This document shows positions 1-64,000 of a DNA stretch of 64,000 nucleotides, in pieces. The stretch is from positions 62,001-126,000 of IMG/VR virus record IMGVR_UViG_3300035698_010479. One strand, 5' to 3'. The number at the start of each line of letters is the position of its first letter. Positions within the stretch are counted from its first letter, which is position 1. Made by a program: the position numbers and the translations under genes. The notes under the pieces are model-generated. The model saw only the letters and a list, made by a program, of their open reading frames with translations. It had not been told where the DNA came from and ran no database searches.

Positions 1-2
1 AT

Positions 3-158
3 AATAATAATATCAAGTACTGGTCTCTAGAAGTTGTTGAGTTTAAAGTTAAACCACATAATAAAAGACCAAATTCAATATATAAGGACTCTAAAACATC
101 AGGTCATATTACTAAATCAGGTGTTGGTATGGTAGGTAAACTAATTAAAAAAGGCTAA
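3..158 (+). CDS. 3' end of a hypothetical protein (truncated by window start)
   Basis: Open frame from the window edge (NNNIKYWSLEVV...GKLIKKG) to TAA at 156-158, just before the NAD kinase start. Confidence 0.6.
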   Translation, partial: NNNIKYWSLEVVEFKVKPHNKRPNSIYKDSKTSGHITKSGVGMVGKLIKKG

Positions 159-162
159 TATT

Positions 163-912
163 ATGCACTCACCGTTAAAATACTGTACTAAGGGTGTACC
201 ACTACCAAATTATTTAATTGACGGACCAGAGCGTGTTTTAAACGTTTCTGAAGCTAATGTGGAAGTAGTTTACGGAGGTGATGGTTCAGTACTTCGTGGA
301 GTACAAGGTATAGTAAAGAACAATGTACCAGACGTTCTAATACTTGGTATTAATACTGGACACGTTGGCTTCTTATCAAACGATATTAGTAAAGAACAAG
401 CATTAGCTTTCCTTACCAATCCTAATGAGGCCCTTATTGAGAAGCGTAATATGTTACGTATAAGCAATAATGATACTGTATGGTATGCACTTAATGAAAT
501 AGTAATTCAACCACTAAAAAGAGGACCATTATTTGAAACGCTGCTTAAAGTTGACAATGATGATTTAGTATATAAGGGAGATGGCTTGATAATTTCTACT
601 CCTTCTGGTAGTACTGCTTATAATCTATCTGCTGGAGGACCTATTATACATCCAAGTACCAACGTGCTTGGTATTACACCTATATGCCCATTTTCTCTCG
701 CTGCACGGCCTATTGTAGTACCGAATTCTGTAAAACTTCTTGTTAATACTTCTGCCGATGCTGAAATAACTATAGATGGTGTATCAGTGTTCGTTGGAGT
801 ACTAAAGAATATGTCGATAGATCTTGCAGCATTTACTATAAATTTAGTTAAGTTTGACTCGTTTTTTGAGGCAATACATAATAAACTTGGGTGGAACTAC
901 TCTATACGGTGA
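163..912 (+). CDS. nadK: NAD kinase
   Basis: GGDG, GINTGHVGFL, NE and GDGLIISTPSGSTAYNLSAGGP motifs of the NAD kinase family. Confidence 0.93.
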   Translation: MHSPLKYCTKGVPLPNYLIDGPERVLNVSEANVEVVYGGDGSVLRGVQGIVKNNVPDVLILGINTGHVGFLSNDISKEQALAFLTNPNEALIEKRNMLRISNNDTVWYALNEIVIQPLKRGPLFETLLKVDNDDLVYKGDGLIISTPSGSTAYNLSAGGPIIHPSTNVLGITPICPFSLAARPIVVPNSVKLLVNTSADAEITIDGVSVFVGVLKNMSIDLAAFTINLVKFDSFFEAIHNKLGWNYSIR

Positions 913-917
913 CTAGT

Positions 918-1373
918 ATGATACAACTTATAAACGAAGATATTCTTGGTAACTTAGATACAAATAAACAAAAAACAATTATTCTTCATGGGTGTAATTG
1001 TTTCCACACAATGGGTTCTGGTATTGCTAAATACTTAAGAGCCAAATTTCCAAAGGTTTACACAGTAGATATTACTACTACTAAACGTGGTGATAAATCA
1101 AAGCTTGGTACTTTTAGTACAGCAATCATTGAGGATAGATTTGTAATACTTAATTGTTATACACAATTCAGATATGGTAGAGATAACATCCTGTATGCTA
1201 ACTATGCAGCTATAGAAAAATGTTTTAGACAGGTGGCTTTGCAGTATGATAATTCATGGGAAGTACGGCTTCCAAAAATAGGGTGCGGATTGGCAGGTGG
1301 TGATTGGAATATTGTAGGGCCATTGTTGATGATGCATTTAAACAATCATAGTACTAAAGTTTATTATAAGTAA
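918..1373 (+). CDS. Macrodomain (ADP-ribose processing) protein, phage Tk.4-like
   Basis: HGCNCFHTMGSGIAKYL and PKIGCGLAGGDW motifs; likely start ATG 918 rather than 891. Confidence 0.88.
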   Translation: MIQLINEDILGNLDTNKQKTIILHGCNCFHTMGSGIAKYLRAKFPKVYTVDITTTKRGDKSKLGTFSTAIIEDRFVILNCYTQFRYGRDNILYANYAAIEKCFRQVALQYDNSWEVRLPKIGCGLAGGDWNIVGPLLMMHLNNHSTKVYYK

Positions 1374-1384
1374 GAGGTGTATAA

Positions 1385-1783
1385 ATGGGTTTATATTTGG
1401 AGCTTTACCATGGCAGAAAAGTACTTGACGTAGATATGAATGGTTGGGGTTTTCATGGTCCAATTATAGGGCCACTAGAGCATATAAGTATGACTTATAT
1501 GGATATACTACGTGTGTTCTGTACATCCAATGACGTGGCAAAAGAATGCGGATTTGAAGACAAAGAAGATGTGTGGTTGACACATAAAGAAGGCTGTGTT
1601 GAATTTCAAGGTAATTATTACGGTGATTGGTCTTTACAAATAATGACCGATGATAAAGTTAAACTATTAAGAGAAGAAGTAACAAGGGTAAATGCTATAC
1701 CTTATAATGTTGATAGTACTTTCATAGACAAAAATAAGAATCCACCTGAAACAATTAATGTCGCTAATATCAGAAGATTTTAA
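1385..1783 (+). CDS. hypothetical protein
   Basis: 132-aa ORF with GAGG SD, in operon context. Confidence 0.75.
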   Translation: MGLYLELYHGRKVLDVDMNGWGFHGPIIGPLEHISMTYMDILRVFCTSNDVAKECGFEDKEDVWLTHKEGCVEFQGNYYGDWSLQIMTDDKVKLLREEVTRVNAIPYNVDSTFIDKNKNPPETINVANIRRF

Positions 1784-1949
1784 AATTGACAAGCCTTGGG
1801 ACGTATTAAAAGTATACCCAGAAACAGCATGGCAAGTAATCAAAACTTTACATGATGAGAATATATCACTGAAAGAAGAAAAAGCCAAAACAGATAAGAT
1901 TATTCATAATTTAATTGCATCGCTAGAAGCAGAAGTTAAACTTTACTAA
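1758..1949 (+). CDS. hypothetical protein (short coiled coil)
   Basis: 63-aa ORF overlapping the previous gene. Confidence 0.6.
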   Translation: MSLISEDFKIDKPWDVLKVYPETAWQVIKTLHDENISLKEEKAKTDKIIHNLIASLEAEVKLY

Positions 1950-1959
1950 GGTTACTGTA

Positions 1960-2748
1960 ATGCTAAAAGAAATAAAAAAGAAGTCTTTTGCTAATGGTTG
2001 TGTATATTTAATGCACACAAAGGACGGCTACCCTATAGAAGTTACTGATACATTCCTACCTTTTTATACTAAAAATGCTATAGGTGTACATCAAAATTAT
2101 CTAAAAAATGATGATTTAGGAAGTAGAAAAGAGCGTTGGATGGTAGGTGTGTCTACAATGAGTGGTTGTCCAGTCGGTTGTAAGTTCTGTGCCACTGGTA
2201 CTATGAAAAAATGCAGGAACCTTACAGCGGAAGAAATTGTCGAGCAAGTTCAGTTTATTTGGGATAAGAACTTAGGCACATGGGTAGATGGCGCTCAAGA
2301 ATTTAAGATCAATTATACCCGCATGGGTGAACCTTTTTTAAACCTGGTCGAAGTAAAAAAGGCTATCAGTGTACTTTCCGAATACAACCCTAAAATACAT
2401 CATTATGTGTCAACTATTGGTGTTAAAGGGTCAGATTTTTCATGGATTAAGGGCAACATAACACTACAATTTTCTATTCATTCGTTTAAAGAAGAATACA
2501 GAGATTGGCTTATACCTTATAAACATAAAATGTCTTTGGAAGAGATTGGAAAAGTTAGGACTGGTAGTAATCTTAAAACTACACTCAATCTTACTTTGGC
2601 CCGCCCAGAAGATTTCGATATTGGCGTTCTTAAAAAGTATTTTGATCCTGATTATTTTTTTATAAAAATTTCCCCTATTAATACTAATGAAGTATCAGAA
2701 AGTAATGGTATGGGTAGTGGTATTATAAGTCAACATAATTTAATATAA
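1960..2748 (+). CDS. RlmN/Cfr-like radical SAM protein, core part lacking the C-terminal Cys segment
   Basis: STMSGCPVGCKFCAT (CxxxCxxC), RNLTAEEIVEQV, MGEP, STIG, SIH and KISPIN align with the RlmN core; ends before the xACGQL motif. Confidence 0.88.
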   Translation: MLKEIKKKSFANGCVYLMHTKDGYPIEVTDTFLPFYTKNAIGVHQNYLKNDDLGSRKERWMVGVSTMSGCPVGCKFCATGTMKKCRNLTAEEIVEQVQFIWDKNLGTWVDGAQEFKINYTRMGEPFLNLVEVKKAISVLSEYNPKIHHYVSTIGVKGSDFSWIKGNITLQFSIHSFKEEYRDWLIPYKHKMSLEEIGKVRTGSNLKTTLNLTLARPEDFDIGVLKKYFDPDYFFIKISPINTNEVSESNGMGSGIISQHNLI

Positions 2749-2762
2749 TAGGAGTTTACAAT

Positions 2763-3050
2763 ATGGCTATAAATATCGCAGCTGAGGTAGCTTTGCTTAA
2801 GAAGTTAAAACAAAGATTTGTTAATACTGACGCGTATCTAGAGTCAATTCAGGATATGTACGAGGAAGGTCTAATAACAGCTAAAGCATTCAGAGAAATA
2901 ATAAACGAATTAGCTAAACCAAAAATAACAAAGGGTAAATCAAATAGATTGGTACCTCAAAAAGTACTTAAATCTATAATCACAAAACAAACTGGTGTAC
3001 AGGAAATAGATCCATGTTCTCATGGTAACTTCACAAGAACATCATGTTAA
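2763..3050 (+). CDS. small protein ending in a Cx9C tail (possible radical SAM substrate or partner)
   Basis: 95 aa, SD AGGAG, C-terminus DPCSHGNFTRTSC; overlaps the next radical SAM gene. Confidence 0.7.
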   Translation: MAINIAAEVALLKKLKQRFVNTDAYLESIQDMYEEGLITAKAFREIINELAKPKITKGKSNRLVPQKVLKSIITKQTGVQEIDPCSHGNFTRTSC

Positions 3051-3928
3051 ACATTTCATTTATAAATAAACTTAATTTTAGGGAAAACAGCTGTGTTTTA
3101 AACAACACTAATGCTGAAAAAATACCACATAAATATGTGAATATCTATGTAAAAATTACAAGTAAGTGTAATGCTGATTGTAGATTTTGTGTGTATTGTA
3201 CTGACTTTAATAACAAAAAAGAAGTATTCAACTTCGTAAAGTTTGAAAAAATTCTTTTATATCTTGAAGCCAATAATATACACATACATAAGATATCTTT
3301 TACCGGAGGTGAACCATCACTATATTGTAAGAGTATTGAAAAATGTATGGTAAGTGTATTAAAATTGAAATATAAACCATTCATTGTTGTAAATTCTAAC
3401 GGTTTCAAGTTGGGCTTGTTACAAAAAATAAAGGGTATAGACAATATATCTTTATCTAGACACACTATAACAGATGAAGACAACTTCAAGTTATACGACA
3501 CACGCTCAGTTGCTTCATCAAATGACATAAGTAACGCTCAGCCAAATAAAATACACTTGACATGTAACCTTATTAAAGGATTTATAGACTCAGAGGAACG
3601 TATCATTGACTATCTTGAAAAAGCAGCATCTCTAAATGTATATGATGTAGGATTTGTAAGCTTGATGAAGGTAAATACATTCTGTAAAACAAATCATGTG
3701 GATTTTAACGATATAATTTTTAAAAGAAAAGATATAGTGTGTAATAAAGAATGGTCTAATTCCGATGTATGCAGATGTAAAAACTTTCTATACTTACCCA
3801 GTAAGGGTAATAAAGTTGTAAAATTTTATTCACGTTATAGATGTAAGAATGATGTTGACTCTAAAAGTAATTATGTATTTGATGGTAGTCATTTTAGAAG
3901 TAATTTTGGTGGTACAATAATCTATTAG
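3044..3928 (+). CDS. radical SAM protein of unknown function
   Basis: KITSKCNADCRFC (CxxxCxxC), SFTGGEP, VNSNG; extra C-terminal Cys (CRC). Confidence 0.88.
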   Translation: MLNISFINKLNFRENSCVLNNTNAEKIPHKYVNIYVKITSKCNADCRFCVYCTDFNNKKEVFNFVKFEKILLYLEANNIHIHKISFTGGEPSLYCKSIEKCMVSVLKLKYKPFIVVNSNGFKLGLLQKIKGIDNISLSRHTITDEDNFKLYDTRSVASSNDISNAQPNKIHLTCNLIKGFIDSEERIIDYLEKAASLNVYDVGFVSLMKVNTFCKTNHVDFNDIIFKRKDIVCNKEWSNSDVCRCKNFLYLPSKGNKVVKFYSRYRCKNDVDSKSNYVFDGSHFRSNFGGTIIY

Positions 3929-3937
3929 GAGAATATT

Positions 3938-4132
3938 ATGTCAGAAGAAGTTAAAAAACAAACCAGTAATGGTAAATTAGTAACAAAAGAAGAGTATATC
4001 AAGGAAGTAAAAGAAGAACTGATAAAACTTCAACTACAAGAAGCTGGATATGATTATGCTGTAGCTATAGCCACTGATGCTGAGATAAAAGCAGGTGCTG
4101 CTTGTGGTCAATTAGCTATCATAAACGAGTAG
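3938..4132 (+). CDS. stand-alone C-terminal segment of an RlmN-like enzyme (AACGQL peptide)
   Basis: LQEAGYDYAVAIATDAEIKAGAACGQLA matches the RlmN C-terminal helix/strand/Cys loop (E. coli ...[12 protein letters not shown]); has its own SD (AGGAG) and ATG. Confidence 0.8.
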   Translation: MSEEVKKQTSNGKLVTKEEYIKEVKEELIKLQLQEAGYDYAVAIATDAEIKAGAACGQLAIINE

Positions 4133-4136
4133 TAAT

Positions 4137-4460
4137 ATGAAAAAGGTGTATATATCATCAAAATATAGTGAAGGAGATAAAGAGGCAAACGTTCAAGCAC
4201 AGATAGATATAGGTAACATATTAATTGATAATGGTTTCAATCCGTTCGTACCGTTGCTATCACACTATCTGAATGCAGTTAAACCTAGATCTTACAATTA
4301 CTGGCTCGGTGCCCTCATAGAGTGGCTTAAAATATGTGATTGTTTACTACGTCTAGAAGGAAAAAGTCCAGGGGCAGATATGGAGGAGATACTCGCTAAA
4401 CGTCTAGGTATACCAATATTCTATTCAATGGAAGATTTACTTAAATATTATAAAAAATAG
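4137..4460 (+). CDS. DUF1937/DUF4406-like (nucleoside 2-deoxyribosyltransferase-like fold) protein
   Basis: KVYISSKYS, FNPFVP, CDCLLRLEGKSPGADME...GIPIFY pattern. Confidence 0.7.
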   Translation: MKKVYISSKYSEGDKEANVQAQIDIGNILIDNGFNPFVPLLSHYLNAVKPRSYNYWLGALIEWLKICDCLLRLEGKSPGADMEEILAKRLGIPIFYSMEDLLKYYKK

Positions 4461-4480
4461 GTATAAAGCAAGGAGGGACC

Positions 4481-5107
4481 ATGTTTAAATACCCAAAAAC
4501 GTATCACTTGACATGGTCGCCAGGAGTAACACATGACGATAAAATTATAAGTTCCTTAGATAACTTCATAGGTAAGCGTGTAATAGTGACCGAGAAATTA
4601 GATGGTGAATGTACTACTATCACAAAAGGAAATATACATGCCAGATCTATGGATTCAAAAGACCACGTGTCCAGACATTGGGTTAAAAGTCAATACGGAT
4701 ATTTGACTTACGCATTGAGAGAGCCTATTAAAATATGTGGTGAGAACGTGTTTGCTAAACATTCAATTGCATATGATAATCTAATTGGCTTCTTTTACGC
4801 TTTCTCTTTATGGGATGGTACTAAGTGCTTATCGTGGGATGACACGCTTGCAGAACTTGCTTTTCTTAATATACCACATGTACCAGTAATATATGATGGG
4901 CTGTGGGATGAATCGTATATAAGACATATTCCTCTTTTAAATACTGAGAAAGGTATTATGGAAGGGTATGTTGTTAGGTTGGCGGATGAATTTGAACTTA
5001 TTGAATTTAGTAACAGTGTGGCAAAATATGTAAGACCTAACCACGTGCAGACAGACGAACACTGGTTATACCAACCTATTATTAAAAATAAATTAATAGG
5101 AGATTAG
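4481..5107 (+). CDS. RNA ligase family nucleotidyltransferase
   Basis: KYPKTYHLTWSPG, motif I TEKLDGE, ICGEN, EGYVVR, VAKYVR. Confidence 0.85.
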   Translation: MFKYPKTYHLTWSPGVTHDDKIISSLDNFIGKRVIVTEKLDGECTTITKGNIHARSMDSKDHVSRHWVKSQYGYLTYALREPIKICGENVFAKHSIAYDNLIGFFYAFSLWDGTKCLSWDDTLAELAFLNIPHVPVIYDGLWDESYIRHIPLLNTEKGIMEGYVVRLADEFELIEFSNSVAKYVRPNHVQTDEHWLYQPIIKNKLIGD

Positions 5108-5331
5108 TGAAAAATACTGGGTACGTATATGAAGATTTTCATGACGTTGTTATAGAGGTACTTCTTTCTAGAAATACTATAAACAAAGAATATTTAACAG
5201 ACGATTTTGTCAGAGAAGTATATAATAAACTACCAAAAGATATAAAAGCTACTGCTATAACATGGGGTTGTTCTGACACAGTGTTTAGAGATAATGCTTT
5301 CACCTGGTTAAAAGAAAATTGGAGAAATTAA
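5107..5331 (+). CDS. hypothetical protein
   Basis: 74-aa ORF, GTG start coupled to the upstream stop, SD AGGAG. Confidence 0.65.
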   Translation: MKNTGYVYEDFHDVVIEVLLSRNTINKEYLTDDFVREVYNKLPKDIKATAITWGCSDTVFRDNAFTWLKENWRN

Positions 5332-6474
5332 ATGGAAAGACAGTTAGCATCTATACAAAAAATAGTAGATATACAACCAATAGTTGGTGCTGATAAAATT
5401 GAAGTTGTGTTTATTCTAGGCTGGCAGTGTGTTGCAAAGAAGAACGAGTTTAAAATTGGTGATCTCTGTGTATATTTTGAAATAGACTCCCAGTTACCAA
5501 AGCATATTATATTTGATTTTATGGCACATAGAAAATTCAGAGTCAAAACAATCAAGCTTAGAAAACAAATATCACAAGGATTAGCATTACCACTGTCGAT
5601 TCTATCTAATTTTACAAATAAAAATATAAATTCTTTCCGTGAAGGGGATGATGTATCAGAATTAATAGGTGTTACTAAATATGACCCTAGGCCACAGGAT
5701 GCTGACCCAGTTAGTACTAAAAAGCATAATCCTATTGTTAATTATTTAATGGATTACTTCTGGTTTAGGAAAGTATATAACCTTGTTATGCCTAAAAAAA
5801 CTAAAGGCAACTTTCCAGAATTCATTAAAAAAACTGATGAGACTCGTTTACAAAGTTATCCATTAGTGCTCGTAAAAAATATAGGAAGAAAGTTCTATCT
5901 TACCGAGAAATTGGATGGTAGTTCTGCGTCTTATTTTTTTAATAAAGCACTTGTTGGTAAAAGGTTTGGATTGTTTCCTATCGACAAGGGTAATGGCTTT
6001 GGCGTATGTTCTAGAAATATAAGACTTGTCACACAAGATAAAAGATATTGGTGGAAGTACGCTCTAGATAATAATATGGAAGAAAAAACTAGAACCATTT
6101 CTAAATGTTTAGACTGTAGTATCGCTATACAGGGTGAACTCGTTGGTCCTGGTATTCAGAAAAATAAATATTGTTTAACCGAACTGGACTTTTATTGTTT
6201 TAATTTATTCAATATAGACACAAATACATATTTATCTAAAGAGGATAAAGAAATTATCTGTGATCAGTTTAATATAAAACTTGTTCCTTGTGATGATACT
6301 ATCATCGAATTATCTACTGAGCATGATGTTGCATTTTTTGTTAACCTTTCAAAAAGGAAAAGTAAGCTAAATAAAAAGACCACTGCTGAAGGTATAGTAG
6401 CAAGGAGATTAACAGACGAAACGATAAGCTTTAAAGTAATAAATCCAGAATGGTTACTAAAAAATGATGAATAA
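5332..6474 (+). CDS. RNA ligase, DRB0094-like family
   Basis: N-terminal RQLASIQKIVDIQPIVGADKIEV domain, TEKLDGSS, IQGELVGPGIQKN, EGIV, SFKVIN. Confidence 0.9.
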   Translation: MERQLASIQKIVDIQPIVGADKIEVVFILGWQCVAKKNEFKIGDLCVYFEIDSQLPKHIIFDFMAHRKFRVKTIKLRKQISQGLALPLSILSNFTNKNINSFREGDDVSELIGVTKYDPRPQDADPVSTKKHNPIVNYLMDYFWFRKVYNLVMPKKTKGNFPEFIKKTDETRLQSYPLVLVKNIGRKFYLTEKLDGSSASYFFNKALVGKRFGLFPIDKGNGFGVCSRNIRLVTQDKRYWWKYALDNNMEEKTRTISKCLDCSIAIQGELVGPGIQKNKYCLTELDFYCFNLFNIDTNTYLSKEDKEIICDQFNIKLVPCDDTIIELSTEHDVAFFVNLSKRKSKLNKKTTAEGIVARRLTDETISFKVINPEWLLKNDE

Positions 6475-6754
6475 AAAAAGACAACCTATAATAGTTTGTG
6501 CCGCATTAAAAAAAGATGATATTATTATAGTTGGTCCAAGACATTTCGATGCATTTATGCATAAACAGATAATTGCTATAGTTGGTGAGGATAACCGTCG
6601 AAAACTAATTGACGCTGAACAAGGTTTTATAGATCAATACGGTACTTTTTGGAATCGCACAGATGCCATGATACTTGTTAGAGCTTCTGGACAACAATTA
6701 GATATGACTAGAAACGGATCAACCACGAAACTATTTAGTGAGGGTTTATATTAA
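6464..6754 (+). CDS. conserved phage hypothetical protein
   Basis: IVCAA...GPRH...EQGFIDQYG...LFSEGLY pattern common in phage small proteins. Confidence 0.75.
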   Translation: MMNKKRQPIIVCAALKKDDIIIVGPRHFDAFMHKQIIAIVGEDNRRKLIDAEQGFIDQYGTFWNRTDAMILVRASGQQLDMTRNGSTTKLFSEGLY

Positions 6755-7068
6755 TGCATATAAAAGCTAGAGAAATAAAACCTGGAATGGTTGTAAGAAA
6801 ACTGAATGCTACTATAAAAGACGATGTCGCACTTATAACTGCAAAGAAAGGTTTGGTTGAAGTAAAATTAACATACTTTAGTAACTTGGATAGTTACTAT
6901 GGTAGGGTTATTAGTACTGTTAAAGGTACTGAAAAATTTAAAGTAGTAAAAGGTAAGAAACGTAAAAAAATATTAAATAATATTATAGAGAGTAATTTTA
7001 AAAGGCTTCATGATATTAATAATGATATCGAACTTTTGCAACTTATTAAGACTATGTTAAATCCATAG
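6754..7068 (+). CDS. hypothetical protein
   Basis: 104-aa ORF, translationally coupled. Confidence 0.7.
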   Translation: MHIKAREIKPGMVVRKLNATIKDDVALITAKKGLVEVKLTYFSNLDSYYGRVISTVKGTEKFKVVKGKKRKKILNNIIESNFKRLHDINNDIELLQLIKTMLNP

Positions 7069-7087
7069 CCTAGACAAAGGAGACTTT

Positions 7088-7345
7088 ATGTTTACAGCTT
7101 TAATGAAATTAACTAGTTTAAATATGTACTATGCTCAGATGAATTTAGAACCTATAACTAGACCGGTATGGCTTACGCCTAATAAATGTCTTTGGTCGGA
7201 TGGCAAAGTTTTAAAATCAGAAGATGTAATTGTACCTAAATTTACTGCTATAGGTACAAATGACGGTGATGAAGCTACTATTTACTCAGTTGTAAGTTCA
7301 ATAGTGTGTCTAATACTTATAGTTGTATTACTTGTAAATATGTAA
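7088..7345 (+). CDS. hypothetical protein with C-terminal transmembrane helix
   Basis: SD AGGAG; hydrophobic tail SIVCLILIVVLLVNM. Confidence 0.65.
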   Translation: MFTALMKLTSLNMYYAQMNLEPITRPVWLTPNKCLWSDGKVLKSEDVIVPKFTAIGTNDGDEATIYSVVSSIVCLILIVVLLVNM

Positions 7346-7346
7346 T

Positions 7347-7484
7347 ATGAAATATATAAAAGTAGATTATCATCAAACAAAAGATTGTCCTAAGTGTGGA
7401 AAAGACACCTATCTAACTTATTGGGAAAAAGGGAAATGTCCGCATTGTGGTAGTAAAATTGGTGTAGGAAATAAGGGTATATGA
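7347..7484 (+). CDS. small zinc-ribbon protein (45 aa, not in ORF track)
   Basis: MKYIKVDYHQTKDCPKCGKDTYLTYWEKGKCPHCGSKIGVGNKGI; two CxxC pairs. Confidence 0.7.
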   Translation: MKYIKVDYHQTKDCPKCGKDTYLTYWEKGKCPHCGSKIGVGNKGI

Positions 7485-7485
7485 T

Positions 7486-7617
7486 ATGTTTAATAACTTC
7501 CAATCACCTGAAGAGGTAGAGAAAGAAGTAGCTAAAGCAATGCTACCACATATAAAATCATTTTTAATTAAGGTTGGCTTACTGGTAGTAGTAATTATAT
7601 TATTACAAACTCTATAA
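7486..7617 (+). CDS. small membrane protein (43 aa, not in ORF track)
   Basis: MFNNFQSPEEVEKEVAKAMLPHIKSFLIKVGLLVVVIILLQTL. Confidence 0.55.
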   Translation: MFNNFQSPEEVEKEVAKAMLPHIKSFLIKVGLLVVVIILLQTL

Positions 7618-7620
7618 ACA

Positions 7621-7661
7621 TTAAGCACAATAGATATTTAGTAGACGTCTATTGTGCTTAA
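7621..7661. terminator. bidirectional terminator hairpin between convergent gene blocks
   Basis: 14-bp perfect inverted repeat TTAAGCACAATAGA / TCTATTGTGCTTAA at the +/- strand switch. Confidence 0.75.
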
Positions 7662-7667
7662 TGATAA

Positions 7668-7928
7668 TTAATTAGTGGGTGATAGCACAACACATGCAGG
7701 ACTTATCACTTTTTCTATTGTCCACATTTTTTCTTCCATACCGGCTTCATCAGCAGTCCATTGTGTAGACTTAACTTCACCATACCAATCGGTTTCTTTA
7801 ACGTATATAGCATCGGAGTCTACATCGTATAAAGGGCTATACCCATTACCTTCTGAGTCTTTCTGTAATATAACTATAGAATCCTGCGGCATACTTTGTA
7901 ATATCTCTATCAGTTCCTTTACTAGCAT
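7668..7928 (-). CDS. hypothetical protein
   Basis: 86-aa ORF, MLVKELIEILQ...DSEGNGYSP pattern typical of phage small proteins. Confidence 0.75.
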   Translation of the reverse strand: MLVKELIEILQSMPQDSIVILQKDSEGNGYSPLYDVDSDAIYVKETDWYGEVKSTQWTADEAGMEEKMWTIEKVISPACVVLSPTN

Positions 7929-8013
7929 ATATTATACTCCTTTAAAAATAACAACCATGAATTATATATCTGTACTCTATTCTATCTTCATATTTAGCTG
8001 GTTTAGGTCCATA

Positions 8014-8214
8014 CTATCTATATGTATAAGTACGTTCCTCACCACAAATTGGGCAATGTTCTTTTACAGTTTTATACCAATACTTAATTGATTCTGTATT
8101 ATCTCGTATTTTTCCGGTACCATCACAAGTAACACATTCAGTTTTTTTATTATTAACTCCAGTACCTTCGCAATCTATACAATGATATATTGGATTAAAC
8201 ATTAAATCACTCAT
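8014..8214 (-). CDS. DnaJ-type zinc-finger small protein
   Basis: CIDCEGTG, CVTCDGTG, CPICG. Confidence 0.65.
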   Translation of the reverse strand: MSDLMFNPIYHCIDCEGTGVNNKKTECVTCDGTGKIRDNTESIKYWYKTVKEHCPICGEERTYTYR

Positions 8215-8223
8215 TATAAACTC

Positions 8224-8967
8224 CTAAATAGTTATAATCTCTGCGCAATCTTTGTGTATTATTACTTGGTGTTCCACATGACAACTTATTTTACCAGAAT
8301 TTGTTACAACTGTCCAGCCATCATTTAATCTATGATTATCAGAAGGACCGTCTACAAGCATTGGTTCTATACAAATACACATACCTGCTTTTAATTTGAT
8401 ACCTTCTATATCCCTACCAAAGTTAAATATTGGTGGGTCCATATGTAAATCTCTTCCTATACCATGCCCAATGTAGTTTTTAACAACAGAGAAGCCGTAT
8501 TCTAATGCGTAGGCTTCAATTACTCTTCCAATAGTACCTACAGTAACTCCTTCTTTTATTTCCAATATAGCCCCATTTAAAGCCATTCTAGACACATCCA
8601 GTAATTCTTGTTTTTCAACACTAATAGTACCAACACCTGTAGAAAAAGCAGCGTCACCGTAGAAACCATTTTTATAGACACCAACATCAATACTTAGTAA
8701 ATCCCCTTCCACTAGTTCCTTACTTGTTGGGAAACCGTGTACTATGACTTCATTAGTACTGCAACAAGTACAAAAAGGAAAGCCTCTATACCCCTTGAAT
8801 GCGGGTAGTCCTCCTTCAGATAGTATTATTTTTTCAGCTATGCTATCTAATTCTAAAGTAGATATCCCAGGAACTACTAATTCAGCTAGTTCTCTATGGA
8901 CTAAAGCTACTATTCTACCACTTTCTCTCAACTTGTCTAAGTCACTACTAGTATGTGTAACAACCAA
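8224..8967 (-). CDS. map: methionine aminopeptidase type I
   Basis: STNEVIVHGFP, SIDVGVYKNGFYGDAA, GHGIG, IEPM, HVEHQV; likely TTG start at 8967 after AAGGAG (247 aa), not 9105. Confidence 0.95.
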   Translation of the reverse strand: MVVTHTSSDLDKLRESGRIVALVHRELAELVVPGISTLELDSIAEKIILSEGGLPAFKGYRGFPFCTCCSTNEVIVHGFPTSKELVEGDLLSIDVGVYKNGFYGDAAFSTGVGTISVEKQELLDVSRMALNGAILEIKEGVTVGTIGRVIEAYALEYGFSVVKNYIGHGIGRDLHMDPPIFNFGRDIEGIKLKAGMCICIEPMLVDGPSDNHRLNDGWTVVTNSGKISCHVEHQVIIHKDCAEIITI

Positions 8968-9082
8968 AGTACTCTCCTTATGTCTGTGTTTGCGCCCCCA
9001 AGTACTACTCACAATGTAGATAGTACTACTGATAGTGTATGGTTTGTTTGTTGTTTGTTGGGGTTTATCCCATCTATATTTT

Positions 9083-9149
9083 AAAAAATTTTGTGAAGTG
9101 AGCAAGCCCTTGAACCGAAACTTATTTCATACCTACAAGATTTTTACAA
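9083..9149. repeat. degenerate ~67-bp intergenic repeat, copy 1
   Basis: AAAAAATTTTGTGAAGTGAGCAAGCCCTTGAACCG...TTTCATACCTACAAGATTTTTACAA aligns with 9364-9430. Confidence 0.6.
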
Positions 9150-9158
9150 AAAGTATTA

Positions 9159-9356
9159 TTATTTAGTATATCTTATCAACTGATCATGAAACTGCATACT
9201 TTCTGTGGTACCTAAATTTGTTTTTGAGTGTGCTATAATCGCCTTTTTAGCTGATAAGGATTTAATGGTCCCCCTCATCAATCCTCTGTATCTAATTTGC
9301 ATAAATACTACTGAATCACCAATATTTAATTCATTACCTAAAAAATCTTTATACAT
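9159..9356 (-). CDS. hypothetical protein (SH3/KOW-like)
   Basis: MYKDFLGNELNIGDSVVF pattern; SD GGAGG. Confidence 0.7.
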   Translation of the reverse strand: MYKDFLGNELNIGDSVVFMQIRYRGLMRGTIKSLSAKKAIIAHSKTNLGTTESMQFHDQLIRYTK

Positions 9357-9363
9357 AACCCTC

Positions 9364-9430
9364 CAAAAATTTAGCGAAGCGAGCCAGCCTATTGACCGGT
9401 TCTTTGTTTCATATCTGCAAAAATTTACAA
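9364..9430. repeat. degenerate ~67-bp intergenic repeat, copy 2
   Basis: CAAAAATTTAGCGAAGCGAGCCAGCCTATTGACCGG...TTTCATATCTGCAAAAATTTACAA. Confidence 0.6.
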
Positions 9431-9431
9431 G

Positions 9432-9599
9432 TTACACAGAAATTTCTTTCCAGTTGTGTGGTCGTTTATTATTAATGCTACTTAACTTATCACATCTACT
9501 ACATTTATTAATTATAATCAAAGTGTTATTACCAGTCCATATAGGCTCTTGTAAAACATACCCGTGGCCAAACAACCAACAAATTAACTTTCTAATCAT
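9432..9599 (-). CDS. small phage protein, DUF1660-like (55 aa, not in ORF track)
   Basis: MIRKLICWLFGHGY...KCSRCDK; SD GGAG. Confidence 0.65.
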   Translation of the reverse strand: MIRKLICWLFGHGYVLQEPIWTGNNTLIIINKCSRCDKLSSINNKRPHNWKEISV

Positions 9600-9636
9600 A
9601 TGAAAAACTCCTTTAAAGTACTACAGTAACTGTATA

Positions 9637-10578
9637 TTAAGAATCAAATAGGTAACTTAAACTTTGTTCATCATGTATACCTATTATTGCCTCTGCAAAT
9701 AAAGTAGCGGAGGATAATACTTCAATCTTTGTTGATAATTTTATAGATGTATTGTATATAGTATCTGTAACGTACAGTTTATCTATACTTGATCTCTCAA
9801 TATTACTTATAGCCTTGCCACTAAGTACAGGGTGGGTACAGTAACATTCAACAGATGCAGCACCATTATTTAGTAACACATTAGTAGCCTTTACTAATGT
9901 TCCACCAGAATCTACCATATCATCTGCGATTATACAGTGTTTATCTTTAACTTCACCTATCAAAAACATTTCTCCGATTTCAGATGGGCCTGTTCTCTGT
10001 TTGTATATCATTGCTACACTGCATCCTAATTTACCTGCATAACTTTTAGCAACTTTGATAGAACCAGCGTCTGGAGCGACTACGCATATACTATTCCCTG
10101 GATGATTGCTTTTTATATGAGGTACAAACACATTAAACATATGTAGGTTATCTACAGGTATATCAAAGAACCCAGATATTTGTGGACTATGTAATTCAGA
10201 CGTAAGTACTCTATCTGTGCCAGCAGTTTGTATGAGGTTGGCTACCACTTTTGCAGAAATAGGTACACGAGACATTACTTTTCTATCCTGCCTACTATAT
10301 GGATAGCAAGGTAACACTGTGGTAACTCTATAACAACTTGAACGTTTAAGGGCATCTAGTAGTAAAAATAACTCCATTAAATGTGTATCAGTTGTATTGC
10401 TTGCACCTTGAATTACAAACACATCCTTGTTACGTACATTTTCCTTTATTTCTACACGACATTCCCCATTACCGAATGTAGATGTTAACACACCTGTTAA
10501 TGGTACCCCTACTAAATTACTGATACTGTTTGCCAATGCTATATTGGCACTTCCAGAAATAATAGCTAATTCTTTCAT
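9637..10578 (-). CDS. prs: ribose-phosphate pyrophosphokinase
   Basis: FGNGE, YSRQDRK, LHSPQISGFFDIPVD, VAPDAG, DDMVDSGGT, THPVLS. Confidence 0.95.
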   Translation of the reverse strand: MKELAIISGSANIALANSISNLVGVPLTGVLTSTFGNGECRVEIKENVRNKDVFVIQGASNTTDTHLMELFLLLDALKRSSCYRVTTVLPCYPYSRQDRKVMSRVPISAKVVANLIQTAGTDRVLTSELHSPQISGFFDIPVDNLHMFNVFVPHIKSNHPGNSICVVAPDAGSIKVAKSYAGKLGCSVAMIYKQRTGPSEIGEMFLIGEVKDKHCIIADDMVDSGGTLVKATNVLLNNGAASVECYCTHPVLSGKAISNIERSSIDKLYVTDTIYNTSIKLSTKIEVLSSATLFAEAIIGIHDEQSLSYLFDS

Positions 10579-10594
10579 ATTAATTCCTTGATTG

Positions 10595-10864
10595 TTAAGA
10601 TTGGGTACCAGCCATATATTGCTCTAGGTTATGTTTAGCTTCGTCTGCATAATGACTTAGCACAGCATTCTTATTAACCCTTAATGCCTCAAGCTGATGT
10701 GAAGTAAAAACACGCTGAAAGAAAAGGTCTTTCCCAGTATTTTCGTCCATAAGTTTAGTACGTAAAGCAAACCCACCTAATTCAGATATGATGCCTACAA
10801 TACAATCATATCCTATTAGATATTCAACTTTTAAAAGATCTCTTGAAGTTATTAGCATATTCAT
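10595..10864 (-). CDS. hypothetical protein
   Basis: 89-aa ORF with SD GGGGG. Confidence 0.65.
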   Translation of the reverse strand: MNMLITSRDLLKVEYLIGYDCIVGIISELGGFALRTKLMDENTGKDLFFQRVFTSHQLEALRVNKNAVLSHYADEAKHNLEQYMAGTQS

Positions 10865-10896
10865 TCCCCCTTATTAAATTATTTTAAGAATGAGTA

Positions 10897-10925
10897 AGTA
10901 TAACGTACTTTAAAAAATAAAGCAA
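10897..10925 (-). promoter_or_regulatory. sigma70-type promoter
   Basis: TTGCTT-17-TATACT on the - strand upstream of 10864. Confidence 0.55.
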
Positions 10926-10947
10926 TAAGTATTTACGTAAATACTAT

Positions 10948-11520
10948 TTAAGCTATTACATCTACATCAGGCATACTACTTTCCAATTTAAGATGTGAGC
11001 CCGTTTCGTTCACTCTAAAGGTTTCAAACCGTACACTACCACTAGCAACTAAGTCTTTTATATGTTTCTGACTTTTACTTAATTTAGCACCACCTGTTTT
11101 AAATTCTATGAATATTACAGCATCATCCGTTACTTGAATACCGTCTACGGGATTAGCTAAAAATCTAAACTGCTTATGATTGTATGGATAGTCCCTAATA
11201 AATGGCATGAAATTTTCTGCCATTTGGCCTAAACGAACCTCAGAAGATTTTTTCTGAGATTCAATTTTTGTTGTGTTGTCCTGTAACCTGGTGATACCTA
11301 TATTCTGAGTATTGATTTCTGAACGTTGACTTAATATAACATTTTTCTGAACATCAATCAACTCAGTTAGCTCGGTTAATTTAGTATTAGTGTCATTATT
11401 CTTTTTATTAGCCTCCTGTAAATCAAGTTTAATTCTAAAAATAAATTTATTAATACTATAAACAAAAAATAATAACAGAGCACCTAATACCACTACAATA
11501 AATATAATATTTAGATTCAT
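10948..11520 (-). CDS. membrane-anchored Holliday-junction-resolvase-like endonuclease (Endonuc_Holl family)
   Basis: N-terminal TM helix, coiled coil, SSEVRLGQMAENFMPF, FRFLANPVDG, FIEFKTG. Confidence 0.82.
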   Translation of the reverse strand: MNLNIIFIVVVLGALLLFFVYSINKFIFRIKLDLQEANKKNNDTNTKLTELTELIDVQKNVILSQRSEINTQNIGITRLQDNTTKIESQKKSSEVRLGQMAENFMPFIRDYPYNHKQFRFLANPVDGIQVTDDAVIFIEFKTGGAKLSKSQKHIKDLVASGSVRFETFRVNETGSHLKLESSMPDVDVIA

Positions 11521-12113
11521 TACTTCCCGCTAGTTCTTGATGTAGTTACATAAGAAGTCATGGACGCGTAACCTTCTTGTACCCCTTTAACTGTAGCATT
11601 AAAAGAGAAAGTAGCTTCTGGGTTAAAAGAATATGTACGTGCAGTGAGGGCTACATCCTGATTAGCACCAATAAATACAAACTCCCAACCAAATTGTTCT
11701 TTTCGCTGTTCAATTAGAGATTTAACTTGTTCTGCTGTAAATTCTTTAGAAGAGTTCTCTTCCCCATCCGTTATAACGCAAACAATAACTTTGGCTGGTC
11801 TATCCTTAGCTTTCATTGAAACCACTTGCTGCCCTACCTTATTAATAACATTTGCTAAAGTATCATTTAAAGCGGTGGAGCCATTAGGTTTATATGTACA
11901 TGCATCAAGCAGTTTGATATCTTCGATAGGTTGATTATCTGCAATGTATTCAAAAGTATTATCAAACAGACATACGGTAACTAGTGCTTTACCTTTTACT
12001 TCCTTCTGAGCCTTAATAAAGTTATTAAAGCCATCAATAGCCCCCTGTTTAATAGCTGACATTGAACCACTCTTATCTACTACTGTTGCGATAAACGTTA
12101 AATTCTTTTTCAT
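11520..12113 (-). CDS. von Willebrand factor A domain protein
   Basis: MIDAS motif VDKSGSM, GSTALND, ITDGEENSS, FIGANQD. Confidence 0.88.
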   Translation of the reverse strand: MKKNLTFIATVVDKSGSMSAIKQGAIDGFNNFIKAQKEVKGKALVTVCLFDNTFEYIADNQPIEDIKLLDACTYKPNGSTALNDTLANVINKVGQQVVSMKAKDRPAKVIVCVITDGEENSSKEFTAEQVKSLIEQRKEQFGWEFVFIGANQDVALTARTYSFNPEATFSFNATVKGVQEGYASMTSYVTTSRTSGK

Positions 12114-12827
12114 TTAATTCTCCTTAATTTGTTTTTCTTCTTCTTCGTCATAGTCTAAGCGCTTATGATAAATATTTGAAATTTCAGAAGTTAATATTTT
12201 CTTTATTATTCTTAATTGACCTAAAGATAATATATCTAGTTGCTCATCTTCTATTAGACATCCAATAAGTTTGTCAATAGTAACTTTATATTCTTTCAAT
12301 TTACCGTTATTAGCAAGAGCCCTACAAGCACTCTCTACAACATCACAGCACATTAAAACACACGATTCTACAGAAGTGGGTTTAACAGACCTATATTTAT
12401 AATGATCTTCTATGTCTGCACCTTTGTATACCTCCTTGGCCTTTATCCAAATTGATTTAATAGTACTATTACCATGGTGTTCACTTACAATTTTTATTAC
12501 ACTTGGTGCAACATCCAACTGTACTAATTTTAACACACTGTCTGATAAATGTCTAGATATTAATTGAAAAGATACAACTGGATCTAACTTATCGTGTGCA
12601 TTAACACCAGCTATCTGATTTTCTATAAAATTATCTGGACCTATACATTTACCTATATCATGTAGGGTAGCAGCTAAGACAAGATCATCTGATTTCAAGC
12701 CTAATTCTTTTGCTAGTGGATCACAGAGCTGCGCAACATTTTGGCAGTGTCTAAATGTACCTGGTGCTATCTCTTTAAATCTATCTAATACATGTTCATT
12801 AATAGTCAAAAACTCTTTTGTATCCAT
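12114..12827 (-). CDS. stand-alone HD (HDIG) domain, PgpH/7TM-HD type phosphodiesterase-like
   Basis: TFRHCQNVA, LHDIGK, FIENQ, NAHDKL, EHHG, KPTSVES, CDVVESACRAL. Confidence 0.8.
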   Translation of the reverse strand: MDTKEFLTINEHVLDRFKEIAPGTFRHCQNVAQLCDPLAKELGLKSDDLVLAATLHDIGKCIGPDNFIENQIAGVNAHDKLDPVVSFQLISRHLSDSVLKLVQLDVAPSVIKIVSEHHGNSTIKSIWIKAKEVYKGADIEDHYKYRSVKPTSVESCVLMCCDVVESACRALANNGKLKEYKVTIDKLIGCLIEDEQLDILSLGQLRIIKKILTSEISNIYHKRLDYDEEEEKQIKEN

Positions 12828-12895
12828 TTAATTACCTTAGTATAAATTATTTTAGTAAGTACTGACACTACATCGTGTCAGCTACCAGAGGCGTC

Positions 12896-12924
12896 ATTAT
12901 AACAAATATATAATGTAGTGTCAA
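12896..12924 (-). promoter_or_regulatory. perfect-consensus sigma70 promoter
   Basis: TTGACA-17-TATAAT on the - strand upstream of the HD gene. Confidence 0.85.
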
Positions 12925-12986
12925 TACTAAATATACTCAATGTAAGTAAATAGATTATAATACGTATTGTCTATTTTTTAGTATCA

Positions 12987-13484
12987 CTATAAAAGAATTT
13001 CATATTTTTTAATAGGTAATTCGCAAAATACTGATAATTCACAAGCTACCTCGACAGCCTTTTCTACTCCGTGCCCTAAGTATAATGCAGCTAATGCAAA
13101 ATCATCTCCTGCACCTATGGCAGAATGGTCATATATTTCTTGTATGAAAAATCCTTCTGCTTGGAAAACATGGTTGTCTATTATGAAAATATGTGTGTTG
13201 TCTATAGACGATGAATCCGTTTTGGTTTTTTTCCAATCGGAAAATTCAGCTAGGAAATTTATTAGAGATGACTCTGTAGCCCGCTCTGGTCTTCTAGTAG
13301 AGCAAAAAACAAATAGTAGTGCACTTTCTTCGGCAGTACCAGTGCTTCCTATAGTCATACCATTTACTTGTATCAATTTAGAATAACTATTTTTGGATTT
13401 ATTTTGGGTCCATCCACGTACAGTTATGCTATCCGATGCTATGGAAATTTTTTCTTTACAAATATTAACCGCTACTACACTCAT
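12987..13484 (-). CDS. Ntn-hydrolase (HslV/proteasome beta-like) protein
   Basis: N-terminal (M)SVVAV, IASDS, AIGAGDDFALAAL, AVEVACELSVFC. Confidence 0.72.
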   Translation of the reverse strand: MSVVAVNICKEKISIASDSITVRGWTQNKSKNSYSKLIQVNGMTIGSTGTAEESALLFVFCSTRRPERATESSLINFLAEFSDWKKTKTDSSSIDNTHIFIIDNHVFQAEGFFIQEIYDHSAIGAGDDFALAALYLGHGVEKAVEVACELSVFCELPIKKYEILL

Positions 13485-13507
13485 ATAAAACTCCTTTAAA
13501 TCATAGG

Positions 13508-14041
13508 TTACAGGTTAACTAAGTCAGAGTAAATCTCTTCAGAAGATCTTACCAATGTATATGACAATTTATTTTCCTTAAATAAATGAATCATAGTTTC
13601 ATGAACATTGTTCCTAAAAGTCTCATCATTATCTCTAATACCATCAACGACATTCCAATTAAAAAATAAAGGATCTAGTATATAAACTTTCTTATAGTAC
13701 ATTCTAATATGTGCTGCTACGTAATCCATAAGTAGTAGACTAATACTATTAGTGTTACCAAGTACAGTACTATAACATATAGGGTCCATTAAGCTTCTGT
13801 CTACGATTAGATAATCATAGCGATTCATTTTTTCTAGCTCTTTGGTAATTTGTTTAGTGGCTATCCAAGCCTGTGATCTATCATCAGCGTCTTGATTAAT
13901 AGGGAAAGGACATTCTCTAGCAAGTTCATTAATTACAGCTACATTCTTACCTAATTTTTTCAAAAATGAAGCTATACTAAAAGCCAAAGAACTTTTTCCA
14001 GTTCCATGGGTACCACTAACAGCTATAATTTTACTTGTCAT
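13508..14041 (-). CDS. P-loop NTPase, AAA_28/NadR-kinase-like
   Basis: SGTHGTGKS, INELARE, VDRSLMD, DGIRD. Confidence 0.8.
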   Translation of the reverse strand: MTSKIIAVSGTHGTGKSSLAFSIASFLKKLGKNVAVINELARECPFPINQDADDRSQAWIATKQITKELEKMNRYDYLIVDRSLMDPICYSTVLGNTNSISLLLMDYVAAHIRMYYKKVYILDPLFFNWNVVDGIRDNDETFRNNVHETMIHLFKENKLSYTLVRSSEEIYSDLVNL

Positions 14042-14064
14042 TAATCCCTCAACAGTGATAATAT

Positions 14065-14241
14065 TTAAATAAACTTAACATTCTCGGATGCGCATTGTTT
14101 ACAAGTATCTAGCTCACCAAAAACTTTAGATTTGTTTTCCTCTATAAAGCCACATTCCTGACAAATAAGTTTATACGTAGTAGGTTTAACAACATTTGCA
14201 GTTTCTTTCTTTTCGTTTACTCTACCATTTGTACTGTACAT
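14065..14241 (-). CDS. small zinc-ribbon protein (58 aa, not in ORF track)
   Basis: MYSTNGRV...LICQECGF...DTCKQCASENVKFI. Confidence 0.7.
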   Translation of the reverse strand: MYSTNGRVNEKKETANVVKPTTYKLICQECGFIEENKSKVFGELDTCKQCASENVKFI

Positions 14242-14243
14242 AA

Positions 14244-14759
14244 TTAACCCCCATTAGTGAATAATTGTGGATCTTCTGGCATAAAATCAAAAAAAGCTGG
14301 GTCTTGTGCTACCAAATAAGGTGCTGACACAGTCAGGCATCTATGATTCTCGTTAACTAAGTATTTATATTTAGGTTCTTTTCCCCAGATTCTTAATCTC
14401 TCTGTTATTATTTTTCTGCCTAGACCTTGCTGTATCATATTATTGAACTGGCGCTGAAATTTATATCTTATATATCTTATATAACCACTTCGCATGAATT
14501 CCCATATAACCTCATCTTTCTTTTCTATCATGTTGTCTGCAGTTGTAATTACTATGTAGCGATATCCTGTTAACTGTTCATATAATTTCTGCATAGTATA
14601 ACTGTAGTCAAGTGGCTCAATACCTATAATTATTACACCTAATTCAGTAACCTCAAAACAATCCGATAGGTTGGAGCCCAATGGTACCCGTTTATAGGGT
14701 ACCATAAAAGCTGAGAGCATCACAGATATTTCTGTTTGTAACTCCTCTAAACTATACAT
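14244..14759 (-). CDS. hypothetical protein
   Basis: 171-aa ORF coupled to the Clp ATPase gene. Confidence 0.75.
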   Translation of the reverse strand: MYSLEELQTEISVMLSAFMVPYKRVPLGSNLSDCFEVTELGVIIIGIEPLDYSYTMQKLYEQLTGYRYIVITTADNMIEKKDEVIWEFMRSGYIRYIRYKFQRQFNNMIQQGLGRKIITERLRIWGKEPKYKYLVNENHRCLTVSAPYLVAQDPAFFDFMPEDPQLFTNGG

Positions 14760-16695
14760 TAGCTACTTCCTTTAAAGCACCTTTCTGGTCGCTTTCTAGA
14801 TATGTAGGTGCCTTACTTGGTTTTTTGGAGAACTTGAATGTAACACCATTTTTTGCTGTACTTACTGTAACTATGGTATTAATATCTGTAGTACCCTTTA
14901 GTAGTTGTACTGCTAAAGGGGTAGATATATATCGTTCAATAGCTCTCTTTAAAGGTCTAGCACCATACTCTTTAGTAATACCTTTTTCGTATATAAAGTT
15001 ACATACTTTTTTATCAAAAAATATCTCTATATCTTTATATTTAGTTTTATTACTTTGTAAGTTAGTATTTAGTTTAAACAATTCGATATCAATGATTCTG
15101 AAATAGTCTTCTTTTGATAAGTCATTAAAGTAAATTATTTCATCTAATCTATTTAAAAATTCAGGTTTAAATTTCTTTTTTAGTGCTTGTTCCAAAGCTT
15201 GCTCTTTTTTAGCTTCTGTTACTACATTGACATCTCCAAAGCCAATAGTTTTTGATATACTAGCAATATTTTCTACACCTACATTAGATGTCATAATAAT
15301 TACTGTATCCTTAAAAGAAACTTTTGTACCTTTGTTATCTGTTAGTCTACCTTCTTCAAGCACCTGTAAAAGTAGTTGATATATTTTACTTGATGCTTTT
15401 TCTATTTCATCAAAAACTACCACACTAAATGGATTTTCAATTATAGCATTTGTTAAAAGGCCACCATTTTCGTATCCCTGATAACCATTTGGAGATCCTA
15501 TAAGTTTAGAATATTCATGATCTGCTGAATATTCAGAACAATCTATAGTTATCAAGTTATCACGGTCTTTTATCAATTCATTTGCAAGTATTTTTCCTGT
15601 TAAACTCTTCCCACAACCAGTAGATCCGGCAAACAAGAAAGAGCCGATAGGTTTAACTGGATCTTTAAGCCCTACACTAGCACGTTGTATAGCGTCAGTT
15701 AAACTAGCTACAACTTTATCTTGCCCTATAAGGGAGACTTTCATATTTGTAGCTAAATTTAAAAGGTCCTCTTCTGGAACGTCTGCAAAGACTTTCTTTT
15801 TCTTGTCCACTTTATTAGCAAACTGGTCCATAGCAGTAGCACCAGAAGACATAGTTTTCTTACCACTACCGCAATCAGTACAATCAGAAGGTTTTTTATC
15901 TTTGTTAGCTAGCTCCTGAGCATTCTCATAAGTCAGAAAAGGATTACAAGCTTGGCATATATCATATAGTTCTTTCATCAATAGTGGTGGTGATACTCTA
16001 GCTGGTACACCCATATTTTCTAGAACCTGAAACAAAGCTTCAAAGTCTTCGATACATAAAGTAACAACAAAAGTATTAAAGCTAACGCTACTATGAAAAA
16101 ATCTACCATTTATTAATTTACTTAAATCTTGCTCATTAAATACCTTCACAGATACATACCTGCCTATACGTTTCCACCATTTGTCTTTTGTGTTATATAT
16201 AGAATTGGTTGAAGTTTTATCCACAGGATTTCCTTGTTCATCAACAAAGCCATCCGCCAACTCCTTATTATCTGGTATAGTCACATCCGGTATATAGTCC
16301 CAAAGAGGGTTCTCTTCTAACGCTACCACTTCCTCCATATTAGTATCAGTAGTTTTTACTTTCAAAATATGATTTTTATTTATAACAATACTGGAATAAG
16401 CTAAATTTTTATTTTTAGAAAAAATTGCATCCAAGAAATTTGAACGTAATTTAAAAAAATCTAAATTTTTAGATAGTGTTTCGTCGCTTATTTTATGAAG
16501 AATTTGATTAATATTTGCTACACAAGTAGCAATTAAGTAATCATCATATAAGATCTTAGCAACAAGACCATCATCCTTAGCAAAAAAAGTTAGTTTATCT
16601 TCTATATCCTCTGATTTAATTTCTAAAATCAACAGGTTAAAATCTATTAATTCACAATAAACTTCGTGTACTTCGTAGTTAACGTTTTCAGTCAT
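14752..16695 (-). CDS. ClpA/B-type AAA+ ATPase with a single (D2) AAA module and an unfamiliar N-terminal region
   Basis: LIGQD, PIGSFLFAGSTGCGKS, DCSEY, LIGSPNGYQGY, FDEIEK, FKPEFLNRLD, YGARPLKR; no D1 Walker A seen. Confidence 0.88.
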   Translation of the reverse strand: MTENVNYEVHEVYCELIDFNLLILEIKSEDIEDKLTFFAKDDGLVAKILYDDYLIATCVANINQILHKISDETLSKNLDFFKLRSNFLDAIFSKNKNLAYSSIVINKNHILKVKTTDTNMEEVVALEENPLWDYIPDVTIPDNKELADGFVDEQGNPVDKTSTNSIYNTKDKWWKRIGRYVSVKVFNEQDLSKLINGRFFHSSVSFNTFVVTLCIEDFEALFQVLENMGVPARVSPPLLMKELYDICQACNPFLTYENAQELANKDKKPSDCTDCGSGKKTMSSGATAMDQFANKVDKKKKVFADVPEEDLLNLATNMKVSLIGQDKVVASLTDAIQRASVGLKDPVKPIGSFLFAGSTGCGKSLTGKILANELIKDRDNLITIDCSEYSADHEYSKLIGSPNGYQGYENGGLLTNAIIENPFSVVVFDEIEKASSKIYQLLLQVLEEGRLTDNKGTKVSFKDTVIIMTSNVGVENIASISKTIGFGDVNVVTEAKKEQALEQALKKKFKPEFLNRLDEIIYFNDLSKEDYFRIIDIELFKLNTNLQSNKTKYKDIEIFFDKKVCNFIYEKGITKEYGARPLKRAIERYISTPLAVQLLKGTTDINTIVTVSTAKNGVTFKFSKKPSKAPTYLESDQKGALKEVANV

Positions 16696-16709
16696 TAATA
16701 ATTCCTCAT

Positions 16710-17591
16710 TTATTTAGAATTTAAGAATGTTACCATATCAAGCGCATCAGAATACAGCATTGTATCTAAAGATGATGGCACATTACTAGCTCTTGTAGCA
16801 TAGAATTCTTCAGCAACCTCTTCAAAAGTAACGCCTTTGGCAGATAACCTTGTATTAATAGCTACTTTTTGTACCATAGTTAATGCATGTTCTTCACCTT
16901 TTTCTGAGATAGGTGTAGCCATATTAGAAGAAGTAGTTGTACCTGGAATATTACTCATCTTTGGTAAAACACTCGGCCCTTTAGTAGTATTAGTATTACT
17001 CATAGAGGGTAGTGCCTTCGCAACCTCCTCTATAACTTCTTTTGTGGCTGCCGTACTTTGTTTAGGTGGCATTGAAGAAGGTATGGAAGACGGTGGTGCT
17101 GATGAAAAAGTAGGTGGTACATCAGCGGAAGTACTATGTTCTACTGGAAAAGGTGTACCTGTTGTAAAATTAGGTGTGCTAAGTTTAGGCATTGCTGGTG
17201 TGAAAGACTGTCCTGCACTACCTTCAGATTCTTCGTCCTCTTCTTCTAAAAATAAGCCTACACCCCAGTTACGTGCTGCACTCTTAATAGCTCTAGACGT
17301 AGCTGATTTATACACATTCCCTAAATCAACGTTTCTAAATTTTTTAGCTGAGCCAAAACCATCTTGCTTGGCAAGGGTGTTACCCAAGTTATCATAAACT
17401 CTAAGTGAAACAAGTACTAATACCTCTTCATCAATAACTTTATGATCTAGAATTTCTAAACCCCAATTACAATTAAATGCTTTGTTTAATCGGTCAAGCA
17501 CGTATTTAGTCTTAACATATTTAAAGCCTTGTCCTGGTTTTTGGTCAACTTTTAAATCTTCGTATAATTTATCAATAATTTGCTGTTCCAT
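16710..17591 (-). CDS. Rad52/Rad22-like ssDNA annealing protein (Sak-type)
   Basis: FKYVKTKYVLDRLNKAFNCNW, QDGFG, KSATSRAIKSAARNWGVG; Pro/Ser-rich linker. Confidence 0.8.
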   Translation of the reverse strand: MEQQIIDKLYEDLKVDQKPGQGFKYVKTKYVLDRLNKAFNCNWGLEILDHKVIDEEVLVLVSLRVYDNLGNTLAKQDGFGSAKKFRNVDLGNVYKSATSRAIKSAARNWGVGLFLEEEDEESEGSAGQSFTPAMPKLSTPNFTTGTPFPVEHSTSADVPPTFSSAPPSSIPSSMPPKQSTAATKEVIEEVAKALPSMSNTNTTKGPSVLPKMSNIPGTTTSSNMATPISEKGEEHALTMVQKVAINTRLSAKGVTFEEVAEEFYATRASNVPSSLDTMLYSDALDMVTFLNSK

Positions 17592-17626
17592 AATAACTCC
17601 TTTAGTTTAAATTTCAATTATGGTTA

Positions 17627-17655
17627 ATTATAACTCATTGTTCGTGATTTGTCAA
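17627..17655 (-). promoter_or_regulatory. perfect-consensus sigma70 promoter
   Basis: TTGACA-17-TATAAT on the - strand upstream of the Rad52-like gene. Confidence 0.85.
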
Positions 17656-17813
17656 TTATTAACCAAGTCTCTTGGATATTTATCTTTTCTACAATAGATA
17701 GTCTTGTCTTTCACTATCTTTGTTTGTGTATTATAATCTATAAATTGCTCTCTTGCAAGTCTTTTTATTAATTTTTTTCTTCGTCTGTCTCTAGACTTAT
17801 CTGATTCATACAC
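17652..17813 (-). CDS. small basic protein (53 aa, not in ORF track)
   Basis: GTG start after GGAGG; MYESDKSRDRRRKKLIKRLAREQF...KYPRDLVNN. Confidence 0.6.
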   Translation of the reverse strand: MYESDKSRDRRRKKLIKRLAREQFIDYNTQTKIVKDKTIYCRKDKYPRDLVNN

Positions 17814-17854
17814 AACGTGTCCTCCATTATACCATAAATTAAAAAACTATACTA

Positions 17855-18055
17855 CTAAAAACTAGCAGTATAGTTCTCTTCAGAGGAGTGTTGTATAAAA
17901 TCATCCTCGTCAATTAACTTGTAACTCACTACTTTATCACCGTTTTCATCAAAAAAGTCTAAGAATAAGAAAGCGGATTCGAAGGCATCTTCTGCCGAAA
18001 AATATATTGCTTCTGGTGCATCTTCTGACGATGCAACAAAATAAACAGCGTCCAT
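17855..18055 (-). CDS. small acidic hypothetical protein
   Basis: 66 aa, SD AGGAG. Confidence 0.65.
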   Translation of the reverse strand: MDAVYFVASSEDAPEAIYFSAEDAFESAFLFLDFFDENGDKVVSYKLIDEDDFIQHSSEENYTASF

Positions 18056-18128
18056 AATATCTCCTGTATAAGAATGTTTAAACTATACTACTCCATACTT
18101 TATACAAGTAACATAATTACAAAAGATA

Positions 18129-18692
18129 TTATTTATCTTCCCTCAACCAATAAGTCAAACCATTTGCTAAACTAAAAAAATCTGGAAAGAAGTTAACCCC
18201 ATCTACGTGCTCATTATAGTCATATCTTATAGAGAAAACAGTTACTTCTTTCTCCAAGGCCCTTTTCTGACTAGCGGGAGAGTCATCAATAAAAACACTA
18301 GCGTCATCCAATAAAAAATGTTTATCAAATCCTATATATAGATTGTTATAGGGTATATTTCTAATATCTAACCAGCGCTCAGTAGGCCCAAATGTTTCTG
18401 GGTCTCTATGTGAAGCGATAGTGACATGGTAACCACTCCTCATTAATGTCTTAGTCAATGCACCTGCATTTTGAAAACTACTGAATTCATGTTGACGCAT
18501 ATGTACTTCTTTTACAGTAGCTGCCATTTGATCTTCACTCATAAAGCCCTCATAAAAATGCCACTTAGCTTTATACTTATCTGTACTATTCCCAGGTAAT
18601 GGGCAATTAGGGTAATCCCTTTTTATAACTTCGCCCCAAATGTTGGCCATATTCCATAATATACCATCAATATCTACTACTGCTTTTTTCAT
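18129..18692 (-). CDS. 5'(3')-deoxyribonucleotidase-like HAD phosphatase
   Basis: VDIDGIL, IASHR, FIDDSP, YDYNE. Confidence 0.8.
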   Translation of the reverse strand: MKKAVVDIDGILWNMANIWGEVIKRDYPNCPLPGNSTDKYKAKWHFYEGFMSEDQMAATVKEVHMRQHEFSSFQNAGALTKTLMRSGYHVTIASHRDPETFGPTERWLDIRNIPYNNLYIGFDKHFLLDDASVFIDDSPASQKRALEKEVTVFSIRYDYNEHVDGVNFFPDFFSLANGLTYWLREDK

Positions 18693-18711
18693 TTAATTCT
18701 CCTTTATAATG

Positions 18712-18798
18712 CGGATAGGGAGGGATTTGAACCCTCGGTAGCTTTTAAACTACACCTGTTTAGCAGACAAGCACCATAGGCCACTCGGTCACCTATCC
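18712..18798 (-). tRNA. tRNA-Ser(GCT)
   Basis: GGATAGG acceptor, D loop with GG, CT-GCT-AA loop, long variable arm, GGTTCAAATCC; no encoded CCA. Confidence 0.92.
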
Positions 18799-18809
18799 AT
18801 TAACTAAAG

Positions 18810-19100
18810 TTAATATTTAATTTTATGTAATTTTTTATGACAAGCACTACATACAGTGATCAAATTTTTAATAGGCTCGTTCCATGGGTACTTCTTTGTA
18901 TACTTTAAATGGTGGAGATGCAATGTAGTTTCTGTATCACCACATTTCATGCACTTCCAACCGTCTCTTTCAAACATTTTCAAACGCTTCTTTTGCCATT
19001 TTGGATGTTGGAGGGCTGCAGCATACTGCTCTTTTGAAAGCTTTTTATATGGCTTATTTATCTTTTTAGTTATTTTTTTACTAATAATTTTATTCTTCAT
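18810..19100 (-). CDS. HNH endonuclease
   Basis: WQKKRLKMFERDGWKCMKCG, LHLHH, NLITVCSACH. Confidence 0.88.
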   Translation of the reverse strand: MKNKIISKKITKKINKPYKKLSKEQYAAALQHPKWQKKRLKMFERDGWKCMKCGDTETTLHLHHLKYTKKYPWNEPIKNLITVCSACHKKLHKIKY

Positions 19101-19411
19101 ACGACTTCTAGCTCATTAGTATAAATTTCAAAAAAGCATCTATTACTATTAGTCAAATGTAGCATAGTAAAATCTCTACCTTTGAAAATCCAAGGCTCCT
19201 TTAGAGTACTTTGAAAAGCATTAGTCTTATTTGGATATGTATTATTAATAATATCTTCTAAACAAGTAGAAGTGTAAACTGTGGTTCCTTTTATACACCA
19301 AAAATATGTTTCAGCAATATAAATACAACCTACCGTATTAAACATAGTGTCACAGTTGAAATATTTAAATAGTTTATCTCTGGCTCCAATATAATCATCA
19401 AATAGATCCAT
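19097..19411 (-). CDS. hypothetical protein
   Basis: 104-aa ORF. Confidence 0.65.
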   Translation of the reverse strand: MDLFDDYIGARDKLFKYFNCDTMFNTVGCIYIAETYFWCIKGTTVYTSTCLEDIINNTYPNKTNAFQSTLKEPWIFKGRDFTMLHLTNSNRCFFEIYTNELEVV

Positions 19412-19422
19412 AAATTACCTCA

Positions 19423-19812
19423 TTATAATAATTTTAAATGTCCAGTAATGGTGTCTATAACCTCAGATTCTGCTGGACCGATAGCTAAACATGTGCGTGT
19501 AGGAATACCGTTAAACTCTGTTTTTCCAGAGTCTGTTATAAGCGAACAAATAAGATTAGCACTCTTTGCCTTATAATGTATAGTTAATAATTCTTCTTCA
19601 GAGTCCACACTTACACATACCTTAGTAAAGGAATTTTCTAACCAACTCAAGGTTTCGTCAGAAAACCAAGGAGGTACATCAGCTGTAACACATGTGGTAT
19701 AATCTAATTCTTTTAAAATATTAGCTAGGCTGGCATGGCAGCCTTGTGCCACCATTTTTCCTTTACGCATGTTTAAATCTTTACGCATGACTATAACTTG
19801 CTTGGTATTCAT
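19423..19812 (-). CDS. pth2: peptidyl-tRNA hydrolase type 2
   Basis: KQVIVMRKDLNMRKGKMVAQGCHAS, KVCVSV, DSGKTEF, TCLAIGP, ITGHLKLL. Confidence 0.92.
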   Translation of the reverse strand: MNTKQVIVMRKDLNMRKGKMVAQGCHASLANILKELDYTTCVTADVPPWFSDETLSWLENSFTKVCVSVDSEEELLTIHYKAKSANLICSLITDSGKTEFNGIPTRTCLAIGPAESEVIDTITGHLKLL

Positions 19813-20033
19813 TCAAATATCTCCATGGATATACTTACTCCTGAAATAATACTTTCTGCATACCTGTGCCCTAAAGTACCTACAGACTGCATCTCTATGT
19901 TTATACTTTGATCAGCATGGGTAATACCAGTATCTAGCTTAAACTGTTCAAATATATTAGATACTACTATAAGTATATCATGCTCCGCCTGTTTTTTAAG
20001 ATTATTAAGCTGTTTAATATTTAATTCACACAT
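19809..20033 (-). CDS. hypothetical protein
   Basis: 74-aa ORF. Confidence 0.6.
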   Translation of the reverse strand: MCELNIKQLNNLKKQAEHDILIVVSNIFEQFKLDTGITHADQSINIEMQSVGTLGHRYAESIISGVSISMEIFE

Positions 20034-20043
20034 AACATAAACC

Positions 20044-20220
20044 TCATCTATGGTAAGTAACGTCCGTAAGCTTATCTTTTATCTTCTTGATGGTTGCTTT
20101 CTTAATAACAAACCCATGTCCTGAGCACCTATCACAGCTAAAAAGTCTATCATCCATATTGATTTCACCTGTACCGTTACACATATAACATATTGTAAAA
20201 CTTTCTTTTATTTTTAACAT
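20044..20220 (-). CDS. DnaJ-type zinc-finger small protein
   Basis: CYMCNGTG, CDRCSGHG; true start ATG 20220 after AGGAG (the upstream part of the listed ORF is the tRNA). Confidence 0.7.
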   Translation of the reverse strand: MLKIKESFTICYMCNGTGEINMDDRLFSCDRCSGHGFVIKKATIKKIKDKLTDVTYHR

Positions 20221-20246
20221 TATTATACTCCTTATATTAATATGTT

Positions 20247-20321
20247 TGTTCCTAGTGAGAATCGAACTCACAACGAAACGCAGGTTTAGAATCTGCCGCT
20301 CTACCACTGAGCTATAGGAAC
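20247..20321 (-). tRNA. amber suppressor tRNA (anticodon CUA)
   Basis: GTTCCTA-TA-GCTC AGTGGTA GAGC-G-GCAGA TTCTAAA CCTGC-GTTTCGTT-GTGAG TTCGATT CTCAC-TAGGAAC-A. Confidence 0.85.
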
Positions 20322-20323
20322 AT

Positions 20324-20355
20324 ATGAGGCTTATATTGTTAGGTATAAGCCTCAT
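20324..20355 (-). terminator. 12-bp hairpin immediately 5' of the suppressor tRNA
   Basis: ATGAGGCTTATA / TATAAGCCTCAT inverted repeat. Confidence 0.55.
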
Positions 20356-20359
20356 GTTT

Positions 20360-20605
20360 TTAAACCTCCAATTCCTCACCCATAATAAGTGTAACAACAT
20401 AACGCTGTTTCTTCATAAAATCAACATAACTTAGTGCTTCATTTAATAATGTGAACTCCTTAAAATCTTTACCAGAACTATCATTACAGTATGAGTCAAC
20501 GCTATATACATAATAACAATGGTGTACTTCGTCACCCCAGCCCTGAACTATCTTGTTAAGTTCTCTAATCTTATCCTTTTTATTTTCATCCATAATTATA
20601 ATCAA
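20360..20605 (-). CDS. hypothetical protein
   Basis: 81-aa ORF. Confidence 0.6.
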   Translation of the reverse strand: MIIIMDENKKDKIRELNKIVQGWGDEVHHCYYVYSVDSYCNDSSGKDFKEFTLLNEALSYVDFMKKQRYVVTLIMGEELEV

Positions 20606-20607
20606 CC

Positions 20608-20904
20608 TTAAAGTAGACGCATACTCTCGAAGAATTCATTACCACCCAAACTTGCTATAGCAGTAAGTTGATTTCCTATATCAGGTTCTTTAAAACTTAC
20701 ATGTGGTATATTACTCCAGTTTAGATCATTTGTCAAGCGCTTTAATTCACCCTCATTATTTACTTTGAGATAGACCAACGTACCGTTATCCCAGTTTGTA
20801 AGTCTGTTATTTAATAAGTATTCAGCCAAAGCATGACCAGCTTGAACGGCTTGCTGAGACTTAGATAGATCTTTACGTGTTATTACATATAGTTTATGCT
20901 GCAT
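20608..20904 (-). CDS. Pth2-fold phage protein (peptidyl-tRNA hydrolase-like)
   Basis: KLYVITRKDL, QAVQAGHA, FKEPDIGNQLTAIA. Confidence 0.72.
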   Translation of the reverse strand: MQHKLYVITRKDLSKSQQAVQAGHALAEYLLNNRLTNWDNGTLVYLKVNNEGELKRLTNDLNWSNIPHVSFKEPDIGNQLTAIASLGGNEFFESMRLL

Positions 20905-21217
20905 TTGTCACAAGCCCCTTCCCCTTCTTAAGGTTTTCCCAATAACGCTCAATTGGTCTCATTATTGTGTCAACATAATATGAATTAGGTCTATTGTCTA
21001 TAGCGCAGTTCCGTTCTATCTCCTCCATAGACCTGCCACGTATAAGACAGTAAGCTATATGATGATGTCTATATTCATAACGTAAATCATCAAGTCCAGC
21101 GACAACACCGTAAGGAGAGCCCTTACGTTTAGATTTCTTATGTCTAATATCAACTGCTGCTTCTTTTAGTGCTACTTTCAAATCCTTTAAAGTTTCAATC
21201 TTAGTATTTATTTTCAT
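20894..21217 (-). CDS. conserved phage hypothetical protein
   Basis: YRHHHIAYCLIRGR...EEIE pattern. Confidence 0.7.
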   Translation of the reverse strand: MKINTKIETLKDLKVALKEAAVDIRHKKSKRKGSPYGVVAGLDDLRYEYRHHHIAYCLIRGRSMEEIERNCAIDNRPNSYYVDTIMRPIERYWENLKKGKGLVTNAA

Positions 21218-21363
21218 AATCTTAATCTCCGTATTTAATTTATTAGTATAATAATAATAATAATAGTAGTAGTAATTATATAGTACTAATAAATTTACGG
21301 TGACCTTGCTACCTAGACAAATCCTGATTTATACATAGGCTACCCTCCACTAGTTAATTGTTA

Positions 21364-21666
21364 TTACTTATTATGCCACTTATTCCACATAAATAACCAT
21401 TTATCACATTTATTTTGAGCTATGGCTCTTATATCGTCTTCGGTAGCTTCTGGATAATTTACCCTAATCATGTCTAAAGCACAAATTATAACGTCCACAG
21501 CTTCTCCTATAATACCATCCTTTCCTGGTAACTTACCACAATGTCCTGTCTGTATATTTACTTCTTCTGCTAATTCTCCTACCTCTGACATTAATGAAGC
21601 CATTATATTATGTGACGTTCTTCCTGGTGTAACTGTGTCCGAAACTTTAAAAACTGTTTTAAGCAT
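21364..21666 (-). CDS. MazG-like NTP pyrophosphohydrolase
   Basis: LMSEVGELAEE...GEAVDVII ExxE/ExxD pattern. Confidence 0.78.
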   Translation of the reverse strand: MLKTVFKVSDTVTPGRTSHNIMASLMSEVGELAEEVNIQTGHCGKLPGKDGIIGEAVDVIICALDMIRVNYPEATEDDIRAIAQNKCDKWLFMWNKWHNK

Positions 21667-21863
21667 AATCTTCCGCCGTATTTAAAATCATAACTAGTAA
21701 TATCTTCTTCTGTGAGATACCTTTTAATACGTTCCCCACAAACTATACAATGCAAATCAAAACCGGAGGTATCATTTAAAGGTACCTCCCTATATAGCCC
21801 ACCACAATTATTTAGACAAACTGCATCTGTCATATCTTTTATATTATTAAACGGCTTAATCAT
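21603..21863 (-). CDS. hypothetical protein with Cys pairs
   Basis: CLNNCGG...CIVCG. Confidence 0.55.
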   Translation of the reverse strand: MIKPFNNIKDMTDAVCLNNCGGLYREVPLNDTSGFDLHCIVCGERIKRYLTEEDITSYDFKYGGRLCLKQFLKFRTQLHQEERHII

Positions 21864-21923
21864 TTAACACTTTCCCCCGCCTTTTCCTTTACCACCCTTC
21901 TTATCTTTATCTGTTTTAGCCAA
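21864..21923 (-). CDS. 19-aa Lys/Gly-rich micropeptide
   Basis: AAGGAG, 6-nt spacer, TTG; MAKTDKDKKGGKGKGGGKC; stop directly abuts the next ATG. Confidence 0.55.
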   Translation of the reverse strand: MAKTDKDKKGGKGKGGGKC

Positions 21924-21941
21924 AACGTTCTCCTTTAATTA

Positions 21942-22559
21942 TTAATATTTTATAAGTACTACCGCCAGTACACCAGAGGAATCATATATATGATCCTTAT
22001 TTAAAACTGTTTGTAAAGTATAACCATATTTTTCAAATAAGTCAAGCCACCATTGCTTAGAATGTATTTGAATATGTGTTTTATCATTTTTACTTACGTC
22101 CAGTACAAAGTCTTCACCTTCTACGGCTGCTACCGGTATACGTACTATAAGCTGTGTTGCGTTTACTATATCACCAATAATAGTGTGTAGTGAAAAGGTA
22201 GGTATATGTTCGAGTACATCTAAAAATAGTAGTATATCAAATGGCCCAGAAACTAAATCTGGGTTATAATGATGTAATATACCTCCTAGATTATACTGGT
22301 CAATACCAAATTCTACAGCCCAATAACTTATATCAGTACCTTCACATAGTACATTACGGTTATTTAGTTCATATATTAAACCACCTGTAGCTGCCCCATA
22401 GTCCAGTACGCTTTTGTTCTTTAAGTAAGGAAGTAAATCATCTGCCAATCCTGAAAATTTCTTCTCTCTATAATCTTCATAATTACTTATGGTACTTCTC
22501 ACATAATAATTTTTGTCAAATAGCATACTATGACCTTTAAATAAATTTGGAGTGGCCAC
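21942..22559 (-). CDS. class I SAM-dependent methyltransferase
   Basis: VLDYGAATG, GTDIS, DVLEHI. Confidence 0.88.
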   Translation of the reverse strand: MATPNLFKGHSMLFDKNYYVRSTISNYEDYREKKFSGLADDLLPYLKNKSVLDYGAATGGLIYELNNRNVLCEGTDISYWAVEFGIDQYNLGGILHHYNPDLVSGPFDILLFLDVLEHIPTFSLHTIIGDIVNATQLIVRIPVAAVEGEDFVLDVSKNDKTHIQIHSKQWWLDLFEKYGYTLQTVLNKDHIYDSSGVLAVVLIKY

Positions 22560-23475
22560 ATGGCATAATTACTTGCTCAATAAGGTCATTGTGTTCATTG
22601 AAGAAACATTTACCTTCTTTACAGTTACAAGTATCAAAAGCGGTATCTTTTTTATATGTGTTCTCCCAAGTTTTAATTATATCATCAATATGACATAATG
22701 TAAAGTCAGAATTAAATTTTCTGTCAATTAGAGGGTTAGCACTACAATGATAGACATAGCCATCGGCATTAACAAATGGTTTTATTCTGCCCATCCAACA
22801 TTTATTTGGTACTGTATATTTCTTTTGTTGAAAAAAGAATTTTGGGTACTTATCTAAATAAGGTTGGATCATGTCTGTTGATTTATTTATGTCTTCAATA
22901 GATAGGCAATTAGGTACTATACGAACATAAGTAGCTTTATATTTATCTGCATATGCTGAAATTTTATCTAGCTGTTTTTCTGTTGATAAATCAGTAATTA
23001 CGTAAGAAAAACCTAAAACAACATTTGAAGGTATATTAATATCTATATCTTCAACGTAGTCTAAACTATTAAGACTTATTCTTAACCAAGTTAGTCTACT
23101 AAGATTTTTATAACTAACGTTATCTAGTTTTACACCATTAGTAATCATACCGATACCAGAGTAATTATAAGCAGCAAATTCTATAATATCATTAATGTGC
23201 TTATACATTGTTGGATCGCCTCCTCCGGTAAACTCAACAGTCTTTGCACCAAGAGTTTTAAAATCTGTAAGTACCTTGATAGACTGTTCTAAAGAAAGTT
23301 CATCAGCTTTATTTCGATTTGCTACAGAACACATTACGCAATTTAAATTACATTTATTAGTGGGGGCTAATTGAATACTGATAGGTCTAAAATAACCTTG
23401 CTGCATCTCCTTTAATCTATCCAGATTATGAAGTAATTTATTTTGTGTGCTTGTGTACAGCTGTTCTTTATTCAT
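22537..23475 (-). CDS. radical SAM protein with SPASM/twitch-like C-terminus
   Basis: CNLNCVMC, FTGGGDP, ITNG, CW...NADGYVYHC...CNCKEGKC. Confidence 0.9.
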   Translation of the reverse strand: MNKEQLYTSTQNKLLHNLDRLKEMQQGYFRPISIQLAPTNKCNLNCVMCSVANRNKADELSLEQSIKVLTDFKTLGAKTVEFTGGGDPTMYKHINDIIEFAAYNYSGIGMITNGVKLDNVSYKNLSRLTWLRISLNSLDYVEDIDINIPSNVVLGFSYVITDLSTEKQLDKISAYADKYKATYVRIVPNCLSIEDINKSTDMIQPYLDKYPKFFFQQKKYTVPNKCWMGRIKPFVNADGYVYHCSANPLIDRKFNSDFTLCHIDDIIKTWENTYKKDTAFDTCNCKEGKCFFNEHNDLIEQVIMPCGHSKFI

Positions 23476-24190
23476 ATATGTAATCCTCTATTAGTAAGTT
23501 TTTATTCCATTGTAAATTAGCGAAAGCCTTATCATGCCACTCATAACTGCAACAGGTACCCATGTCTCTTCCTCGATGGTTAGTTCTAGATAATGTAGGG
23601 AAAATTTCATAAAGATTTTCTTTCTTGCAATGAGCTGCAACAGCCCAATCCCACCCGTAAGAATTAAAGTACTCCTTAGCCAAATCATCATAGAACCAAT
23701 TAGGCTTAAATACCCTCTCGAAATTTTCACTAAATGTACACCAGCCTAATCCCGTAAAACTACCACATCTGGACACAAGTTTATTAGGTGTTACTAAGGT
23801 ACTATCATAATTAAATAAACCATAGCTATTGAATTTAAGTGGATCATTTTTAAAAGTCTTTCTGTAAAATTCGGCAAGTAATAGTGCATCTGGGCCAACA
23901 TGTAAATCATCATCCATATGACAATTAAAAGTACTACCTGAATTAAAAGCCAGTTCTACCGCTGAAAACTGATTTAATCTATGGTTTTTTCTTGTTTTAT
24001 TTACTTCAACTGTTATAGAAGCAAAACCGTAGTTACTGTTTTTTAAAACATTTTTTATTTCGTTTGTTTTTTCAGAAGGGTCTATACATATAAAAAAATG
24101 CCAATCACTAGTGTCACATTTAGCAATATCAATCAAGGTCTCTTGTAAATAATCTGGTCTGTTATAAGCAGTCATACTTAGTGTTTTCAT
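23468..24190 (-). CDS. GT-A fold glycosyltransferase (family 2-like)
   Basis: TAYNRPDYL, HMDDD (DxD), GLGW, GWDW. Confidence 0.78.
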   Translation of the reverse strand: MKTLSMTAYNRPDYLQETLIDIAKCDTSDWHFFICIDPSEKTNEIKNVLKNSNYGFASITVEVNKTRKNHRLNQFSAVELAFNSGSTFNCHMDDDLHVGPDALLLAEFYRKTFKNDPLKFNSYGLFNYDSTLVTPNKLVSRCGSFTGLGWCTFSENFERVFKPNWFYDDLAKEYFNSYGWDWAVAAHCKKENLYEIFPTLSRTNHRGRDMGTCCSYEWHDKAFANLQWNKNLLIEDYIYE

Positions 24191-24199
24191 ATAAACTCC

Positions 24200-24583
24200 T
24201 TAATATCTAGTGCCATTTAAATCTTTTAATTCAATAGTCATTGTATGAAAAATATATTTAGAAATGTTATGAGACACTTCATCTATTACTATCTTAGCAA
24301 TATCTTCCCTAGAGTTATTATGGTATTCTAATGGTATATCCCCATGTATACATTTATATAAGATGCTCTTACCAATATGAGTTATACTAAAAGATGTAGC
24401 TACAAATATTTCTATAGCTGTACTTTTTATTGTAAAAGCATCAAGTATTGCGTTTTGAGCTTTAGTTAATAACTCACTGTAGATACGTATACTGTCATCT
24501 GTTGGGGCCTTATGTTCATTAATAGTTTTAGCATAAGGTACATGAACTTCACGAGTAGCGCCTAGTTGATAAGTATCAAACAT
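24200..24583 (-). CDS. hypothetical protein
   Basis: Start ATG 24583 after AAGGAG (the listed upstream extension overlaps the tRNA). Confidence 0.65.
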   Translation of the reverse strand: MFDTYQLGATREVHVPYAKTINEHKAPTDDSIRIYSELLTKAQNAILDAFTIKSTAIEIFVATSFSITHIGKSILYKCIHGDIPLEYHNNSREDIAKIVIDEVSHNISKYIFHTMTIELKDLNGTRY

Positions 24584-24607
24584 ATAATTCTCCTTAATTC
24601 TTATGAA

Positions 24608-24693
24608 TGGGTAGTGATGGAATCGAACCATATGCCCTGTGGGAATAGATTTACAGTCTATCGTAGGACCATCCTACCTTATATACACCACCC
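24608..24693 (-). tRNA. tRNA-Tyr(GTA), atypical (extra ~7 nt between acceptor and D stems)
   Basis: GGGTGGT acceptor / ACTACCC, GTAG-GATGGTC-CTAC D arm, ATAGA CTGTAAA TCTAT, variable arm, GGTTCGATTCC. Confidence 0.75.
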
Positions 24694-24698
24694 AGAGT

Positions 24699-25142
24699 TT
24701 ATTCACACCAGTTTTTTTCTTTTGTCCCACCATTATACTTAACGGCTAGGCCTTTGTCAAGTAAAATAGTAGCTAAGTCACCTTCGGCTGTTAAAACTTC
24801 TGCGACAATTCTAAAATATTTTCCTCGTCTAGTATTAAGAAGTGATACCTTGGTATGATCTCGCAGTATAACATATACAGCCTCTTTAGCCGCTAATGCA
24901 AGTTGATGCTCCTTTTCACATTTACTACGCATCTCAGGTGTATCAATACCAAATACACGTACTGATATTTTATAGCCAAATAACTCTGGTATGTCATTTA
25001 TATTTACAGTTAAAGTATCTCCATCATAATTACTAATAACTTCTACATCATAAAAATTTTCATATGTTTTTTCTGACGCATTACTATTATCATAACTACA
25101 AAAAGTACATAACAATAAAAATGATACTAATAGGCTTTTCAT
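24699..25142 (-). CDS. thermonuclease (SNase-like) with signal peptide
   Basis: YDGDT, VRVFGIDTPE, GKYFRIVA, GLAVKYNGG. Confidence 0.88.
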   Translation of the reverse strand: MKSLLVSFLLLCTFCSYDNSNASEKTYENFYDVEVISNYDGDTLTVNINDIPELFGYKISVRVFGIDTPEMRSKCEKEHQLALAAKEAVYVILRDHTKVSLLNTRRGKYFRIVAEVLTAEGDLATILLDKGLAVKYNGGTKEKNWCE

Positions 25143-25194
25143 ATAAACTCCTTACTTATTCTAAAGTCGTTGATTACTACACTGGTAATATATT

Positions 25195-25277
25195 CGGAGA
25201 GCGTAGGATTCGAACCCACGGGGCTTTCACCCTTTAGTTTTCAAGACTAACGTCATAAACCACTCGACCAGCTCTCC
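25195..25277 (-). tRNA. tRNA-Ser(TGA)
   Basis: GGAGAGC acceptor, TTAGT CTTGAAA ACTAA, variable arm, GGTTCGAATCC. Confidence 0.92.
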
Positions 25278-25284
25278 AGTTATT

Positions 25285-25356
25285 CGGTCCTACGGGTAGT
25301 CGAAACCCGATACTGAGCTTGAAAAGCTCATGTCCTAACCATTAGACGATAGGACC
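25285..25356 (-). tRNA. tRNA-Glu(TTC)
   Basis: GGTCCTA acceptor, GTCTAATGGTTAGGAC D arm, TGAGC TTTTCAA GCTCA. Confidence 0.9.
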
Positions 25357-25403
25357 TAGTTAAACTATTATAACATATTTAAAAATAATGTAAACTTAAT
25401 ATT

Positions 25404-25475
25404 TGCATCCAGGAGGAATTGAACCTCCGGCGCGAGACTCTTCAGGACTCCGCTCTACCACTGAGCTACAGATGC
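25404..25475 (-). tRNA. tRNA-Phe(GAA)
   Basis: GCATCTG acceptor, GCTCAGTGGTAGAGC, GAGTC CTGAAGA GTCTC (one T-T mismatch), GGTTCAATTCC. Confidence 0.85.
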
Positions 25476-25482
25476 TTTAGTT

Positions 25483-25555
25483 TGGTCTCAGATGGATTTG
25501 AACCACCGACTTATGAGTTATCAGCTCATTGCTCTACCAACTGAGCTATAAGACC
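25483..25555 (-). tRNA. tRNA-Ile(GAT)
   Basis: GGTCTTA acceptor, GCTCAGTTGGTAGAGC, ATGAG CTGATAA CTCAT, GGTTCAAATCC. Confidence 0.92.
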
Positions 25556-25562
25556 TTTAAAT

Positions 25563-25600
25563 AAAAAAGGCTACTAGGAAATCGTTTCCCTAGCAGCCTT
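25563..25600 (-). terminator. rho-independent terminator
   Basis: GGCTGCTAGG...CCTAGTAGCC stem followed by a T6 run on the - strand. Confidence 0.65.
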
Positions 25601-25793
25601 TAGTAAGTATATATTTACTATAGTTTATCTAGACAAACGAGTCCCTTTGCTTACTCTCAATAGAGTAGCTCTCGTACATTTTAAAACTTTCTGATTTTTC
25701 GTTTGTCATTTTGTTTGTTCCTAATTAAATTTTAAATACAGTATTTATAAACTATGTATAATATCAAAATTAACCCAAGGCCTTTTAGAAGTC

Positions 25794-26090
25794 TTAAACT
25801 ATAACTACTGAAATTGGGCCAGGAGCCGCTGGTGCCAAAAAATCTACTGTTACATCCTCTATGATTGAAGGTTCTGAACGATTCCCAGCGTCATCAATTG
25901 CCACAATATTAAAAGTAAATGTACCATCCAAATCAGGTGCTGCGTCATTTAGAATTATTTCTAGATTACCATCTGCATTTGGTACAATGTCAGCAACAGG
26001 GTATAACTTTGTAGCTAGGCCCCAAGAAAGTTCATAAGACACAACATCAGTAGATGTTGATGGTGCAAAAACTAGTTTAACTATATTCAT
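25794..26090 (-). CDS. fibronectin type III/Ig-like single-domain protein
   Basis: VVSYELSW, FNIVAIDDAGNRSEPS, APAAPG. Confidence 0.62.
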   Translation of the reverse strand: MNIVKLVFAPSTSTDVVSYELSWGLATKLYPVADIVPNADGNLEIILNDAAPDLDGTFTFNIVAIDDAGNRSEPSIIEDVTVDFLAPAAPGPISVVIV

Positions 26091-26130
26091 ATTTCTTCTC
26101 CTTAATGTTTATTATAAGTAGGTTAGTTAA

Positions 26131-26742
26131 TTATCTAATAGGTCTTTTCCTTTTCTTATCACTACTTCCGACCTTAATATGACAATCTAAACAACCCTCG
26201 TGTATCATTTTATCTTCTTTAGCGAACAACACTTGTCCTTTTGAGTGGGGGTAGTGACAGATATTACAAGTTACCTTATCATCTTTATACCATACCAGAA
26301 GATTATTAGAGCCAACCAATAGCTCTTTGGTCATAGGATCTACTGCATTTCCACCAGTTACTGGATCAATTACCTTTCTCCCTATAAACCTACCTGGGGG
26401 GTTGTATTGTGTACAAATAACGTTATCATGTTTAACTATAGCGGTTGTATTAAAAGGGTCATGGCAAGTCATACAAGACGAGTAGCCACTCTTTCTGGCC
26501 CTATCCGGGTGTCCTGCTGCGTGAAGGTTACCTACACCTTGTATATAAGTAACAATAGGCACTACTTCTGGGCAATCTTTACATATAATCGGATCTGGAC
26601 ATACCATTTCAATACACTTACTAGGTTGGGTTAACACTAAAGGCCCACCCTCCTCAGCGCTGAACCACACCTTATCCGCAGCAGCTGCGGCCGTAATGGT
26701 AAAACATAAACACATTATAAGTATTACTAATATCTTCTTCAT
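26131..26742 (-). CDS. secreted three-heme cytochrome c
   Basis: Sec signal peptide (MKKILVILIM...AAAAA); CMTCH, CNICH(YPH), CLDCH heme-binding motifs plus spare His residues. Confidence 0.85.
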   Translation of the reverse strand: MKKILVILIMCLCFTITAAAAADKVWFSAEEGGPLVLTQPSKCIEMVCPDPIICKDCPEVVPIVTYIQGVGNLHAAGHPDRARKSGYSSCMTCHDPFNTTAIVKHDNVICTQYNPPGRFIGRKVIDPVTGGNAVDPMTKELLVGSNNLLVWYKDDKVTCNICHYPHSKGQVLFAKEDKMIHEGCLDCHIKVGSSDKKRKRPIR

Positions 26743-26876
26743 TTAGCCTCCTACAAGTAAAATTAATTATCAAAACCTTTGTTAAACTACTAAATTTTAG
26801 TAAGGTAGCTTTACTAAGTACAAACTAAAATGTTCTAGTGACCATGCTTCTTTACCTAAAATAAAAGATACTGGTA

Positions 26877-27380
26877 TTAAATATCTTTACTTGTAAAATT
26901 AAAGTCTTTATACACATCCGTTGTTTTCTTTCTATAACCTGACCACACTATCCAACCAAATAGACGTAAAATAAACCAAGCAGTGTCGTTAAGAAAGAAC
27001 TTACCATTAACATATGTATTTATAGATCTGATTTGTCTGTCAAAGAAACTTCTTGGTTGTTTATCAAATATTTTTTTATGTTCAACATCTAATAAGTGAC
27101 CATAAATATATCCAAAGTCATGAAAAATACTACCAATAAGTAAAATACCAACAGGGTCTAATATAGGCCAAAAGACTCTTGGTACAGATGCCCCATCAAA
27201 GGTAAACCCTTTTGGTATTAAAATTGTGTTATTAAGCCAGGGTAAATATAACGTATAGTCTTTGTCTATTACCCATATACGTCTACTAAACGCATGTTTT
27301 AATTTCTTAACCCAAGTTAGACCACGTGTAGGTATACGTAGTGGGCTAAATGAAGGCATTTTAATAGTGGTATCTATCAT
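26877..27380 (-). CDS. DUF1353 domain protein
   Basis: IPKGFTFDGASVPR, SIFHDFGY, SFFDR. Confidence 0.82.
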   Translation of the reverse strand: MIDTTIKMPSFSPLRIPTRGLTWVKKLKHAFSRRIWVIDKDYTLYLPWLNNTILIPKGFTFDGASVPRVFWPILDPVGILLIGSIFHDFGYIYGHLLDVEHKKIFDKQPRSFFDRQIRSINTYVNGKFFLNDTAWFILRLFGWIVWSGYRKKTTDVYKDFNFTSKDI

Positions 27381-27564
27381 TTTTTTCCTCCAGCTCGAAT
27401 GTAATATCTGAACTACCCTTTACTACCGTAAACTTTTGGTAGTTGCTCTTTATTACATTTTCAGGTGCACTACCATGAAGTTTGTAAAGAAATAAAAATG
27501 TAATAGAAGATAATGCAAGTACATGCAACCCTTTACATAAAAATACCAAAATATCTGTTTCCAT
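27361..27564 (-). CDS. hypothetical membrane protein
   Basis: 67 aa with hydrophobic N-terminal half. Confidence 0.5.
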   Translation of the reverse strand: METDILVFLCKGLHVLALSSITFLFLYKLHGSAPENVIKSNYQKFTVVKGSSDITFELEEKNDRYHY

Positions 27565-27649
27565 AGTAATTTCCCTGATTGTTTAATATGTAATGATTAG
27601 GGACAAAAACTAGTCCCCTGCCTTATACCGAATAGTACTAGTTAACTAA

Positions 27650-28003
27650 TCAGTCATCTTTTTCAGAAGCTAGCCTCATTGCTTCTTTTTTTAAATCAGT
27701 TCTAGCATCTAAAAATCTTGTGTATAATTTATACATGAAAAATACTATTATGCCAGTTTTACCAGTACTTGTCAAAGCGGCTAAATCTGTTATATTATTT
27801 GTGGAATGTAAAGAAGTTACCACGTCTTGTACAGTGTCTGCATACTTATTTAATGTCTCAGGTGATGGTAGCTTTGAGGAAATATCATTACCTAAGATTT
27901 CCTTAATTAAGTATAAACTGCCAAGTAAAACACCAGCCAGAGACTGCCCTTCCAAAGACTGATATGCAGGTTTTATTTTGTTATCTTTTATTTTAGTAGC
28001 CAT
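27650..28003 (-). CDS. hypothetical membrane protein (holin-like, tentative)
   Basis: Two hydrophobic segments, charged C-terminus. Confidence 0.5.
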   Translation of the reverse strand: MATKIKDNKIKPAYQSLEGQSLAGVLLGSLYLIKEILGNDISSKLPSPETLNKYADTVQDVVTSLHSTNNITDLAALTSTGKTGIIVFFMYKLYTRFLDARTDLKKEAMRLASEKDD

Positions 28004-28018
28004 TTATAAAGACCCCTC

Positions 28019-28579
28019 TTAAATTACAGTTATACTTAAAATTTTTACAGCTAAAGTAAGGACAGTAACTACAAGTGTAGCTACTTGACTCATATTATTA
28101 CTTGTTGGGTTATCAAGTAACTTATCAATTTCTGAATAAGCTAGTATAGCTTGGTCATCAAAACTTTTAAACATGTTTTGGTCTTCGCCGTTAAAAGAAT
28201 CTAAATGTACTATAACAATTTTTCTGGCTTTTGCATAGCTAGTCTTAGTTATATCCCACATAAGACTTATATCGTATGTGTCAAAAGTAACAGTACCCAT
28301 GTTAATAATAGTGTTGTACTTCAATAATAAAAGCTTTATAGCCGCCTCTACTTCTAGTAGATCGTTCCATTCACTAGCTGTAAAAATATTATCTTGCTCT
28401 TGTTTATATGCCAATAAGTATTTAACTTTTGTATATGTAGTATCTAAAGTATTTATATACATAGACAATGTGTTAGTATTCACAACATACTTCTGCGGTT
28501 GAGTAGTAGTACAACCACCCAGCAATAACATAATGGATAACATAAAACCAATAATTATTCTATTTGTATTGTACTGCAT
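28019..28579 (-). CDS. lipoprotein
   Basis: Signal peptide with lipobox LLGG-C; hydrophobic C-terminal helix. Confidence 0.72.
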   Translation of the reverse strand: MQYNTNRIIIGFMLSIMLLLGGCTTTQPQKYVVNTNTLSMYINTLDTTYTKVKYLLAYKQEQDNIFTASEWNDLLEVEAAIKLLLLKYNTIINMGTVTFDTYDISLMWDITKTSYAKARKIVIVHLDSFNGEDQNMFKSFDDQAILAYSEIDKLLDNPTSNNMSQVATLVVTVLTLAVKILSITVI

Positions 28580-29169
28580 TACTCGATTACACCTGGGTCC
28601 GTTGCTGGTATAGTTTCTGTAATACTATTTGTTGTTTGTGAACCATCACCAGAAGTTATATGACTATCAGTGGCAGTGTTATGTGTACCTGCACCGTTAA
28701 TACCTGCTACAGCAATATCTTTGGCGTTATTGGATTGAGTAATTCCTAAAGCTACACCAGCTAAACCAAGTAAAGTTCCTCCCATCTTTTGTACAGATTC
28801 TCCTACAGTCTCAGGCGCTTCGATCTTACCAAGAGTTACTTTAGGTGTGGTAGCATCAGCCAAAGCTCTTGTAGTCAACCACTTGTCTTCCAACACCATA
28901 AGCATAAGCGGTGTAATAACATCATCCGTTTTGTCTGGTGTTGCTGCTACTGCTTGTAGTGCATTACTAGTGAGTAGTAGCATCTTTTCCTCGTGTTTTA
29001 GTTGTGCAGCTTCTCTTTTGGCTGATTCTTTATCGGCCATAAGTTGAAGTGTTACATTTTGTTCTTTTACAGCATTGGCGTAGCTAGTATATTCTTTACC
29101 AGCACAACCAACTAAAGACGTACATAAAGACAGTACGATTAATATTGCAAACACCTTTCTAATTTTCAT
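28579..29169 (-). CDS. lipoprotein
   Basis: Signal peptide with lipobox LVG-C; coiled coil. Confidence 0.72.
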   Translation of the reverse strand: MKIRKVFAILIVLSLCTSLVGCAGKEYTSYANAVKEQNVTLQLMADKESAKREAAQLKHEEKMLLLTSNALQAVAATPDKTDDVITPLMLMVLEDKWLTTRALADATTPKVTLGKIEAPETVGESVQKMGGTLLGLAGVALGITQSNNAKDIAVAGINGAGTHNTATDSHITSGDGSQTTNSITETIPATDPGVIE

Positions 29170-29250
29170 AATTCTCTCCCAAAAATAAAAACATTTATGT
29201 TTAAATTAAGTCCCTAACATATTGTAGTCAGTTTATTAACTATAACGTAC

Positions 29251-29283
29251 AAAACCCCAAACTAATAAATTAGTTGGGGTTTT
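29251..29283. terminator. terminator hairpin
   Basis: AAAACCCCAA...TTGGGGTTTT inverted repeat. Confidence 0.65.
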
Positions 29284-29292
29284 ACAGTAAAA

Positions 29293-29889
29293 CTAGGACT
29301 TAGGTGCAAATAGAGCAATAAATTTATTAAAAAATTCAGTAGGTGTGTGTGGGTCCAACCAACCAGAGATGATTCCTTCCTTGCTTAAACAAACTTTAGC
29401 GGCCATGACCATATCTTCAATTTCTGGAAAAGTATCCTCGTCAATATGTTTATAGAAATCCATAAATATAAAATCATATTTATTCTTTGTACGCACCATA
29501 AATTTTAAACCGTCTTGGTTTAATATAGTATGTCTACTTGCATCATATAAGGACCATTTTTCTAGTTTACCATCTAGCAGTTTAATAGTATCATTGTGTG
29601 AATTTATAACATCTTTACGTAGCTCTACAGTAGTTAAAGACTTTACTTGTGGGTATGTGAGTATACATCTAGAAGCTACACCTAAACCTAAGCCTATCTC
29701 TAAACAATGTCCTTTAGGCTTATCGCCCAACTGCTCCATATATACAGTATACTCACTCTCTAGGGCCCACAGGTTATGCCCAGGACCCACCTCTAGGAAT
29801 AATTCCCCCTGCATCTCATAAACAGTCACATTGCCATGCTTGCTTACGACATTACCATCTTTAAAATAAATACCCGATGCTGTCTGCAT
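29293..29889 (-). CDS. spermidine-synthase-like SAM-dependent methyltransferase
   Basis: CLEIGLGLG, TTVE, DGLKF, YDFIFMD. Confidence 0.75.
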   Translation of the reverse strand: MQTASGIYFKDGNVVSKHGNVTVYEMQGELFLEVGPGHNLWALESEYTVYMEQLGDKPKGHCLEIGLGLGVASRCILTYPQVKSLTTVELRKDVINSHNDTIKLLDGKLEKWSLYDASRHTILNQDGLKFMVRTKNKYDFIFMDFYKHIDEDTFPEIEDMVMAAKVCLSKEGIISGWLDPHTPTEFFNKFIALFAPKS

Positions 29890-29926
29890 TGTGCCCTCCG
29901 ATATGAGTTATATCTTAGTTAAACAA

Positions 29927-30400
29927 TTAAATCACGATGTCACCCTGTTGCTGGTCTTCTTGTTGTTCATATATAGATAAAGCTAGATCGGTTAATTTAG
30001 CAGCCCAATTTGGATCATCTTCATTTTTCTTAAGTTCGGTAGCGAAATCTTCTACGTCGTGCCCTACAATTTTTAACTTACCCTTATCATTAAGTACAAT
30101 ATGATTTAATTCATGAGAAATCATTCTCTTTTTGTCTTGCTCGGATGCATATTGCCATGCAAGTGCGTCAACAATAAATATACAATCGTAACCTTCTGGT
30201 ACACCTTCATCAGTTGTAAGAAATCGTACTTTCTCGTTAGCTAACTCAATAGATGTTAGGGTTATATTTCCCTTGGAAATACGCTTCTTTGTATCAAAAA
30301 GCAATTTAAATGAGATACCTTCCAACCAGTTAAATTCATTTGACAGTGTAACGTTAAAAATTGTTTCTAAAAGATCGTCGGATTCTAGATATCTGTTCAT
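29927..30400 (-). CDS. putative phage metallopeptidase
   Basis: ISHELNH (HExxH) followed by VGHDVEDF. Confidence 0.75.
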   Translation of the reverse strand: MNRYLESDDLLETIFNVTLSNEFNWLEGISFKLLFDTKKRISKGNITLTSIELANEKVRFLTTDEGVPEGYDCIFIVDALAWQYASEQDKKRMISHELNHIVLNDKGKLKIVGHDVEDFATELKKNEDDPNWAAKLTDLALSIYEQQEDQQQGDIVI

Positions 30401-30464
30401 TGTAATTCTCCTTAATGTAAATTAATAATAGCTAGTTATATACTAGCCTTCTTAAACTGCATAC

Positions 30465-30493
30465 ATTATACGCTAGTATAAAAATTAATGCAA
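30465..30493 (-). promoter_or_regulatory. sigma70-type promoter
   Basis: TTGCAT-17-TATAAT on the - strand. Confidence 0.65.
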
Positions 30494-30497
30494 GTGT

Positions 30498-30749
30498 TTA
30501 TATTATCTGTAGAGGTTTAACTGTACCATAAGGTGGTCCATTATCCCAATGATACTCGGTGTCTTCAAAATGCATACCAAACTTACATCTAGTATATTCA
30601 AAAGCCTTACCATTCCATTTACCTAAACTAAAGTTTCTGGCTTTGCATATATAGTATGCCCCTATAACTAATTCATTAACCGGTAGCCACTTATCGAAAG
30701 GTAAATGTCTTAGAAGTAACTCTCTAATTTCCTGTTCTGTAAATTCCAT
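30498..30749 (-). CDS. hypothetical protein
   Basis: 83-aa ORF. Confidence 0.7.
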   Translation of the reverse strand: MEFTEQEIRELLLRHLPFDKWLPVNELVIGAYYICKARNFSLGKWNGKAFEYTRCKFGMHFEDTEYHWDNGPPYGTVKPLQII

Positions 30750-30751
30750 AT

Positions 30752-31048
30752 CTACTCCACAACCATTTTAAAATCCCCAGTATTTTCATCAACGATATAA
30801 AGTACTTTTGTAGCTCCTTCGTAATAACCTATACATCGTTTCTCTATCCTAAAAGATTCCTGACAACCAGGAACTACTGATGCTGTATTCCGTATAAAAT
30901 AGGCTTGTTTACCATTTAAATCCCATCTACGTGTATCAAACAACAAGGATAACTGTCTAATATGTATCTTAGGTACTTCACGCCACTGATGGGTGTCCTC
31001 ATTCATTACCCGCCCATCAAATAATACCACTTCCCAACCCCTATTCAT
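30752..31048 (-). CDS. hypothetical protein
   Basis: 98-aa ORF. Confidence 0.7.
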   Translation of the reverse strand: MNRGWEVVLFDGRVMNEDTHQWREVPKIHIRQLSLLFDTRRWDLNGKQAYFIRNTASVVPGCQESFRIEKRCIGYYEGATKVLYIVDENTGDFKMVVE

Positions 31049-31081
31049 AAGCTAAATCCCCCTTTTATGTTCAATATTATA

Positions 31082-31300
31082 CTAAATATTATCAGAGTTG
31101 TCAAGAAAAATTTCTGGTTCTTTTAAATTTTTCCCGCAAAACGGACAAAATAAAATAGGTATACCATAAGTATGTGTCTTATGGAAGGTACCCTCGTCAG
31201 ATATTTCAATCCAAGCCATTATTGTACCATAGTTAGAATATTTTTGAAACAAAAAAGGATGATCTATTAAAACATTTTTAAAATCTTCGCAACAATCCAT
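31082..31300 (-). CDS. small zinc-binding protein
   Basis: MDCC...FCPFCGKNL. Confidence 0.7.
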   Translation of the reverse strand: MDCCEDFKNVLIDHPFLFQKYSNYGTIMAWIEISDEGTFHKTHTYGIPILFCPFCGKNLKEPEIFLDNSDNI

Positions 31301-31306
31301 AAAATT

Positions 31307-31333
31307 AAGGGCCTACATTTTAAGTAGACCCTT
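31307..31333 (-). terminator. terminator hairpin downstream of dnaK
   Basis: AAGGG-CCTAC...GTAG-A-CCCTT inverted repeat. Confidence 0.5.
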
Positions 31334-31352
31334 CTCCATTATATTATTAAAC

Positions 31353-33209
31353 TCAAACAGAAGCTTGTGACTCTTCAGGGCCTTGTTGTGGTTGTTCGGC
31401 TGGTTGTGCTTGTGCGTATAGTTTTTCTGATATAGGGTGAAATGCTAAGTTAAGTTCCTCAATCTTTTTAGTAAGTTCTTCTACAGAGACATCTTTAGAA
31501 ATAAGTTCACGAATCTCTGATATTTTAATGGCTAGGTCGTCTTTTTCCTCTTCAGAAACCTTATCAGAGTTATCCTTAATAGTTTTCTCCATTTGATAAG
31601 CGGTATTTTCGGCTTGGTTTTTTGCTTCAATTAAACTACGTTTAGCTTTATCGGCCTCTGCATGTTCCTCTGCTTCTGCTACCATACGGGCAATATCATC
31701 TTTAGAAAGCCCTGAAGAAGATTCAATTTTTATTGACTGCTCTTTACCTGTACCTAAATCTTTTGCTGACACGGTTAAAATACCATTAGCGTCAATATTA
31801 AAACTAACTTCAACCTGTGGTACACCTCTTGGCGCTGGTGGGATACCTACCAAATCAAATCTGCCCAATGTTTTATTATCCTGCGCCATTTCACGCTCGC
31901 CCTGAATAACGTGTATGGAGACAGCGTTTTGATTGTCAACAGCTGTGCTAAAAACCTGGGTTCTCAATACAGGTATTGACGTATTTTTATCTATAATTCT
32001 GGTAGCTACACCACCTAGAGTTTCAATGCTAAAAGAAAGCGCCGTAACATCAAGTAGTAATACATCAGTAGTAACGCCTGCAATAATACTTGCCTGAATA
32101 GCAGCACCCTGTGCTACTACTTCATCAGGATTTACTGATTTATTTAACTTTTTATTAAAAAAATCTTCAACCACTTTTTGTACAGCAGGTATACGTGTAG
32201 ATCCACCCACTAAAATAATCTCATCAATACTATCTTTGGTTAGATGAGCATCATTTAACACGGTCTTACAAAGAACTAAGATTTTATCTACTAAATCAGA
32301 TGTCATACTATCAAACCTAGACCTAGTTAACTTAGTATTTAGATGTTTTGGACCAGAAGCATCCGCTGTGATGAATGGTATATTAATAGTTACCTCCATA
32401 GCAGAAGATAGCTCTTTCTTGGCTTTCTCAGCTTCATCTTTCAGGCGCTGAAGGGCCATATTATCATTACGCAGGTTAATACCTTCATTCTTTTTGAAGT
32501 CGTCTACCAACCAATTAACGATAACTTGGTCAAAATCAGTACCTCCAAGATAACTATTGCCGAATGTACCTATAACTTCAACAACATTATCACCTAAATC
32601 TAATATAGATGTATCACTGGTACCTGCACCAATGTCTACGATCATGACCTTTTCTTCTTTATCGCCTTCAAAGCCGTAAGCAAGTGCAGCAGCTGTAGGT
32701 TCATTAATTATACGTTTTATATCTAGCCCAGCTATCTTACCTGCATCTTTTGTAGCCTGTCTTTGGGCATCTGTAAAATACGCAGGTACAGTAACAACTG
32801 CTTCTGTTACTGTTTCACCTAAGTAATCCTCAGCGTATTTCTTCATCTCTGCTAATACAGCTGCAGATATTTCTACAGGTGACATTAATTTACCATCAAT
32901 ATTAATTAATACTTCACCGGAGGGACCCTCACTTAATTTAAAAGGTGCTATCTTTATAAAATCTTGAACTTCCTTATCCTTATATAAGCGGCCTATAAGT
33001 CTTTTTGCTTCATAGACTGTTCTTTCTGAGTTGGTGACAGCCTGTCGTTTAGCTGCACCACCTACTAATTTAGTGTCATTAGTAAATGCAACTACACTTG
33101 GGGTAGTTGAAGTACCATCACTAGAAAAAATAATTTTTGGTGTACCACTTTCCATAACTGAAACACATGAAAAGCCTGTTCCAAGGTCTATTCCAACAAT
33201 CTTTCCCAT
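31353..33209 (-). CDS. dnaK: Hsp70 chaperone DnaK
   Basis: [50 protein letters not shown]. Confidence 0.97.
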
Positions 33210-33238
33210 TTTAAAATCTCCTTAAAAATTTAATTATT

Positions 33239-33805
33239 TTATACTACTTTGTATTTATTCCATATCTCCAAGTCGTAACATGCTGGAGACTTACCTGATT
33301 GCTCTGCTAAATATAATACTTCTTTTTCTAATGTCAAGTATTTTTTACGTGTGGGTGTGCTTTTTGGTACATCATAATCCAGCGATTTCAGATGCTTCAA
33401 CATATGAGTATCCAATGCTGCATATTGCGCATTTGCTCTACTATGTATTAAAAAACATCTTGCTGTTTTCATACCTATACCATATATACTTTCTAGGTCT
33501 TCTGCTGAACAATTACGTAAATCAATTTTAGCATTAGCCAACTGATACAACGTTCGTGCCTTTAAATTATGGCAACCAGTTTTATTAAAGTGTAAAAAAT
33601 CAGCTAGTTGTTTAATATTATAATGCATTATAGCATCAAAGGGTGTTACTTCCATACCAAAATTTTGCCAGAAATTTACCATATTATTGGTAGCTTCTGC
33701 TGCACGTGTACCATTCTTTCCGGCAGCCAACACCCAAAATATCATACGAGCTTCTAGTTCAAAATCAGATAAGTTATAATTAGTTATATTAGCAGCATCA
33801 ATCAT
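33239..33805 (-). CDS. HhH-GPD DNA glycosylase-like protein (Ogg/endonuclease III superfamily)
   Basis: DLESIYGIGMKTARCF HhH motif, ALDTHMLK. Confidence 0.72.
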   Translation of the reverse strand: MIDAANITNYNLSDFELEARMIFWVLAAGKNGTRAAEATNNMVNFWQNFGMEVTPFDAIMHYNIKQLADFLHFNKTGCHNLKARTLYQLANAKIDLRNCSAEDLESIYGIGMKTARCFLIHSRANAQYAALDTHMLKHLKSLDYDVPKSTPTRKKYLTLEKEVLYLAEQSGKSPACYDLEIWNKYKVV

Positions 33806-33848
33806 AAATCCTCCTTGTTTATTTAACCATCATTATTATATGGTAGTA

Positions 33849-33876
33849 AGTATAACATACATCTAAATATAGTCAA
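33849..33876 (-). promoter_or_regulatory. sigma70-type promoter (divergent region)
   Basis: TTGACT-16-TATACT on the - strand. Confidence 0.5.
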
Positions 33877-33902
33877 GATAAAAGTAAAGGAGTATATATA
33901 TT

Positions 33903-36074
33903 ATGGCAGATTTTTACGTAGACTTCAGTAGAGGTACTAATGGTACGGGCACTGCAGCAGCTCCATGGAACGTATTTACCGCAACACAAAATGCTGGTGT
34001 AAGTTCTGGTGATAGTGTATGGTTTAGACGGTACTTAATGACTTATGATACAAAATTAATGACATGGAAGGCTGGCACTGATAATAATAACAGGATAAAT
34101 TATATAGGTTGGCCTAAACCAGGAGACGTTTTTTATGACACACGAGAAGAAACATTAAAAGCAACTTGGGATGCTGACGCAGATAACTATGCTTATCAGA
34201 TAAAACGTGCATACACAGCAAACACACCAACTGCTTTATTACCAAGTAATATAAACGTATATAGATTTTATATATGGGAAGATTACACTGCACAAGCGTA
34301 TATAAGAGCAGCAATAAGTACTAAGAACAGTTCTAATATATTGTTAAGAAATTGTTATGCTTATTGTTCTTTCAGTCCAACTACTACAGTTGCTGATTGG
34401 TGGGGTGGTCCTTTGTATTGTGAAAATTCTGTCAACATAGAAATCATAAATAGCACTATTGATGGTGGGGGAATTGGTGCATACCGTTACCCTACAACGT
34501 TTAATTCTAAAAATACAACCTTAACATTCACTAATAGCAAACTTTATTATGGTTTGCCTTCTGGAGGCACCCCTGTTGTTGGAAATATAAACGATGTATT
34601 ATCATCTTATTGTATGACAAGTACGCTTATATTTAATGACTGTACATTTTATATTAGTTGCACATCCTCTAATGTAGCTTCCAACTATTCGGAAACGATT
34701 TTTTACGCAGAACAACATTTTGTAGACTGCAATACAACTATGTCTGGTTGTAATGTGGTTATAGGAAGTGCCCTCTATACTCCAACACTAGTTAACCTAA
34801 TGCCAGCAAATATGCCTATAGCTCTATTTAGAGTTTCTGGTGGTAGCCTCTCTTTATTAAATTCGGAAGCTACATTATCATTCAGTAAATTTACTTTTTT
34901 AGAACTAATGAGTGGTGTGAATGTAACAATAGACGGTTTTGATTGGGTTATAGATAACAATTCAGTATCAAACATATTCATATTAATACGTAATACTATA
35001 GGTTATTTACATTTAAGTAATATCACTGGAAGTATACCTGCTACAACTATGGGTGATTATTCCACAGATAATTTCTTTGTTGGTTTTATTGGTTGGCAAA
35101 ATGTGTCTGATGAAAAAGATATAACGCTAGATAATGTGGTTGATGGGCTTGGTGGTATATTAGATGTAGTTAGAACATTAGGGTTAGTACGTGAAAAACT
35201 TTACTTGTCTAATAATTCTAACGTTTTATTAAGGTATGGTACAATTTATGAATGTGGTTTAGAGTTATTTGATGCAAGAAACTGTAATACCGGGGGTATT
35301 AATTTCTTACAAGTTCCTTATTTAGCAGGTAACTTCATACAAGGAACTAACCATACAGCTGTTAGTGTCGTGATGAGAAACTGTTCACTTAGTACTACAC
35401 CAATACAGACAACATCTACAAACACACAAGCTATATATGCTAGGATTTATAACTGCACAGGTGCTGGTACCGATATAGTAAATACAAATGGTAATACTTA
35501 TAACTGCTTAGATTTAGTAGCTTCTAGAAATAATGGATTTTCTGGTATCGGTAGCATACAGGATTCTCCATGGTCAAAAGTAAGTGCTATACTTAATGAC
35601 TTTAATAACGGTACCGCCCAGTATATTGGGTATGAAATAACTTATGAAACATCAACAGCAAGCAGAGCAGGTGGTGCTGGATATTCGGTTAAAATAATCA
35701 AAAAAATAGATGATAACTTAGCAGTTATTTATCCAAATATAGGGGAAGATGCTACATGGGTTTATTTCCCAGTTGCCGGGACATATTCTGTGTCTGGTTA
35801 TGTGGCCTATACCGCTTCTAGTGGCGTGCTAACAACAGAGGAAGTAAAATTAGGTATAGATATAATGGGTGCATACTCATATGAAGACTTATCTTCCACT
35901 TTAAGCGTTGATAATAGTGAATGGTCAGGTTTATCTACACATACTAAAATAAAGCTCACTAGTACAATAGTGGTGCCTAAAGAACAATACGCACCTGTTA
36001 AGTTACAACTAAGTAAACGACTTACGGGTCTTATAGTATATTTTGACCCTAAACTAGATGTAGTAGAACAATAA
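33903..36074 (+). CDS. large virion/tail-associated protein (beta-helix-like)
   Basis: FYVD...GTGTAAAPW N-terminus; Asn/Thr/Ser-rich beta-strand pattern; YFDPKL C-terminus. Confidence 0.6.
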   Translation: MADFYVDFSRGTNGTGTAAAPWNVFTATQNAGVSSGDSVWFRRYLMTYDTKLMTWKAGTDNNNRINYIGWPKPGDVFYDTREETLKATWDADADNYAYQIKRAYTANTPTALLPSNINVYRFYIWEDYTAQAYIRAAISTKNSSNILLRNCYAYCSFSPTTTVADWWGGPLYCENSVNIEIINSTIDGGGIGAYRYPTTFNSKNTTLTFTNSKLYYGLPSGGTPVVGNINDVLSSYCMTSTLIFNDCTFYISCTSSNVASNYSETIFYAEQHFVDCNTTMSGCNVVIGSALYTPTLVNLMPANMPIALFRVSGGSLSLLNSEATLSFSKFTFLELMSGVNVTIDGFDWVIDNNSVSNIFILIRNTIGYLHLSNITGSIPATTMGDYSTDNFFVGFIGWQNVSDEKDITLDNVVDGLGGILDVVRTLGLVREKLYLSNNSNVLLRYGTIYECGLELFDARNCNTGGINFLQVPYLAGNFIQGTNHTAVSVVMRNCSLSTTPIQTTSTNTQAIYARIYNCTGAGTDIVNTNGNTYNCLDLVASRNNGFSGIGSIQDSPWSKVSAILNDFNNGTAQYIGYEITYETSTASRAGGAGYSVKIIKKIDDNLAVIYPNIGEDATWVYFPVAGTYSVSGYVAYTASSGVLTTEEVKLGIDIMGAYSYEDLSSTLSVDNSEWSGLSTHTKIKLTSTIVVPKEQYAPVKLQLSKRLTGLIVYFDPKLDVVEQ

Positions 36075-36075
36075 T

Positions 36076-37248
36076 ATGGGGTTGTACGCAGCAATACCAT
36101 TATTTTTTACACCTAATAATACAAATAGTGGTATTGTAAATAAACAAGGATTATTAGTACACGGTAATTCTACTACATCATCTGGAGGTCCAGCTGATGA
36201 GGCTAGGTTATCTCAAATATTTGGGGCGCGCATTGTTAAACAACCTGATATGTATAATGCATATTTAGGCCACGGTACAGGTTCTGATGTTAATACTATA
36301 GTCGCTGTCAACGTTATACCGGCCAAGACTTATCTAAGCTCTAATATTAGTATGTCTTCTATTAACTCTTTACTTAATTTTACTTATGGTAATTTATTAA
36401 GTTTAGACGTAAAATCAGCAATAATAGAGTTGTCAGCTTTTTTAAATGTTATATCTATAGCAGATATTATAGGGTACATTGTACCCACTCAACAAACTTC
36501 TGAAGATTTATGCGCTCTTGTTAGAAGTACCGTACAAAAGAATGAAGTATTAGAAGCTAACTTAGGTGTAGTTGTACCGTACTTGTTATCTCAACTATTT
36601 ACTAAAGGTGACTATGTATATGCAGCTGTACAAAAAGGGATTGAGGTATTTGATATCTATACTGGTAACTCATTATATGTAACAGAGGTACCATACACAA
36701 GAATAAAAACTATTTGGGGAAATGAGGATACTTTATTTTTGGGTGGTATTGGTGGAATATTCTCTATTGCCTATGCAGAACTTCATAGTAGTCGAGAAGA
36801 TGCTGTAGTGACACCTAGCTATACAACACACTCTAATGAAATTACTTATATACATGGTGATGGTGACGCATTACTTGTAGCCACATCCTCAGGTATAGAA
36901 TATTTTAATTGGCGTGGGAATCCTACAATAAAGAGTAAAACATATACAGAAAATGTAAGTAAATGTTTTTTAGTGAATGGTACTGCTTATTATATAACTA
37001 ATACTACCGTATCTGGGCAAGTGGTATCTACACTTAATAGAAAAAATAATTTAATAACTGATTGGTTTTCTCCAGATTTTACCTATGGTAATGGTGATAC
37101 TTTCACGTTAAACACCTCATTAACTGATATATACGTAACTAAACAAACTACAACAAATGGTAATAATACTATATTTTGTGCTACAACTAGTGGTATATAT
37201 GTAATTGATGAAGATTTTAATAAAAAAGCTATATATTATACGAGGTAA
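36076..37248 (+). CDS. putative virion structural protein with beta-propeller-like repeats
   Basis: Repeats such as YAAVQKGIEVFD, LVATSSGIEYF, FCATTSGIYVID. Confidence 0.6.
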   Translation: MGLYAAIPLFFTPNNTNSGIVNKQGLLVHGNSTTSSGGPADEARLSQIFGARIVKQPDMYNAYLGHGTGSDVNTIVAVNVIPAKTYLSSNISMSSINSLLNFTYGNLLSLDVKSAIIELSAFLNVISIADIIGYIVPTQQTSEDLCALVRSTVQKNEVLEANLGVVVPYLLSQLFTKGDYVYAAVQKGIEVFDIYTGNSLYVTEVPYTRIKTIWGNEDTLFLGGIGGIFSIAYAELHSSREDAVVTPSYTTHSNEITYIHGDGDALLVATSSGIEYFNWRGNPTIKSKTYTENVSKCFLVNGTAYYITNTTVSGQVVSTLNRKNNLITDWFSPDFTYGNGDTFTLNTSLTDIYVTKQTTTNGNNTIFCATTSGIYVIDEDFNKKAIYYTR

Positions 37249-37250
37249 AC

Positions 37251-39215
37251 ATGGTAAATTTAGAAAACTGGAATAAAAATAATATAATGAAATTTAGTAT
37301 TAATAACTCACTAATAGACGAAGAGTTACTAGATTTTCCAGTGCTTTTGAACATAAGTCAAGGGTCGGGTACTAATCTATATGACTGTTCTAATATAATG
37401 GATGAACTTTTAACAACTAGTTCTGTCAATAATTTTAATAAATATAGGCTTCTTATAAATTTTGAAGGTGATTTTAAAGATAAATCTTTAGAAGGTATAA
37501 ATGATATTACTTTGATAGGTAATAGTAGTATAAGCTCTACAATAAAAAAATTTGGTAGTTACTCTCTTATGTTTACTAATGGTAGTTATTTACTAATCCC
37601 AGCATCCTCAGTATTTTATTTTGGTACTGGAGATCTCACAGTACATAGTTGGATCTATGCAACAACAACAGGTTCACAGTCTTTCTTCTGTATAGGGTCT
37701 TATATTAATGGAATATTACTTTCGTATTTATCAGGAAAAATAAAGTGTGCAATAAATAATACTATGGCTGTAGATACTTTGTTTGATATGCCACTAAACA
37801 CATGGTTTCACATTGCGATAACTAGAAAAGAAGGTTTAGTACGCCTATATTACAACGGTACACAAATTGGTGAAACTGCAATACACGCACAAAATATAAA
37901 CCCATCAACATATTCTTTTATAGGGCGGGATGAAAACTACTATAATGCTTTTTTTGAAGGTTACATTGATGAATTCACTATAATAAGCGAAGCTTTATGG
38001 TATTCAAATTTTACTGTACCATCTAGTCCTGTAGCACCCAGTATTTTTTATAGTAAAAAAATATCAGTTGTGTATCCAAGTGTACAAGAGCACTGGGTAG
38101 CTGGTGAGTTTGAATCATACGATCACGGAGAAAAAGAACAATTATTTTGTGAGATAGAATCAATCAATCATGTTAATAAGTCCATGCAATTATGGGTAAA
38201 AGTACCTAAAATATTAGGTAACCAACCTACAGATCTATTACTGTATTACGATATAACACAGCCAGATAATAACGAGTATATAGGAACCGCTGGTGAAAAT
38301 TCTGCAAAACAAGTCTGGAGTAATCAATATGTAGCGGTATATAATATGGCTCAAATACCTGTAGTAAATACTATATCTATATTAGATTCAACTAGCTACG
38401 CAAACCACGGTACGCCAGTATCACTCCTTACTTCAGATTTAGTGCATGGTTTAATAGGCAAAGCTATAAATTTCGATGGATCAAATGATTACATAACAGT
38501 ACCTACAAGTAGTAGTATAACAATATCAGGTAGTATAACTTTGGAAGCGTTTGTTAAAAATAATAACCTAGGTGCCATTAAGGGTATATTAGAAAAAGGA
38601 GCTATTAGTACAGTAGGTGATTATGCTTTAGTAAAAGAATCAGATAATATAGTGGCATTTAGGCTTTCAAGTACAACTAATGGTTCTGGTGCTGTTTCTG
38701 GTGCGTATATATCAGTAGATGAATGGGCCTCTATCGCTGCAACTTACAGCATGACACAGCAGAAGATTTTCAAAAATGGTGTTATAGAAGCTACACAAAA
38801 CTACACAGCTCCTATAGCTACTACGACAAATATACTTTATATAGGTAGATATACATCATTTTATTGGAGCGGTCTTATACAAAAAATTGCCATATCTAAC
38901 ACCGCCAGAAGTAGTAGTTGGTTAAAAGCATCTAACCACACTCAAAGAGACACACTAATGTACGTATCAAAAGCTAGGTTATACAAAATATCGGGGTATG
39001 TGGATGCTCTTGGATCGCCTGCGAGTAGGCAGCTATTTTTATATGATAGATCTTCAGGAGCATTGGTTGATAAGATTACTTCTGATGAAACTGGTTATTT
39101 TAGTTTATATATGGAAACAGACAGTAGATATAATATAGTATGCTTAGACGACGATTTAGGGTATGACCTTAGTGATAAAATCATAAGTAAAATAGTACCA
39201 GTGGAGGTTGTTTAA
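37251..39215 (+). CDS. tail-fiber-like protein with LamG/concanavalin and DUF2341-like domains
   Basis: DFPVLLNI, WFHIAITRK...LYYNG, YIDEF, LWVKVP, FDGSNDYI; C-terminal ISGYV...LYDRSSG module. Confidence 0.75.
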   Translation: MVNLENWNKNNIMKFSINNSLIDEELLDFPVLLNISQGSGTNLYDCSNIMDELLTTSSVNNFNKYRLLINFEGDFKDKSLEGINDITLIGNSSISSTIKKFGSYSLMFTNGSYLLIPASSVFYFGTGDLTVHSWIYATTTGSQSFFCIGSYINGILLSYLSGKIKCAINNTMAVDTLFDMPLNTWFHIAITRKEGLVRLYYNGTQIGETAIHAQNINPSTYSFIGRDENYYNAFFEGYIDEFTIISEALWYSNFTVPSSPVAPSIFYSKKISVVYPSVQEHWVAGEFESYDHGEKEQLFCEIESINHVNKSMQLWVKVPKILGNQPTDLLLYYDITQPDNNEYIGTAGENSAKQVWSNQYVAVYNMAQIPVVNTISILDSTSYANHGTPVSLLTSDLVHGLIGKAINFDGSNDYITVPTSSSITISGSITLEAFVKNNNLGAIKGILEKGAISTVGDYALVKESDNIVAFRLSSTTNGSGAVSGAYISVDEWASIAATYSMTQQKIFKNGVIEATQNYTAPIATTTNILYIGRYTSFYWSGLIQKIAISNTARSSSWLKASNHTQRDTLMYVSKARLYKISGYVDALGSPASRQLFLYDRSSGALVDKITSDETGYFSLYMETDSRYNIVCLDDDLGYDLSDKIISKIVPVEVV

Positions 39216-39558
39216 TATGGAATGGCCTCCAGGTACTATAGGTAGTAACCTTGTAATATCATTCTCGGAAGAAGATTTAAGAGATACAAATAAAGAATAT
39301 AGCTTCTATTTTTTGCAGAGCCCTGAAAGTATATATATACTAAATGGCTTTTCTAATGTATTTTCATCTATATATGCAGACCAAGATGCTTCCATTACTA
39401 ACGGTAATTTTTATATAGGTACACCTGGAAGCTTGACCACCATTAAAGTTAACAATGGCCAAGCTTCCGTTAAAGATTACTATACAAAAACAAGAGTAGG
39501 TTCTACAGGTGTTGCGCTAGATGATGAGACATTAGTGGATATTGTAGTTAGTTTTTAA
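39208..39558 (+). CDS. hypothetical protein (structural module)
   Basis: 116 aa, coupled to the upstream tail gene. Confidence 0.6.
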   Translation: MFNMEWPPGTIGSNLVISFSEEDLRDTNKEYSFYFLQSPESIYILNGFSNVFSSIYADQDASITNGNFYIGTPGSLTTIKVNNGQASVKDYYTKTRVGSTGVALDDETLVDIVVSF

Positions 39559-39782
39559 CCAAACAACCAATTAAAAAAATTACCTGACTCTTTTGGCATA
39601 TCCTCTGGATTTCTACTAGCTCTACCCATTGCGTCATTAAGTTGGTCAATTGTAAACAGTGCCGGTACTTCTTTACCATCTACCATAACAACATATGCTG
39701 GGTAGTACGCTAAACAACTACCAAACTTTCTTTCCTTATTATCAAGTTCTTCAACCATTTTAATCTTTGAATCTAATTTCAT
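39555..39782 (-). CDS. hypothetical protein
   Basis: 75-aa ORF with SD GAGG. Confidence 0.65.
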   Translation of the reverse strand: MKLDSKIKMVEELDNKERKFGSCLAYYPAYVVMVDGKEVPALFTIDQLNDAMGRASRNPEDMPKESGNFFNWLFG

Positions 39783-39839
39783 GTCAATTACCTCTCTATC
39801 TAAATATTTTTATTTATTAATAACAATAACACAAACATA

Positions 39840-40439
39840 TTATACTTTTAAAAAATCATTTACCCTAAACTGTTTATCAACTGTTGGTATGCCAATATGA
39901 CTATGCGTATGATGATTATAAGTAGTACCTTCATCATGAATTAAAAAAAGGGACTTACCTATTTTCAAACCAAAAGTTCGTACTGCTTCACCAATTATTC
40001 TATTAACATATATATTAGCAGTTGGGGCTATTTGTTTAGTTCGGTAAAAAAAATAAAAGCATCTTGCAACATCTAATACACCTGTACGTAAAATTAAACC
40101 CTTTTTATCATCAGCCCATATGTCCTGCACGTCAACTTCCTGAGTATATCTTTGTGTAGCATTTGGCCCTCTAAGTAGGTAATAACTTACATCACAACTA
40201 ATCAGCTGATTGTGTGACGATCCTGGGTGACCTGCTGTGGGCATACCAACTACACTTGTACAACCATCGTATACGTGCAATTGTCTATCATAACTATTAG
40301 GAAAATCATGGTATATGGACTGTGCAACTAATCTTAAAGCTTCATGTTGTATAGGATACATATTATTTAGTTTGGGGTTGCCTCTAAAAACATAGTAAGG
40401 ATTGTTTTTAATAATCATGATATTATCTGCATCATCCAA
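39840..40439 (-). CDS. putative LAS/MepA-like zinc peptidase
   Basis: GH..SSHNQLISCD (H-x6-D) and terminal HHTHSH (HxH). Confidence 0.5.
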   Translation of the reverse strand: MDDADNIMIIKNNPYYVFRGNPKLNNMYPIQHEALRLVAQSIYHDFPNSYDRQLHVYDGCTSVVGMPTAGHPGSSHNQLISCDVSYYLLRGPNATQRYTQEVDVQDIWADDKKGLILRTGVLDVARCFYFFYRTKQIAPTANIYVNRIIGEAVRTFGLKIGKSLFLIHDEGTTYNHHTHSHIGIPTVDKQFRVNDFLKV

Positions 40440-40720
40440 GGTGCTTGTTCAATTTTATAAACATTTGTTATTTTAAGATTATCTGGCCCTAAAATCCTGA
40501 CAATATGTCTACCACTAGCCGCTTTAGGGTATAAGTCTGTAGGAAGAATATACGAGGCATATGTACTTATAGATTGTTGAATCTCTTTAGTAAGTTTACC
40601 ATCAGGATGACTATAAAACCTTATAGTTATGATATTATCTGTAGGATTGTCATTATGGAAATCTAAAGATGACCAATACGGAGGTAAACAATATAAGTAT
40701 GGTATTAAATACTCTTTCAT
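40415..40720 (-). CDS. hypothetical protein
   Basis: 101-aa ORF with SD AGGAG. Confidence 0.6.
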   Translation of the reverse strand: MKEYLIPYLYCLPPYWSSLDFHNDNPTDNIITIRFYSHPDGKLTKEIQQSISTYASYILPTDLYPKAASGRHIVRILGPDNLKITNVYKIEQAPWMMQIIS

Positions 40721-40778
40721 TAATAATAACTCCTTTAGTATAGTTTAGTAATAATAAATTTATTTAAAATATTAACAA

Positions 40779-41671
40779 CTAGTTATATTTTGTTAAAATT
40801 TTAGCTATTGCTTTTAAGTCCTTCTCTAAATCCGGTACGATATACACAGCCTTTCCAAGAGAACCATAATGTATTTCTAAACAATTTAGAAGAAGTTGTT
40901 TAATTTTAACCTCATCTGGTTTGGTTTGTAGAGTACTCTTAACATAAAGGTCTTCAAGTTGTTTTTCTTTTCTAAAAAAGAAATCTTCAATTTGGTCCAT
41001 AGTTAAATCGCCAGCCCTAACACTCTTCAACTGTTCTTTATTTTTTGAAGATCTAAATCATGTTCTACCAAGATCTGTTCTGCTTGCAAAATTAGTCTAA
41101 ATAAATGCATTGCGAATTTACTGTCGTAGGATAACTTTACATAAGAAGCGTATCTCTTACTTTCTGGTAGAGGTACCTTTGTACGTAACTTCTTTAACTG
41201 GCTGTACGAGTAAGCTATACATGTTTTATAAGCCTCTTTAGATAAAAATAGTTTACGCTGTTCCCTAATAATATCTGATATAGGTGTAGAATAAACTATA
41301 CACGTATCTGGACAAAAGAGTATGTCTAATAAATTAGGATTATTAGCAAAACATAAACTAAAGAACTTAACTATACCGTATGCAGTTAAGTCATATTCCT
41401 TATGCGAGTCTTTGTCTAAAATATGGTGCCTCTGCCAAGTAGTAAATTGTTTAGTTTGTGTGCCAAAACCCAATATCTCTGTTTTTAGGTGGGGAAATAC
41501 ATCTTCTTTATGGGGTATACAAATTGCTGCAACGTCTATATCAGAAGTACCTTCTTTCGCCACACCGTAACTTTCAGAACCAATAATAACTTCATATACC
41601 AAACCGTAATGTACCTCGCTGGGTAAAACCACTAAATTTTTTTTACTTAACATATTAAATCTGCTGGACAT
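40779..41671 (-). pseudogene. Pol-beta-type nucleotidyltransferase (T4 NrdC.11-like), interrupted by a -1 frameshift
   Basis: GSESYG...SDID, NNPNLLD, YDSKFAMHLFRL in 41027-41671; the continuation KSVRAG...KPDEVKIKQLL lies in another frame (40779-41030); one extra A in the A6 run (41041-41046) restores QKNKEQLKSVR. Confidence 0.75.
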
Positions 41672-41706
41672 AAAAAACCTAGATTAATATAATTAACCTT
41701 ACAAAT

Positions 41707-41744
41707 AAGTAATCCTACTGATAAATTACCATGTAGGATTACTT
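41707..41744. terminator. terminator hairpin
   Basis: 12-bp inverted repeat AAGTAATCCTAC / GTAGGATTACTT. Confidence 0.7.
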
Positions 41745-41765
41745 AAACTTGGGCAAACATAAGTA

Positions 41766-42143
41766 TTATTTTTTGTTCTTACTAAAATTAAAACCAGTTT
41801 TATTTGATTTTACTTCTTTAGTTTCTTTGGTTTCTACTTCATCGACGTTAGGTACTATAGCAACCTTTACTTCATCAACACTAACAATAGCTTCTTCTAC
41901 TTTAGGTACTTCCGCAACTACTACCTGTGCTTCAGCAACTGCAGCTTTTACTACAATAGTTTCAGCTTCCATGATTGTAGTTTCAATAAACGGTTTCATA
42001 GCGGACATTACTCTTTTGCCATAGCTTCTAGCTTTTGCTACAGCTGAGATATCACCATCATCACACCATTTTTGGCCGTATGTTTCAAATTCCTTAACAT
42101 AATCCATAATTTCTTTAAACATCGCTTTAGATACTCTTTCCAT
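41766..42143 (-). CDS. hypothetical protein (Val/Glu/Ala-rich tail)
   Basis: 125-aa ORF with SD AGGAG. Confidence 0.7.
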   Translation of the reverse strand: MERVSKAMFKEIMDYVKEFETYGQKWCDDGDISAVAKARSYGKRVMSAMKPFIETTIMEAETIVVKAAVAEAQVVVAEVPKVEEAIVSVDEVKVAIVPNVDEVETKETKEVKSNKTGFNFSKNKK

Positions 42144-42168
42144 AATAGCTCCTTATATTTTGTTTTAT

Positions 42169-42510
42169 TTAATCTGTAACATTTGCCCTAAAATTAGCCA
42201 AACAGTCTGGTTTAATATTTTGACTAACTGCTTTAACATAATTATTTTTAGCTTCTTCTTTTAAGGTTTTTTTATGTTCTTTTCTTGTCCTTATACTATA
42301 GGGTACATAATTAGCTTCCATTTTAGTAGGTGTTTTAAACTTTTCTGGTGCATATTCAAATTTAGCACATAGCCTAGATTTATTCTGCGATACACCATTA
42401 CCTTTAAGTAAACAAATAACACCGTTAGTATTTTTACAAAGCTTACATCTTACTTTCATTTTAAAATCTCCTTTATTTCCAAGAAATATTAATGCTGCGT
42501 ATTTCCTCAA
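42169..42510 (-). CDS. hypothetical protein
   Basis: ORF; probable start MKVRCKLC after AGGAG. Confidence 0.6.
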   Translation of the reverse strand: MRKYAALIFLGNKGDFKMKVRCKLCKNTNGVICLLKGNGVSQNKSRLCAKFEYAPEKFKTPTKMEANYVPYSIRTRKEHKKTLKEEAKNNYVKAVSQNIKPDCLANFRANVTD

Positions 42511-42859
42511 TACAACCCCAGTAGTCTATATCCTGCTTACCCCTATCAATATTCTTGGATACACATGAAATATTGAATCCCTTTTTACGTAGGGAGTTAA
42601 TAAAAGGGTCAAGTTCACCACTAGAAAATATGTTTTTATTCGCCCATGGGAAATTATATTCGACCTGGTTATGCCCTTTGGAGGCTTCTTTTTTAATATC
42701 TGCACTAATATTTTTATTTATTGTTTTAATTATGCTCTCAGCATCATGCTTTATCATAGTATCTTCTTTATCTTGTCTCTTTTTACGTGCAGCCCATTGT
42801 TTATTTTGTAAAACATTTTCAGCAGCCTTCGTAAGCTTTTTAGCACTACTAGCATCCAT
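42473..42859 (-). CDS. hypothetical protein
   Basis: 128-aa ORF with SD AGGAG. Confidence 0.65.
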   Translation of the reverse strand: MDASSAKKLTKAAENVLQNKQWAARKKRQDKEDTMIKHDAESIIKTINKNISADIKKEASKGHNQVEYNFPWANKNIFSSGELDPFINSLRKKGFNISCVSKNIDRGKQDIDYWGCIEEIRSINISWK

Positions 42860-42862
42860 AAT

Positions 42863-43096
42863 TTAATCTCCTATATAAGAAAATTCACAACAAGGAAATT
42901 TTCTTCCTTGTTCATCTAAAGGTTCTTTCCAATTATCTAAATCTAGATTATCAGGATTACCGTCGGTTGGCTCCATATTACAACTACATCCTCTTGGTAC
43001 ACATATATCGCAATAGAAATCATTTATCTGCTCACCAGAGTAACTTGGTAAATATAACCATACAGCTACTTTACCACAATCACATTTACCTGTCAT
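42863..43096 (-). CDS. Cys-rich small protein
   Basis: CDCG, CDIC, GCSC, PCC. Confidence 0.7.
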   Translation of the reverse strand: MTGKCDCGKVAVWLYLPSYSGEQINDFYCDICVPRGCSCNMEPTDGNPDNLDLDNWKEPLDEQGRKFPCCEFSYIGD

Positions 43097-44046
43097 TATT
43101 TATTTAATACCCTAGATAAAATAAATTGACCACAAGCTGACATAATTTCCTCTCCTGGTGAAAATTGTACTTTTATGTTTTTGTGCTTATCATATAAAAG
43201 TTCCACCAACTTAGCAAAATTCTTAGCTTCTTCAAAACTTGTACCTTCGCATTTATTAAATCTAAGTAAACGTAACTCAATATTATTAAATACTGTTAGT
43301 AAACTTAATAAGTAATTTATATCATTTATGGAGTCGTTAACACCATCAAAAAACATATGATGTAGTATAACATCAATACCATCTTGTTCTAAATACTTAA
43401 GGTAGTCTATGGCAGTAAATGTATCAACAGAACTAGGAATCAATGTGTTCCTTATAGAATCTTCTGCACTGTGCAGGGAGTAAAATACCCTAAATGGTTG
43501 TCTTTTACTCCCCTTTGTATACTTTCTAGCTGGGTTTAAATGTGTTGTCCATACACACTCAGAAAGTAACTTAATATAATCTATATCAGTATTTGGAATT
43601 TTAGGTAATGTCGTAGCAATGTCTACCCCATCTATACCAGCAGACATATCAAAACTCTGTATACACTGTATAATATCTTCCGTAACTTCATACACAAGTT
43701 CAAGGTCTAAAAAGCCATCTCCCATACCCATCCAAGATAATTTAGTGTACATGCTTCGTAATTCAGGCCTAATCTTTAACTCAGCATCAAGTGCATCTAG
43801 CACGTTTCTAGTAATAGCCATAGCAGACAGTTTATGGTAATGGCATTTTTTAACTGTTAGATAACAGAACTTGCAACCTATAGGACAACCTACGGATGTA
43901 CTTATAAAAATATTATATTTATTACCTACACTTCCGTAACCTCCACAGCCAACTTCTCCTGGTGGTATGGTCTTTATAGCCGTTTCAGAACCATCATCGT
44001 GTACATATTTTGATACGTGTCCATTTTTAGCTCTATACACCTCCAT
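43096..44046 (-). CDS. RlmN/Cfr-like radical SAM protein (full length)
   Basis: ISTSVGCPIGCKFC, WMGMGD, YSLHS, GVND, FNK, GEEIMSACGQF. Confidence 0.88.
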   Translation of the reverse strand: MEVYRAKNGHVSKYVHDDGSETAIKTIPPGEVGCGGYGSVGNKYNIFISTSVGCPIGCKFCYLTVKKCHYHKLSAMAITRNVLDALDAELKIRPELRSMYTKLSWMGMGDGFLDLELVYEVTEDIIQCIQSFDMSAGIDGVDIATTLPKIPNTDIDYIKLLSECVWTTHLNPARKYTKGSKRQPFRVFYSLHSAEDSIRNTLIPSSVDTFTAIDYLKYLEQDGIDVILHHMFFDGVNDSINDINYLLSLLTVFNNIELRLLRFNKCEGTSFEEAKNFAKLVELLYDKHKNIKVQFSPGEEIMSACGQFILSRVLNK

Positions 44047-44057
44047 ATTCTGATCTC

Positions 44058-44474
44058 CTATAAATTACTTATAATATCACTAACAACTTTACCATCTACT
44101 TTTGCCCCAAAATGTGTTTTAATAATTTTTACTGCTTGCATCTTATTAGCTAATTTAGAAAAATCTATAGTAGTAATAAAACTTAATAATTCTTCCCTTG
44201 ACACTTGTTTAGGTAAATAAGATATTATAAGAGGTTTTAAGGTACTTGTAGAGGTTGGCACTAACTCTAACAACTTATCCTCACCTGCAATAATCAATTT
44301 TAATACGCGTATAGCTTGGTCATCAGTTAAAATAGTACCAACGTAAAACTTACCATCTTTGGTACCTTTTAATCTAGAAAACTCTCCTAAAATATATTTA
44401 AGATCATTAGTTATATCACTATGTGCTTTCATAGCTAATAATAAATCCCTTTTTAAAATATCATGTAAAAGCAT
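44058..44474 (-). CDS. GatB/YqeY domain protein
   Basis: DLLLAMKA, SYLPKQVS, GAKVDGKVV. Confidence 0.8.
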   Translation of the reverse strand: MLLHDILKRDLLLAMKAHSDITNDLKYILGEFSRLKGTKDGKFYVGTILTDDQAIRVLKLIIAGEDKLLELVPTSTSTLKPLIISYLPKQVSREELLSFITTIDFSKLANKMQAVKIIKTHFGAKVDGKVVSDIISNL

Positions 44475-44496
44475 TTTAATACCCCCTAAGTAAATC

Positions 44497-45246
44497 TTAT
44501 TTTAATATGTACCGCTTACTCTGCTCAATATCAAAGTAGTATCTATTACTGCCTTCTAAAAATTTATAAAAATTAAATATGCCTGAGTTACGGTCATAAA
44601 CCATTAGCCAAGCATAAACTGGCTTATCACCTCTAACAACCTCAGTTATCATTTTTTTAGCGTAAAGTAATTGACGAATAGTTGCATCTTTCTCATCTGA
44701 ACTTTTTGCTTCAACAACATGAATACCTCGTGCACCTTCGTAGCAACCATCTACCTCTATTTGAACTTTATCTACATCAAAGTCAGTTCTGCCTAATTTA
44801 AATTTAAAGGAGGCTCTTCTCTTATTACGTAACGTCAAAGATACCTTTTCACCAAAACAGTCATCTAATATGCTATTATAATGTGCTAAGTCCAAGGCCA
44901 TTGACTCAGTCTTAGATCCTTTAGAAAATCTATCTAATGTAAGTAAGCCCTCCATCTTTTTAATTGGGTACACCCGCATATCTGAAATATCTGGGATGGT
45001 TACAAACGGATTTTCCTTTGTAAATCTATATTTACCATTTTTAATTGCTAATAAAGATATATTACTTTCTCTCATAATTGGAGGTTGTTTTTTTCTGTTG
45101 TCCATTTTAGCAAGTAAACGTGACTCTTCTCCAGTTATAGCTTTTAGTGTATCGGCTGTTACATCCAAATAACCGAAATTATTAACATGATTAACAACAT
45201 CTAATTGTTCAAAAACACCATTCCATGCTTTTCTAAATTTGCTCAT
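44497..45246 (-). CDS. PD-(D/E)xK nuclease, type II restriction-enzyme-like
   Basis: QIEVDGCYEG...VVEAK...IRQLLY; probable start ATG 45246. Confidence 0.68.
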   Translation of the reverse strand: MSKFRKAWNGVFEQLDVVNHVNNFGYLDVTADTLKAITGEESRLLAKMDNRKKQPPIMRESNISLLAIKNGKYRFTKENPFVTIPDISDMRVYPIKKMEGLLTLDRFSKGSKTESMALDLAHYNSILDDCFGEKVSLTLRNKRRASFKFKLGRTDFDVDKVQIEVDGCYEGARGIHVVEAKSSDEKDATIRQLLYAKKMITEVVRGDKPVYAWLMVYDRNSGIFNFYKFLEGSNRYYFDIEQSKRYILK

Positions 45247-45260
45247 TTGTAATTCCCCTT

Positions 45261-46100
45261 TTATAAAAATAAACCTGCACAACTTCCGTAGTAGTTTCTT
45301 ATAAGAACCTCACCTTTATCTTTCCTAGACTTAGCAGATGCACCTACACTGTGATAAACAGATAAAGAATTAATTTCAAAGTCTTTAAATAAGTCTCTCG
45401 TCAATGGAGTGTCAGAATTTGATAATAAAAACTTGCCACCTTTAGCATCTACTAAATTACAGTAATCTACCAAGCGTTCCTGATCCTTCACATCGAAACC
45501 TTTGGATGAATAATTAGTGAAATTAGCTGTATCCGAATAAGGTATATATGGTGGATCTAGATAAACAAAAGTTCTATCGTTAACATAAGTTAAAGTATCG
45601 TAAAAATCATCATTTAATATAGTAATACGTCTTAAAATTTTAGATACATTAAGTAAATGTTCATGAGATGGCCACATAACCTTATCATATTTACCATAAG
45701 GTGTATTCATACTACCTTTAGAATTTACTCGCCAAATACCGTTAAAAGCTGTCTTGTTTAAGAATAAGAATCTAGATGCTCTCTCCAAGCAAGATCTATC
45801 ATCACGCCAGTCTATTTCTCTATCATCGCTTCGTATAAGGTAGTAAGATTCCTCAGTTAACTCTAGTTGACTAGTTAGCTGTAATAACTCTAAAGGATTA
45901 TCCCTCACTTGTTTATAAAAATTAATCAGTTCCCTGTTTGCATCATTTATTATACCGTTTGGCGGGTTTAAATAAAATAACAAAGCCCCGCCACCAATAA
46001 ACGGCTCTATGTATTGCTTGTAGTCTGTTGGGACATATAAAGATAAATTCTTTAATACTTTATGTTTACCTCCAATCCATTTTAACAAAGGCTTTGGCAT
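45261..46100 (-). CDS. dam: Dam-family (D12) DNA adenine methyltransferase
   Basis: LKWIGGK, EPFIGGG, FLNKTAFNG, DPPY, LSNS. Confidence 0.93.
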   Translation of the reverse strand: MPKPLLKWIGGKHKVLKNLSLYVPTDYKQYIEPFIGGGALLFYLNPPNGIINDANRELINFYKQVRDNPLELLQLTSQLELTEESYYLIRSDDREIDWRDDRSCLERASRFLFLNKTAFNGIWRVNSKGSMNTPYGKYDKVMWPSHEHLLNVSKILRRITILNDDFYDTLTYVNDRTFVYLDPPYIPYSDTANFTNYSSKGFDVKDQERLVDYCNLVDAKGGKFLLSNSDTPLTRDLFKDFEINSLSVYHSVGASAKSRKDKGEVLIRNYYGSCAGLFL

Positions 46101-46126
46101 TATAACTCCTAATTATACTAAAGTAG

Positions 46127-46157
46127 CTACCAGTACAGTTTATAGCTGTACTGGTAG
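46127..46157. terminator. terminator hairpin
   Basis: 12-bp inverted repeat CTACCAGTACAG / CTGTACTGGTAG. Confidence 0.7.
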
Positions 46158-46172
46158 TAGTTAATCAAATAA

Positions 46173-46352
46173 TTATTCTTTTACAGAAAGCTTTCTAAAT
46201 TCTTTTCCTAGTCTTTCAAGTGCTAATGTAGACTTCCTAAGTCGGGCAGCTGCGGAACTGTTACCCTTTTCAACCCACTTAATACTGTCATCAGTCATAG
46301 TGTCAATGATTTCTTGCATTTCAGATAATACTGTAATAGATGTTCTTTCCAT
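46173..46352 (-). CDS. histone H1-like Hc1 family protein (59 aa, not in ORF track)
   Basis: EKGNSSAAARLRKSTLALERLGKEFRKLSV; SD GAGG. Confidence 0.72.
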   Translation of the reverse strand: MERTSITVLSEMQEIIDTMTDDSIKWVEKGNSSAAARLRKSTLALERLGKEFRKLSVKE

Positions 46353-46420
46353 TTTTTTACCTCTTAATTTATTGTTTTATTTTTAAAGATTTATAAACTC
46401 TGTCTACTATAAAAAATGCT

Positions 46421-48148
46421 TTAACTACATCTCGAATAGCCACAGCCCTCGTTAACACACTTAATGCACCCCTCGGCATTTACCAGAGAAGGTTCTCCAC
46501 AAGTTGGGCACTTGTTATCATCCCCAACTAAAGCAAAAGCATCTACGTATTTACTTAAAACTCTAGAAATAGCTGTACTAAAATCAGAAATACTGCCATT
46601 TGTTTTTTTAAGTTGCTCTACTATATACTTTGGTAAAGCCCCATGTCTTAAAGCCAAGCTAAGTAATCTAGTCATACCCTTCTGCCCATCAGTCATTAAA
46701 ATAGCAGCAAGGTCTTTGTAAATAACTGGAGACCTTCGTATAACTACATCTAATTCGTATTTACCTTTACCTTGTTTTCTTATTATACCACTATTACAAG
46801 TTTTAGGCAAGTACAAATCTTCAGATGTGCCACAAAAAACCTCATAAGCTTTACCATCAAGTAGCCCAACAAGAACCGTCCACATTTCACCTTTTATAGA
46901 TGTATAAAAAATATCACAAGGTAACTCTTTAGGTCGCTTTGGTGCACAATTTGGAACTATACAAAAAGGTCTTGCCTCATCCTTACAGCCTGTTGCTGAC
47001 TTCTTCTCAAAGTTAGCCTCACTTGTTTTAGGATCTTCGAAAAGTAAAATACCCTCACGCGAACCATCGACATATACAGACACTGCTCTAACCCCGTGAT
47101 TATAAGCCTCCATATAGATAGTTTCTACATCCTTAACCGTAGCTGTAGCAGGCAAATTGTATGTACAACTAATAGCTGCATCTACCCACTTGTATACATT
47201 TCCCATTAATTTAATTTTCTGTAACGGGTCAATGTGATGAGCGGGTTTAAAAAAACCTTTTGGCAAATTTTTATTTATAATAGCTACCAAACCCAAACCT
47301 ATAGTTCCATCCTCATCCAAAACAGACCCAGGAAAAGCATCCAAGATCATATAATCACTACTACTTGGGTCGAGTTTACCAAGAACATATTGTTTTATTT
47401 TATCTGGTATAATAAAATAATGAGTATATTTTCCTTTGTCTATTGCTCTTGTCCTTCTCCAATAATACGGGCCTGGAAAAGGTTCTACACCAGATGAAAA
47501 ACAAGGTGTAGGAAAAGTACTAGACAATGACCCAGTAGGTGCTATAGACATATGGGCCATATTACGCATATGAGTTACTTTAGTATAGTCACCGCCGAAT
47601 AGCTCATCCACCACGTTCTTAAAATACGAAGAACTCATAAGCGCTTTAGGGCTACTTATCATCTCAAATGCTGGTGCATTACCTTTCTCTTTACCTAACT
47701 CTATTGACGCCTTAAATACCTCACATGAGTACCGCTTAAAAAATTCTCCTACATTCTTAATAGCATCATCAGAGTCATAGGGTAGGTCTTGCTTAAGTAA
47801 CCAACCATGTATGTTAGTAATACCAAGCCCCAGTTCTCTGGTCTGTTCCAAGATCCACGCTTGTTCTTTTAAGGGTGATAATTTATGGTATGCTTCATAA
47901 CTAACAACATTGTCCGATAGTCTTACAATATACGGAACAAGGAACGCTAGCTCCTGCGTATACTCTTCTATATCAATTGAAAACATTGCTTGGTTCGGTG
48001 AAAGTAAATTACATACACCATACGGTGGTAAACTTTTTTCCGAATTTTTTACTAACACACCTTCTACATAATAATTATGGTTATCTTGTACCTCAATATT
48101 ATATGTAGGCTTCTTTTCACTATTGTTTACTATACTAATTATTTTCAT
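46421..48148 (-). CDS. nrdJ: class II ribonucleotide reductase, C-terminal half, with N-terminal split-intein IntC
   Basis: IntC ...YNIEVQDNHNYYVEGVLVKN then SEKSLPPYGVCNL, LGITN, SIAPTGSLS, TSCPD-like region and terminal Zn ribbon (CPTCG...GCIKC). Confidence 0.9.
   Translation of the reverse strand: MKIISIVNNSEKKPTYNIEVQDNHNYYVEGVLVKNSEKSLPPYGVCNLLSPNQAMFSIDIEEYTQELAFLVPYIVRLSDNVVSYEAYHKLSPLKEQAWILEQTRELGLGITNIHGWLLKQDLPYDSDDAIKNVGEFFKRYSCEVFKASIELGKEKGNAPAFEMISSPKALMSSSYFKNVVDELFGGDYTKVTHMRNMAHMSIAPTGSLSSTFPTPCFSSGVEPFPGPYYWRRTRAIDKGKYTHYFIIPDKIKQYVLGKLDPSSSDYMILDAFPGSVLDEDGTIGLGLVAIINKNLPKGFFKPAHHIDPLQKIKLMGNVYKWVDAAISCTYNLPATATVKDVETIYMEAYNHGVRAVSVYVDGSREGILLFEDPKTSEANFEKKSATGCKDEARPFCIVPNCAPKRPKELPCDIFYTSIKGEMWTVLVGLLDGKAYEVFCGTSEDLYLPKTCNSGIIRKQGKGKYELDVVIRRSPVIYKDLAAILMTDGQKGMTRLLSLALRHGALPKYIVEQLKKTNGSISDFSTAISRVLSKYVDAFALVGDDNKCPTCGEPSLVNAEGCIKCVNEGCGYSRCS
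48044..48148 (-). mobile_element. split intein C-terminal fragment (35 aa)
   Basis: Intein block F/G ending in Asn, followed by Ser+1. Confidence 0.85.
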
Positions 48149-49163
48149 TATATAATCCTTCTATTTTTTGTATATACAACTCTATACTACCATAATATTT
48201 AATAATTGATTTATAACTAAATCTAGAATTAGGTCTACAATGCATTTCTTTATATAAAATTATAGTAGTCTCATCAAGTTTACCATATAATGCGTAAAGC
48301 TTTAAACCGTGTTTAATAAGTAAACTATACATTATTTTTTTCTTATCTTCTTCAGTATGCAGATGTCCGCTAGTACCATTTAATTTAGCTTTATAGTTAC
48401 ACCACGAACCCTTACAACTTGCTTTTTTGCAGTATTGCTTGTCTAATAAATCATATGTGTCTACAACATCTCCACAAAATATACATATATTTTGTTTCTT
48501 AACACCATATTTTTGTACACGTAAAATTTCCTGGTGTTTAATCTGTGCAGTACTTATACTAATTCTAAGTTCTGGCCTAGTTTTATGTGTAATTTGCATA
48601 GCAATACTACGCTTTTTACGAACCTCTGGTCTGCTTTGACACTCTAACATAAGCTTGGTGTGTGCTTCTAAACGCTCCTCGGAAAATTTAATACCGTATG
48701 ATGGGTTATTACTTCCAGACATATCATATGAATCAGACCGATCTATATACTCCAGCAAACAGCTTTTAAAGTCTTTGTGCTGTTTATAATAAGCTCTATT
48801 GTACGTTAAAGCGTTGTAGTTAATACCTAATTCCAAAAAATATTTTTTATACAGCGATAAATACGTAGTACATTCTTTAATAGAGTCTTTTATTTCAATA
48901 ATACTATTTAATATTGTATAAGTATTATCAATATAAATGAAAAAATCAGGTTTATAGGTACGATTATCAATAACATATACATGTTGTTCCATCAAGTAAT
49001 AAACATGTTGCTTATCTAAAAGTAAGCACTGTATTTTTTCTAACATTGACCTACAAAAAACACGTTTATTATCCCATGTGGTATGGTAACCGCAATAACC
49101 TCTTCCATTTTTAAAAGAACTTTTTTTTTGACTTCCTCCAACCGACATATTTACATCCTCCAT
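48135..49163 (-). CDS. free-standing homing-endonuclease-like protein (PD-(D/E)xK/TnsA-like domain plus NUMOD3-like motif)
   Basis: RSMLEK...YKPDF...IEIK; GSNNPSYGIKFSEE; located between the two nrdJ halves. Confidence 0.7.
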   Translation of the reverse strand: MEDVNMSVGGSQKKSSFKNGRGYCGYHTTWDNKRVFCRSMLEKIQCLLLDKQHVYYLMEQHVYVIDNRTYKPDFFIYIDNTYTILNSIIEIKDSIKECTTYLSLYKKYFLELGINYNALTYNRAYYKQHKDFKSCLLEYIDRSDSYDMSGSNNPSYGIKFSEERLEAHTKLMLECQSRPEVRKKRSIAMQITHKTRPELRISISTAQIKHQEILRVQKYGVKKQNICIFCGDVVDTYDLLDKQYCKKASCKGSWCNYKAKLNGTSGHLHTEEDKKKIMYSLLIKHGLKLYALYGKLDETTIILYKEMHCRPNSRFSYKSIIKYYGSIELYIQKIEGLYNENN

Positions 49164-49225
49164 AATTAATAAGTGTTATAGCATAGTAGAGTTAGTTAAA
49201 TATAGGGATGTAATTAATAGTATTA

Positions 49226-49534
49226 TTAAAGTTCCATCAAGTCATCTTCAAGAGTTAAATCTTTAGCCTGTACAATTCCTCTATTAGATGTGTAAAACTT
49301 ATGATCTGGTGTACATTCTATAGAGAGCCCACTACCTAGGTTTAAGGTTAGTGTTTTTACAGGTATACCCGCTTCACGAGCAAACACATCCACTATTGGC
49401 TTTAATTCATCAAGATTAGTACTTGTATTTCTGGATAAAGCCATGAAATCTTCCCCATCTAAAATGCGCTTTATAATATCCTTAATCAGTATATTGCCTT
49501 TATCTGTAAGTATATGATTTTCATCAGTAAAACA
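49226..49534 (-). mobile_element. split intein N-terminal fragment (102 aa)
   Basis: Block A CFTDENHILT, block B IECTPDHKFYT, ending AKDLTLEDDLMEL-stop. Confidence 0.88.
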
Positions 49535-50482
49535 GCAGGCGTTTGTAGAAATTATTTTAAATCTTGCATCACCAGTATCCAAATATATCTGATGAACCAT
49601 GGAACCTTCCCTTAGAAGGTCTATATATTGTACACCAGGTTCTGCGTGTTTAAACGCTTGTTCCGCTATTAAGTCGAATAACTCCGTAGCTTTTATTGTT
49701 TTAGATATACGCTTATATTTACTTCCTTCCTCAAACTCAAAAAATAATTCCCAACTAGCATCGGCCTTCACAGCTTCGATAAATTTATTAGAAACCTGCA
49801 CAGAAATATTGGCATTTTCCAAAACACCTTTTTCTGCTTTTGCTCGTACAAACTCATATATATCTGGGTGATGATCTTTTAAACTAACCAATATAGCAGG
49901 CTTTCTACCTTTCTGCCCCACCCATTCACCATTATCTACAAGTTTACATATCCATGGTACAGCACCTGTGGATTCTTCTGCAGCATTATTTACTGGAGCA
50001 CCTCTAGGGCGGAGTACTGAAGCATCAAAACCTAAACCCTGTCTAAAAGCTGCACACTTCATTATATCATAGTCACATTTAGAAATACTTTCCAAGCTAT
50101 CACCAGATAGAGGTAATGTGGTACAATTTAATAAGGATTTCAAGCTTGTAGCACCTACACCAGCAAGAACGCTTCCCCCTGGTCTAAACCAACCAAGCCA
50201 CATGAGTGCAAACCACCTATTACTGTATAGATCTTGCAGTTCTTTGGTTTTCTCCATAGTGGCTAACCCTGAAGATACACGCCAAAACACATCAGCAGGA
50301 GTTTCTATTTTGATATAAGGAGTGTCGGTGTCTGTTATTACTTTACCGTATTCATCCCATTTTGTACAATATTTAGTATCAAACATTTTATGAGCGTACT
50401 CATCTTCTGTAAAGTACTCTCTGCTGGAAATGTTCTTTACATTTTCGTACTTAATTAAATCTAACATCTCAATTGATAACAT
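49226..50482 (-). CDS. nrdJ: class II ribonucleotide reductase, N-terminal half, with C-terminal split-intein IntN
   Basis: FRPGGSVL, LLNC, RQGLGFDASVLRP, NANISV, AEPG, TNAC then intein CFT... Confidence 0.9.
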   Translation of the reverse strand: MLSIEMLDLIKYENVKNISSREYFTEDEYAHKMFDTKYCTKWDEYGKVITDTDTPYIKIETPADVFWRVSSGLATMEKTKELQDLYSNRWFALMWLGWFRPGGSVLAGVGATSLKSLLNCTTLPLSGDSLESISKCDYDIMKCAAFRQGLGFDASVLRPRGAPVNNAAEESTGAVPWICKLVDNGEWVGQKGRKPAILVSLKDHHPDIYEFVRAKAEKGVLENANISVQVSNKFIEAVKADASWELFFEFEEGSKYKRISKTIKATELFDLIAEQAFKHAEPGVQYIDLLREGSMVHQIYLDTGDARFKIISTNACCFTDENHILTDKGNILIKDIIKRILDGEDFMALSRNTSTNLDELKPIVDVFAREAGIPVKTLTLNLGSGLSIECTPDHKFYTSNRGIVQAKDLTLEDDLMEL

Positions 50483-50493
50483 AAGCTCCCCTA

Positions 50494-50958
50494 TTAATTT
50501 TTACCAGTAGAGCCAAATCCGCCCCTATTTTGATCACCTAAAGTCTCAACTATATTAAAACGCAGTTCTTTTTGATTAGCTATCAAACGGAATTGACAAA
50601 TTCTATCGTTAATCTCAATGACGGTGTCTCTCAAAGCTAACGCAGGTAGTTTGTAAATATCATCATCACCGCAGTAAGAATTATCTACAACTCCAGGACT
50701 ATTTGTTTGAATAATACCAAACTGTTTAAATGTGCTACCTCTTGGAGCAATTAAGACCTCATATCCTTCTGGTAAACGCATTGAAATACCTAAAGATATA
50801 AATTTAAAATCAAACATCTTCATCTCAACACGCTCGGCTGCTCTAAGGTCTATCCAATCTCCTATAGCAATTTTACCAATTTTATCAATTGACTCACTAT
50901 GGTATTTAATAGCAATGTCCAAACATTCATTACCAACACACCCACATAATTTACTCAT
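50494..50958 (-). CDS. dut: trimeric dUTPase
   Basis: IDLRAA, PRGST, GVVDNSYCG, RICQF, RGGFGSTG. Confidence 0.93.
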   Translation of the reverse strand: MSKLCGCVGNECLDIAIKYHSESIDKIGKIAIGDWIDLRAAERVEMKMFDFKFISLGISMRLPEGYEVLIAPRGSTFKQFGIIQTNSPGVVDNSYCGDDDIYKLPALALRDTVIEINDRICQFRLIANQKELRFNIVETLGDQNRGGFGSTGKN

Positions 50959-51199
50959 TATAATCTCCTTCTATACTTTCCACAAATAAAAGTTTCTCTC
51001 CAGCCTTACAACCAAGAATAACGCAAGCAGATTGATTTTCACTGCCTCTATCAAGATAAAATAAAGCGCACCAATTACCACATAATAAATTTTCGTTATT
51101 ATACGGGCATTTACTATTAAGAAAATAAGTAGCTTTTTTCTCCATAGATGTTAAAGCAGCAAGCTCCGTAGTAAATACTTTCATAAATACCTCCAACAT
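50951..51199 (-). CDS. hypothetical protein
   Basis: CPY...CGNWCALF...C pattern. Confidence 0.65.
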   Translation of the reverse strand: MLEVFMKVFTTELAALTSMEKKATYFLNSKCPYNNENLLCGNWCALFYLDRGSENQSACVILGCKAGEKLLFVESIEGDYNE

Positions 51200-51579
51200 T
51201 AAATTATTTTCTCTATAAAATTAGCATAAAATTGGCCACTTACCAGTTTTGAATTCTTAGGTACAAAACTAATAACACATAAAGGGTCATCTAGGTCTGT
51301 TGTTACAGATCTCTCAACAAATATAAAGCCTAAATGGATAACGAATTCTAAAGGTTCATCATAAAAATTTTTAATACTAATGTCAATGATTCTATCAAGA
51401 TATTCTAAGTGTACCCCGGTAAAAGCATAACCCTTTAATAAATTGATAGTCGTGATATCAGTAAAACCACATAGATGTGATTGATTATATAGTATTAACT
51501 CACCACCAATGTCGTCTATTATAACATCCTCATGATATTTAGTCAACATAATTTTTATATTATTTCCTACAGTAACCAT
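51199..51579 (-). CDS. hypothetical protein
   Basis: 126-aa ORF with SD AGGAG. Confidence 0.65.
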   Translation of the reverse strand: MVTVGNNIKIMLTKYHEDVIIDDIGGELILYNQSHLCGFTDITTINLLKGYAFTGVHLEYLDRIIDISIKNFYDEPLEFVIHLGFIFVERSVTTDLDDPLCVISFVPKNSKLVSGQFYANFIEKII

Positions 51580-51588
51580 ATAAATCTC

Positions 51589-53523
51589 CTAATCTTGTTT
51601 AGCACCACATTTGGCACATACCAATTTAGTACCATAATGTTCATCATGTACAAATTCCATAATATTATGTCCACATTTTTTACCTTCTACCTCTTCATGT
51701 TCGCACTCATGCTTGATCCAACAAGGTCCAATAACTGGCGCTGTGTGCATAGGCATAACTGGAAAATAATGATTAAACGCGTCATCTACAGAGCTTACAA
51801 CAATTTTAGCTACCTCATCAGCGTACTTAATAGGGGCTTCAACTACAATTTCATCGTGTACAGATAGTAGTAATCTTGCACCAACATTAAGTTGCTCTAA
51901 CCTATCCACACATAAAATCATAGCTAATTTTATAGTGTCACTATCAGATCCCTGAATCTTATGATTCTTTGCAGCTCTTTCGACACCACCTACTATCTTC
52001 TTTCTAGCTGGGTCACTCATAGCTGGTATATTATAGAAACGATGCCTACCAGTTACTGTAGTACTACTATGATTACGCACAGCCTCTTTAGCGGCTTTAG
52101 TAAGCCATGTATTTAACACACTATTAATTCTAAAGTAGGCATCAATCAGTGCTTGAGCTTTTCCTTTTTCTATTTTTAACCTTTTACCTAAACCTACTGC
52201 TGATATACCGTAAGCTAATCCAAACGAAATTGCTTTTGATGCTTTTCTCTGGTCTGGTGTGACTTTATCATAAGGTACTTTAAATATACGTGCAGCATTT
52301 ACTGTATGTAGATCCAAACCTTTTTCATAGGTATCTAAGAAGTTAGGCTCCCCTGACATAGCACCCATAATAACTAATTCAGCAGAGTTCTGGTCAACGG
52401 TTATTAAACACATACCTGCGTCTGCTATAAAGCAAGACCTAAACTTCTGCTTACCTGGTATATTTTGTAAATTAGGGTTATTAGAGGATAGTCTACCTGT
52501 AGAAACCATTTGCTTAAATTGGGTATGTAATCTACCAGTTTTTGGATGAATACGGTCTATTAAAGCTTCACCGTAGGTATTTACAAGCTTAGCATTCTTC
52601 CTATAAGCTAACAAATCATCTATAATTGCATTTCCAGAATATCTTTTTAAAGCCTCACTTGCAGTGGACTCTACTTTAATGCCAAGTTTGTTAAGTGCTG
52701 ATTTAAGTTGAGCGGGGCTAGCAATATTGACAGTAGGCACATCAAATAAGGATAACTGGTCTTGTGTAACTTGAAGACTATCTTCAATATTTCGTTTGAA
52801 TCCAGCCAACTCTGTCGCGAATTCATCCATCATAGTACGCCATTTAGTTACATCTAATTTTACACCATTTAATTCCATTTCTACCAGAGGTTTTATAAAA
52901 GCCATCTCAAGCGACAATGCTTCCTGTAAATTATATTTAGTTATTCTAGGTAACTGCATACTTCTTATTATGTCTAAAATACAAACATCTATCGCAGCAT
53001 AGGCTATCTGTTTATCAGTATAATCCTGGTCGTATATTTCAAAAGTACCTCTAGGCTCTTTATTCATCAACATCCCAAGATACTTTTCAACTAATTTAGC
53101 TAAACTAAAACCAGATTCTTGTACACCTAGGTACATGAGGATCTCTGCCAACATGGTATCATACACATTTTCTATATAAAAACCATACTGTACTTTTAGC
53201 ACCTTCATGTCATAATTAGCATTTTGTAGTATCTTAAGATGTCGTTTACTTGTTAAAATATCTTTAAATAAGCTACCATGAATATCTATTCCTGGCAAAT
53301 CACTACGCACATCAAAGACGTATGCCATATTAGGAATACCAATTTGAATAAGTGTAGTTCTACATTTATACGGGTCTAAGCTAGTGCCTTCTGTATCTAC
53401 TTCTAAAACCGGTTGAGTATCTAAAAAAGCAAGTACTTCTTTAGCCCTATCAGCTCTTTTTATATATTCATAATTTGGAACAGGTAACTCAGGTAAGTCT
53501 ACAAATGCTGCTAAATTCGACAT
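51589..53523 (-). CDS. polA: family A DNA polymerase (3'-5' exonuclease plus polymerase; no 5'-3' exonuclease)
   Basis: VDTEG, NANYD, YAAID; TGRLSSNNPNLQNIP, motif A DQNSAEL, motif B RKASKAISFGLAYG, motif C VHDE. Confidence 0.95.
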   Translation of the reverse strand: MSNLAAFVDLPELPVPNYEYIKRADRAKEVLAFLDTQPVLEVDTEGTSLDPYKCRTTLIQIGIPNMAYVFDVRSDLPGIDIHGSLFKDILTSKRHLKILQNANYDMKVLKVQYGFYIENVYDTMLAEILMYLGVQESGFSLAKLVEKYLGMLMNKEPRGTFEIYDQDYTDKQIAYAAIDVCILDIIRSMQLPRITKYNLQEALSLEMAFIKPLVEMELNGVKLDVTKWRTMMDEFATELAGFKRNIEDSLQVTQDQLSLFDVPTVNIASPAQLKSALNKLGIKVESTASEALKRYSGNAIIDDLLAYRKNAKLVNTYGEALIDRIHPKTGRLHTQFKQMVSTGRLSSNNPNLQNIPGKQKFRSCFIADAGMCLITVDQNSAELVIMGAMSGEPNFLDTYEKGLDLHTVNAARIFKVPYDKVTPDQRKASKAISFGLAYGISAVGLGKRLKIEKGKAQALIDAYFRINSVLNTWLTKAAKEAVRNHSSTTVTGRHRFYNIPAMSDPARKKIVGGVERAAKNHKIQGSDSDTIKLAMILCVDRLEQLNVGARLLLSVHDEIVVEAPIKYADEVAKIVVSSVDDAFNHYFPVMPMHTAPVIGPCWIKHECEHEEVEGKKCGHNIMEFVHDEHYGTKLVCAKCGAKQD

Positions 53524-53524
53524 A

Positions 53525-54589
53525 TTAACTCCCTAATAAGGTTACAACTTTAAACATTATATTGTAAAATATATGTTCAGCAGGTTTGCCTGTTAAATAT
53601 ATTGGAGTAGTTAATTGAGTCAAGGCATTTGAAATACCTTTTCCGCTACTAAGAGTACTCCTTTTCAAGCAGCCTACAAAAAACCCACAAACAGCTACCC
53701 TAATACTTTCTACAGGGTACTTCTTAACAAGTTGCGCAAATAATAAACAAGCATTACTAAAATCACGTTTAATAAGTAACTTACTTAGATCCATTACTTC
53801 AGCATCATCCTCATCTAAAATAATACCAGTAAGTAGGCTTTTTATTTTAGATAGCTCCCAAGAGCCTTCTGTTATTACTGAATCTAAACAGTTTAAAGCC
53901 TTTCTAGGTACACCTAGAGATAAATCACAAATGTATTTTAGTATATCAACATTATAAGCAACACCTTCAAACTGAGCAACATTTTCCAACATCGACATAA
54001 TTTCTTCAGGTGATAATGCGGTTAGATTTAGTAATTTACATCTGTCTAGAAATGGGTCGTCATCTGACGATTTACTTGTAAGTTTTTCTGGTTCATTAGT
54101 ACAAAATATTACATAAACATGTGAATAGCAATCTTCCATTCTTTTTAGTAGCAACGCTTGAGCGGCTGGAGATAATCTATGTGCTTCATCAAAAATCAAT
54201 ACCTTATTTTTTGAACTAAATGGGGAGGAGGATAAGTCACTAACTATACCATCTACTGCGTCCTTACCACTACTGCTCCCAACATTTATTTCATGAACAT
54301 CAATACTATTTGAGTTAAGTATGGCAACGCACGAATCACATGTTAAACAAGGAATAGAATCTTTAGAGTGCTCACAATTTAAACTTAGCGCTAAAATTCT
54401 AGCTAAAGTAGTTTTACCTAAACCTGCATTGCCTGTTATTAGTAAAATATGTGGTAATGTACCTTTAGTTAGATAATTACTAATTAATGTTTTGACCGAG
54501 GGGCTGCCCAAAAATTCATCTATAGTACAAGGACGATATACTGTCAAAAAACTATTAGCTCCAGCTCTTGTTTCTCTTCTTATAAGCAT
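53525..54589 (-). CDS. dnaX: DNA polymerase III gamma/tau-like clamp-loader subunit
   Basis: YRP, GNAGLGKTT, CxxC Zn module, FDEAH, FCTNEP, RC, PRKA. Confidence 0.88.
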   Translation of the reverse strand: MLIRRETRAGANSFLTVYRPCTIDEFLGSPSVKTLISNYLTKGTLPHILLITGNAGLGKTTLARILALSLNCEHSKDSIPCLTCDSCVAILNSNSIDVHEINVGSSSGKDAVDGIVSDLSSSPFSSKNKVLIFDEAHRLSPAAQALLLKRMEDCYSHVYVIFCTNEPEKLTSKSSDDDPFLDRCKLLNLTALSPEEIMSMLENVAQFEGVAYNVDILKYICDLSLGVPRKALNCLDSVITEGSWELSKIKSLLTGIILDEDDAEVMDLSKLLIKRDFSNACLLFAQLVKKYPVESIRVAVCGFFVGCLKRSTLSSGKGISNALTQLTTPIYLTGKPAEHIFYNIMFKVVTLLGS

Positions 54590-55023
54590 AAATACTCCTT
54601 CCTATTTAAGTATAATTCAGTCAGTATACCATTTCCAGATGTAGTTTTAAACTTTTTAAATCCTAGATCCTTATTTGTACAAAAAGAGTTAGGTATCATT
54701 TGCATACAAGGGATATCGGAAATGGTGCTACCAATATAAGTAACATCCTCAGCAGTATAATTGTATTTTCGCAAAACGTCAAGCAAAATCTCTCTCTTAT
54801 TTTTTGATGCCCAATAAAAAGGAATACATCTTCTGGCGCATATGTTATAATTAACATTATTATCTGATGATAGAAACACGAAAGTATATTCAGATTTAAG
54901 TTTATTAATTGCTTCAAAATCACCAATATAAAAGTCTTTAAATAATGTTATGCCAATATTATCAATACAGCTTCTTCCAGGTGTTATTACTCCATCTATT
55001 TCTGAAACTATTATTTTAGTCAT
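54580..55023 (-). CDS. KdsC-like HAD phosphatase (first Asp replaced by Glu)
   Basis: IVSEIDGVIT, LSS, YIG...DIPCM. Confidence 0.72.
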   Translation of the reverse strand: MTKIIVSEIDGVITPGRSCIDNIGITLFKDFYIGDFEAINKLKSEYTFVFLSSDNNVNYNICARRCIPFYWASKNKREILLDVLRKYNYTAEDVTYIGSTISDIPCMQMIPNSFCTNKDLGFKKFKTTSGNGILTELYLNRKEYLCL

Positions 55024-55580
55024 TTTTTACCTACTATTAGTATATCGTGTGGGGTATTCATAAAACAACCTACAGGTGTTTTAATAAAATGTTTCACACT
55101 ACAATTTGAATTATTTATTATTGCTCGCCATAAACCTTCTGATCTATTTCTGGAATTATTATCAGTATAAGATGTATGAAGGTCACCAGAGATGATCATA
55201 AAGCCACCAGATTTAAGGTAAAGACATAAGTTCTCCAAAGATTTTTGCCATACATAATCATCAAGCTCGTAAGATAAACTATCTAATACATGTACTACAT
55301 CATATTGATTTATAAAAACTCCCATAGTGTCCTTTAAACTATTTTGTATGAGATCATAATTCATAGTACTAGTGAATTTACTATGCTGGTCACAAGTACT
55401 ATTTATACTAGTTACAAGAGGTGCTTGAATTATATCTAAGTAAAAATCTAACCAATGTGTATATGCAGTAGTGTCCAATACACATAAATCCTCTAAACTT
55501 GCATTGCAGTACTTATGTATCATTTTAAATATACAATTTTCTATAGTATTATTATGATAAGTATTAAACCATTTATTCAT
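55020..55580 (-). CDS. SAM-dependent methyltransferase-like protein
   Basis: YDVVHVLDSL, LKSGGFMIISG. Confidence 0.6.
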   Translation of the reverse strand: MNKWFNTYHNNTIENCIFKMIHKYCNASLEDLCVLDTTAYTHWLDFYLDIIQAPLVTSINSTCDQHSKFTSTMNYDLIQNSLKDTMGVFINQYDVVHVLDSLSYELDDYVWQKSLENLCLYLKSGGFMIISGDLHTSYTDNNSRNRSEGLWRAIINNSNCSVKHFIKTPVGCFMNTPHDILIVGKK

Positions 55581-55593
55581 TTAGACTCCGTGT

Positions 55594-55622
55594 ATAGTAA
55601 CATATAATTTTTTATAAAGCAA
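55594..55622 (-). promoter_or_regulatory. sigma70-type promoter
   Basis: TTGCTT-17-TACTAT on the - strand. Confidence 0.55.
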
Positions 55623-55746
55623 ATAAATAATTACTATATACTATATTTAATGTAGTATTAATAAGCTGTACAAGCGGCATAGTAGTAAATTAATTTAATA
55701 TATAGTAGTATGTATGTAGTGGTATAAAAATGCAGTACAGCTCAAT

Positions 55747-56247
55747 TTAAGATGTTTTAGAACCTAGTTGCTTAACTACCTTTAATACAAAATTTGAATG
55801 TACACTTTCAGTAGTAACTAAACTTAAGCCAACGTCCCCACATAGTATCTGTAACCAGGCAGTGTCAAACATTACATAATGGAAGTTTCCTGGGTAGTCC
55901 TGACCACCAAACATATGATAAGAAACAAACTTAGCATCTTTATTATCTTTGTAATGTGTAAGAGCCCAATGCATATCTGGTGTACGTATCTCCAAAATAC
56001 CATCAACTTTAAGCACCCTACACCATTCTTTAAGTATACCTATGGTTTTTGATATAGGAAAGTGTTCAATAATATCACTAGCTAGTATATAATCAAAATG
56101 ATTATCTTCAAATGGTATTTTTTCAGCAGGGCCAACTAAATCAACTATGGTTAAATCAGCCCTCTCATCATAATTTATACATTCATACCCTTTTGGATAC
56201 TCAAGGTACGTTCTATCACCACAACCAATATTCAATGTTAATTTCAA
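55747..56247 (-). CDS. class I methyltransferase (type 11)
   Basis: LNIGCG, IPFEDNHFD, DIIEHF, RVLKVDG, TPD. Confidence 0.85.
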   Translation of the reverse strand: MKLTLNIGCGDRTYLEYPKGYECINYDERADLTIVDLVGPAEKIPFEDNHFDYILASDIIEHFPISKTIGILKEWCRVLKVDGILEIRTPDMHWALTHYKDNKDAKFVSYHMFGGQDYPGNFHYVMFDTAWLQILCGDVGLSLVTTESVHSNFVLKVVKQLGSKTS

Positions 56248-56269
56248 TGTTTCCCCTTAATTAATTATT

Positions 56270-57385
56270 TTAAAGTAACTCTAAAAATAACTTACCAATA
56301 ACTTCCGATGAAAAATTATCCATCAGATTACTACGTAGTAAATCTCCTCTTGACTGGGCATCTTCGTAATTATTATACACATACCTAGCTAATAGCGCAC
56401 CGTGCGTAGGAGAAGCTTCAGCCCAATTCATGCTACCAAGATACCAAGGCGAGAAAGGCATACCAGACACAGGTGTCTCTACATAATCAACAAGGTAGCT
56501 ATTATCCTCTGTCAAATATTGACTAACACCTCCAAAACCAGTAGCTATTACAGGATTACCAGAGGCGCCAGCATTAGCTGTACTCATGCCCCAACCCTCT
56601 CCTCTGTCCAGGGTAATATAACAGTCGCACCTTTTATGTAATGCTGTAATTTCTTCCTCGCTTAACATGTCCAATATCAAGTAAATTGGGGGGTACTTTG
56701 GTAAAACAATCATCTGTTTTAGTCTTTTTATTGTCGATCTAATAGCATCCCTTTCAGGGTTACTGTAGTTACTACCGTATGTTTTTAAAACTAAGGCTAC
56801 ATTTTCGTCCTCTTGAAAAGCTGTCCAGAAAGCTTTTATAGTGGACAATGGGTTTTTTCGTTCTGTCCATTGATTTATATTATAAAATAAAAACTTATTA
56901 GGGTCTTCGATACTTAATACTGTACTACAATCTTCATTTTTATCAGGATTGAATAAATCAACTACGTGTGGCACAACATAAATAGGTATAGTAACACCAC
57001 TAGACTCAAATACATCTTTATTCCATTTACATGGTACAAATACTTTGTCTACTGTTGTATTTATGTACTCTGGCCAAGATGGGTGTAAACTATCAGTCTC
57101 CCAAACTGTGTAACCAACGTTAAACTTACTCTCCTCACGATAAGACTTCCAGAATTCAGGTGTGGTATGTATAACAACCGTATTATATTGAATATCTTTA
57201 TTAATTAGTGATAATATAATTTCAGAATCTTCACCTAAATCAGGCTTAGCTTCTTCAAATGATATAGGGCTTACTGTGAGTGGTATACCTTGTTTATGTA
57301 ATGCTATTATATAACCACGTGCAGCTTTTGCATACCCAGAATTATCCAAGCATGGTGCTATATATTTAATACCTGTGATTTTCAT
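56270..57385 (-). CDS. GT-B glycosyltransferase (family 4-like)
   Basis: SGYAKAA, YTVWET, ERKN, EGWGMSTANAGASG, ATGFGG. Confidence 0.88.
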   Translation of the reverse strand: MKITGIKYIAPCLDNSGYAKAARGYIIALHKQGIPLTVSPISFEEAKPDLGEDSEIILSLINKDIQYNTVVIHTTPEFWKSYREESKFNVGYTVWETDSLHPSWPEYINTTVDKVFVPCKWNKDVFESSGVTIPIYVVPHVVDLFNPDKNEDCSTVLSIEDPNKFLFYNINQWTERKNPLSTIKAFWTAFQEDENVALVLKTYGSNYSNPERDAIRSTIKRLKQMIVLPKYPPIYLILDMLSEEEITALHKRCDCYITLDRGEGWGMSTANAGASGNPVIATGFGGVSQYLTEDNSYLVDYVETPVSGMPFSPWYLGSMNWAEASPTHGALLARYVYNNYEDAQSRGDLLRSNLMDNFSSEVIGKLFLELL

Positions 57386-57390
57386 AATAA

Positions 57391-57777
57391 TTAAATCCCC
57401 CTCTTATAAAATTTACGTAATACGTAATCTGTAGGTGACACAACACAGCTATAATTAAGTGTATTGATATTAAAAACCCCAACCTGTTCATCTGTTCTAG
57501 ATACTGCTCTATGAATACCGCTTGTTTTTATAGTAAAAAAATCTACACTAAAGTGGTTATTATCAGAGTAGTTGTCAAACAGTTGCCAATTATACAGTAC
57601 TAAACCACACTCCTCTTCACATTCGCGTACCATAGCCTCATAAGAAGTTTCATTTTCTTCTATTTTTCCACCCACACCGTTAAGCTTACCTAACTGCCAA
57701 ATAGGTCTCTGTTTCCTAATAAGTAATGTGTTTTCATGAGTGTCATCAAAAATAATACCTACTACATATTTAATCAT
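57391..57777 (-). CDS. NUDIX hydrolase
   Basis: GGKIEENETSYEAMVRECEEECG Nudix box. Confidence 0.92.
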   Translation of the reverse strand: MIKYVVGIIFDDTHENTLLIRKQRPIWQLGKLNGVGGKIEENETSYEAMVRECEEECGLVLYNWQLFDNYSDNNHFSVDFFTIKTSGIHRAVSRTDEQVGVFNINTLNYSCVVSPTDYVLRKFYKRGI

Positions 57778-57780
57778 GCG

Positions 57781-58257
57781 CTACCCCTTCCTATGATAAA
57801 TTCTAAAGTCTAATACCCCACTAACAGTGCTACTATTTAATTCCCATATATTCGCATCTACCCCGTGCCAGTATATGTCACCGGTATATTCAGCGTCAAT
57901 TCTAGTAATATCTAAAATATTAGCATAGTCTATATAGGCATTAAATATCTCAGCACCACCTATAACATATATATTAGTATAGTCTTTGAATTTTGTCAAC
58001 ACATATTTTAGATGATCAAATACAAAGGCCTTACCTTCTGTGTAAAAAGTTAGGTCGCGTGTAAGAACCACATTAGGTCTATTAGGTAAAGGTTTTATAG
58101 ATATGGACTCCCAGGTTCTTCTGCCCATTACTACGGGATATCCAGTAGTAATTTTTTTAAATCTTTTAACATCCTCTGGGTGGTGCCACGGTATAGCGTT
58201 TGCACAACCCATTAAATTATTTTTATCTAGTGCTACTAAAAATATAACTTTTGGCAT
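57781..58257 (-). CDS. folA: dihydrofolate reductase
   Basis: IPWH, VMGRRTWESI, LPNRPNVVLT, IGGAEI. Confidence 0.95.
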   Translation of the reverse strand: MPKVIFLVALDKNNLMGCANAIPWHHPEDVKRFKKITTGYPVVMGRRTWESISIKPLPNRPNVVLTRDLTFYTEGKAFVFDHLKYVLTKFKDYTNIYVIGGAEIFNAYIDYANILDITRIDAEYTGDIYWHGVDANIWELNSSTVSGVLDFRIYHRKG

Positions 58258-58265
58258 AAATTACC

Positions 58266-59132
58266 TTAAACAGCTATGGGCGCTTTAATACCTGGGTGGT
58301 ATTTATAACCCTGTAGAGAAGAGTCTGTGTAAACCCAGTCAAAAATAGACGTAAAATTATTAGTAGTTATATCAGGTAGAGGGTATGGTTCCCTAGTTAA
58401 CTGGGTAGCTACTTGAGATAAATGTGTTGTATATAAATGTACATCTCCTAAAAAACCGCATAAATAACCTTCAGCTAATTTACATTCTTTTGCCAATAGG
58501 TGCAGTAATAATGCATAACTAGTGATATTAAATGGTAGACCAAGGAAAGAATCTACACTTCGTTGATTCCACATTAAGTTTAATTTACCATCTATAACAG
58601 TGCATTGAAAAGACCAATGACATGGTGGTAAAGCCATACGGTAATTATCTATTGGGTTCCATGCTACAACCAACATCCTTCTACTATCTGGGTCAGACTT
58701 CAATGTATCTACTAAATTTTTAAACTGATCGATACCGACGTTAGTGTAGTCTGAATACTCATTAGTATATGCCCCGCCAAAATGCCTCCACTGCCAGCCA
58801 TATAATGGTCCTAAACAGTTTTCATCACGCATCTTTTGTTGTTCAGTGATGTCATGACTATAAGGAATTTTATCTGAAGAGCACCACTCATCCCAAATAT
58901 GATTATTACGTTCATGAAGCCAGTGCTTATCTGTAATACCTTTTATAAAAAATTCTAATTCGGAGGCTACTAAGTTGAAAGGTACTCTTTTAGTAGTTAC
59001 AACTGGAAATCCTTCAGACATATTGTGCTTAAAAAGAACACCAGAGGTTGCCAAGGTACCAGTGCCTGTTCTATCTTGTTTATTAAAACCATTATCTAAT
59101 ATATCTTGTAGTATATTTAAATATTTATACAT
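58266..59132 (-). CDS. thyA: thymidylate synthase
   Basis: DRTGTG, GPLYGWQWR, ALPPCH, QRSVDSFLGLPFN, DVHLY. Confidence 0.96.
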   Translation of the reverse strand: MYKYLNILQDILDNGFNKQDRTGTGTLATSGVLFKHNMSEGFPVVTTKRVPFNLVASELEFFIKGITDKHWLHERNNHIWDEWCSSDKIPYSHDITEQQKMRDENCLGPLYGWQWRHFGGAYTNEYSDYTNVGIDQFKNLVDTLKSDPDSRRMLVVAWNPIDNYRMALPPCHWSFQCTVIDGKLNLMWNQRSVDSFLGLPFNITSYALLLHLLAKECKLAEGYLCGFLGDVHLYTTHLSQVATQLTREPYPLPDITTNNFTSIFDWVYTDSSLQGYKYHPGIKAPIAV

Positions 59133-59153
59133 AAGTACCCCTTAATATGGTTA

Positions 59154-59193
59154 GGCTACTTAGGCTATTGTAAATATAATTGCCTAAGTAGCC
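59154..59193. terminator. terminator hairpin
   Basis: 12-bp inverted repeat GGCTACTTAGGC / GCCTAAGTAGCC. Confidence 0.7.
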
Positions 59194-59203
59194 AGTAATA
59201 AAT

Positions 59204-60472
59204 TTATAGTTGTTCTACTTTAATAGAATTAGCTTTCTGTTTGTACACACTAGATGCACTTAATTTTTCAACTTCCTTGTCAAACACTGCTAACCATTGA
59301 TTAGCAATCTTTCCAGACCACTGCATATCAGATTTAACCCAGTTATATGCATTATCGGCTTTAACTTTTGCCTCTTGATAGTTGTCATAAACATAACACA
59401 TCTTACTAACAAGATCGTCAACATCTACCAATGGTCTAGGTATATCATTATCATTTGGTAGAGCAGTCCATAAACTAGAGTTGTTACCACTTTCTGCAAG
59501 AAAGCCGCAATCTTTAGATATAAGTTCAGCCATTGCGGTATTGTTTGGCATTATTGTAGGTGTTTTACAAGCCATAGCTTCCAACCAACTTATACCAAAG
59601 CCCTCACCTAAAGTAGTACTAATAACACAATCACAACTATTGTACAGGTAATTGATTACATCTAGTGGAAACCCTTGGTTAGGTTCCATCTTATCGGGCA
59701 GAACAACATCTCTACCTAATTGAACACCCATCTCAGTCAAAAGCTTTGGTATATTCCACCCTTGGTCTATCGCGCACATATGTAGATATAGCATTGATTC
59801 TGGAACCATCTTTTTAAATTCCTTGAAAGCCTGAATAGTCCTTGGTATGTCTTTTCTTTGTTGATTCCTATTAATATTCATAAAAATAAATCTATCCTTA
59901 CCAATAGAAAAATAAGATTCTCTAAATTTTTTAATTTCCATAGCGTCCAATGGTTTAAACAATGACATATCAACACCATGATGTATAACAGCTACATCAG
60001 ATTTCAAATCTTTAGTGTATTTAAGTAGCGCGGTTTTCCCGAATTCAGTATAGGCAACTAATTTATCTACCTGGGCTATGTTAGCACACCACTCTTCACG
60101 CAATATACTATCTACTGGAAAGTACATTACTGTTCTAAAAGATTTAACTCTATTATTTTTTAGATGTTTAATTAGTTCAGGTACAAAATCTACTATAAAA
60201 GTATCTTGTAATATCCATAATATATCAAAGTCATGTTCAAGTGCAAAGTAACAGAATTTTCTTCGACCATAGGGATCTCCAGTTTGGTGGTCTGCGGCTG
60301 GCCAAATCCTATAAGGTAGTGTATGGGGCTCTCCATGATAGTTTATACCAAAGATATCTACTTCATACTTACCACTTGCATGAAGTTGTGCCAATACATT
60401 TCTTGACACAGTGCCAAAACCTGTAGCTACTGTTGGACTATCACAGTAAGCCAAAATCTTTATTTTTTTCAT
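59204..60472 (-). CDS. GT-B glycosyltransferase (family 4-like)
   Basis: TGFGTVS, HGVD, NRNQQRK, GEGFGISWLEAMAC. Confidence 0.9.
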   Translation of the reverse strand: MKKIKILAYCDSPTVATGFGTVSRNVLAQLHASGKYEVDIFGINYHGEPHTLPYRIWPAADHQTGDPYGRRKFCYFALEHDFDILWILQDTFIVDFVPELIKHLKNNRVKSFRTVMYFPVDSILREEWCANIAQVDKLVAYTEFGKTALLKYTKDLKSDVAVIHHGVDMSLFKPLDAMEIKKFRESYFSIGKDRFIFMNINRNQQRKDIPRTIQAFKEFKKMVPESMLYLHMCAIDQGWNIPKLLTEMGVQLGRDVVLPDKMEPNQGFPLDVINYLYNSCDCVISTTLGEGFGISWLEAMACKTPTIMPNNTAMAELISKDCGFLAESGNNSSLWTALPNDNDIPRPLVDVDDLVSKMCYVYDNYQEAKVKADNAYNWVKSDMQWSGKIANQWLAVFDKEVEKLSASSVYKQKANSIKVEQL

Positions 60473-60477
60473 AAATC

Positions 60478-61662
60478 TTATTCCTCTTTAGTTTTTGTTT
60501 TAGCAACCTTAAGCTTACGTGTAGCTAAAAATGCGCTATTGAAATTTGTCTCACTTATATCATCCATTATAGGTAATATACTTGGGTTCTTATCTAAATA
60601 TTTTTTTAGCTTTGTAGGTGAAACCGTGACTAAAGTAGCAAAATCTTCCTTTGTTATAAAAGTACTTAACTTCTCAGCATTATAAGAAGTCCTAGAATTC
60701 TGCCTTAACACCATCTCTTGTTCACCAGATATCACAGATTTCTCCTGTATTTTTATTTTTTCAATAAGTACAGTAGCTATCTCACGTTCTCTCATATCTA
60801 ATATCTTCTGACTTGTTCTCACCATATCCCATTCATTTATTAAAGCTTCATCTGATAATGTTTGTACGTTTAAAAAAGCAAATTCTTTTTTTACACATAA
60901 TTCCTGATACTTTTCGCATACATTTGTATAGTCACACCAAGCGCAAAGAAAATTTATAGAGGGTTTTGCAGCCTCTTTTGTCAAAGCCGATATTTCCTTA
61001 TGTATAGCTGCTAGATAATCTTCAAACTCGTCCAGTTCTTCATCTGTCCTATATGTGTATACAAGGTCCCCAGATCGTAACATATCTAAACATAATATTA
61101 CTCTACTGTATTGAGGGTATAATTTTCTGGCAACTAAGTTATACATAGATAACTGTATATCAGAACTTAATTTATTAGCATCAGGGACTGTTTTAGACGT
61201 TTTATAGTCTACAATTAATAACGTGTCTGGATTTACCTCAACGGATTTATCTATGGCACCTATTAGTTCTATACCATCCTTGGTTGTTATTGTTTGTGTA
61301 CCTTCAAAACCAAATCTGTCCTCTATACCAATGATTGACTCTCCAATCTTGAAACGTTTCAGTCTAGCCTTAACAATATCTTTACCTACTAAATGTTCTG
61401 AGTAGTCCTCTATACCGTGCTTTACTGAAGCTTCATCATAATAAGATAATAAATCTTTGATTTGTTGATTACTAAATTTTAATAAAGCCTGCTCTTTCCA
61501 TAATCTTCCTGCCTTTTCCAAAGTGTCATGACAAGCTAAACCTAGTTTAAACACTGGATTAGCTAGTTTTTCAAGATGCTCTTCGTAAGAAAACCAGTAC
61601 CTAAGTTTACATTGCAAAAATGTGTTTATTCTAGTAGCACTTAATTTAATCGTTTTTTTCAC
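60478..61662 (-). CDS. Cas4/RecB-like PD-(D/E)xK exonuclease
   Basis: LSATRINTFLQC, GAID, VDYKT, QLSMY, CAWCDYTNVC (four-Cys Fe-S pattern); probable GTG start 61662. Confidence 0.88.
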   Translation of the reverse strand: MKKTIKLSATRINTFLQCKLRYWFSYEEHLEKLANPVFKLGLACHDTLEKAGRLWKEQALLKFSNQQIKDLLSYYDEASVKHGIEDYSEHLVGKDIVKARLKRFKIGESIIGIEDRFGFEGTQTITTKDGIELIGAIDKSVEVNPDTLLIVDYKTSKTVPDANKLSSDIQLSMYNLVARKLYPQYSRVILCLDMLRSGDLVYTYRTDEELDEFEDYLAAIHKEISALTKEAAKPSINFLCAWCDYTNVCEKYQELCVKKEFAFLNVQTLSDEALINEWDMVRTSQKILDMREREIATVLIEKIKIQEKSVISGEQEMVLRQNSRTSYNAEKLSTFITKEDFATLVTVSPTKLKKYLDKNPSILPIMDDISETNFNSAFLATRKLKVAKTKTKEE

Positions 61663-62179
61663 TTGTTTCTCCCATATAAAGATAGCCATAATCCTTAGGA
61701 TATCTATATTTATATTTTTCCAACACCTCATCCGCGTAATATAATAACTGTGACTGTGCATCTATTATATCATTATCCTTTTTAAATGTCAAGTTATCTA
61801 TATCTAATAAATAACATACAAAATAAAAAAGATCCTCTTTTGTACGGGCAGCGAAATATGATTTAACTTTAGTGTTAGTGACTATAAATGGATCTATTTC
61901 TAAAATTTTCATACAGGTATACTTTGCTACACCTGCAAATTCACTTAATATTTTTAATGTACTAATATTAGCTCCTGAAAAAGTATCTTCTTGAACAATA
62001 AATTCTGGTTTGAATTTAAGTAGTACTATCTCTAAATCTCTACTAAATAACAGTAGTCTAGCGGATCTTTGTAGTTTAGGACTTGTAACAATAACCCCCT
62101 TAATAAAAGTTTTGCCATCACTTGTAAAACACCAACCAGTACAAGACGCTGACACGTCTAGACTTAATATGCTACACAT
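61646..62179 (-). CDS. ruvC: RuvC-like Holliday junction resolvase
   Basis: LSLDVS..TGW, VQED, DIIDA. Confidence 0.75.
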
Positions 62180-62936
62180 TACACACGTCTTTAATCACGT
62201 TAAGCTGCTCAGGTGTTATCTTACTTGCTGTAGGCATTACTAAATTAAGCTGTATAAACACATTACCGTTAGGTCCACCGTTTCTACCTTTACCACCTTT
62301 ACCTATAAACCTTAGTACAGTACCGTGGGTGGCTCCATCGGGTATGGCTATATCAATTTCCTTTTCCACAACTATATGGCCAGAATCACAGGCGGAACAC
62401 TTTGTTTTAATCAAAAAACCTCTACCAGAACATGCTGTGCATGGTACTTGTGACATCATTCTAACGTTAAATTGACTAATAACTTGATCCTTACTACCTC
62501 TTCCTTGACATTCCGAGCATGTAGTTCTGTCAGATGCACCAGTTCCTTCACAAATATCACAAGGTTCTACGATATTAAATTTAATATTTTTAGTTACACT
62601 TGTTAATATGTCGTACAAATTAACTGCAAATTGTATGTTGACATCCTGCCCAGGCATAGCAAATGGTTGTCTATTGTTTCCACCACCCATACCAAAATGG
62701 TTTTTAAAGAAATCATGTATATCAAAATTGTTGAAGCCAGACCTAGGGTGGTCATGTTGTTGTCTCTTGCCTGGATCTGATAGTATCTGGTAGGCATCGT
62801 TTATTTCTTTAAACTTGGTGTCATCACCGTTATTTTTATCAGGGTGATACTGCAGTGCTAACTTTCTAAACGCTTTTTTAATGTCATCGTCGGAAGCACT
62901 AGTAGGTACACCTAATATCTTATAATAATCTTTCAT
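62172..62936 (-). CDS. dnaJ: DnaJ co-chaperone (J domain, Zn finger, shortened C-terminus)
   Basis: [11 protein letters not shown], four CxxCxGxG-type repeats. Confidence 0.93.
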
Positions 62937-62938
62937 AA

Positions 62939-63289
62939 TTAATCCTCTAACATTGTCACAACTTTACCGTCTATTACTACATTATCGCCCTTTATCGAAA
63001 AGCTCACAGGACAAAATAGCTGATTATCAGTTAGTTGTGGGTACTGCTTCATGCCAAAAAGAACTTTAGTAATTGTAGAAACATGAAAAACGTTATTATC
63101 AAAAATTGTAAAATCACCATCCTCTGCTGAAAAGAAGTCTGGGTCCAAGTTTAGATAAGTGCCTTTACGTGGTAAGGTAAACGAATACATATTTTCACTA
63201 ATACTTATTTTAAAATTATTAGCAGGTAGCATTGCCAGTGTAGGCATTGCGAACATAACTTCACCTTCCTTAAATTCAGTATCATTCAT
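62939..63289 (-). CDS. hypothetical protein
   Basis: 116-aa ORF. Confidence 0.7.
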
Positions 63290-63312
63290 AAAATCTCTCC
63301 TTTAATTAATAA

Positions 63313-63621
63313 TTATAGTACAATAAACGTATCAACCATCACATTTGTCCAATACACTTTAGATGGTCCTTGACAATACTTACATTTAGCGTCATAAGAG
63401 GTTTCCTCTATATGACCGAATAGTTTTATATAGGTGCCATTAGGCAGTTCTGCTAAGTCGTCAGCAATCTTACCCCAAGCGCCTATCTTTATATATTGGA
63501 ATTTCTCATCTACAGGCACGGCTAACTTACATTTAAAATTGGTAACATTACTGTAAGTATTTGTCTCTTTGTAAGATATTTTTCCAACCAGTTTAACAAT
63601 ATTTTCACCTGATATATTCAT
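63313..63621 (-). CDS. ssb: single-stranded DNA-binding protein (OB-fold)
   Basis: NIVKLVG, AWGKIAD, GHIEE. Confidence 0.7.
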   Translation of the reverse strand: MNISGENIVKLVGKISYKETNTYSNVTNFKCKLAVPVDEKFQYIKIGAWGKIADDLAELPNGTYIKLFGHIEETSYDAKCKYCQGPSKVYWTNVMVDTFIVL

Positions 63622-64000
63622 TTAGGTACCCATATATTACTTCCATAGTTAACTCAGCAGGGCTATCTGTTTCGCGTTTAACAGACGGGGTTATATCAAT
63701 ATCTACAACAGGAATTCCTTCCTTAGTTAGAGATTTCACACCCATAGTTGCCGCCGCCCTCCCAGATTTATCTGCGTCATACATCATTATTACACCATTT
63801 AAGGCATATATCTTTAGTAGTTGTACTTGCCCAGGACTTAGAAAAGATCCCATTGTACAAACTACATTATATATCCCGTAATCATATAAGCGCCATACTG
63901 ATTTAAAACCCTCTACTACAACTATTGGTGCTATATTACCATATACTTTAGCATTATGCAAGTTATAAAGCACTGAATCTTTTATAAAGCCTGTAGTAAT
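63605..64000 (-). CDS. DNA primase TOPRIM C-terminal part (truncated by window end)
   Basis: VVVEGFKS, VCTMG, YDADKSG, DSPAE; frame is open to the window edge. Confidence 0.82.
   Translation of the reverse strand: MTTGFIKDSVLYNLHNAKVYGNIAPIVVVEGFKSVWRLYDYGIYNVVCTMGSFLSPGQVQLLKIYALNGVIMMYDADKSGRAAATMGVKSLTKEGIPVVDIDITPSVKRETDSPAELTMEVIYGYLNEYIR

What the first reader, a model, noticed from the sequence alone, without database searches (positions are those of the whole stretch)
20247..20355. Amber-suppressor tRNA (CUA) in a genome that otherwise reads in the standard code
Seen: a complete cloverleaf with anticodon loop TT-CTA-AA. The arm GCAGA-TTCTAAA-CCTGC resembles a tRNA-Tyr arm (GCAGA-CTGTAAA-TCTGC) and has A73 and an 8-nt variable region. 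Canonical D-loop GG and TTC argue against tRNA-Pyl. A 12-bp hairpin lies just upstream. Long genes in this window have no internal TAG. Known: some large phages carry suppressor tRNAs and recode TAG, often in late genes. Inference: conditional TAG readthrough, an early stage of recoding, or recoded genes elsewhere in the genome.
Basis: partly seen in the sequence, partly recalled or inferred. Interest (0 to 1): 0.8.

Follow-up and report, generated by a model that had tools for sequence, protein, structure and literature searches.

The report
Amber suppressor tRNA paired with hydrolase gene
A real, evolutionarily conserved stop-codon-reading (amber suppressor) tRNA sits in a jumbo phage that otherwise uses the normal genetic code, and it is consistently paired with a small peptidyl-tRNA-hydrolase-like gene that in many other huge phages contains an in-frame TAG, which suggests a dedicated target for these puzzling tRNAs.

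Summary
The tRNA is real: window 20247-20321, minus strand, anticodon CUA, Rfam 62 bits. The 12-bp hairpin directly upstream is real too. The window is part of a 228-kb jumbo-phage contig.

The genome is not TAG-recoded in what I could sample:
- 104 kb of it reads at 90-93% coding density in code 11.
- TAG ends about 20% of genes.
- Those TAG stops swap with TAA/TGA at the same positions in relatives.
- A relative's tail module, including a 7,659-residue tape-measure gene, has no in-frame TAG.
- Lak phages served as a positive control and show the recoding signature.

The tRNA is neither an error nor a recent accident. A CUA tRNA occupies the same syntenic site in four relatives (ClpB-like protein identity 86-51%).

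The new result is a partner gene. A 98-aa PTH2-fold gene (20608-20904) lies just upstream of the tRNA in all these phages and in unrelated ones. In two clade relatives it carries an internal in-frame TAG. In nine other lineages, including cultured Acinetobacter phage ME3 and Serratia phage BF, it reads ATG, 0-2 codons, TAG, then the conserved body. All 12 in-frame stops seen in this family are TAG. The focal copy has none.

The most likely reading is a working, low-level amber suppressor that belongs to a conserved tRNA/PTH2-like module. The inserted amino acid is undetermined, with weak hints for Lys.

The parts
20247..20321 (-). tRNA with anticodon CUA (amber suppressor). Class I, G1-C72, A73, 8-nt variable region, A31.C39 mismatch, no encoded CCA.
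   Evidence: ARAGORN. Rfam RF00005 at 62 bits. Cloverleaf parsed. CUA tRNAs at the syntenic site in relatives L229-L232. Pairing and covariation count.
20325..20356 (-). 12-bp hairpin in the spacer directly 5' of the tRNA. It is either part of the pre-tRNA leader or the 3' end of the upstream mRNA.
   Evidence: -16 kcal/mol, z = -6.7. Hairpins of unrelated sequence occupy the same place in L229, L230 and L002 (z = -6.4, -6.0, -3.0). Weak or absent in L231 and L232.
20608..20904 (-). 98-aa PTH2-fold (peptidyl-tRNA hydrolase 2-like) gene, the conserved partner of the tRNA. This copy has no in-frame TAG.
   Evidence: Pfam PF01981, E = 5e-5, 23.9 bits against a 23-bit cut-off. Profile hits to solved Pth2 structures. 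AF2 model with pLDDT 91; the top 13 Foldseek hits are all Pth2, TM 0.72-0.83. Orthologues lie next to CUA tRNAs in L229-L232 and L002. In-frame TAG in L230 and L232 and in 9 other lineages.
20360..20605 (-). 81-aa ORF (TTG start) between the PTH2-like gene and the hairpin. Function unknown.
   Evidence: the ORF listing. No significant family hit. In L229 and L230 the space between the gene and the tRNA is only about 50 nt, so this ORF is absent there.
19809..20033 (-). 74-aa ORF immediately downstream of the tRNA. Function unknown.
   Evidence: Rough gene model. No family hits. A 72-aa gene is called at the same place in the relative (L308 5411-5629).
19423..19812 (-). Full-length PTH2-type peptidyl-tRNA hydrolase, 129 aa, 435 nt downstream of the tRNA.
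   Evidence: Pfam PF01981, E = 8e-35. Orthologues downstream of the tRNA in L229 and L230. JGI Pfam call in L308.

Best explanation
This is a functional amber-suppressor tRNA that belongs to a conserved two-part module of huge phages: a small PTH2-fold hydrolase gene followed on the same strand by a tRNA(CUA).

Proposed mechanism:
- The tRNA is transcribed with, or just after, the PTH2-like gene.
- RNase P cuts at the tRNA 5' end. The hairpin then forms the 3' end of the upstream mRNA or acts as an attenuator.
- The host adds CCA, and a host synthetase charges the tRNA. The amino acid is undetermined. G1-C72, A73 and U35 argue against bacterial Trp or Gln identity and fit Lys best.
- The charged tRNA competes with release factor 1 at UAG at a modest level.

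Its conserved client is the PTH2-like gene itself. In sister phages and many unrelated huge phages this gene can only be made full-length by reading through a UAG, at codon 2-4 or at an internal codon. Hydrolase output is therefore tied to suppressor activity, as a sensor or feedback loop on termination and read-through.

In the focal phage the client gene carries no TAG. The module is present but the coupling is by linkage only. The rest of the sampled genome uses TAG as a true stop, and those stops avoid the suppression-prone context of a following A.

Shown: the tRNA and its conservation, the standard code in the sampled DNA, the linkage, the in-frame TAGs, and the PTH2 fold. Inferred: expression, charging, suppression, co-transcription and the feedback logic.
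For: The tRNA is real and well formed.

Conservation:
- A CUA tRNA sits at the same syntenic site in L229, L230, L231 and L232, whose ClpB-like proteins are 86, 73, 51 and 52% identical to the window's.
- Across six CUA tRNAs, 96.8% of cells pair and 17 of 21 pairs show compensatory changes.
- U33-CUA-A37-A38, G1-C72 and A73 are invariant.

Standard code:
- The window is 93% coding and the assembled 104 kb is 90% coding, with TAG ending 29 of 146 genes.
- TAG stops align with TAA/TGA stops at the same position in orthologues. PolA has TAA in five relatives and TGA in two.
- The relative is 98% coding across its tail and replication region, which includes a 7,659-aa tape-measure gene.
- The density test detects recoding in the Lak loci, 0.64-0.68 rising to 0.92-0.94.

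Partner gene:
- The PTH2-like gene is adjacent to the tRNA in all five clade phages and in the unrelated L002.
- Co-occurrence is perfect in 80 ClpB-anchored loci, 5 with both and 75 with neither, although the five form a single clade.
- A suppressor tRNA lies within 0.1-8 kb of the gene in 8 of 14 GenBank huge-phage loci and in two further lineages.

In-frame TAG:
- L230 has one at codon 46 and L232 at codon 60. Frame, motifs and C-terminus are preserved after each.
- A clade-wide scan found in-frame TAGs inside conserved genes only in this family.
- The pattern ATG, 0-2 codons, TAG, then the conserved body occurs in LR756500, LR756501 (which also has an internal TAG), LR745206, LR756511, LR756502, LR756504, ME3, Serratia BF and L002.
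- All 12 in-frame stops are TAG, where about 36% would be expected for random single-step nonsense mutations.
- Those loci are otherwise standard code.

Other: the PTH2 fold is supported. TAG stops are followed by A in 10 of 68 cases in the clade, against 62 of 200 in low-GC control phages (p = 0.011) and 114 of 327 for TAA/TGA stops (p = 0.0009).
Against: - The focal phage's own PTH2-like gene has no TAG, and neither do those of L229, L231, L329 and L330-L332. In this genome no client codon has been identified.
- No expression, charging or suppression data exist, and read-level checks were impossible.
- 124 kb of the contig was not examined.
- Three phages with an early-TAG gene show no suppressor tRNA within 10 kb.
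- XacN1 and RAS14 have the domain fused into a longer TAG-free ORF away from any tRNA.
- The two internal TAGs within the clade are not significant on their own (p about 0.13) and could be young pseudogenes.
- In six of the nine early-TAG genes the next codon is ATT, a rare possible start. A mini-ORF plus re-initiation is not excluded for those.
- The linked tRNAs are not orthologous across phages.
- The stop-context statistic rests on small, phylogenetically non-independent counts.
Confidence: 0.6

Rival explanations
1. The tRNA serves genuine TAG-to-sense recoding of late genes (head, packaging or lysis) that lie in the unsampled 124 kb of the genome, as in crAss-like, Lak and other code-15 phages.
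For: Borges et al. (10.1101/2021.08.26.457843) show that recoding is concentrated in structural and lysis genes while replication genes and the tRNA itself stay in standard code. The window is mostly replication and metabolism. Contig positions 1-42,171 and 145,969-228,458 were not seen.
Against: - TAG is a frequent stop here, about 20%, and is interchangeable with TAA/TGA across the clade.
- Probable virion genes are intact in code 11: LamG/baseplate-like 37251-39215, and the 1219-aa lectin-domain protein in L221, which itself ends in TAG.
- In the relative that carries the syntenic tRNA, about 45 kb of tail genes have no in-frame TAG. These include part of a 7,659-aa tape measure and genes of 2,269, 1,890, 1,063, 958, 898, 870 and 615 aa.
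- The same density test clearly detects recoding in Lak.
Confidence: 0.12
2. The tRNA is a general, untargeted tool. Low-level read-through of host and/or phage UAG stops, or buffering against amber nonsense mutations, is itself the benefit, and the neighbouring PTH2-like gene is only one of many translation-maintenance genes kept in the same region.
For: - Cultured standard-code jumbo phages carry orphan CUA tRNAs for which no target was found: XacN1 (PMC5852040) and RsoM2USA (PMC8504454).
- The focal PTH2-like gene has no TAG.
- The region is rich in translation and RNA-repair genes: tRNAs, PTH2, RNA ligases and a PNK-like gene.
- Chaperones (Hsp70, ClpB-like) that could absorb extended proteins are encoded nearby.
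Against: This does not explain why in-frame TAGs recur specifically in this one gene family in at least a dozen phages, with no TAA or TGA. It also does not explain why the gene and the tRNA are immediate neighbours in unrelated genomes such as L002, ME3 and LR756500.
Confidence: 0.15
3. The molecule is not used as a suppressor in translation. It could be a decoy or substitute substrate in the conflict with host anticodon nucleases, or an RNA with another role, or a neutral passenger. The TAGs in the PTH2-like genes would then be pseudogene lesions or mini-ORF stops.
For: The phage encodes RNA ligases and kinase/phosphatase-like genes typical of tRNA repair, which points to conflict over tRNAs. 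The 31-39 mismatch in 4 of 6 tRNAs and the 8-nt variable loop are unusual. Six of nine early TAGs are followed by ATT.
Against: - The anticodon loop U33-CUA-A37-A38 is invariant while the stems co-vary, which indicates selection on decoding.
- Reading frames, motifs and stop positions are preserved after internal TAGs.
- In L002 the invariant K-L-Y residues lie between the TAG and the next possible start.
- GTT and AAT follow the TAG in three lineages and cannot initiate.
- All interruptions are TAG.
Confidence: 0.1
4. Artefact: the C of the anticodon is a sequencing or assembly error in an ordinary tRNA (Tyr GUA, Trp CCA or Lys CUU).
For: A single contig is the only source of this exact sequence. 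Loci L001, L011 and L228 are the same contig. Reads could not be checked.
Against: Four syntenic relatives from other metagenomes, with very different stem sequences, all have CUA. L002, from yet another sample, has the identical 23-nt arm with CUA. At least eight further phage lineages pair a CUA tRNA with the same gene.
Confidence: 0.02

Closest known systems
Orphan CUA suppressor tRNAs of cultured standard-code jumbo phages (Xanthomonas XacN1, Ralstonia RsoM2USA; also annotated in Acinetobacter ME3 and Serratia BF)
   Same: A jumbo phage with many tRNAs, the standard code, TAG used as a stop, and one or two tRNA(CUA) genes. XacN1, ME3 and BF also encode a homologue of the PTH2-like protein.
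   Different: Those papers report no target. In-silico read-through in XacN1 found nothing. Here the tRNA is shown to be syntenically conserved across a clade and linked to a specific gene family that carries in-frame TAGs. The tRNA sequences are not similar to the focal one.
Suppressor tRNAs of TAG-recoded (code 15) phages such as Lak megaphages and crAss-like phages, and the 'code-change module' of Jade phages (Borges et al.)
   Same: A phage-encoded stop-codon suppressor tRNA encoded in standard code. There is a proposed regulatory use of stop read-through, and the tRNA sits beside other translation factors. Lak phages also keep the PTH2-like gene 0.6-0.7 kb from a suppressor tRNA.
   Different: There is no genome-wide or late-gene recoding in the sampled DNA and TAG is not depleted. 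No release factor or synthetase was found among the genes scanned. The partner is a PTH2-fold hydrolase, which that work does not mention. In Lak the neighbouring tRNA has anticodon UUA.
Standard-code relatives of recoded phages that have acquired a suppressor tRNA ('precursor to recoding', Borges et al. Fig. 3A)
   Same: A suppressor tRNA in a low-GC, standard-code phage.
   Different: That model expects the stop codon to be depleted and the acquisition to be recent. Here TAG is about 20% of stops, and the tRNA is shared by relatives down to about 50% ClpB-like protein identity.
Laboratory amber suppressors of E. coli (supF from tRNA-Tyr, su7 from tRNA-Trp, supE from tRNA-Gln). This comparison is from established knowledge and was not tested here.
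   Same: A single-base change in the anticodon of an ordinary tRNA gives CUA. The focal arm is identical to the arms of tRNA-Trp(CCA) genes found in metagenomes except for C35 to U.
   Different: The acceptor end (G1-C72, A73) is not Trp-like or Gln-like. The tRNA is class I, so it is not a bacterial tRNA-Tyr. It is a conserved natural gene and not a mutant allele.
Theta (HDV-like) ribozymes next to phage suppressor tRNAs (PMC10879173)
   Same: A structured RNA element directly flanks a phage suppressor tRNA and is thought to affect its maturation.
   Different: Here the element is a simple hairpin upstream of the tRNA. No ribozyme family was detected within 900 nt at E up to 10.

Membership tests
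Canonical elongator tRNA (Rfam RF00005) | Cloverleaf with 7/4/5/5-bp stems, a 7-nt anticodon loop with U33, G18G19 and the T-loop UUC | tested here: met
   62 bits against a gathering score of 29. Parsed. The only irregularities are the A31.C39 mismatch and the 8-nt variable region.
Amber suppressor tRNA | Anticodon CUA kept by selection | tested here: met
   CUA is present in the four syntenic relatives and in L002. The loop U33-CUA-A37-A38 is invariant while 17 of 21 stem pairs co-vary.
Amber suppressor tRNA | Is aminoacylated and reads UAG in vivo | not testable with these tools
   There is only indirect support: in-frame TAGs in the neighbouring gene family and avoidance of A after TAG stops.
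tRNA-Pyl | Short D-loop without G18G19, 6-bp anticodon stem, 3-nt variable loop, no canonical T-loop, and pylS/pylBCD genes present | tested here: not met
   Canonical D and T loops, a 5-bp anticodon stem and an 8-nt variable region. No Pyl genes were found among the proteins scanned. ARAGORN's 'Pyl' label simply names the anticodon.
Bacterial tRNA-Tyr derivative (supF-like) | Class II long variable arm; A73; relation to the genome's own tRNA-Tyr | tested here: not met
   A73 is present, but the variable region is 8 nt in the window and 4-6 nt in relatives. The phage's tRNA-Tyr (24608-24693) is class II and unrelated.
Bacterial tRNA-Trp derivative (su7-like) | Trp-type anticodon arm plus the Trp acceptor identity (G73, A1-U72) | tested here: not met
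   In metagenomes the exact arm occurs only in Trp(CCA) tRNAs. Those have A1-U72 and G73, while all six CUA tRNAs have G1-C72 and A73. L231 and L232 carry a separate normal tRNA-Trp.
TAG-recoded (code 15) phage genome | Coding density and ORF length rise sharply when TAG is read as sense | tested here: not met
   The window is 93% coding in code 11. The flanks gain at most 7-9 points, in tRNA-rich spacers only. The relative goes from 98% to 97%. Lak control loci go from 0.64-0.68 to 0.92-0.94.
TAG-recoded (code 15) phage genome | In-frame TAG in structural and lysis genes | tested here: inconclusive
   Tail and fibre-like genes of the focal phage and the relative have none.
TAG-recoded (code 15) phage genome | TAG rare or absent as a true stop | tested here: not met
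   29 of 146 genes end in TAG. The stop type swaps freely among orthologues.
PTH2 peptidyl-tRNA hydrolase family (PF01981), for the 98-aa partner gene | PTH2 sequence signature and fold | tested here: met
   Pfam 23.9 bits against a cut-off of 23. A profile of 32 homologues hits Pth2 structures at E = 3e-5. AF2 pLDDT 91.4; Foldseek top 13 hits are all Pth2, TM 0.72-0.83.
PTH2 peptidyl-tRNA hydrolase family (PF01981), for the 98-aa partner gene | Hydrolyses peptidyl-tRNA | not testable with these tools
   The protein is about 15-20 residues shorter than archaeal or human Pth2. Its C-terminal motif reads EPD...TAIA where I recall DAG.T in classical Pth2 (from memory, not tested). Its activity and substrate are unknown.
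Theta-ribozyme-associated suppressor tRNA | Minimal HDV-like ribozyme adjacent to the tRNA | tested here: not met
   Apart from the tRNA, nothing in 19800-20700 comes near its family's gathering score at E up to 10. I did not verify that Rfam 15 contains a theta-ribozyme model.

The most novel reading that the evidence does not exclude
Huge phages share a previously undescribed translational circuit. An amber suppressor tRNA is paired with a PTH2-fold hydrolase gene whose own translation is gated by a UAG, usually at codon 2-4. The hydrolase is then made only when suppression outcompetes release factor 1. That would give the phage a sensor, a timer or a negative feedback on stop-codon read-through. 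It would also supply the long-missing dedicated client for the orphan suppressor tRNAs of standard-code jumbo phages. The focal phage would be a member in which the gate codon has been lost.
Probability: 0.45. Interest if true: 0.85.

Novelty: new variant of a known kind. Interest (0 to 1): 0.7.

Why it matters
Suppressor tRNAs in phages that keep the standard code have been recorded several times and left unexplained. The XacN1 authors looked for read-through targets and found none.

If the tRNA/PTH2-like pairing is functional, it gives these tRNAs a concrete, testable client. It would be a natural example of a single gene gated by stop-codon suppression in otherwise standard-code genomes. 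It also links suppression to peptidyl-tRNA recycling.

The question becomes directly testable in cultured systems (Acinetobacter phage ME3, Serratia phage BF), where the gene is mis-annotated or unannotated because of its TAG. There is a practical annotation point too: this small gene is systematically truncated or missed by code-11 gene callers.

For the focal genome itself, the practical message is that it should be annotated in code 11 despite the CUA tRNA.

Tried and rejected
- Nucleotide searches of GenBank phages found no close relative. The tRNA alone hit only a mycobacteriophage tRNA-Trp at 84% over 56 nt.
- Exact-protein look-ups for window-edge proteins failed. The window's proteins are on record only on contigs under 2 kb, so the focal contig could be walked only with the capped viral scans.
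- I looked for a repeated motif of at least 14 nt that could fetch many parts of the contig in one scan. None exists.
- A scan with the radical-SAM neighbour returned only the source contig.
- Read-through fusions: TAG-terminated genes followed by same-frame ORFs (3044-3928/3938-4132, 31082-31300/30752-31048, PolA/51199-51579, 57781-58257/57391-57777) all have their own start codons. PolA ends in TAA/TGA in relatives. Rejected as programmed read-through.
- Backup stops: extensions after TAG are no shorter than after TAA or TGA.
- Nearest-neighbour isotype assignment with the anticodon masked was inconclusive, because the reference tRNAs had been selected by the same arm.
- The first all-ORF scan for in-frame stops was swamped by antisense shadow ORFs and was redone with gene models.
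- No ribozyme or other Rfam family flanks the tRNA.
- One look-up returned gene calls but no DNA.
Full report
**1. Observation**

ARAGORN reports seven tRNAs in the window. One, at 20246-20322 on the minus strand, has anticodon CTA. Rfam's tRNA model scores 20247-20321 at 62 bits over its full length.

Parsed by hand, it is a regular cloverleaf:
- acceptor GUUCCUA/UAGGAAC, with G1-C72 and discriminator A73
- D-arm GCUC-AGUGGUA-GAGC
- anticodon arm GCAGA-UUCUAAA-CCUGC, with an A31.C39 mismatch
- an 8-nt variable region
- T-arm GUGAG-UUCGAUU-CUCAC
- no encoded CCA

The hairpin at 20325-20356 has 12 bp, folds at -16 kcal/mol with z = -6.7, and ends 3 nt before the tRNA. ARAGORN's 'tRNA-Pyl' label only names the anticodon, because the Pyl-specific architecture is absent.

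**2. What genome this is**

The window is 33% GC and densely coding. It encodes:
- a family A DNA polymerase
- a split ribonucleotide reductase
- Hsp70
- a ClpB-like ATPase
- RNA ligases
- PRPP synthetase
- a LamG/baseplate-like protein

It matches IMG/VR contig IMGVR_UViG_3300035698_010479 at 100% identity. That contig is 228,458 bp, and the window corresponds to about positions 62,004-126,003. This is a jumbo phage. It has no close relative among deposited phages, but several relatives exist in IMG/VR.

**3. Is TAG recoded?**

No, as far as I could sample.

- In code 11 the window is 93% coding. Stops are TAA 68, TAG 19 and TGA 13.
- I extended the sequence with four scans to contig positions 42,172-145,968, about 104 kb. 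The right extension is 98-99% coding. It includes genes of 1219, 1071, 919, 722 and 550 aa.
- The left extension is a tRNA-rich region. Its gaps hold tRNAs and spacers, not TAG-interrupted ORFs.
- Over the 104 kb, TAG ends 29 of 146 genes. Extensions after TAG are no shorter than after other stops.
- At the exact position of the focal TAG stops, orthologues in relatives have TAA or TGA. For PolA it is TAA in five relatives and TGA in two. TAG is therefore a true stop.
- Relative Ga0308317_1081605 (161 kb) carries the syntenic CUA tRNA. I walked about 50 kb of new sequence from it, and with earlier loci I hold 107 kb of that contig.
- Its tail region includes a 7,659-residue tape-measure gene and genes of 2,269, 1,890, 1,063, 958, 898, 870 and 615 residues with LamG or Big_1 domains. 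All are intact in code 11. Coverage is 98% and does not improve when TAG is read as sense.
- The same density test applied to Lak phage loci gives the expected recoding signature (0.64-0.68 rising to 0.92-0.94, with mean ORF length doubling), so the test works.
- Head, packaging and lysis genes were not reached.

**4. The tRNA is conserved**

Using the ClpB-like gene as an anchor, I fetched 80 loci. The four closest relatives have ClpB-like proteins 86, 73, 51 and 52% identical to the window's. Each has a tRNA(CUA) on the same strand upstream of that gene.

Their stems differ widely. The six CUA tRNAs (these four, the window and L002) pair in 96.8% of cells, and 17 of 21 pairs show compensatory changes. 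U33-CUA-A37-A38, G1-C72 and A73 are invariant. Position 31-39 is an A.C or C.A mismatch in 4 of 6.

Covariation alone only shows that each is a good tRNA. The informative point is that the anticodon is kept at a syntenic site over deep divergence. This rules out a sequencing error in practice and argues against a recent step toward recoding.

**5. Ancestry and amino-acid identity**

The exact arm with a free anticodon occurs in metagenomes only in tRNA-Trp(CCA) genes. The looser stem also occurs in Arg, Met, Lys and Phe tRNAs of bacteria. So the window's arm is one base (C35 to U) away from a Trp-type arm.

However, genuine Trp tRNAs with this arm have A1-U72 and G73, while all the CUA tRNAs have G1-C72 and A73. 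L231 and L232 also carry a separate normal tRNA-Trp. The phage's tRNA-Tyr is class II and unrelated. Nearest-neighbour typing was inconclusive.

From established identity rules of E. coli synthetases (my knowledge, not tested here), a class I tRNA with U35 and A73 is most likely to be charged by LysRS, with GlnRS as the alternative.

There is a weak hint in the same direction. The two internal TAGs in the clade align with Lys in the nearest relatives: AAA in the window and L229 for one, AAG in L231 and L002 for the other. But the internal TAG of LR756501 aligns with Glu, Asp or Val in related phages. The inserted residue remains undetermined.

**6. The partner gene**

The tRNA lies between two PTH2-type genes. 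Downstream is a full-length peptidyl-tRNA hydrolase (19423-19812, PF01981, E = 8e-35). Upstream is a 98-aa PTH2-like gene (20608-20904, E = 5e-5).

The small protein belongs to a family of more than 440 proteins of about 96-98 aa in metagenomes, many on contigs of 100-330 kb. A profile of this family hits solved Pth2 structures. Its AF2 model (pLDDT 91.4) matches Pth2 structures, including human Bit1/PTRH2, at TM 0.72-0.83.

Orthologues lie upstream of the CUA tRNA in all four relatives, and in L002, an otherwise unrelated 9.8-kb contig whose tRNA shares the window's 23-nt arm. Among the 80 ClpB-anchored loci, gene and tRNA co-occur perfectly: 5 have both and 75 have neither. Those five are one clade.

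**7. In-frame TAGs are confined to this gene family**

- In L230 the orthologue has TAG at codon 46. In L232 it has TAG at codon 60. The frame, the EPD...TAIA...LKLL motifs and the stop position are preserved after each.
- A scan of gene models across about 400 kb of clade sequence found in-frame TAGs inside conserved genes only in these two cases. The three non-TAG hits came from queries that look like shadow ORFs.
- A tblastn search of GenBank phages found homologues in 43 records, all huge or jumbo phages. They include Lak, the LR7565xx/LR7452xx huge phages, XacN1, RAS14/CM1, ME3, Serratia BF, and Yersinia and Erwinia relatives.
- In 8 of the 14 loci I fetched, the gene reads ATG, one or two codons, TAG, then the conserved body. 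These are LR756500, LR756501 (which also has a second internal TAG), LR745206, LR756511, LR756502, LR756504, ME3 and BF. L002 reads ATG-TAG-AAT..., with the family's invariant K-L-Y encoded after the TAG.
- A ribosome-binding site and an ATG precede each TAG. The next codon is ATT (six cases), GTT (one) or AAT (two), so re-initiation cannot be the general explanation.
- All 12 in-frame stops are TAG. About 36% of random single-step nonsense changes in these genes would give TAG.
- Around these genes the genomes read as standard code.
- GenBank annotation truncates the gene in ME3 and omits it in BF and its relatives.

**8. Suppressor tRNAs sit nearby in unrelated phages**

| Phage (locus) | Suppressor tRNA | Distance from the PTH2-like gene |
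|---|---|---|
| LR756500 (L315) | CUA | 0.8 kb |
| LR756501 (L319) | two CUA | 2.2 kb |
| ME3 (L326) | CUA | 0.45 kb |
| Serratia BF (L327) | CUA | 3.3 kb |
| LR756511 (L321) | CUA | 8.2 kb |
| LR745208 (L324) | UUA | 0.15 kb |
| Lak-B5 (L316) | UUA | 0.6 kb |
| Lak-C1 (L317) | UUA | 0.7 kb |
| Ga0611991 (L329) | CUA | about 3 kb |
| L330-L332 group | CUA | about 3 kb |

The last two lineages are TAG-free family members, and they also encode a tmRNA.

Six loci are exceptions:
- LR745206, LR756502 and LR756504 have none within 10 kb, although their gene carries an early TAG.
- RAS14 and XacN1 have the domain fused into a longer ORF. XacN1's CUA tRNAs lie in the terminal repeats.
- Aeromonas Ahp1 has none.

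The linked tRNAs are not orthologous across phages. What recurs is the functional pairing.

**9. Hairpin and stop context**

A strong hairpin of unrelated sequence fills the spacer between the PTH2-like gene and the tRNA in L229, L230 and L002, as it does in the window. It is weak or absent in L231 and L232, where the tRNA is further away. With only 3 nt between the hairpin and the tRNA, the tRNA must be transcribed through it. After RNase P cleavage the hairpin would form the 3' end of the upstream message. This is inference.

In the clade, TAG stops are followed by A in 10 of 68 cases. The comparison values are 114 of 327 for TAA/TGA stops (p = 0.0009), 62 of 200 in low-GC control phages (p = 0.011), and 29% for all TAG trinucleotides. 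Amber suppression is classically favoured by a 3' purine, especially A (my knowledge). So this is the direction expected if the suppressor is active. The counts are small and the genes are not independent.

**10. Interpretation**

Best supported: a working amber suppressor that is part of a conserved tRNA/PTH2-like module. In many phages the hydrolase-like gene needs UAG read-through, so its output reports suppressor activity. In the focal phage the gene has no TAG, and no client codon has been found in the 104 kb examined.

Rivals are:
- recoded late genes in the unsampled 124 kb
- a general, untargeted read-through function
- a non-translational role or pseudogene lesions
- an artefact

**11. 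Comparison with what is known**

Suppressor tRNAs in standard-code phages are already on record. XacN1 has two CUA tRNAs and no target was found (PMC5852040). RsoM2USA has one (PMC8504454). Atu_ph07 has a UCA suppressor (PMC6102473). Borges et al. report one in a standard-code relative of recoded phages. The bare observation is therefore not new.

I found no paper in the searchable library that links PTH2 with phage suppressor tRNAs or that reports the TAG-containing gene. That library does not cover subscription journals.

**12. Limits**

- No reads could be examined.
- There are no expression data.
- 54% of the focal contig was not seen.
- The GenBank sample is 14 of 43 hits.
- Several statistics ignore phylogenetic non-independence.

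Noticed in passing
window 46421-50482 (minus strand): The ribonucleotide reductase large subunit is split into two ORFs (49226-50482 and 46421-48148), with a 342-aa ORF (48135-49163) between them. This may be an intron, an intein or a homing-endonuclease insertion.
   Followed up: no
window 891-1373, 4481-5107, 5332-6474, 18129-18692; L023:2154-3599: A set that looks like tRNA/RNA repair: two RNA ligases, a phosphatase, a polynucleotide-kinase-like protein and a 481-aa 'RNA-binding protein' family member. This suggests conflict with host anticodon nucleases.
   Followed up: no
window 14752-16695 and 31353-33209; L310:20276-20438: The phage encodes chaperones: a ClpB-like AAA+ ATPase and a full-length Hsp70. 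The relative also has a DnaJ.
   Followed up: no
window 9637-10578; L023:6482-7378 and 7916-9247: NAD+/PRPP salvage genes: ribose-phosphate pyrophosphokinase, an NMN adenylyltransferase/Nudix-like protein and nicotinamide phosphoribosyltransferase.
   Followed up: no
L314:1-4881 and L311-L313 (relative Ga0308317_1081605): An exceptionally long tape-measure gene of 7,659 residues (PF10145), followed by a run of very large genes (2,269, 1,890, 1,063 and 958 aa) with LamG or Big_1 domains.
   Followed up: partly
L329:2253-2602; L330:7815-8197; L331 and L332:8055-8437: Phage-encoded tmRNA genes lie near the PTH2-like gene and the CUA tRNA in more distant jumbo-phage lineages. Together with PTH2 this makes a ribosome-rescue and tRNA-recycling set.
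   Followed up: no
L327:9974-10312 (Serratia phage BF, KY630187.1 about 286,083-286,421); also hits H48-H56: The PTH2-like gene is not annotated in GenBank records of Serratia BF, Yersinia fHe-Yen9-03 and the Erwinia pEa_SNUABM phages. In BF this is because of a TAG at codon 4; I did not check the others. In Acinetobacter ME3 the annotated CDS starts after the TAG.
   Followed up: partly
L316:9341-9413 and L317:9234-9306 (Lak-B5, Lak-C1): In the TAG-recoded Lak megaphages, the tRNA next to the PTH2-like gene has anticodon UUA (ochre type), not CUA.
   Followed up: no
window 18810-19100: An HNH endonuclease ORF lies directly beside tRNA-Ser(GCU) at 18711-18798.
   Followed up: no
L222:7843-8850 (contig about 50,014-51,021): About 1 kb has no ORF of 50 aa or more in any code, within the tRNA-rich region left of the window. 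It might hold an unrecognised RNA.
   Followed up: no
L311:3182-13192 (relative): The 2,269-aa gene ends in TAG and is followed after two codons by the 1,063-aa gene in the same frame. Read-through would give a protein of about 3,336 aa. The arrangement is not conserved in the focal phage, where the two genes overlap in different frames.
   Followed up: partly
window 22537-23475, 21942-22559, 3044-3928: Two radical-SAM proteins and a methyltransferase lie near the tRNAs. In the relative the same block also has a glycosyltransferase and an N6/N4 methylase. This may be a nucleic-acid modification cassette.
   Followed up: no

What the first reader, a model, noticed from the sequence alone, without database searches (positions are those of the whole stretch)
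21942..24190. Glycosyltransferase-radical SAM-methyltransferase cassette
Seen: three overlapping or abutting genes: a GT-A (DxD), a radical SAM with a SPASM-like tail, and a class I methyltransferase. Inference: a sugar install-and-tailor pathway acting on DNA bases, virion proteins or host surface receptors. The radical SAM step makes it unlike T4-type glucosylation.
Basis: inference. Interest (0 to 1): 0.62.

Follow-up and report, generated by a model that had tools for sequence, protein, structure and literature searches.

The report
Phage sugar-transfer, radical-SAM, methylation operon
A salt-lake jumbo phage carries a tight three-gene operon (sugar transferase, radical-SAM enzyme, methyltransferase) whose last two genes form a pair found almost only in viruses and almost always beside sugar-transfer genes, so it most likely builds an unusual methylated sugar coat, on a target that is still unknown.

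Summary
Window 21942-24190 (minus strand) carries three packed genes:
- a GT-A glycosyltransferase (240 aa, invariant DDD, closest to the GT13 enzymes POMGnT1 and GnT-I);
- a radical SAM enzyme (312 aa, CX3CX2C plus a C-terminal Cys domain that looks like a one-cluster Twitch, not a full SPASM);
- a class I methyltransferase (Methyltransf_23).

The conserved unit is the rSAM-methyltransferase pair, not the trio.
- In 87 loci from diverse phages the methyltransferase lies directly downstream of the rSAM in 41.
- Both families are about 90-100% viral.
- The glycosyltransferase partner changes between lineages. Among 54 dereplicated groups, some glycosyltransferase lies within three genes in 42.
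- In at least three phage lineages the cluster sits in the head-tail module, between the major capsid gene and the tape measure gene or beside a portal-like gene.

My best reading is a pathway that makes, transfers and tailors a radical-modified, methylated sugar. Virion proteins are the most likely acceptor.

DNA is a live rival. DNA methylases and nucleases flank the cassette in this phage's clade, and one relative joins it to a divergent thymidylate-synthase-like gene. This genome, however, has only a canonical ThyA plus DHFR.

The chemistry and the acceptor are inferred, not shown. I rate it a new variant of a known kind, of moderate interest.

The parts
23468..24190 (-). GT-A fold glycosyltransferase (P0001, 240 aa), GT13-like, with an invariant DDD at residues 93-95
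   Evidence: ORF. AAGGAG ribosome-binding site 6 nt upstream. Pfam GT2 weak. Family alignment A2. Profile hit to POMGnT1 5ggf at E 3e-6 over positions 4-229. Foldseek TM 0.72 to POMGnT1 and 0.70 to GnT-I.
22537..23475 (-). Radical SAM enzyme (P0002, 312 aa): CX3CX2C cluster site, GGGDP SAM motif, C-terminal Twitch-like Cys domain
   Evidence: PF04055 at E 1e-12. Invariant Cys pattern in A1. AF2 pLDDT 92. VIA Z 20.7 to DesII, 20.5 to SkfB, 17.4 to BlsE and 15 to BtrN. 242 homologues, about 90% or more viral.
21942..22559 (-). Class I SAM-dependent methyltransferase (P0003). The listed start is GTG at 22559; the probable true start is ATG at 22526 (194 aa).
   Evidence: Methyltransf_23 at E 1e-8. 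phrog_27380 at E 2e-12. Alignment A3 with invariant G55, D76, D114, E117, H118, D159 and H162. Directly downstream of the rSAM in 41 loci.
21864..21923 (-). Possible 19-codon micro-ORF (TTG start, AAGGAG 5 nt upstream) for a Gly/Lys-rich peptide that ends in Cys. Its link to the operon is uncertain.
   Evidence: A like peptide follows the MT in L007/L091 and precedes the GT in L008/L009. It is absent from L090 and L177-L180.
24200..24631 (-). 143-aa ORF of unknown function abutting the GT, probably the first gene of the same transcription unit
   Evidence: ORF. No Pfam or PADLOC hit. Its stop lies 9 nt before the GT start.
24732..24760 (-). Promoter-like site, a perfect TTGACA-17-TATAAT, upstream of the 143-aa ORF. 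This is a consensus match only.
   Evidence: The total number of promoter-like sites in the region is no higher than in shuffles.
56270..57385 (-). GT4/GT1-type glycosyltransferase 32 kb away. Its orthologue sits directly upstream of the GT-A/rSAM/MT cassette in relative L178, so it may belong to the same pathway.
   Evidence: PF00534 match. 37% identity over 321 aa (E 2e-64) to L178:2874-4004. L178 gene order.

Best explanation
This is a late-acting or accessory glycosylation operon of a jumbo phage.

Proposed mechanism:
- The conserved core is the rSAM-methyltransferase pair. The rSAM uses a 5'-deoxyadenosyl radical, with help from one auxiliary Fe-S cluster, to abstract a hydrogen from a sugar carbon. 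The sugar would be a host nucleotide sugar or an already transferred residue. The outcome could be oxidation, epimerisation, deoxygenation or decarboxylation, as in DesII, BtrN, SpeY and BlsE.
- The class I methyltransferase then methylates the product.
- The GT13-like GT-A enzyme, perhaps together with the distant GT4 at 56270-57385, transfers or extends the sugar on the acceptor.
- The acceptor is set by the lineage-specific glycosyltransferases. In this phage it is most probably a virion protein.

Shown: the gene identities, folds and motifs, the operon packing, the rSAM-MT linkage, the glycosyltransferase neighbourhood, and the mostly viral distribution (Atlas taxa plus a 185,579-species genome scan).

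Inferred: the sugar as substrate, the order of steps, the type of radical chemistry, and the acceptor.
For: - Tight translationally coupled operon.
- The rSAM-MT pair recurs in unrelated genome backgrounds: the T4-like cyanophage SynMITS9220M01, pelagiphage HTVC008M, the jumbo-phage clade, and siphovirus-like contigs.
- The MT is directly downstream of the rSAM in 41 loci and present in 52 of 87 loci.
- Among 54 dereplicated groups with at least 3 genes on each side, a GT lies within 3 genes in 42 and the MT in 33.
- Neighbours are glycan enzymes: GT2, GT1/GT9, NAD epimerase/dehydratase, DegT aminotransferase, CmcI-like O-MT, sulfotransferase, PIG-L, ATP-grasp, B12-rSAM and UDP-glucose dehydrogenase.
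- Structural-module embedding in other lineages: major head protein (phrog_29) ... GT, GT2, rSAM, MT ... tape measure. A second lineage has an HK97-type capsid gene 3-4 genes upstream. A third has a portal-like gene directly upstream.
- The rSAM fold is closest to DesII, a nucleotide-sugar enzyme, over its full length (Z 20.7, 304 residues aligned). BlsE, SpeY and BtrN are also matched.
- The four to five invariant C-terminal Cys fit a Twitch domain.
- The GT resembles enzymes that extend protein-linked glycans and is acidic (pI 5.6-6.3 across the family).
- Both the rSAM and MT families are about 90-100% viral. Only 5 full-length rSAM hits occur in 185,579 species genomes, all on MAG contigs.
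- An intein sits inside the rSAM of one relative, which suggests the gene matters to the phage.
Against: - No enzyme activity, glycan or expression data exist. No RNA run holds the locus.
- In this phage and its close kin the cassette is not in a structural module. It lies among small genes, nucleases and DNA methylases.
- By fold the rSAM ties with the peptide maturase SkfB (Z 20.5) and is close to SuiB. A protein or peptide substrate is therefore not excluded.
- Capsid proteins of lineages with the cluster show no Ser/Thr-rich C-terminal tails.
- The held genome has no nucleotide-sugar synthesis genes, so the donor must come from the host.
- If the pair merely tailored a common sugar, cellular homologues would be expected. 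They are almost absent.
Confidence: 0.45

Rival explanations
1. DNA hypermodification. The GTs put a sugar on a modified base of phage DNA, the rSAM and MT tailor it, and the product protects the genome from host nucleases.
For: - In the clade that shares this GT, DNA enzymes flank the cassette. An N6/N4 DNA methylase lies 1-2 genes upstream (L007, L179). A Dam-like methylase (L178) or a pyrimidine-dimer excision nuclease (L180) lies directly downstream. An SNase-like nuclease is 1-2 genes upstream in the window and four relatives.
- In L178 the cassette is contiguous with the orthologue of the window's GT4 and with a very divergent thymidylate-synthase-like gene (46 bits to true TS). That gene could be a pyrimidine hydroxymethylase.
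- In the window, two GT4 genes flank ThyA-DHFR.
- A virus-restricted distribution fits a virus-specific substrate.
Against: - The held 228 kb (86% complete) has a single TS homologue. It is canonical (297 bits to TIGR03284, 259 bits to solved TS, PFN motif kept) and lies next to DHFR, so there is no hydroxymethyl handle.
- The GT has a GT-A, GT13-like fold, and the GT and MT are acidic.
- In other lineages the pair sits between capsid and tail genes.
Confidence: 0.2
2. Remodelling of a host envelope glycan (LPS, capsule or protein O-glycan precursor) during infection, for example to block superinfection or stop progeny sticking to debris.
For: - In SynMITS9220M01 and HTVC008M the pair lies in accessory islands with a heptose epimerase, GT, carbamoyltransferase and UDP-glucose dehydrogenase.
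- Many clusters hold a large GT9/GT1 (heptosyltransferase-like) protein.
- L012, a Gammaproteobacteria MAG contig, places GT2-rSAM-MT beside two epimerases and a Wzy_C/TPR O-antigen-ligase-type protein.
Against: - No membrane-embedded transferase, flippase or Gtr-type gene lies near the cassette in the window.
- The families are nearly absent from cellular genomes.
- Other lineages place the cluster in structural modules.
Confidence: 0.15
3. A peptide-derived product. The Gly/Lys-rich, Cys-bearing micro-ORF would be the substrate of a Twitch/SPASM-type maturase, then glycosylated and methylated. From memory, this resembles a glycosylated RiPP or mycofactocin (MftA peptide, MftC rSAM, MftF GT2, MftM methyltransferase).
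For: - The micro-ORF has a strong ribosome-binding site directly after the MT.
- A like peptide follows the MT in L007/L091 and precedes the GT in L008/L009, despite diverged DNA.
- The composition filter gave only two other hits, which are short and unlike these, in about 1.1 Mb.
- The rSAM fold ties with SkfB and SuiB.
- The acidic GT and MT could complement a basic peptide.
Against: - The peptide is absent from five of eight relatives and from all other lineages that have the rSAM-MT pair.
- The rSAM has no RiPP-recognition domain.
- Neighbourhoods elsewhere are dominated by nucleotide-sugar and GT genes.
Confidence: 0.07
4. A viperin-like nucleotide-modifying enzyme that makes a modified nucleotide or signalling molecule, with the GT and MT acting on that small molecule.
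For: pVip and viperin models hit the rSAM core (E 1e-14 in PADLOC, 1.4e-11 in NCBIfam). Viperin structures match at Z about 17.
Against: The hits cover only the generic N-terminal core (positions 5-115 of 262) and fall far below cut-offs (44 bits against 180). I recall viperins as lacking an auxiliary-cluster Cys domain, whereas this protein has one. DesII and SkfB score higher.
Confidence: 0.05

Closest known systems
Mycobacteriophage virion glycosylation (Freeman et al. 2023, Cell Host Microbe; known here only through citations in PMC12801897 and PMC12619734 and from memory)
   Same: Phage-encoded glycosyltransferases decorate capsid and tail-tube proteins. In several lineages the rSAM-MT-GT clusters lie inside the head-tail module.
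   Different: I know of no radical SAM enzyme in that system. The proteins here are unrelated, the window's own cassette is not in a structural module, and no glycan has been shown.
T4-type DNA glucosylation and the diverse 5hmC glycans (Pyle et al. 2024, Cell Rep; cited in PMC12619734)
   Same: Phage glycosyltransferases that use host nucleotide sugars. DNA methylases and nucleases flank the cassette in this clade, and one relative has a divergent TS-like gene next to it.
   Different: This genome has no hydroxymethylase, only canonical ThyA plus DHFR. The GT has a GT-A, GT13-like fold, whereas I recall the T4 enzymes as GT-B. The rSAM step has no counterpart.
Sugar-modifying radical SAM enzymes DesII, BtrN, SpeY and BlsE
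   Same: They are the best or high structural matches: DesII at Z 20.7 over 304 of 312 residues, BlsE at 17.4, BtrN at 15, and SpeY in Foldseek. The size is similar. The CX12GX4C hairpin plus two more Cys resembles the Twitch domain as I recall it from BtrN.
   Different: Identity is 12-19% with no sequence-level membership (BlsE model 30 bits against a 400-bit cut-off). The peptide maturases SkfB and SuiB score equally well. The substrate is unknown.
GT13 N-acetylglucosaminyltransferases (POMGnT1, GnT-I)
   Same: Best profile hit (E 3e-6, nearly full length) and best fold hit (TM 0.70-0.73). Both have an acidic DxD-type motif in a GT-A fold.
   Different: About 17% identity. No Pfam GNT-I hit at E 0.1. 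A 240-aa minimal soluble protein without a stem or lectin domain. A family of only 20 clusters, all from kin of this phage.
Mycofactocin pathway (MftA, MftC, MftF, MftM; from memory)
   Same: The combination of a small peptide, an rSAM with a C-terminal Fe-S domain, a GT2-type glycosyltransferase and a methyltransferase. The MftC model hits the rSAM core at E 1.7e-12.
   Different: 47 bits against a 265-bit cut-off. There is no MftB, MftD or MftE. The micro-ORF is unlike MftA and is missing from most relatives.

Membership tests
Radical SAM superfamily (PF04055) | CX3CX2C motif for the SAM-binding [4Fe-4S] cluster, and a Pfam score above the gathering cut-off | tested here: met
   C42, C46 and C49 are invariant in 24 sequences. 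49 bits against a 29.5-bit cut-off. Partial TIM-barrel model at pLDDT 92.
SPASM domain (PF13186 / TIGR04085) | Seven-Cys motif CX9-15GX4C ... CX2CX5CX3C ... C that binds two auxiliary clusters (motif recalled from memory) | tested here: not met
   Only CX12GX4C (C226, C244) plus C285 and C290 are invariant; C190 is also invariant. C283, C261 and C306 vary. P0002 has no SPASM Pfam hit, and a few homologues have precomputed PF13186. This fits a one-cluster Twitch-like domain.
Twitch-domain sugar/cyclitol rSAM enzymes (BtrN, SpeY) | Shortened SPASM with one auxiliary [4Fe-4S] cluster on four Cys, and activity on a sugar-like substrate | tested here: inconclusive
   The Cys count and hairpin fit. 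Fold match to BtrN at Z 15 and to SpeY at Foldseek E 1e-8. Cluster content and substrate cannot be tested with these tools.
Viperin / pVip | Full-length match to viperin models, including the C-terminal nucleotide-binding part | tested here: not met
   Only the N-terminal core aligns (positions 5-115 of 262). 44 bits against a 180-bit cut-off.
GT-A fold glycosyltransferase (GT2 clan) | Single Rossmann-like GT-A fold with a DxD metal-binding motif | tested here: met
   Invariant D93-D95. Foldseek probability 1.0 to many GT-A enzymes. P0001's own Pfam GT2 score is below cut-off (14.6 against 23.3 bits), while 16 of 20 homologues have PF00535.
CAZy GT13 (GnT-I / POMGnT1) | Sequence membership in the GNT-I family and transfer of GlcNAc to mannose | tested here: inconclusive
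   Profile hit to 5ggf at E 3e-6 over positions 4-229, and to GnT-I at E 0.05. TM 0.70-0.73 at 17% identity. No Pfam GNT-I hit. Donor and acceptor are not testable.
Class I SAM-dependent methyltransferase (Methyltransf_23) | Rossmann-fold SAM site (Gly-rich motif I, acidic motif II) and a Pfam score above cut-off | tested here: met
   35.3 bits against a 27-bit cut-off. Invariant G55 and D76. PDB profile hits to class I MTs.
T4-type DNA glucosylation system | dCMP (or dUMP) hydroxymethylase plus GT-B DNA glucosyltransferases | tested here: not met
   The only TS homologue in the 228-kb record is a canonical ThyA beside DHFR. The cassette GT has a GT-A fold. The record is 86% complete, so absence is not proven.
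Phage virion-glycosylation clusters | Phage GT genes linked to structural genes, and a glycan found on capsid or tail proteins | tested here: inconclusive
   The linkage is met in other lineages but not in the window or its close kin. Glycan presence cannot be tested with these tools.

The most novel reading that the evidence does not exclude
The cassette does not decorate a macromolecule. It matures the adjacent Gly/Lys-rich, Cys-bearing micro-ORF peptide (window 21864-21923) into a radical-modified, glycosylated and methylated peptide or peptide-derived small molecule. That would be a phage-made counterpart of glycosylated RiPPs or mycofactocin.

A less extreme version is more likely, at roughly 0.4-0.5. 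In it, the virus-restricted rSAM-MT pair makes a sugar modification not yet known from cells, and phages display it on virions or DNA.
Probability: 0.07. Interest if true: 0.85.

Novelty: new variant of a known kind. Interest (0 to 1): 0.55.

Why it matters
- Phage glycosylation of DNA and virions shapes restriction evasion, adsorption and immune recognition. The systems I know of use only glycosyltransferases and ordinary tailoring enzymes.
- Here a radical SAM enzyme and its partner methyltransferase, both almost confined to viruses, travel with glycosyltransferases across cyanophages, pelagiphages, jumbo phages and siphovirus-like phages. They often sit inside the capsid-tail module. This points to unexplored radical sugar chemistry on phage particles or genomes.
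- The pair occurs in two cultured marine phages, SynMITS9220M01 and HTVC008M, so the question can be tested directly.
- Seven full-text searches of the held paper library found no description of such a pair.

Tried and rejected
- Near-identity DNA search of phage records: no match.
- The about-240-aa ORFs upstream of the rSAM in SynMITS9220M01 and HTVC008M are not similar to this GT. hhalign of the GT family against nine other neighbour clusters, including the small GT2s, showed only generic N-terminal GT-A similarity at best. The trio as such is therefore not anciently conserved.
- rSAM-MT fusion proteins were sought as a Rosetta stone. The 501-aa and 399-aa homologues are not fusions with the MT.
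- Capsid C-termini of cluster-bearing lineages are not Ser/Thr-rich, which is uninformative.
- The sequence profile of the rSAM against the PDB hit only the generic core of MoaA, SkfB, SuiB and viperin. NCBIfam gave 49 sub-threshold core hits.
- PADLOC gave only core-level pVip hits.
- Searches of the genome for epimerase, nucleotidyltransferase and DegT families were empty. The 233-aa neighbour of the L178 TS-like gene has no counterpart in this genome.
- The sequencing-run search gave salt-lake DNA metagenomes only, with no RNA.
- Literature searches found no described phage rSAM in glycan clusters. The Freeman 2023 paper is not held.
- Not used: the large representative-protein search (the word search left nothing open), complex prediction (no binding is claimed) and any alternative genetic code.
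Full report
**Setting.** The window is bases 62001-126000 of a 228-kb IMG/VR virus record that is linear and about 86% complete. It has about 33% G+C. It encodes a family A DNA polymerase, ribonucleotide reductase, a Lon-like protease, Rad52, a baseplate-like protein and many small ORFs. Near-identical DNA occurs only in salt-lake metagenomes, and no RNA run holds it.

**Observation.**
- Three minus-strand ORFs sit at exactly the reported coordinates.
- The glycosyltransferase (GT) has an AAGGAG ribosome-binding site. Its stop overlaps the radical SAM (rSAM) start (ATGAATAA).
- The methyltransferase (MT) most likely starts at the ATG at 22526, 10 nt after the rSAM stop. Homologues begin there.
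- A perfect sigma-70 consensus lies upstream of the preceding 143-aa ORF. This is a consensus match only.

**The three proteins.**

*Glycosyltransferase (P0001).*
- Pfam GT2 is sub-threshold for this sequence, but the family alignment keeps an invariant DDD.
- Its profile hits human POMGnT1 (GT13) at E 3e-6 over nearly its whole length, and also SpsA and GnT-I.
- The AF2 model has pLDDT 90.8; the other four models scored 73-77. It matches POMGnT1 and GnT-I at TM 0.70-0.73.
- It is therefore a minimal GT-A enzyme, closest to transferases that extend protein-linked glycans.
- Only 20 clusters of relatives exist in 5.8 billion proteins, all at 49-72% identity.

*Radical SAM enzyme (P0002).*
- It passes the Pfam cut-off.
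- In 24 relatives down to 40% identity, C42/C46/C49, the GGGDP motif, C190, C226, C244, C285 and C290 are invariant.
- C226-X12-G-X4-C244 is the hairpin shared by SPASM and Twitch domains. The second half of the seven-Cys SPASM motif is not kept.
- I therefore read it as a Twitch-like domain with one auxiliary cluster.
- The model (pLDDT 92) is closest to DesII (Z 20.7, 304 residues aligned). It ties with SkfB (20.5). SuiB, BlsE, PqqE, viperins, MoaA and BtrN follow.
- No curated family claims it.

*Methyltransferase (P0003).*
- It is a Methyltransf_23 class I enzyme.
- Invariant residues are G55, D76, D114, E117, H118, D159 and H162.
- Its PDB relatives are only generic.

**What is conserved.**
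- tblastn found the rSAM in Synechococcus phage SynMITS9220M01 and Pelagibacter phage HTVC008M. In each it is followed by a homologous MT.
- I fetched 79 IMG/VR loci, 5 full-length genome-collection loci and several metagenome contigs, and clustered all neighbouring ORFs.
- The MT cluster is present in 52 of 87 loci and sits directly downstream of the rSAM in 41.
- The P0001-type GT occurs only in close kin.
- Other lineages carry different small GT2 enzymes, a roughly 690-aa GT1/GT9 protein, NAD epimerase/dehydratases, a DegT aminotransferase, a CmcI-like O-methyltransferase, a sulfotransferase, B12-rSAMs, PIG-L and ATP-grasp.
- Among 54 dereplicated groups with at least three genes on each side, a GT lies within three genes in 42 and the MT in 33. 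An annotated head or tail gene lies within ten genes in 17, which is a lower bound.
- hhalign shows that the GT partners are not specifically related to each other.
- Both the rSAM and MT families are about 90-100% viral in the Atlas. A scan of 185,579 species genomes gave only five full-length rSAM hits, all on MAG contigs, and at least one of those is phage-like.

**Where the clusters sit.**
- One siphovirus-like lineage has the order major head protein, four genes, GT, GT2, rSAM, MT, seven genes, tape measure.
- A second lineage has an HK97-type capsid gene 3-4 genes upstream.
- A third has a portal-like gene directly upstream, with three GT2 genes downstream.
- In the two cultured marine myoviruses the pair lies in accessory islands with heptose and UDP-glucuronate genes.
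- In the window's own clade the flanks are an SNase-like nuclease, DUF1353, a spermidine-synthase-like MT and a metallopeptidase.
- In relatives of that clade the flanks also include DNA methylases, an excision nuclease and HNH genes.

**DNA rival.**
- The genome has a single thymidylate-synthase homologue. It is canonical (297 bits to TIGR03284, 259 bits to solved TS) and lies next to DHFR.
- Two GT4-type genes flank this pair.
- In relative L178 the orthologue of one of these GT4 genes (37% identity, E 2e-64) abuts the GT-A/rSAM/MT cassette. It lies two genes from a very divergent TS-like protein (46 bits), which has no counterpart in this genome apart from the canonical ThyA.
- This keeps DNA modification alive for the clade. 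This phage, however, shows no hydroxymethyl handle. The GT and MT are acidic, although adaptation to salt could explain that.

**Micro-ORF.**
- Directly after the MT is a 19-codon ORF with a strong ribosome-binding site. It encodes a Gly/Lys-rich peptide that starts MAK and ends in Cys.
- A like peptide follows the MT in L007/L091 and precedes the GT in L008/L009.
- The composition filter found only two other hits, short and unlike these, in about 1.1 Mb.
- It is missing from L090 and L177-L180.
- I keep it as unexplained. It is the basis of the most novel reading.

**Verdict.**
- The general interpretation, a sugar install-and-tailor pathway unlike T4 glucosylation, is supported by comparative context.
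- The unit of conservation is the rSAM-MT pair, with interchangeable glycosyltransferases.
- The model that best fits all contexts has three parts. The pair produces or tailors an unusual methylated sugar. Lineage-specific GTs choose the acceptor. The acceptor is most often a virion protein.
- The radical chemistry and the acceptor in this phage remain inferred.
- Seven full-text searches of the held paper library found no description of such a pair.

Noticed in passing
window 21864-21923 (-); L007:10262-10327; L008:7840-7902: A tiny ORF for a Gly/Lys-rich peptide with one Cys (19-21 aa, starting MAK) lies beside the cassette in three of eight relatives. It is downstream of the MT in two and upstream of the GT in one.
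   Followed up: partly
window 56270-60472 (-): A canonical thymidylate synthase (58266-59132) and DHFR (57781-58257) are flanked by two GT4/GT1-type glycosyltransferases (56270-57385 and 59204-60472), with an exonuclease next door. The orthologue of the first GT4 is contiguous with the cassette in L178.
   Followed up: partly
L178:1463-2176: A relative carries a very divergent 237-aa thymidylate-synthase-like protein (46 bits to true TS; Cys and Asn motifs kept). It lies two genes upstream of the cassette and could be a pyrimidine hydroxymethylase.
   Followed up: partly
window 1960-2748 (+) and 43096-44046 (-): Two RlmN/Cfr-like radical SAM ORFs. The first matches RlmN model positions 101-244. 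The second matches positions 219-343, plus a weak N-terminal stretch. These may be phage-encoded RNA methylases or split remnants.
   Followed up: no
window 3044-3928 (+): A fourth radical SAM gene (294 aa) with sub-threshold MoaA, viperin and pVip core hits. Its function is unknown.
   Followed up: no
window 26131-26742 (-): A 203-aa protein with a doubled-CXXCH (multihaem cytochrome) motif above the Pfam cut-off (23.1 against 20.6 bits). This is unusual for a phage.
   Followed up: no
L180:3412-5487; protein P0020: The rSAM orthologue of one relative is interrupted by an intein with a LAGLIDADG endonuclease (691 aa). Another homologue (415 aa) has the same Pfam hit.
   Followed up: no
window 163-912 (+), 5332-6474 (+), 14752-17591 (-), 18129-18692 (-): Accessory genes: NAD kinase, an ATP-dependent RNA ligase, a Lon-like protease with Rad52 beside it, and a deoxypyrimidine 5'-nucleotidase.
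   Followed up: no
window 21603-21863 (-); L090:9555-9800 approx.: An 86-aa Cys-rich (zinc-ribbon-like) ORF follows the micro-ORF. Its homologue comes directly after the MT in L090.
   Followed up: no
L179:8145-8717: A relative has a Y1 transposase (IS200-like) and a Cas12f/TnpB-like gene about 2 kb downstream of the cassette's MT.
   Followed up: no

What the first reader, a model, noticed from the sequence alone, without database searches (positions are those of the whole stretch)
26131..26742. Phage-encoded secreted three-heme cytochrome c
Seen: a Sec signal peptide, three CxxCH motifs (one as CHxPH), spare His residues as possible distal ligands, and an extra N-terminal Cys-rich stretch (CIEMVCPDPIICKDC). 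Known: multiheme c-type cytochromes need host Ccm/Ccs maturation and are typical of anaerobic respirers such as Desulfobacterota. Inference: an auxiliary metabolic gene that rewires periplasmic electron transfer during infection; it also hints at the host group.
Basis: partly seen in the sequence, partly recalled or inferred. Interest (0 to 1): 0.8.

Follow-up and report, generated by a model that had tools for sequence, protein, structure and literature searches.

The report
Phage-only family of small multihaem cytochromes
A 228-kb phage from an Antarctic lake encodes an exported three-haem cytochrome c that belongs to a rare, undescribed family found so far only in phage genomes, often next to their lysis genes, so it is not an ordinary gene borrowed from a host.

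Summary
Window 26131..26742 (minus strand) is a complete 203-aa gene with a Shine-Dalgarno site, a Sec-type signal peptide and three canonical CxxCH motifs. It passes Pfam's Paired_CXXCH_1 cut-off.

The window is part of a 228-kb IMG/VR phage contig from the Ace Lake (Antarctica) co-assembly. The gene sits between the same phage genes in related jumbo phages from Crystal Geyser groundwater, so it is not a chimeric host fragment.

- **Family.** An exhaustive scan of 1.84 billion representative proteins found only about 18 relatives. Every relative with readable context (about 15 loci, GC 33-65%) lies in a phage. None turned up in 185,579 species' genomes, GenBank phages or plasmids.
- **Conservation.** All nine haem-binding residues and His74 and His78 are invariant. 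His166, His181 and a lone Cys110 are at least 90% conserved.
- **Context.** In four lineages the gene sits inside the lysis cassette.
- **Divergence.** The cytochrome is the most divergent gene at its locus: 41% identity against a median of about 70% for its neighbours.

Best reading: a host-matured periplasmic electron-transfer protein carried as a phage moron. The "rewires respiration" role is plausible but untested, and nothing points to a Desulfobacterota host. The host remains unknown.

The parts
26131..26742 (-). Complete coding sequence of the 203-aa exported three-haem c-type cytochrome, with a TAA stop at 26131..26133.
   Evidence: ORF list and sequence. Pfam PF09699 above its cut-off. 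100% match to the IMG/VR phage contig.
26747..26751 (-). Shine-Dalgarno GGAGG, 4 nt upstream of the ATG.
   Evidence: Read directly from the sequence.
26677..26742 (-). Residues 1-22: Sec-type signal peptide, with a predicted AxA cleavage before ADKVW.
   Evidence: Sequence. Hydrophobic segment 1-19. Modelled as a helix at residues 2-18. The same layout occurs in all family members.
26533..26676 (-). Residues 23-70: a short N-terminal segment (DKVWFSAEEG..LVL) followed by a variable Cys/Pro-rich linker holding C43, C48, C54 and C57.
   Evidence: Alignments A1 and A3. pLDDT falls below 50 at residues 44-54. Length, Pro content and Cys number vary across the family.
26461..26475 (-). Haem-binding motif 1, CMTCH (residues 90-94). 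The invariant H74 and H78 lie upstream of it.
   Evidence: Codons checked. Invariant in 23 of 23 sequences.
26275..26445 (-). Residues 100-156: a conserved beta-rich insert between haems 1 and 2 (pattern iCSQY.F ... DP.TG....DPvSG..ivsGG). It contains the lone near-invariant Cys110, whose codon is 26413..26415.
   Evidence: The 10-residue blocks over this stretch have pLDDT 85-89, with strands predicted. Conservation shown. Cysteine bookkeeping.
26254..26268 (-). Haem-binding motif 2, CNICH (residues 159-163), followed by the conserved P165 and H166.
   Evidence: Forms part of the Paired_CXXCH_1 match at residues 158-189.
26179..26193 (-). Haem-binding motif 3, CLDCH (residues 184-188), preceded by the conserved H181-x-G183.
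25566..25601 (-). Terminator-like hairpin (16 pairs plus a T-run) after the downstream 98-aa Ig-like gene. It probably ends the transcription unit that contains the cytochrome gene.
   Evidence: Consensus scan only.

Best explanation
The gene encodes a small soluble multihaem c-type cytochrome made by a jumbo phage during infection.

**Shown from sequence**
- A Sec signal peptide, then a variable Cys/Pro-rich linker, then a core of about 125 residues.
- The core carries three CxxCH sites. H74 and H78 are invariant. H166, H181 and a lone Cys110 are each conserved in at least 90% of members.
- The last two haem sites form the 'paired CXXCH' module shared with MtrA/DmsE, NrfB, NrfA and NrfH.

**Inferred**
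- The unfolded chain is exported by the host Sec system.
- The host's cytochrome c maturation machinery (Ccm or Ccs) attaches three haems in the periplasm. No such genes were seen in this window.
- The haems are mostly bis-His ligated and packed closely enough to pass electrons along the protein.
- The holoprotein exchanges electrons with host periplasmic redox partners.

It belongs to a rare family seen so far only in phage genomes of several unrelated types. It has been exchanged among them and evolves faster than its neighbours. It is therefore best described as a phage moron acting in the host envelope, not as a copy of a host respiratory gene. Which host pathway it feeds or drains is unknown.
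For: - **Motifs and domain.** Three canonical CxxCH motifs. PF09699 is above its gathering score for the window protein and is matched by 22 of 23 relatives. TIGR03508 (DmsE/MtrA) is weakly matched by 20 of 23. A profile search of PDB sequences hits only the paired-CXXCH region of MtrA (6r2q_A), NrfA and NrfH.
- **Purifying selection on haem residues.** All 9 CxxCH residues plus H74 and H78 are invariant across 23 sequences whose mean column identity is 24%.
- **Viral setting of the window gene.** The window matches a 228-kb IMG/VR contig at 100%. Its other genes include DNA polymerase A, a clamp loader, ribonucleotide reductase, thymidylate synthase, RNA ligase, DnaK, a baseplate-like protein and tRNAs. 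The locus is syntenic in L002/L016, L005 and L010/L019.
- **Rarity.** Only 19 hits among 1.84 billion representative proteins.
- **Phage contexts of relatives.** L012 has terminase, portal and holin. L013 has DnaB, primase and ligase. L015 and L028 have SU10-type portal, adaptor and capsid genes. L027 has a portal. L020 has a tail protein and an integrase. L022 has PolA and a primase. L029 is a VirSorter contig. L030/31 have an endolysin. The P0001 contig has RecA and SbcCD-like genes.
- **Absence elsewhere.** No relative in 185,579 species' genomes, in 50,697 GenBank phage records or in plasmids.
- **Fast evolution and exchange.** The cytochrome is 41% identical to its L002 counterpart, while its neighbours are 42-88% identical. 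In the tree the window allele is sister to P0001 rather than to the syntenic L002 allele, with 99/97 support.
Against: - There is no experimental evidence for haem attachment, expression or any redox partner.
- The host is unknown, so the presence of Ccm or Ccs cannot be verified.
Foldseek found no match.
- Four conserved histidines plus a conserved unpaired Cys is more than three bis-His haems need. This hints at something beyond plain electron shuttling.
- The repeated placement inside lysis cassettes is not predicted by a purely metabolic role.
- The searches of cellular genomes relied on short peptide patterns and could have missed divergent cellular relatives.
Confidence: 0.55

Rival explanations
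1. Lysis-linked redox module. The cytochrome is made late, together with holin, endolysin and spanin. In the periplasm it couples the host's respiratory or redox state to lysis. It could do this by draining or sustaining electron flow and hence the proton-motive force that holins sense, or by thiol/redox control of a secreted endolysin through its free Cys.
For: In four different phage lineages the gene sits inside or directly beside lysis genes, and the endolysin types differ between them.
- L012: holin (phrog_3427 / GTA_holin_3TM), then the cytochrome.
- L011/L020: GH108-type endolysin motif, then the cytochrome, then a 2-3-TM protein, then an integrase.
- L021-24: a TM protein, then the cytochrome, then a 2-TM protein, then an Rz-like spanin.
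- L030/31: an endolysin-like protein (phrog_894), then a 62-aa TM protein, then the cytochrome, then a 2-TM protein, then a lipoprotein.

In the window, small TM proteins and a lipoprotein with a C-terminal TM segment lie just upstream. A conserved unpaired Cys110 sits in an oxidising compartment.
Against: - Lysis cassettes and integrase-proximal sites are classic moron insertion spots, so adjacency need not mean function.
- In other lineages the gene lies between portal and scaffold genes (L027, L028), or among early or unknown genes (L013, L015, L029 and the jumbo phages).
- To my knowledge no lysis regulator is a cytochrome.
- No endolysin was recognised near the window gene.
Confidence: 0.2
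2. Catalytic cytochrome with a His/Cys-ligated haem. Cys110 would be an axial ligand or active-site thiol, as in TsdA, SoxA or DsrJ. The protein would then process a sulfur compound (thiosulfate, polysulfide or sulfide) in the periplasm of a sulfur-cycling host.
For: - Cys110 is kept in 22 of 23 members.
- It is the only unpaired non-haem Cys of the core.
- It is kept even in P0002, which has no N-terminal cysteines to pair with it.
- It lies in the best-modelled, most conserved insert.
- The source sites, Ace Lake's anoxic zone and Crystal Geyser, host sulfur cycling (plus my own knowledge).
Against: - Four conserved histidines already suffice for three bis-His haems.
- P0013 and the deletion variant P0019 lack the Cys.
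- No member matched a Sox, Tsd or Dsr model in NCBIfam at E <= 0.01.
- No partner sulfur genes lie nearby.
Confidence: 0.1
3. Cargo released by lysis, or a polymerising extracellular cytochrome. The protein would act outside the cell after lysis, for example as a matrix or nanowire-like electron conduit, with the spare histidine ligating a haem of a neighbouring subunit.
For: - There is one more conserved His than bis-His ligation of three haems needs.
- Placement in late or lysis modules resembles toxin cargo genes of lambdoid phages (plus my own knowledge).
- Linkers of very variable length, up to about 150-300 residues of VPGPEV-type repeats in P0013 and P0014, suggest a spacer function.
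Against: The only matches to filament cytochromes are non-significant: OmcS 6ef8 at E 5.8 and 9yuq at E 3.7. There is no structural evidence.
Confidence: 0.05
4. Artefact. The gene is either a host fragment joined to a phage contig by mis-assembly, or a secreted Cys-rich protein whose CxxCH motifs are chance and bind no haem.
For: The gene's GC (0.40) and GC3 (0.33) are the highest among its neighbours, whose GC3 runs 0.17-0.31.
Against: - The same locus with the same flanking genes appears in independent assemblies from Utah groundwater.
- Phage genes lie on both sides.
- No shuffle out of 200,000 reaches 3 motifs.
- The motifs are invariant in 23 homologues at 30-50% identity.
- The protein passes the Pfam gathering score.
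Confidence: 0.03

Closest known systems
Paired-CXXCH multihaem modules of MtrA/DmsE, NrfB, NrfA and NrfH (Pfam PF09699, TIGR03508)
   Same: Residues 158-189 (CxxCH-x-P-H ... H-x-G-CxxCH) match this module. 22 of 23 family members hit PF09699, and 20 of 23 weakly hit the DmsE/MtrA model. The best PDB sequence match is MtrA 6r2q_A. It therefore probably works the same way, as closely packed low-spin haems passing electrons in the periplasm.
   Different: - It has 3 haems rather than 4-10.
- Scores are far below the family cut-offs: 19 bits against 192 for TIGR03508.
- Haem 1, the beta-rich insert of about 55 residues with a lone Cys, and the Cys/Pro-rich linker have no counterpart.
- No porin or reductase partner gene is present, and the gene is carried by phages.
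Cytochrome c7 / PpcA-type periplasmic trihaem cytochromes (PF14522)
   Same: Both are soluble, Sec-exported three-haem c-type cytochromes of the class III superfamily. 12 of 23 family members weakly match PF14522, and the language-model look-alikes are c7/c3 clusters.
   Different: The window protein itself does not match PF14522 at E <= 0.01. Its mature size is about 180 residues against about 70. It has the extra insert and linker. No cellular orthologues were found.
Phage-borne c-type cytochrome genes already reported: soxD in sulfur-AMG phages (PMC8190135) and a NapC/NirT-family multihaem cytochrome in amoC-phages (bioRxiv 10.64898/2026.06.18.733297)
   Same: Both are c-type cytochrome genes carried on phage genomes and interpreted as modulating host energy metabolism.
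   Different: Those genes group with, or are annotated after, homologues from their hosts and sit with pathway partners such as soxC. This family has no detectable host counterpart and no pathway partner. It recurs in unrelated phage types and often in lysis cassettes.
His/Cys-ligated haem cytochromes (DsrJ, TsdA, SoxA); cited from my own knowledge, not tested by alignment
   Same: A small periplasmic multihaem protein with a conserved cysteine not accounted for by haem attachment or an obvious disulfide. DsrJ is also trihaem.
   Different: No sequence-model match. There are enough histidines for all-His ligation. The Cys is absent from two members.
Multihaem cytochromes on archaeal extrachromosomal elements (Borg-like elements of Methanoperedens; PMC13444090)
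   Same: Multihaem cytochrome genes carried by a mobile element rather than by the chromosome.
   Different: Those are large, host-like cytochromes for extracellular electron transfer, carried on archaeal elements. This is a small family specific to tailed phages of bacteria.

Membership tests
Multihaem c-type cytochrome (class III-like, Pfam Paired_CXXCH_1 PF09699) | Two or more CxxCH haem-attachment motifs. | tested here: met
   Three motifs, at residues 90-94, 159-163 and 184-188. They are invariant in 23 of 23 homologues.
Multihaem c-type cytochrome (class III-like, Pfam Paired_CXXCH_1 PF09699) | Profile match at or above the curated cut-off. | tested here: met
   23.1 bits against a gathering score of 20.6. 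22 of 23 relatives also match.
Multihaem c-type cytochrome (class III-like, Pfam Paired_CXXCH_1 PF09699) | Export to the compartment where haem is attached (Sec signal). | tested here: met
   An n-h-c signal peptide with an AxA site, no RR motif and no canonical lipobox. Judged by sequence inspection; no dedicated predictor was available.
Multihaem c-type cytochrome (class III-like, Pfam Paired_CXXCH_1 PF09699) | One distal ligand available per haem. | tested here: met
   H74 and H78 are invariant. H166 and H181 are conserved in at least 90% of members. Which residue ligates which haem could not be assigned.
Multihaem c-type cytochrome (class III-like, Pfam Paired_CXXCH_1 PF09699) | Covalently bound haem and redox activity. 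| not testable with these tools
   Needs expression with Ccm or Ccs, haem staining, mass spectrometry and spectroscopy.
MtrA/DmsE decahaem family (TIGR03508) | Ten haems and a whole-protein score above 192.2 bits. | tested here: not met
   3 haems and 19.1 bits. Only residues 154-196 align.
Cytochrome c7 (PF14522 / NF043011) | A compact trihaem domain of about 70 residues matching the c7 profile. | tested here: not met
   The window protein gives no hit at E <= 0.01. The mature protein is about 180 residues and carries a beta-rich insert.
NapC/NirT/NrfH quinol dehydrogenases | An N-terminal membrane anchor plus four haems, with a profile match. | tested here: not met
   A cleavable signal peptide with an AxA site and three haems. 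The NrfH model is hit weakly by only 3 of 23 relatives.
Classical phage auxiliary metabolic gene | Lies in a bona fide viral genome with viral genes on both sides. | tested here: met
   A 228-kb IMG/VR contig with phage genes across the window and synteny in related phages.
Classical phage auxiliary metabolic gene | Derived from, and recognisably homologous to, a host metabolic gene of known pathway. | tested here: not met
   No cellular relative in the scans of 185,579 species' genomes. All relatives with readable context are phage-borne. The pattern-based scans could miss distant relatives.
His/Cys-haem cytochromes (DsrJ, TsdA, SoxA) | A conserved cysteine serving as axial haem ligand. | tested here: inconclusive
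   A lone conserved Cys110 exists. Its ligation state cannot be read from sequence, and no profile match to these families was found.

The most novel reading that the evidence does not exclude
This phage-only cytochrome family is a functional part of lysis cassettes. It would be a periplasmic haem/thiol redox sensor or actuator that ties the moment of lysis, or endolysin activation, to the respiratory state of the infected cell. That would be a new class of lysis regulator. The jumbo-phage copies would be the same device relocated.
Probability: 0.15. Interest if true: 0.85.

Novelty: new variant of a known kind. Interest (0 to 1): 0.66.

Why it matters
Phage genes for c-type cytochromes are rare, and those reported so far are copies of host genes. 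This one defines a small family that appears to live only in phages and has moved between unrelated phage types infecting hosts of very different GC content. It keeps every haem-binding residue while the rest of the protein diverges quickly, and it repeatedly sits among lysis genes.

If it is an electron carrier, phages of anaerobic or microaerobic environments carry their own periplasmic redox protein rather than a borrowed one. That bears on how infection alters respiration in sulfidic lakes and aquifers. If it is tied to lysis, it would link the cell's redox state to the lysis clock. Either way the protein is small, soluble and easy to express with ccm genes, so both ideas can be tested directly.

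Tried and rejected
- **Close homologue search.** The word-indexed search of 5.8 billion proteins with the single sequence found nothing. Only the exhaustive phmmer scan and profile searches found relatives.
- **GenBank phages and plasmids.** tblastn of three family members against GenBank phages, and of one against plasmids, gave no match. Megablast of 24 kb of the window against phages gave no match.
- **Cellular genomes.** Two pattern scans found no confirmed relative.
- **Structure.** Foldseek of the AlphaFold model against PDB and BFVD gave nothing below E 0.1. The ESM Atlas model is poor (pLDDT 0.36), and its structural neighbours are meaningless.
- **Host prediction.** DnaK and thymidylate synthase look-alikes are uninformative. 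The two papers found for the source metagenomes give only the sample sites, and an Ace Lake virus study does not describe this phage. Relatives' terminase and tail proteins point only loosely to Proteobacteria-type phages.
- **Conserved partner gene.** An all-against-all BLAST of neighbours found none shared across lineages. One membrane protein is shared by the related L013 and L026.
- **TAG read-through.** I checked PolA followed by a downstream ORF, and DHFR followed by NUDIX. Both pairs are separate complete genes.
- **P0017.** This 1451-aa hit is a repeat protein with no CxxCH and was rejected as spurious.
Full report
**1. The observation**

The ORF lies on the minus strand at 26131..26742. 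It encodes 203 residues from an ATG start to a TAA stop, and GGAGG sits 4 nt upstream of the start.

- It has three canonical CxxCH motifs: CMTCH at 90-94, CNICH at 159-163 and CLDCH at 184-188.
- The N-terminus has the usual Sec layout, MKK then a hydrophobic core then AAA|ADKVW. There is no twin-arginine motif and no canonical lipobox.
- The four extra N-terminal cysteines (43, 48, 54, 57) and the spare histidines (74, 78, 105, 166, 181) are there.
- None of 200,000 composition-preserving shuffles gives three motifs. The rest of the window's ORFs hold a single CxxCH between them.
- Pfam Paired_CXXCH_1 scores 23.1 bits against a cut-off of 20.6. NCBIfam gives only weak partial hits to decahaem and hexadecahaem cytochromes over residues 148-202.

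**2. The genome it sits in**

The window matches IMGVR_UViG_3300035698_010479 at 100%. That contig is 228,458 bp long. IMG metagenome 3300035698 is the co-assembly of Ace Lake, Antarctica (PMC8542988).

- The window has a uniform GC of 31-36%.
- It encodes DNA polymerase A, a clamp loader, an intein-split ribonucleotide reductase, thymidylate synthase, DHFR, dUTPase, RNA ligase, PRPP synthetase, DnaK, a Lon-like protease, baseplate-like proteins and glycosyltransferases. ARAGORN calls seven tRNA genes, six of which Rfam confirms at its gathering score, including an amber suppressor.
- The immediate neighbours, in transcription order, are: a phage metallopeptidase-like protein, a methyltransferase-like protein, two lipoproteins (one with a C-terminal TM segment), two small proteins (one with a TM segment), a DUF1353 protein (phrog_1158), the cytochrome, a 98-aa Ig-like protein, a terminator-like hairpin, a tRNA cluster and a secreted SNase-type nuclease.
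- No polytopic membrane protein that could be CcsBA or CcmF is present in the window, so haem attachment would depend on the host.

**3. Not a chimera**

A related jumbo phage from Crystal Geyser groundwater, Utah, carries the same genes in the same order. It appears as L002, from IMG 3300025035 (site identified through PMC10159854), and as L016, a 264-kb contig. The shared order runs DnaK ... metallopeptidase, methyltransferase, two lipoproteins, DUF1353, cytochrome, Ig-like protein, nuclease, glycosyltransferase, radical SAM.

More distant jumbo relatives also keep a cytochrome at the same general locus. These are L005 (234 kb), L010 (152 kb) and L019 (237 kb).

The neighbours are 42-88% identical between the window and L002, with a median of about 70%. 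The cytochrome is only 41% identical, the lowest at the locus.

In a maximum-likelihood tree of the core domain, the window allele is sister to P0001, a seven-haem protein on another phage contig (support 99/97). The syntenic L002 allele falls in a separate five-haem clade (support 98/96). The locus has therefore exchanged alleles. The window copy has probably lost the C-terminal dihaem extension that both neighbouring clades carry.

**4. The family**

- A word-indexed search of 5.8 billion proteins found nothing with the single sequence.
- Exhaustive phmmer over 1.84 billion representatives found 19 hits. Eighteen are family members or fragments, and one is a spurious repeat protein.
- Profile searches and scans of IMG/VR and JGI metagenomes added about a dozen more.
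- In a 23-sequence alignment with mean column identity 24%, the invariant positions are H74, H78, C90, C93, H94, G121, D135, C159, C162, H163, C184, C187 and H188. G71, C110, G130, P136, G145, P165, H166, H181, G183 and D186 are conserved in at least 90%.

The shared architecture has five parts:

- a signal peptide;
- a short N-terminal segment;
- a Cys/Pro-rich linker that varies from about 10 residues to more than 150, with CPxC repeats, poly-Pro or VPGPEV repeats;
- the trihaem core, with a conserved beta-rich insert between haems 1 and 2;
- a conserved VGSxD(L/R) tail.

Some members add one or two C-terminal dihaem modules, giving 5 or 7 haems. Each module brings two histidines.

The core holds exactly one unpaired non-haem cysteine, Cys110. 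It is retained even in P0002, which has no N-terminal cysteines. It is missing only in P0013 and in the deletion variant P0019.

AlphaFold2 with this alignment gives mean pLDDT 74.7 and pTM 0.55, with pLDDT 85-89 in the insert and below 50 in the linker. Foldseek found no match in PDB or BFVD.

**5. Where the family lives**

Every relative with enough flanking DNA is in a phage:

| Locus | Phage features nearby |
|---|---|
| L012 | GpA terminase, Mu-type portal, S49 protease, amidase, holin |
| L013 / L014 | DnaB, primase, ligase, DHFR |
| L015 | small terminase, SU10 portal and adaptor, HNH |
| L028 | scaffold, capsid, SU10 adaptor |
| L027 | portal immediately upstream |
| L011 / L020 | tail protein, endolysin motif, integrase |
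| L021-24 | PolA, primase, Rz-like spanin |
| L029 | VirSorter contig with HNH and dCMP deaminase |
| L030 / 31 | endolysin-like protein and lipoprotein |
| L003 | MUG113 domain |
| P0001 contig | RecA, SbcCD-like |

GC of these loci spans 33-65%. No relative was found in one genome from each of 185,579 bacterial and archaeal species. None was found in 50,697 GenBank phage records or in 72,556 plasmids. The genome scans use short peptide patterns, so divergent cellular relatives could have been missed. Language-model look-alikes are generic bacterial c7/c3/paired-CXXCH clusters.

**6. Lysis-cassette placement**

In four lineages with different endolysin types the gene sits inside the lysis cassette:

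- L012: holin, then the cytochrome.
- L020: a GH108-type endolysin motif, then the cytochrome, then a 2-3-TM protein, then an integrase.
- L021-24: a TM protein, then the cytochrome, then a 2-TM protein, then an Rz-like spanin.
- L030/31: an endolysin-like protein, then a 62-aa TM protein, then the cytochrome, then a 2-TM protein, then a lipoprotein.

Such sites are also common moron insertion points, so the adjacency is suggestive and not proof of function. In the window, the upstream genes are envelope proteins. One has a lipobox plus a C-terminal TM segment, which is the layout of a unimolecular spanin. No endolysin was recognised nearby.

**7. How it most likely works**

*Shown:* a Sec-type signal, three haem-attachment sites under strict purifying selection, enough conserved histidines for bis-His ligation, a paired-CXXCH module of the MtrA/NrfB type, a phage-only distribution and fast divergence.

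*Inferred:* export by Sec, haem attachment by the host's Ccm or Ccs system, close haem packing, and electron exchange with host periplasmic partners.

I put 0.55 on 'periplasmic electron-transfer moron'. I put about 0.2 on a role tied to lysis, 0.1 on a His/Cys-haem catalytic role through Cys110, 0.05 on an extracellular or polymerising role, and 0.03 on an artefact.

**8. Comparison with what is known**

- It works like small periplasmic multihaem cytochromes (c7/PpcA, NrfB, the MtrA module). It is not a member of c7, MtrA/DmsE or NrfH, because the profile scores, haem number or anchor type fail.
- Phage-borne cytochromes have been reported before: soxD (PMC8190135) and a NapC/NirT-family cytochrome in amoC-phages (bioRxiv 10.64898/2026.06.18.733297). 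Those are host-like genes.
- I found no paper describing a phage-specific multihaem family among the 8 full-text searches I ran. The library is incomplete.

**9. Host**

The host is unresolved. A spanin in one relative and the need for periplasmic haem attachment point to diderm hosts that have Ccm or Ccs. Nothing singles out Desulfobacterota. The 33% GC of this phage and the family's wide GC range argue against reading a host group from this gene.

**10. Verdict**

This is a real, well-supported gene: a new, phage-restricted variant of a known protein kind, with an unexplained conserved cysteine and a striking genomic association. Interest 0.66.

Noticed in passing
window 20247..20321 (-): An amber-suppressor tRNA (anticodon CUA). 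ARAGORN calls it 'tRNA-Pyl', and Rfam's tRNA model scores it at 62 bits. It overlaps a probably spurious 118-aa ORF at 20044..20400. TAG still ends 20 of the 91 ORFs of at least 90 aa here, and the two in-frame TAG junctions I checked are separate genes. If TAG is recoded, that happens elsewhere in the 228-kb genome.
   Followed up: partly
window 46421..50482 (-): The ribonucleotide reductase large subunit is split into an N-part of 418 aa (barrel positions 3-213 plus the start of an intein splicing domain), an unassigned 342-aa ORF (48135..49163) and a C-part of 575 aa (barrel positions 224-523). The first two of these ORFs are in different frames. This looks like an intein or homing-element insertion, possibly degenerate.
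   Followed up: partly
window 28019..28579 (-) and 28579..29169 (-): Two adjacent lipoprotein genes with lipoboxes LGGC and LVGC. The 186-aa one also has a C-terminal TM segment at residues 163-181, which is the layout of a unimolecular spanin. It is the second most divergent gene at the locus, 42% identical to its L002 counterpart.
   Followed up: partly
window 24699..25142 (-): A staphylococcal-nuclease-like protein (PF00565, phrog_452) with an N-terminal signal-like segment. It would be a second exported phage protein close to the cytochrome.
   Followed up: no
L002 9028..9909 (+): The Crystal Geyser relative has an extra 293-aa gene inserted between DUF1353 and the cytochrome. Its sequence shows a caspase-like His/Cys dyad pattern (..SGHG.. 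and ..DACHSG..). This rests on motif inspection only, with no profile search.
   Followed up: no
L006-L010 cytochrome genes (for example L010 9989..10843): Near-identical Crystal Geyser alleles differ only in the number of Thr-Pro repeats in the linker before the C-terminal dihaem module (284 against 286 aa). They carry 10 N-terminal cysteines in CPxC-type repeats.
   Followed up: no
P0013, P0014 and P0019 (family members): P0013 and P0014 put about 150-300 residues of VPGPEVIVE-type repeats between the N-terminus and the trihaem core, and P0013 (the only one of the two that was aligned) lacks Cys110. P0019 (123 aa) is a natural variant missing the whole beta-rich insert.
   Followed up: no
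window 26131..26742 compared with its neighbours: The cytochrome gene has the highest GC3 of the genes sampled here, 0.33 against 0.17-0.31. This fits a fairly recent arrival from a higher-GC phage and agrees with the allele replacement seen in the tree.
   Followed up: partly
window 19423..19812 (-) and 20608..20904 (-): Two PTH2-type peptidyl-tRNA hydrolase genes, one full-length and one weaker or shorter, flank the suppressor tRNA region. DnaK (31353..33209) and a Lon-like protease (14752..16695) are also present.
   Followed up: no
L013 4294..5064 and L026 1..699: A signal-peptide-bearing membrane protein (weak DUF5658 hit) lies next to the cytochrome in two related phages, downstream in one and upstream in the other. 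It is the only candidate partner gene seen, and it is confined to that sub-lineage.
   Followed up: no
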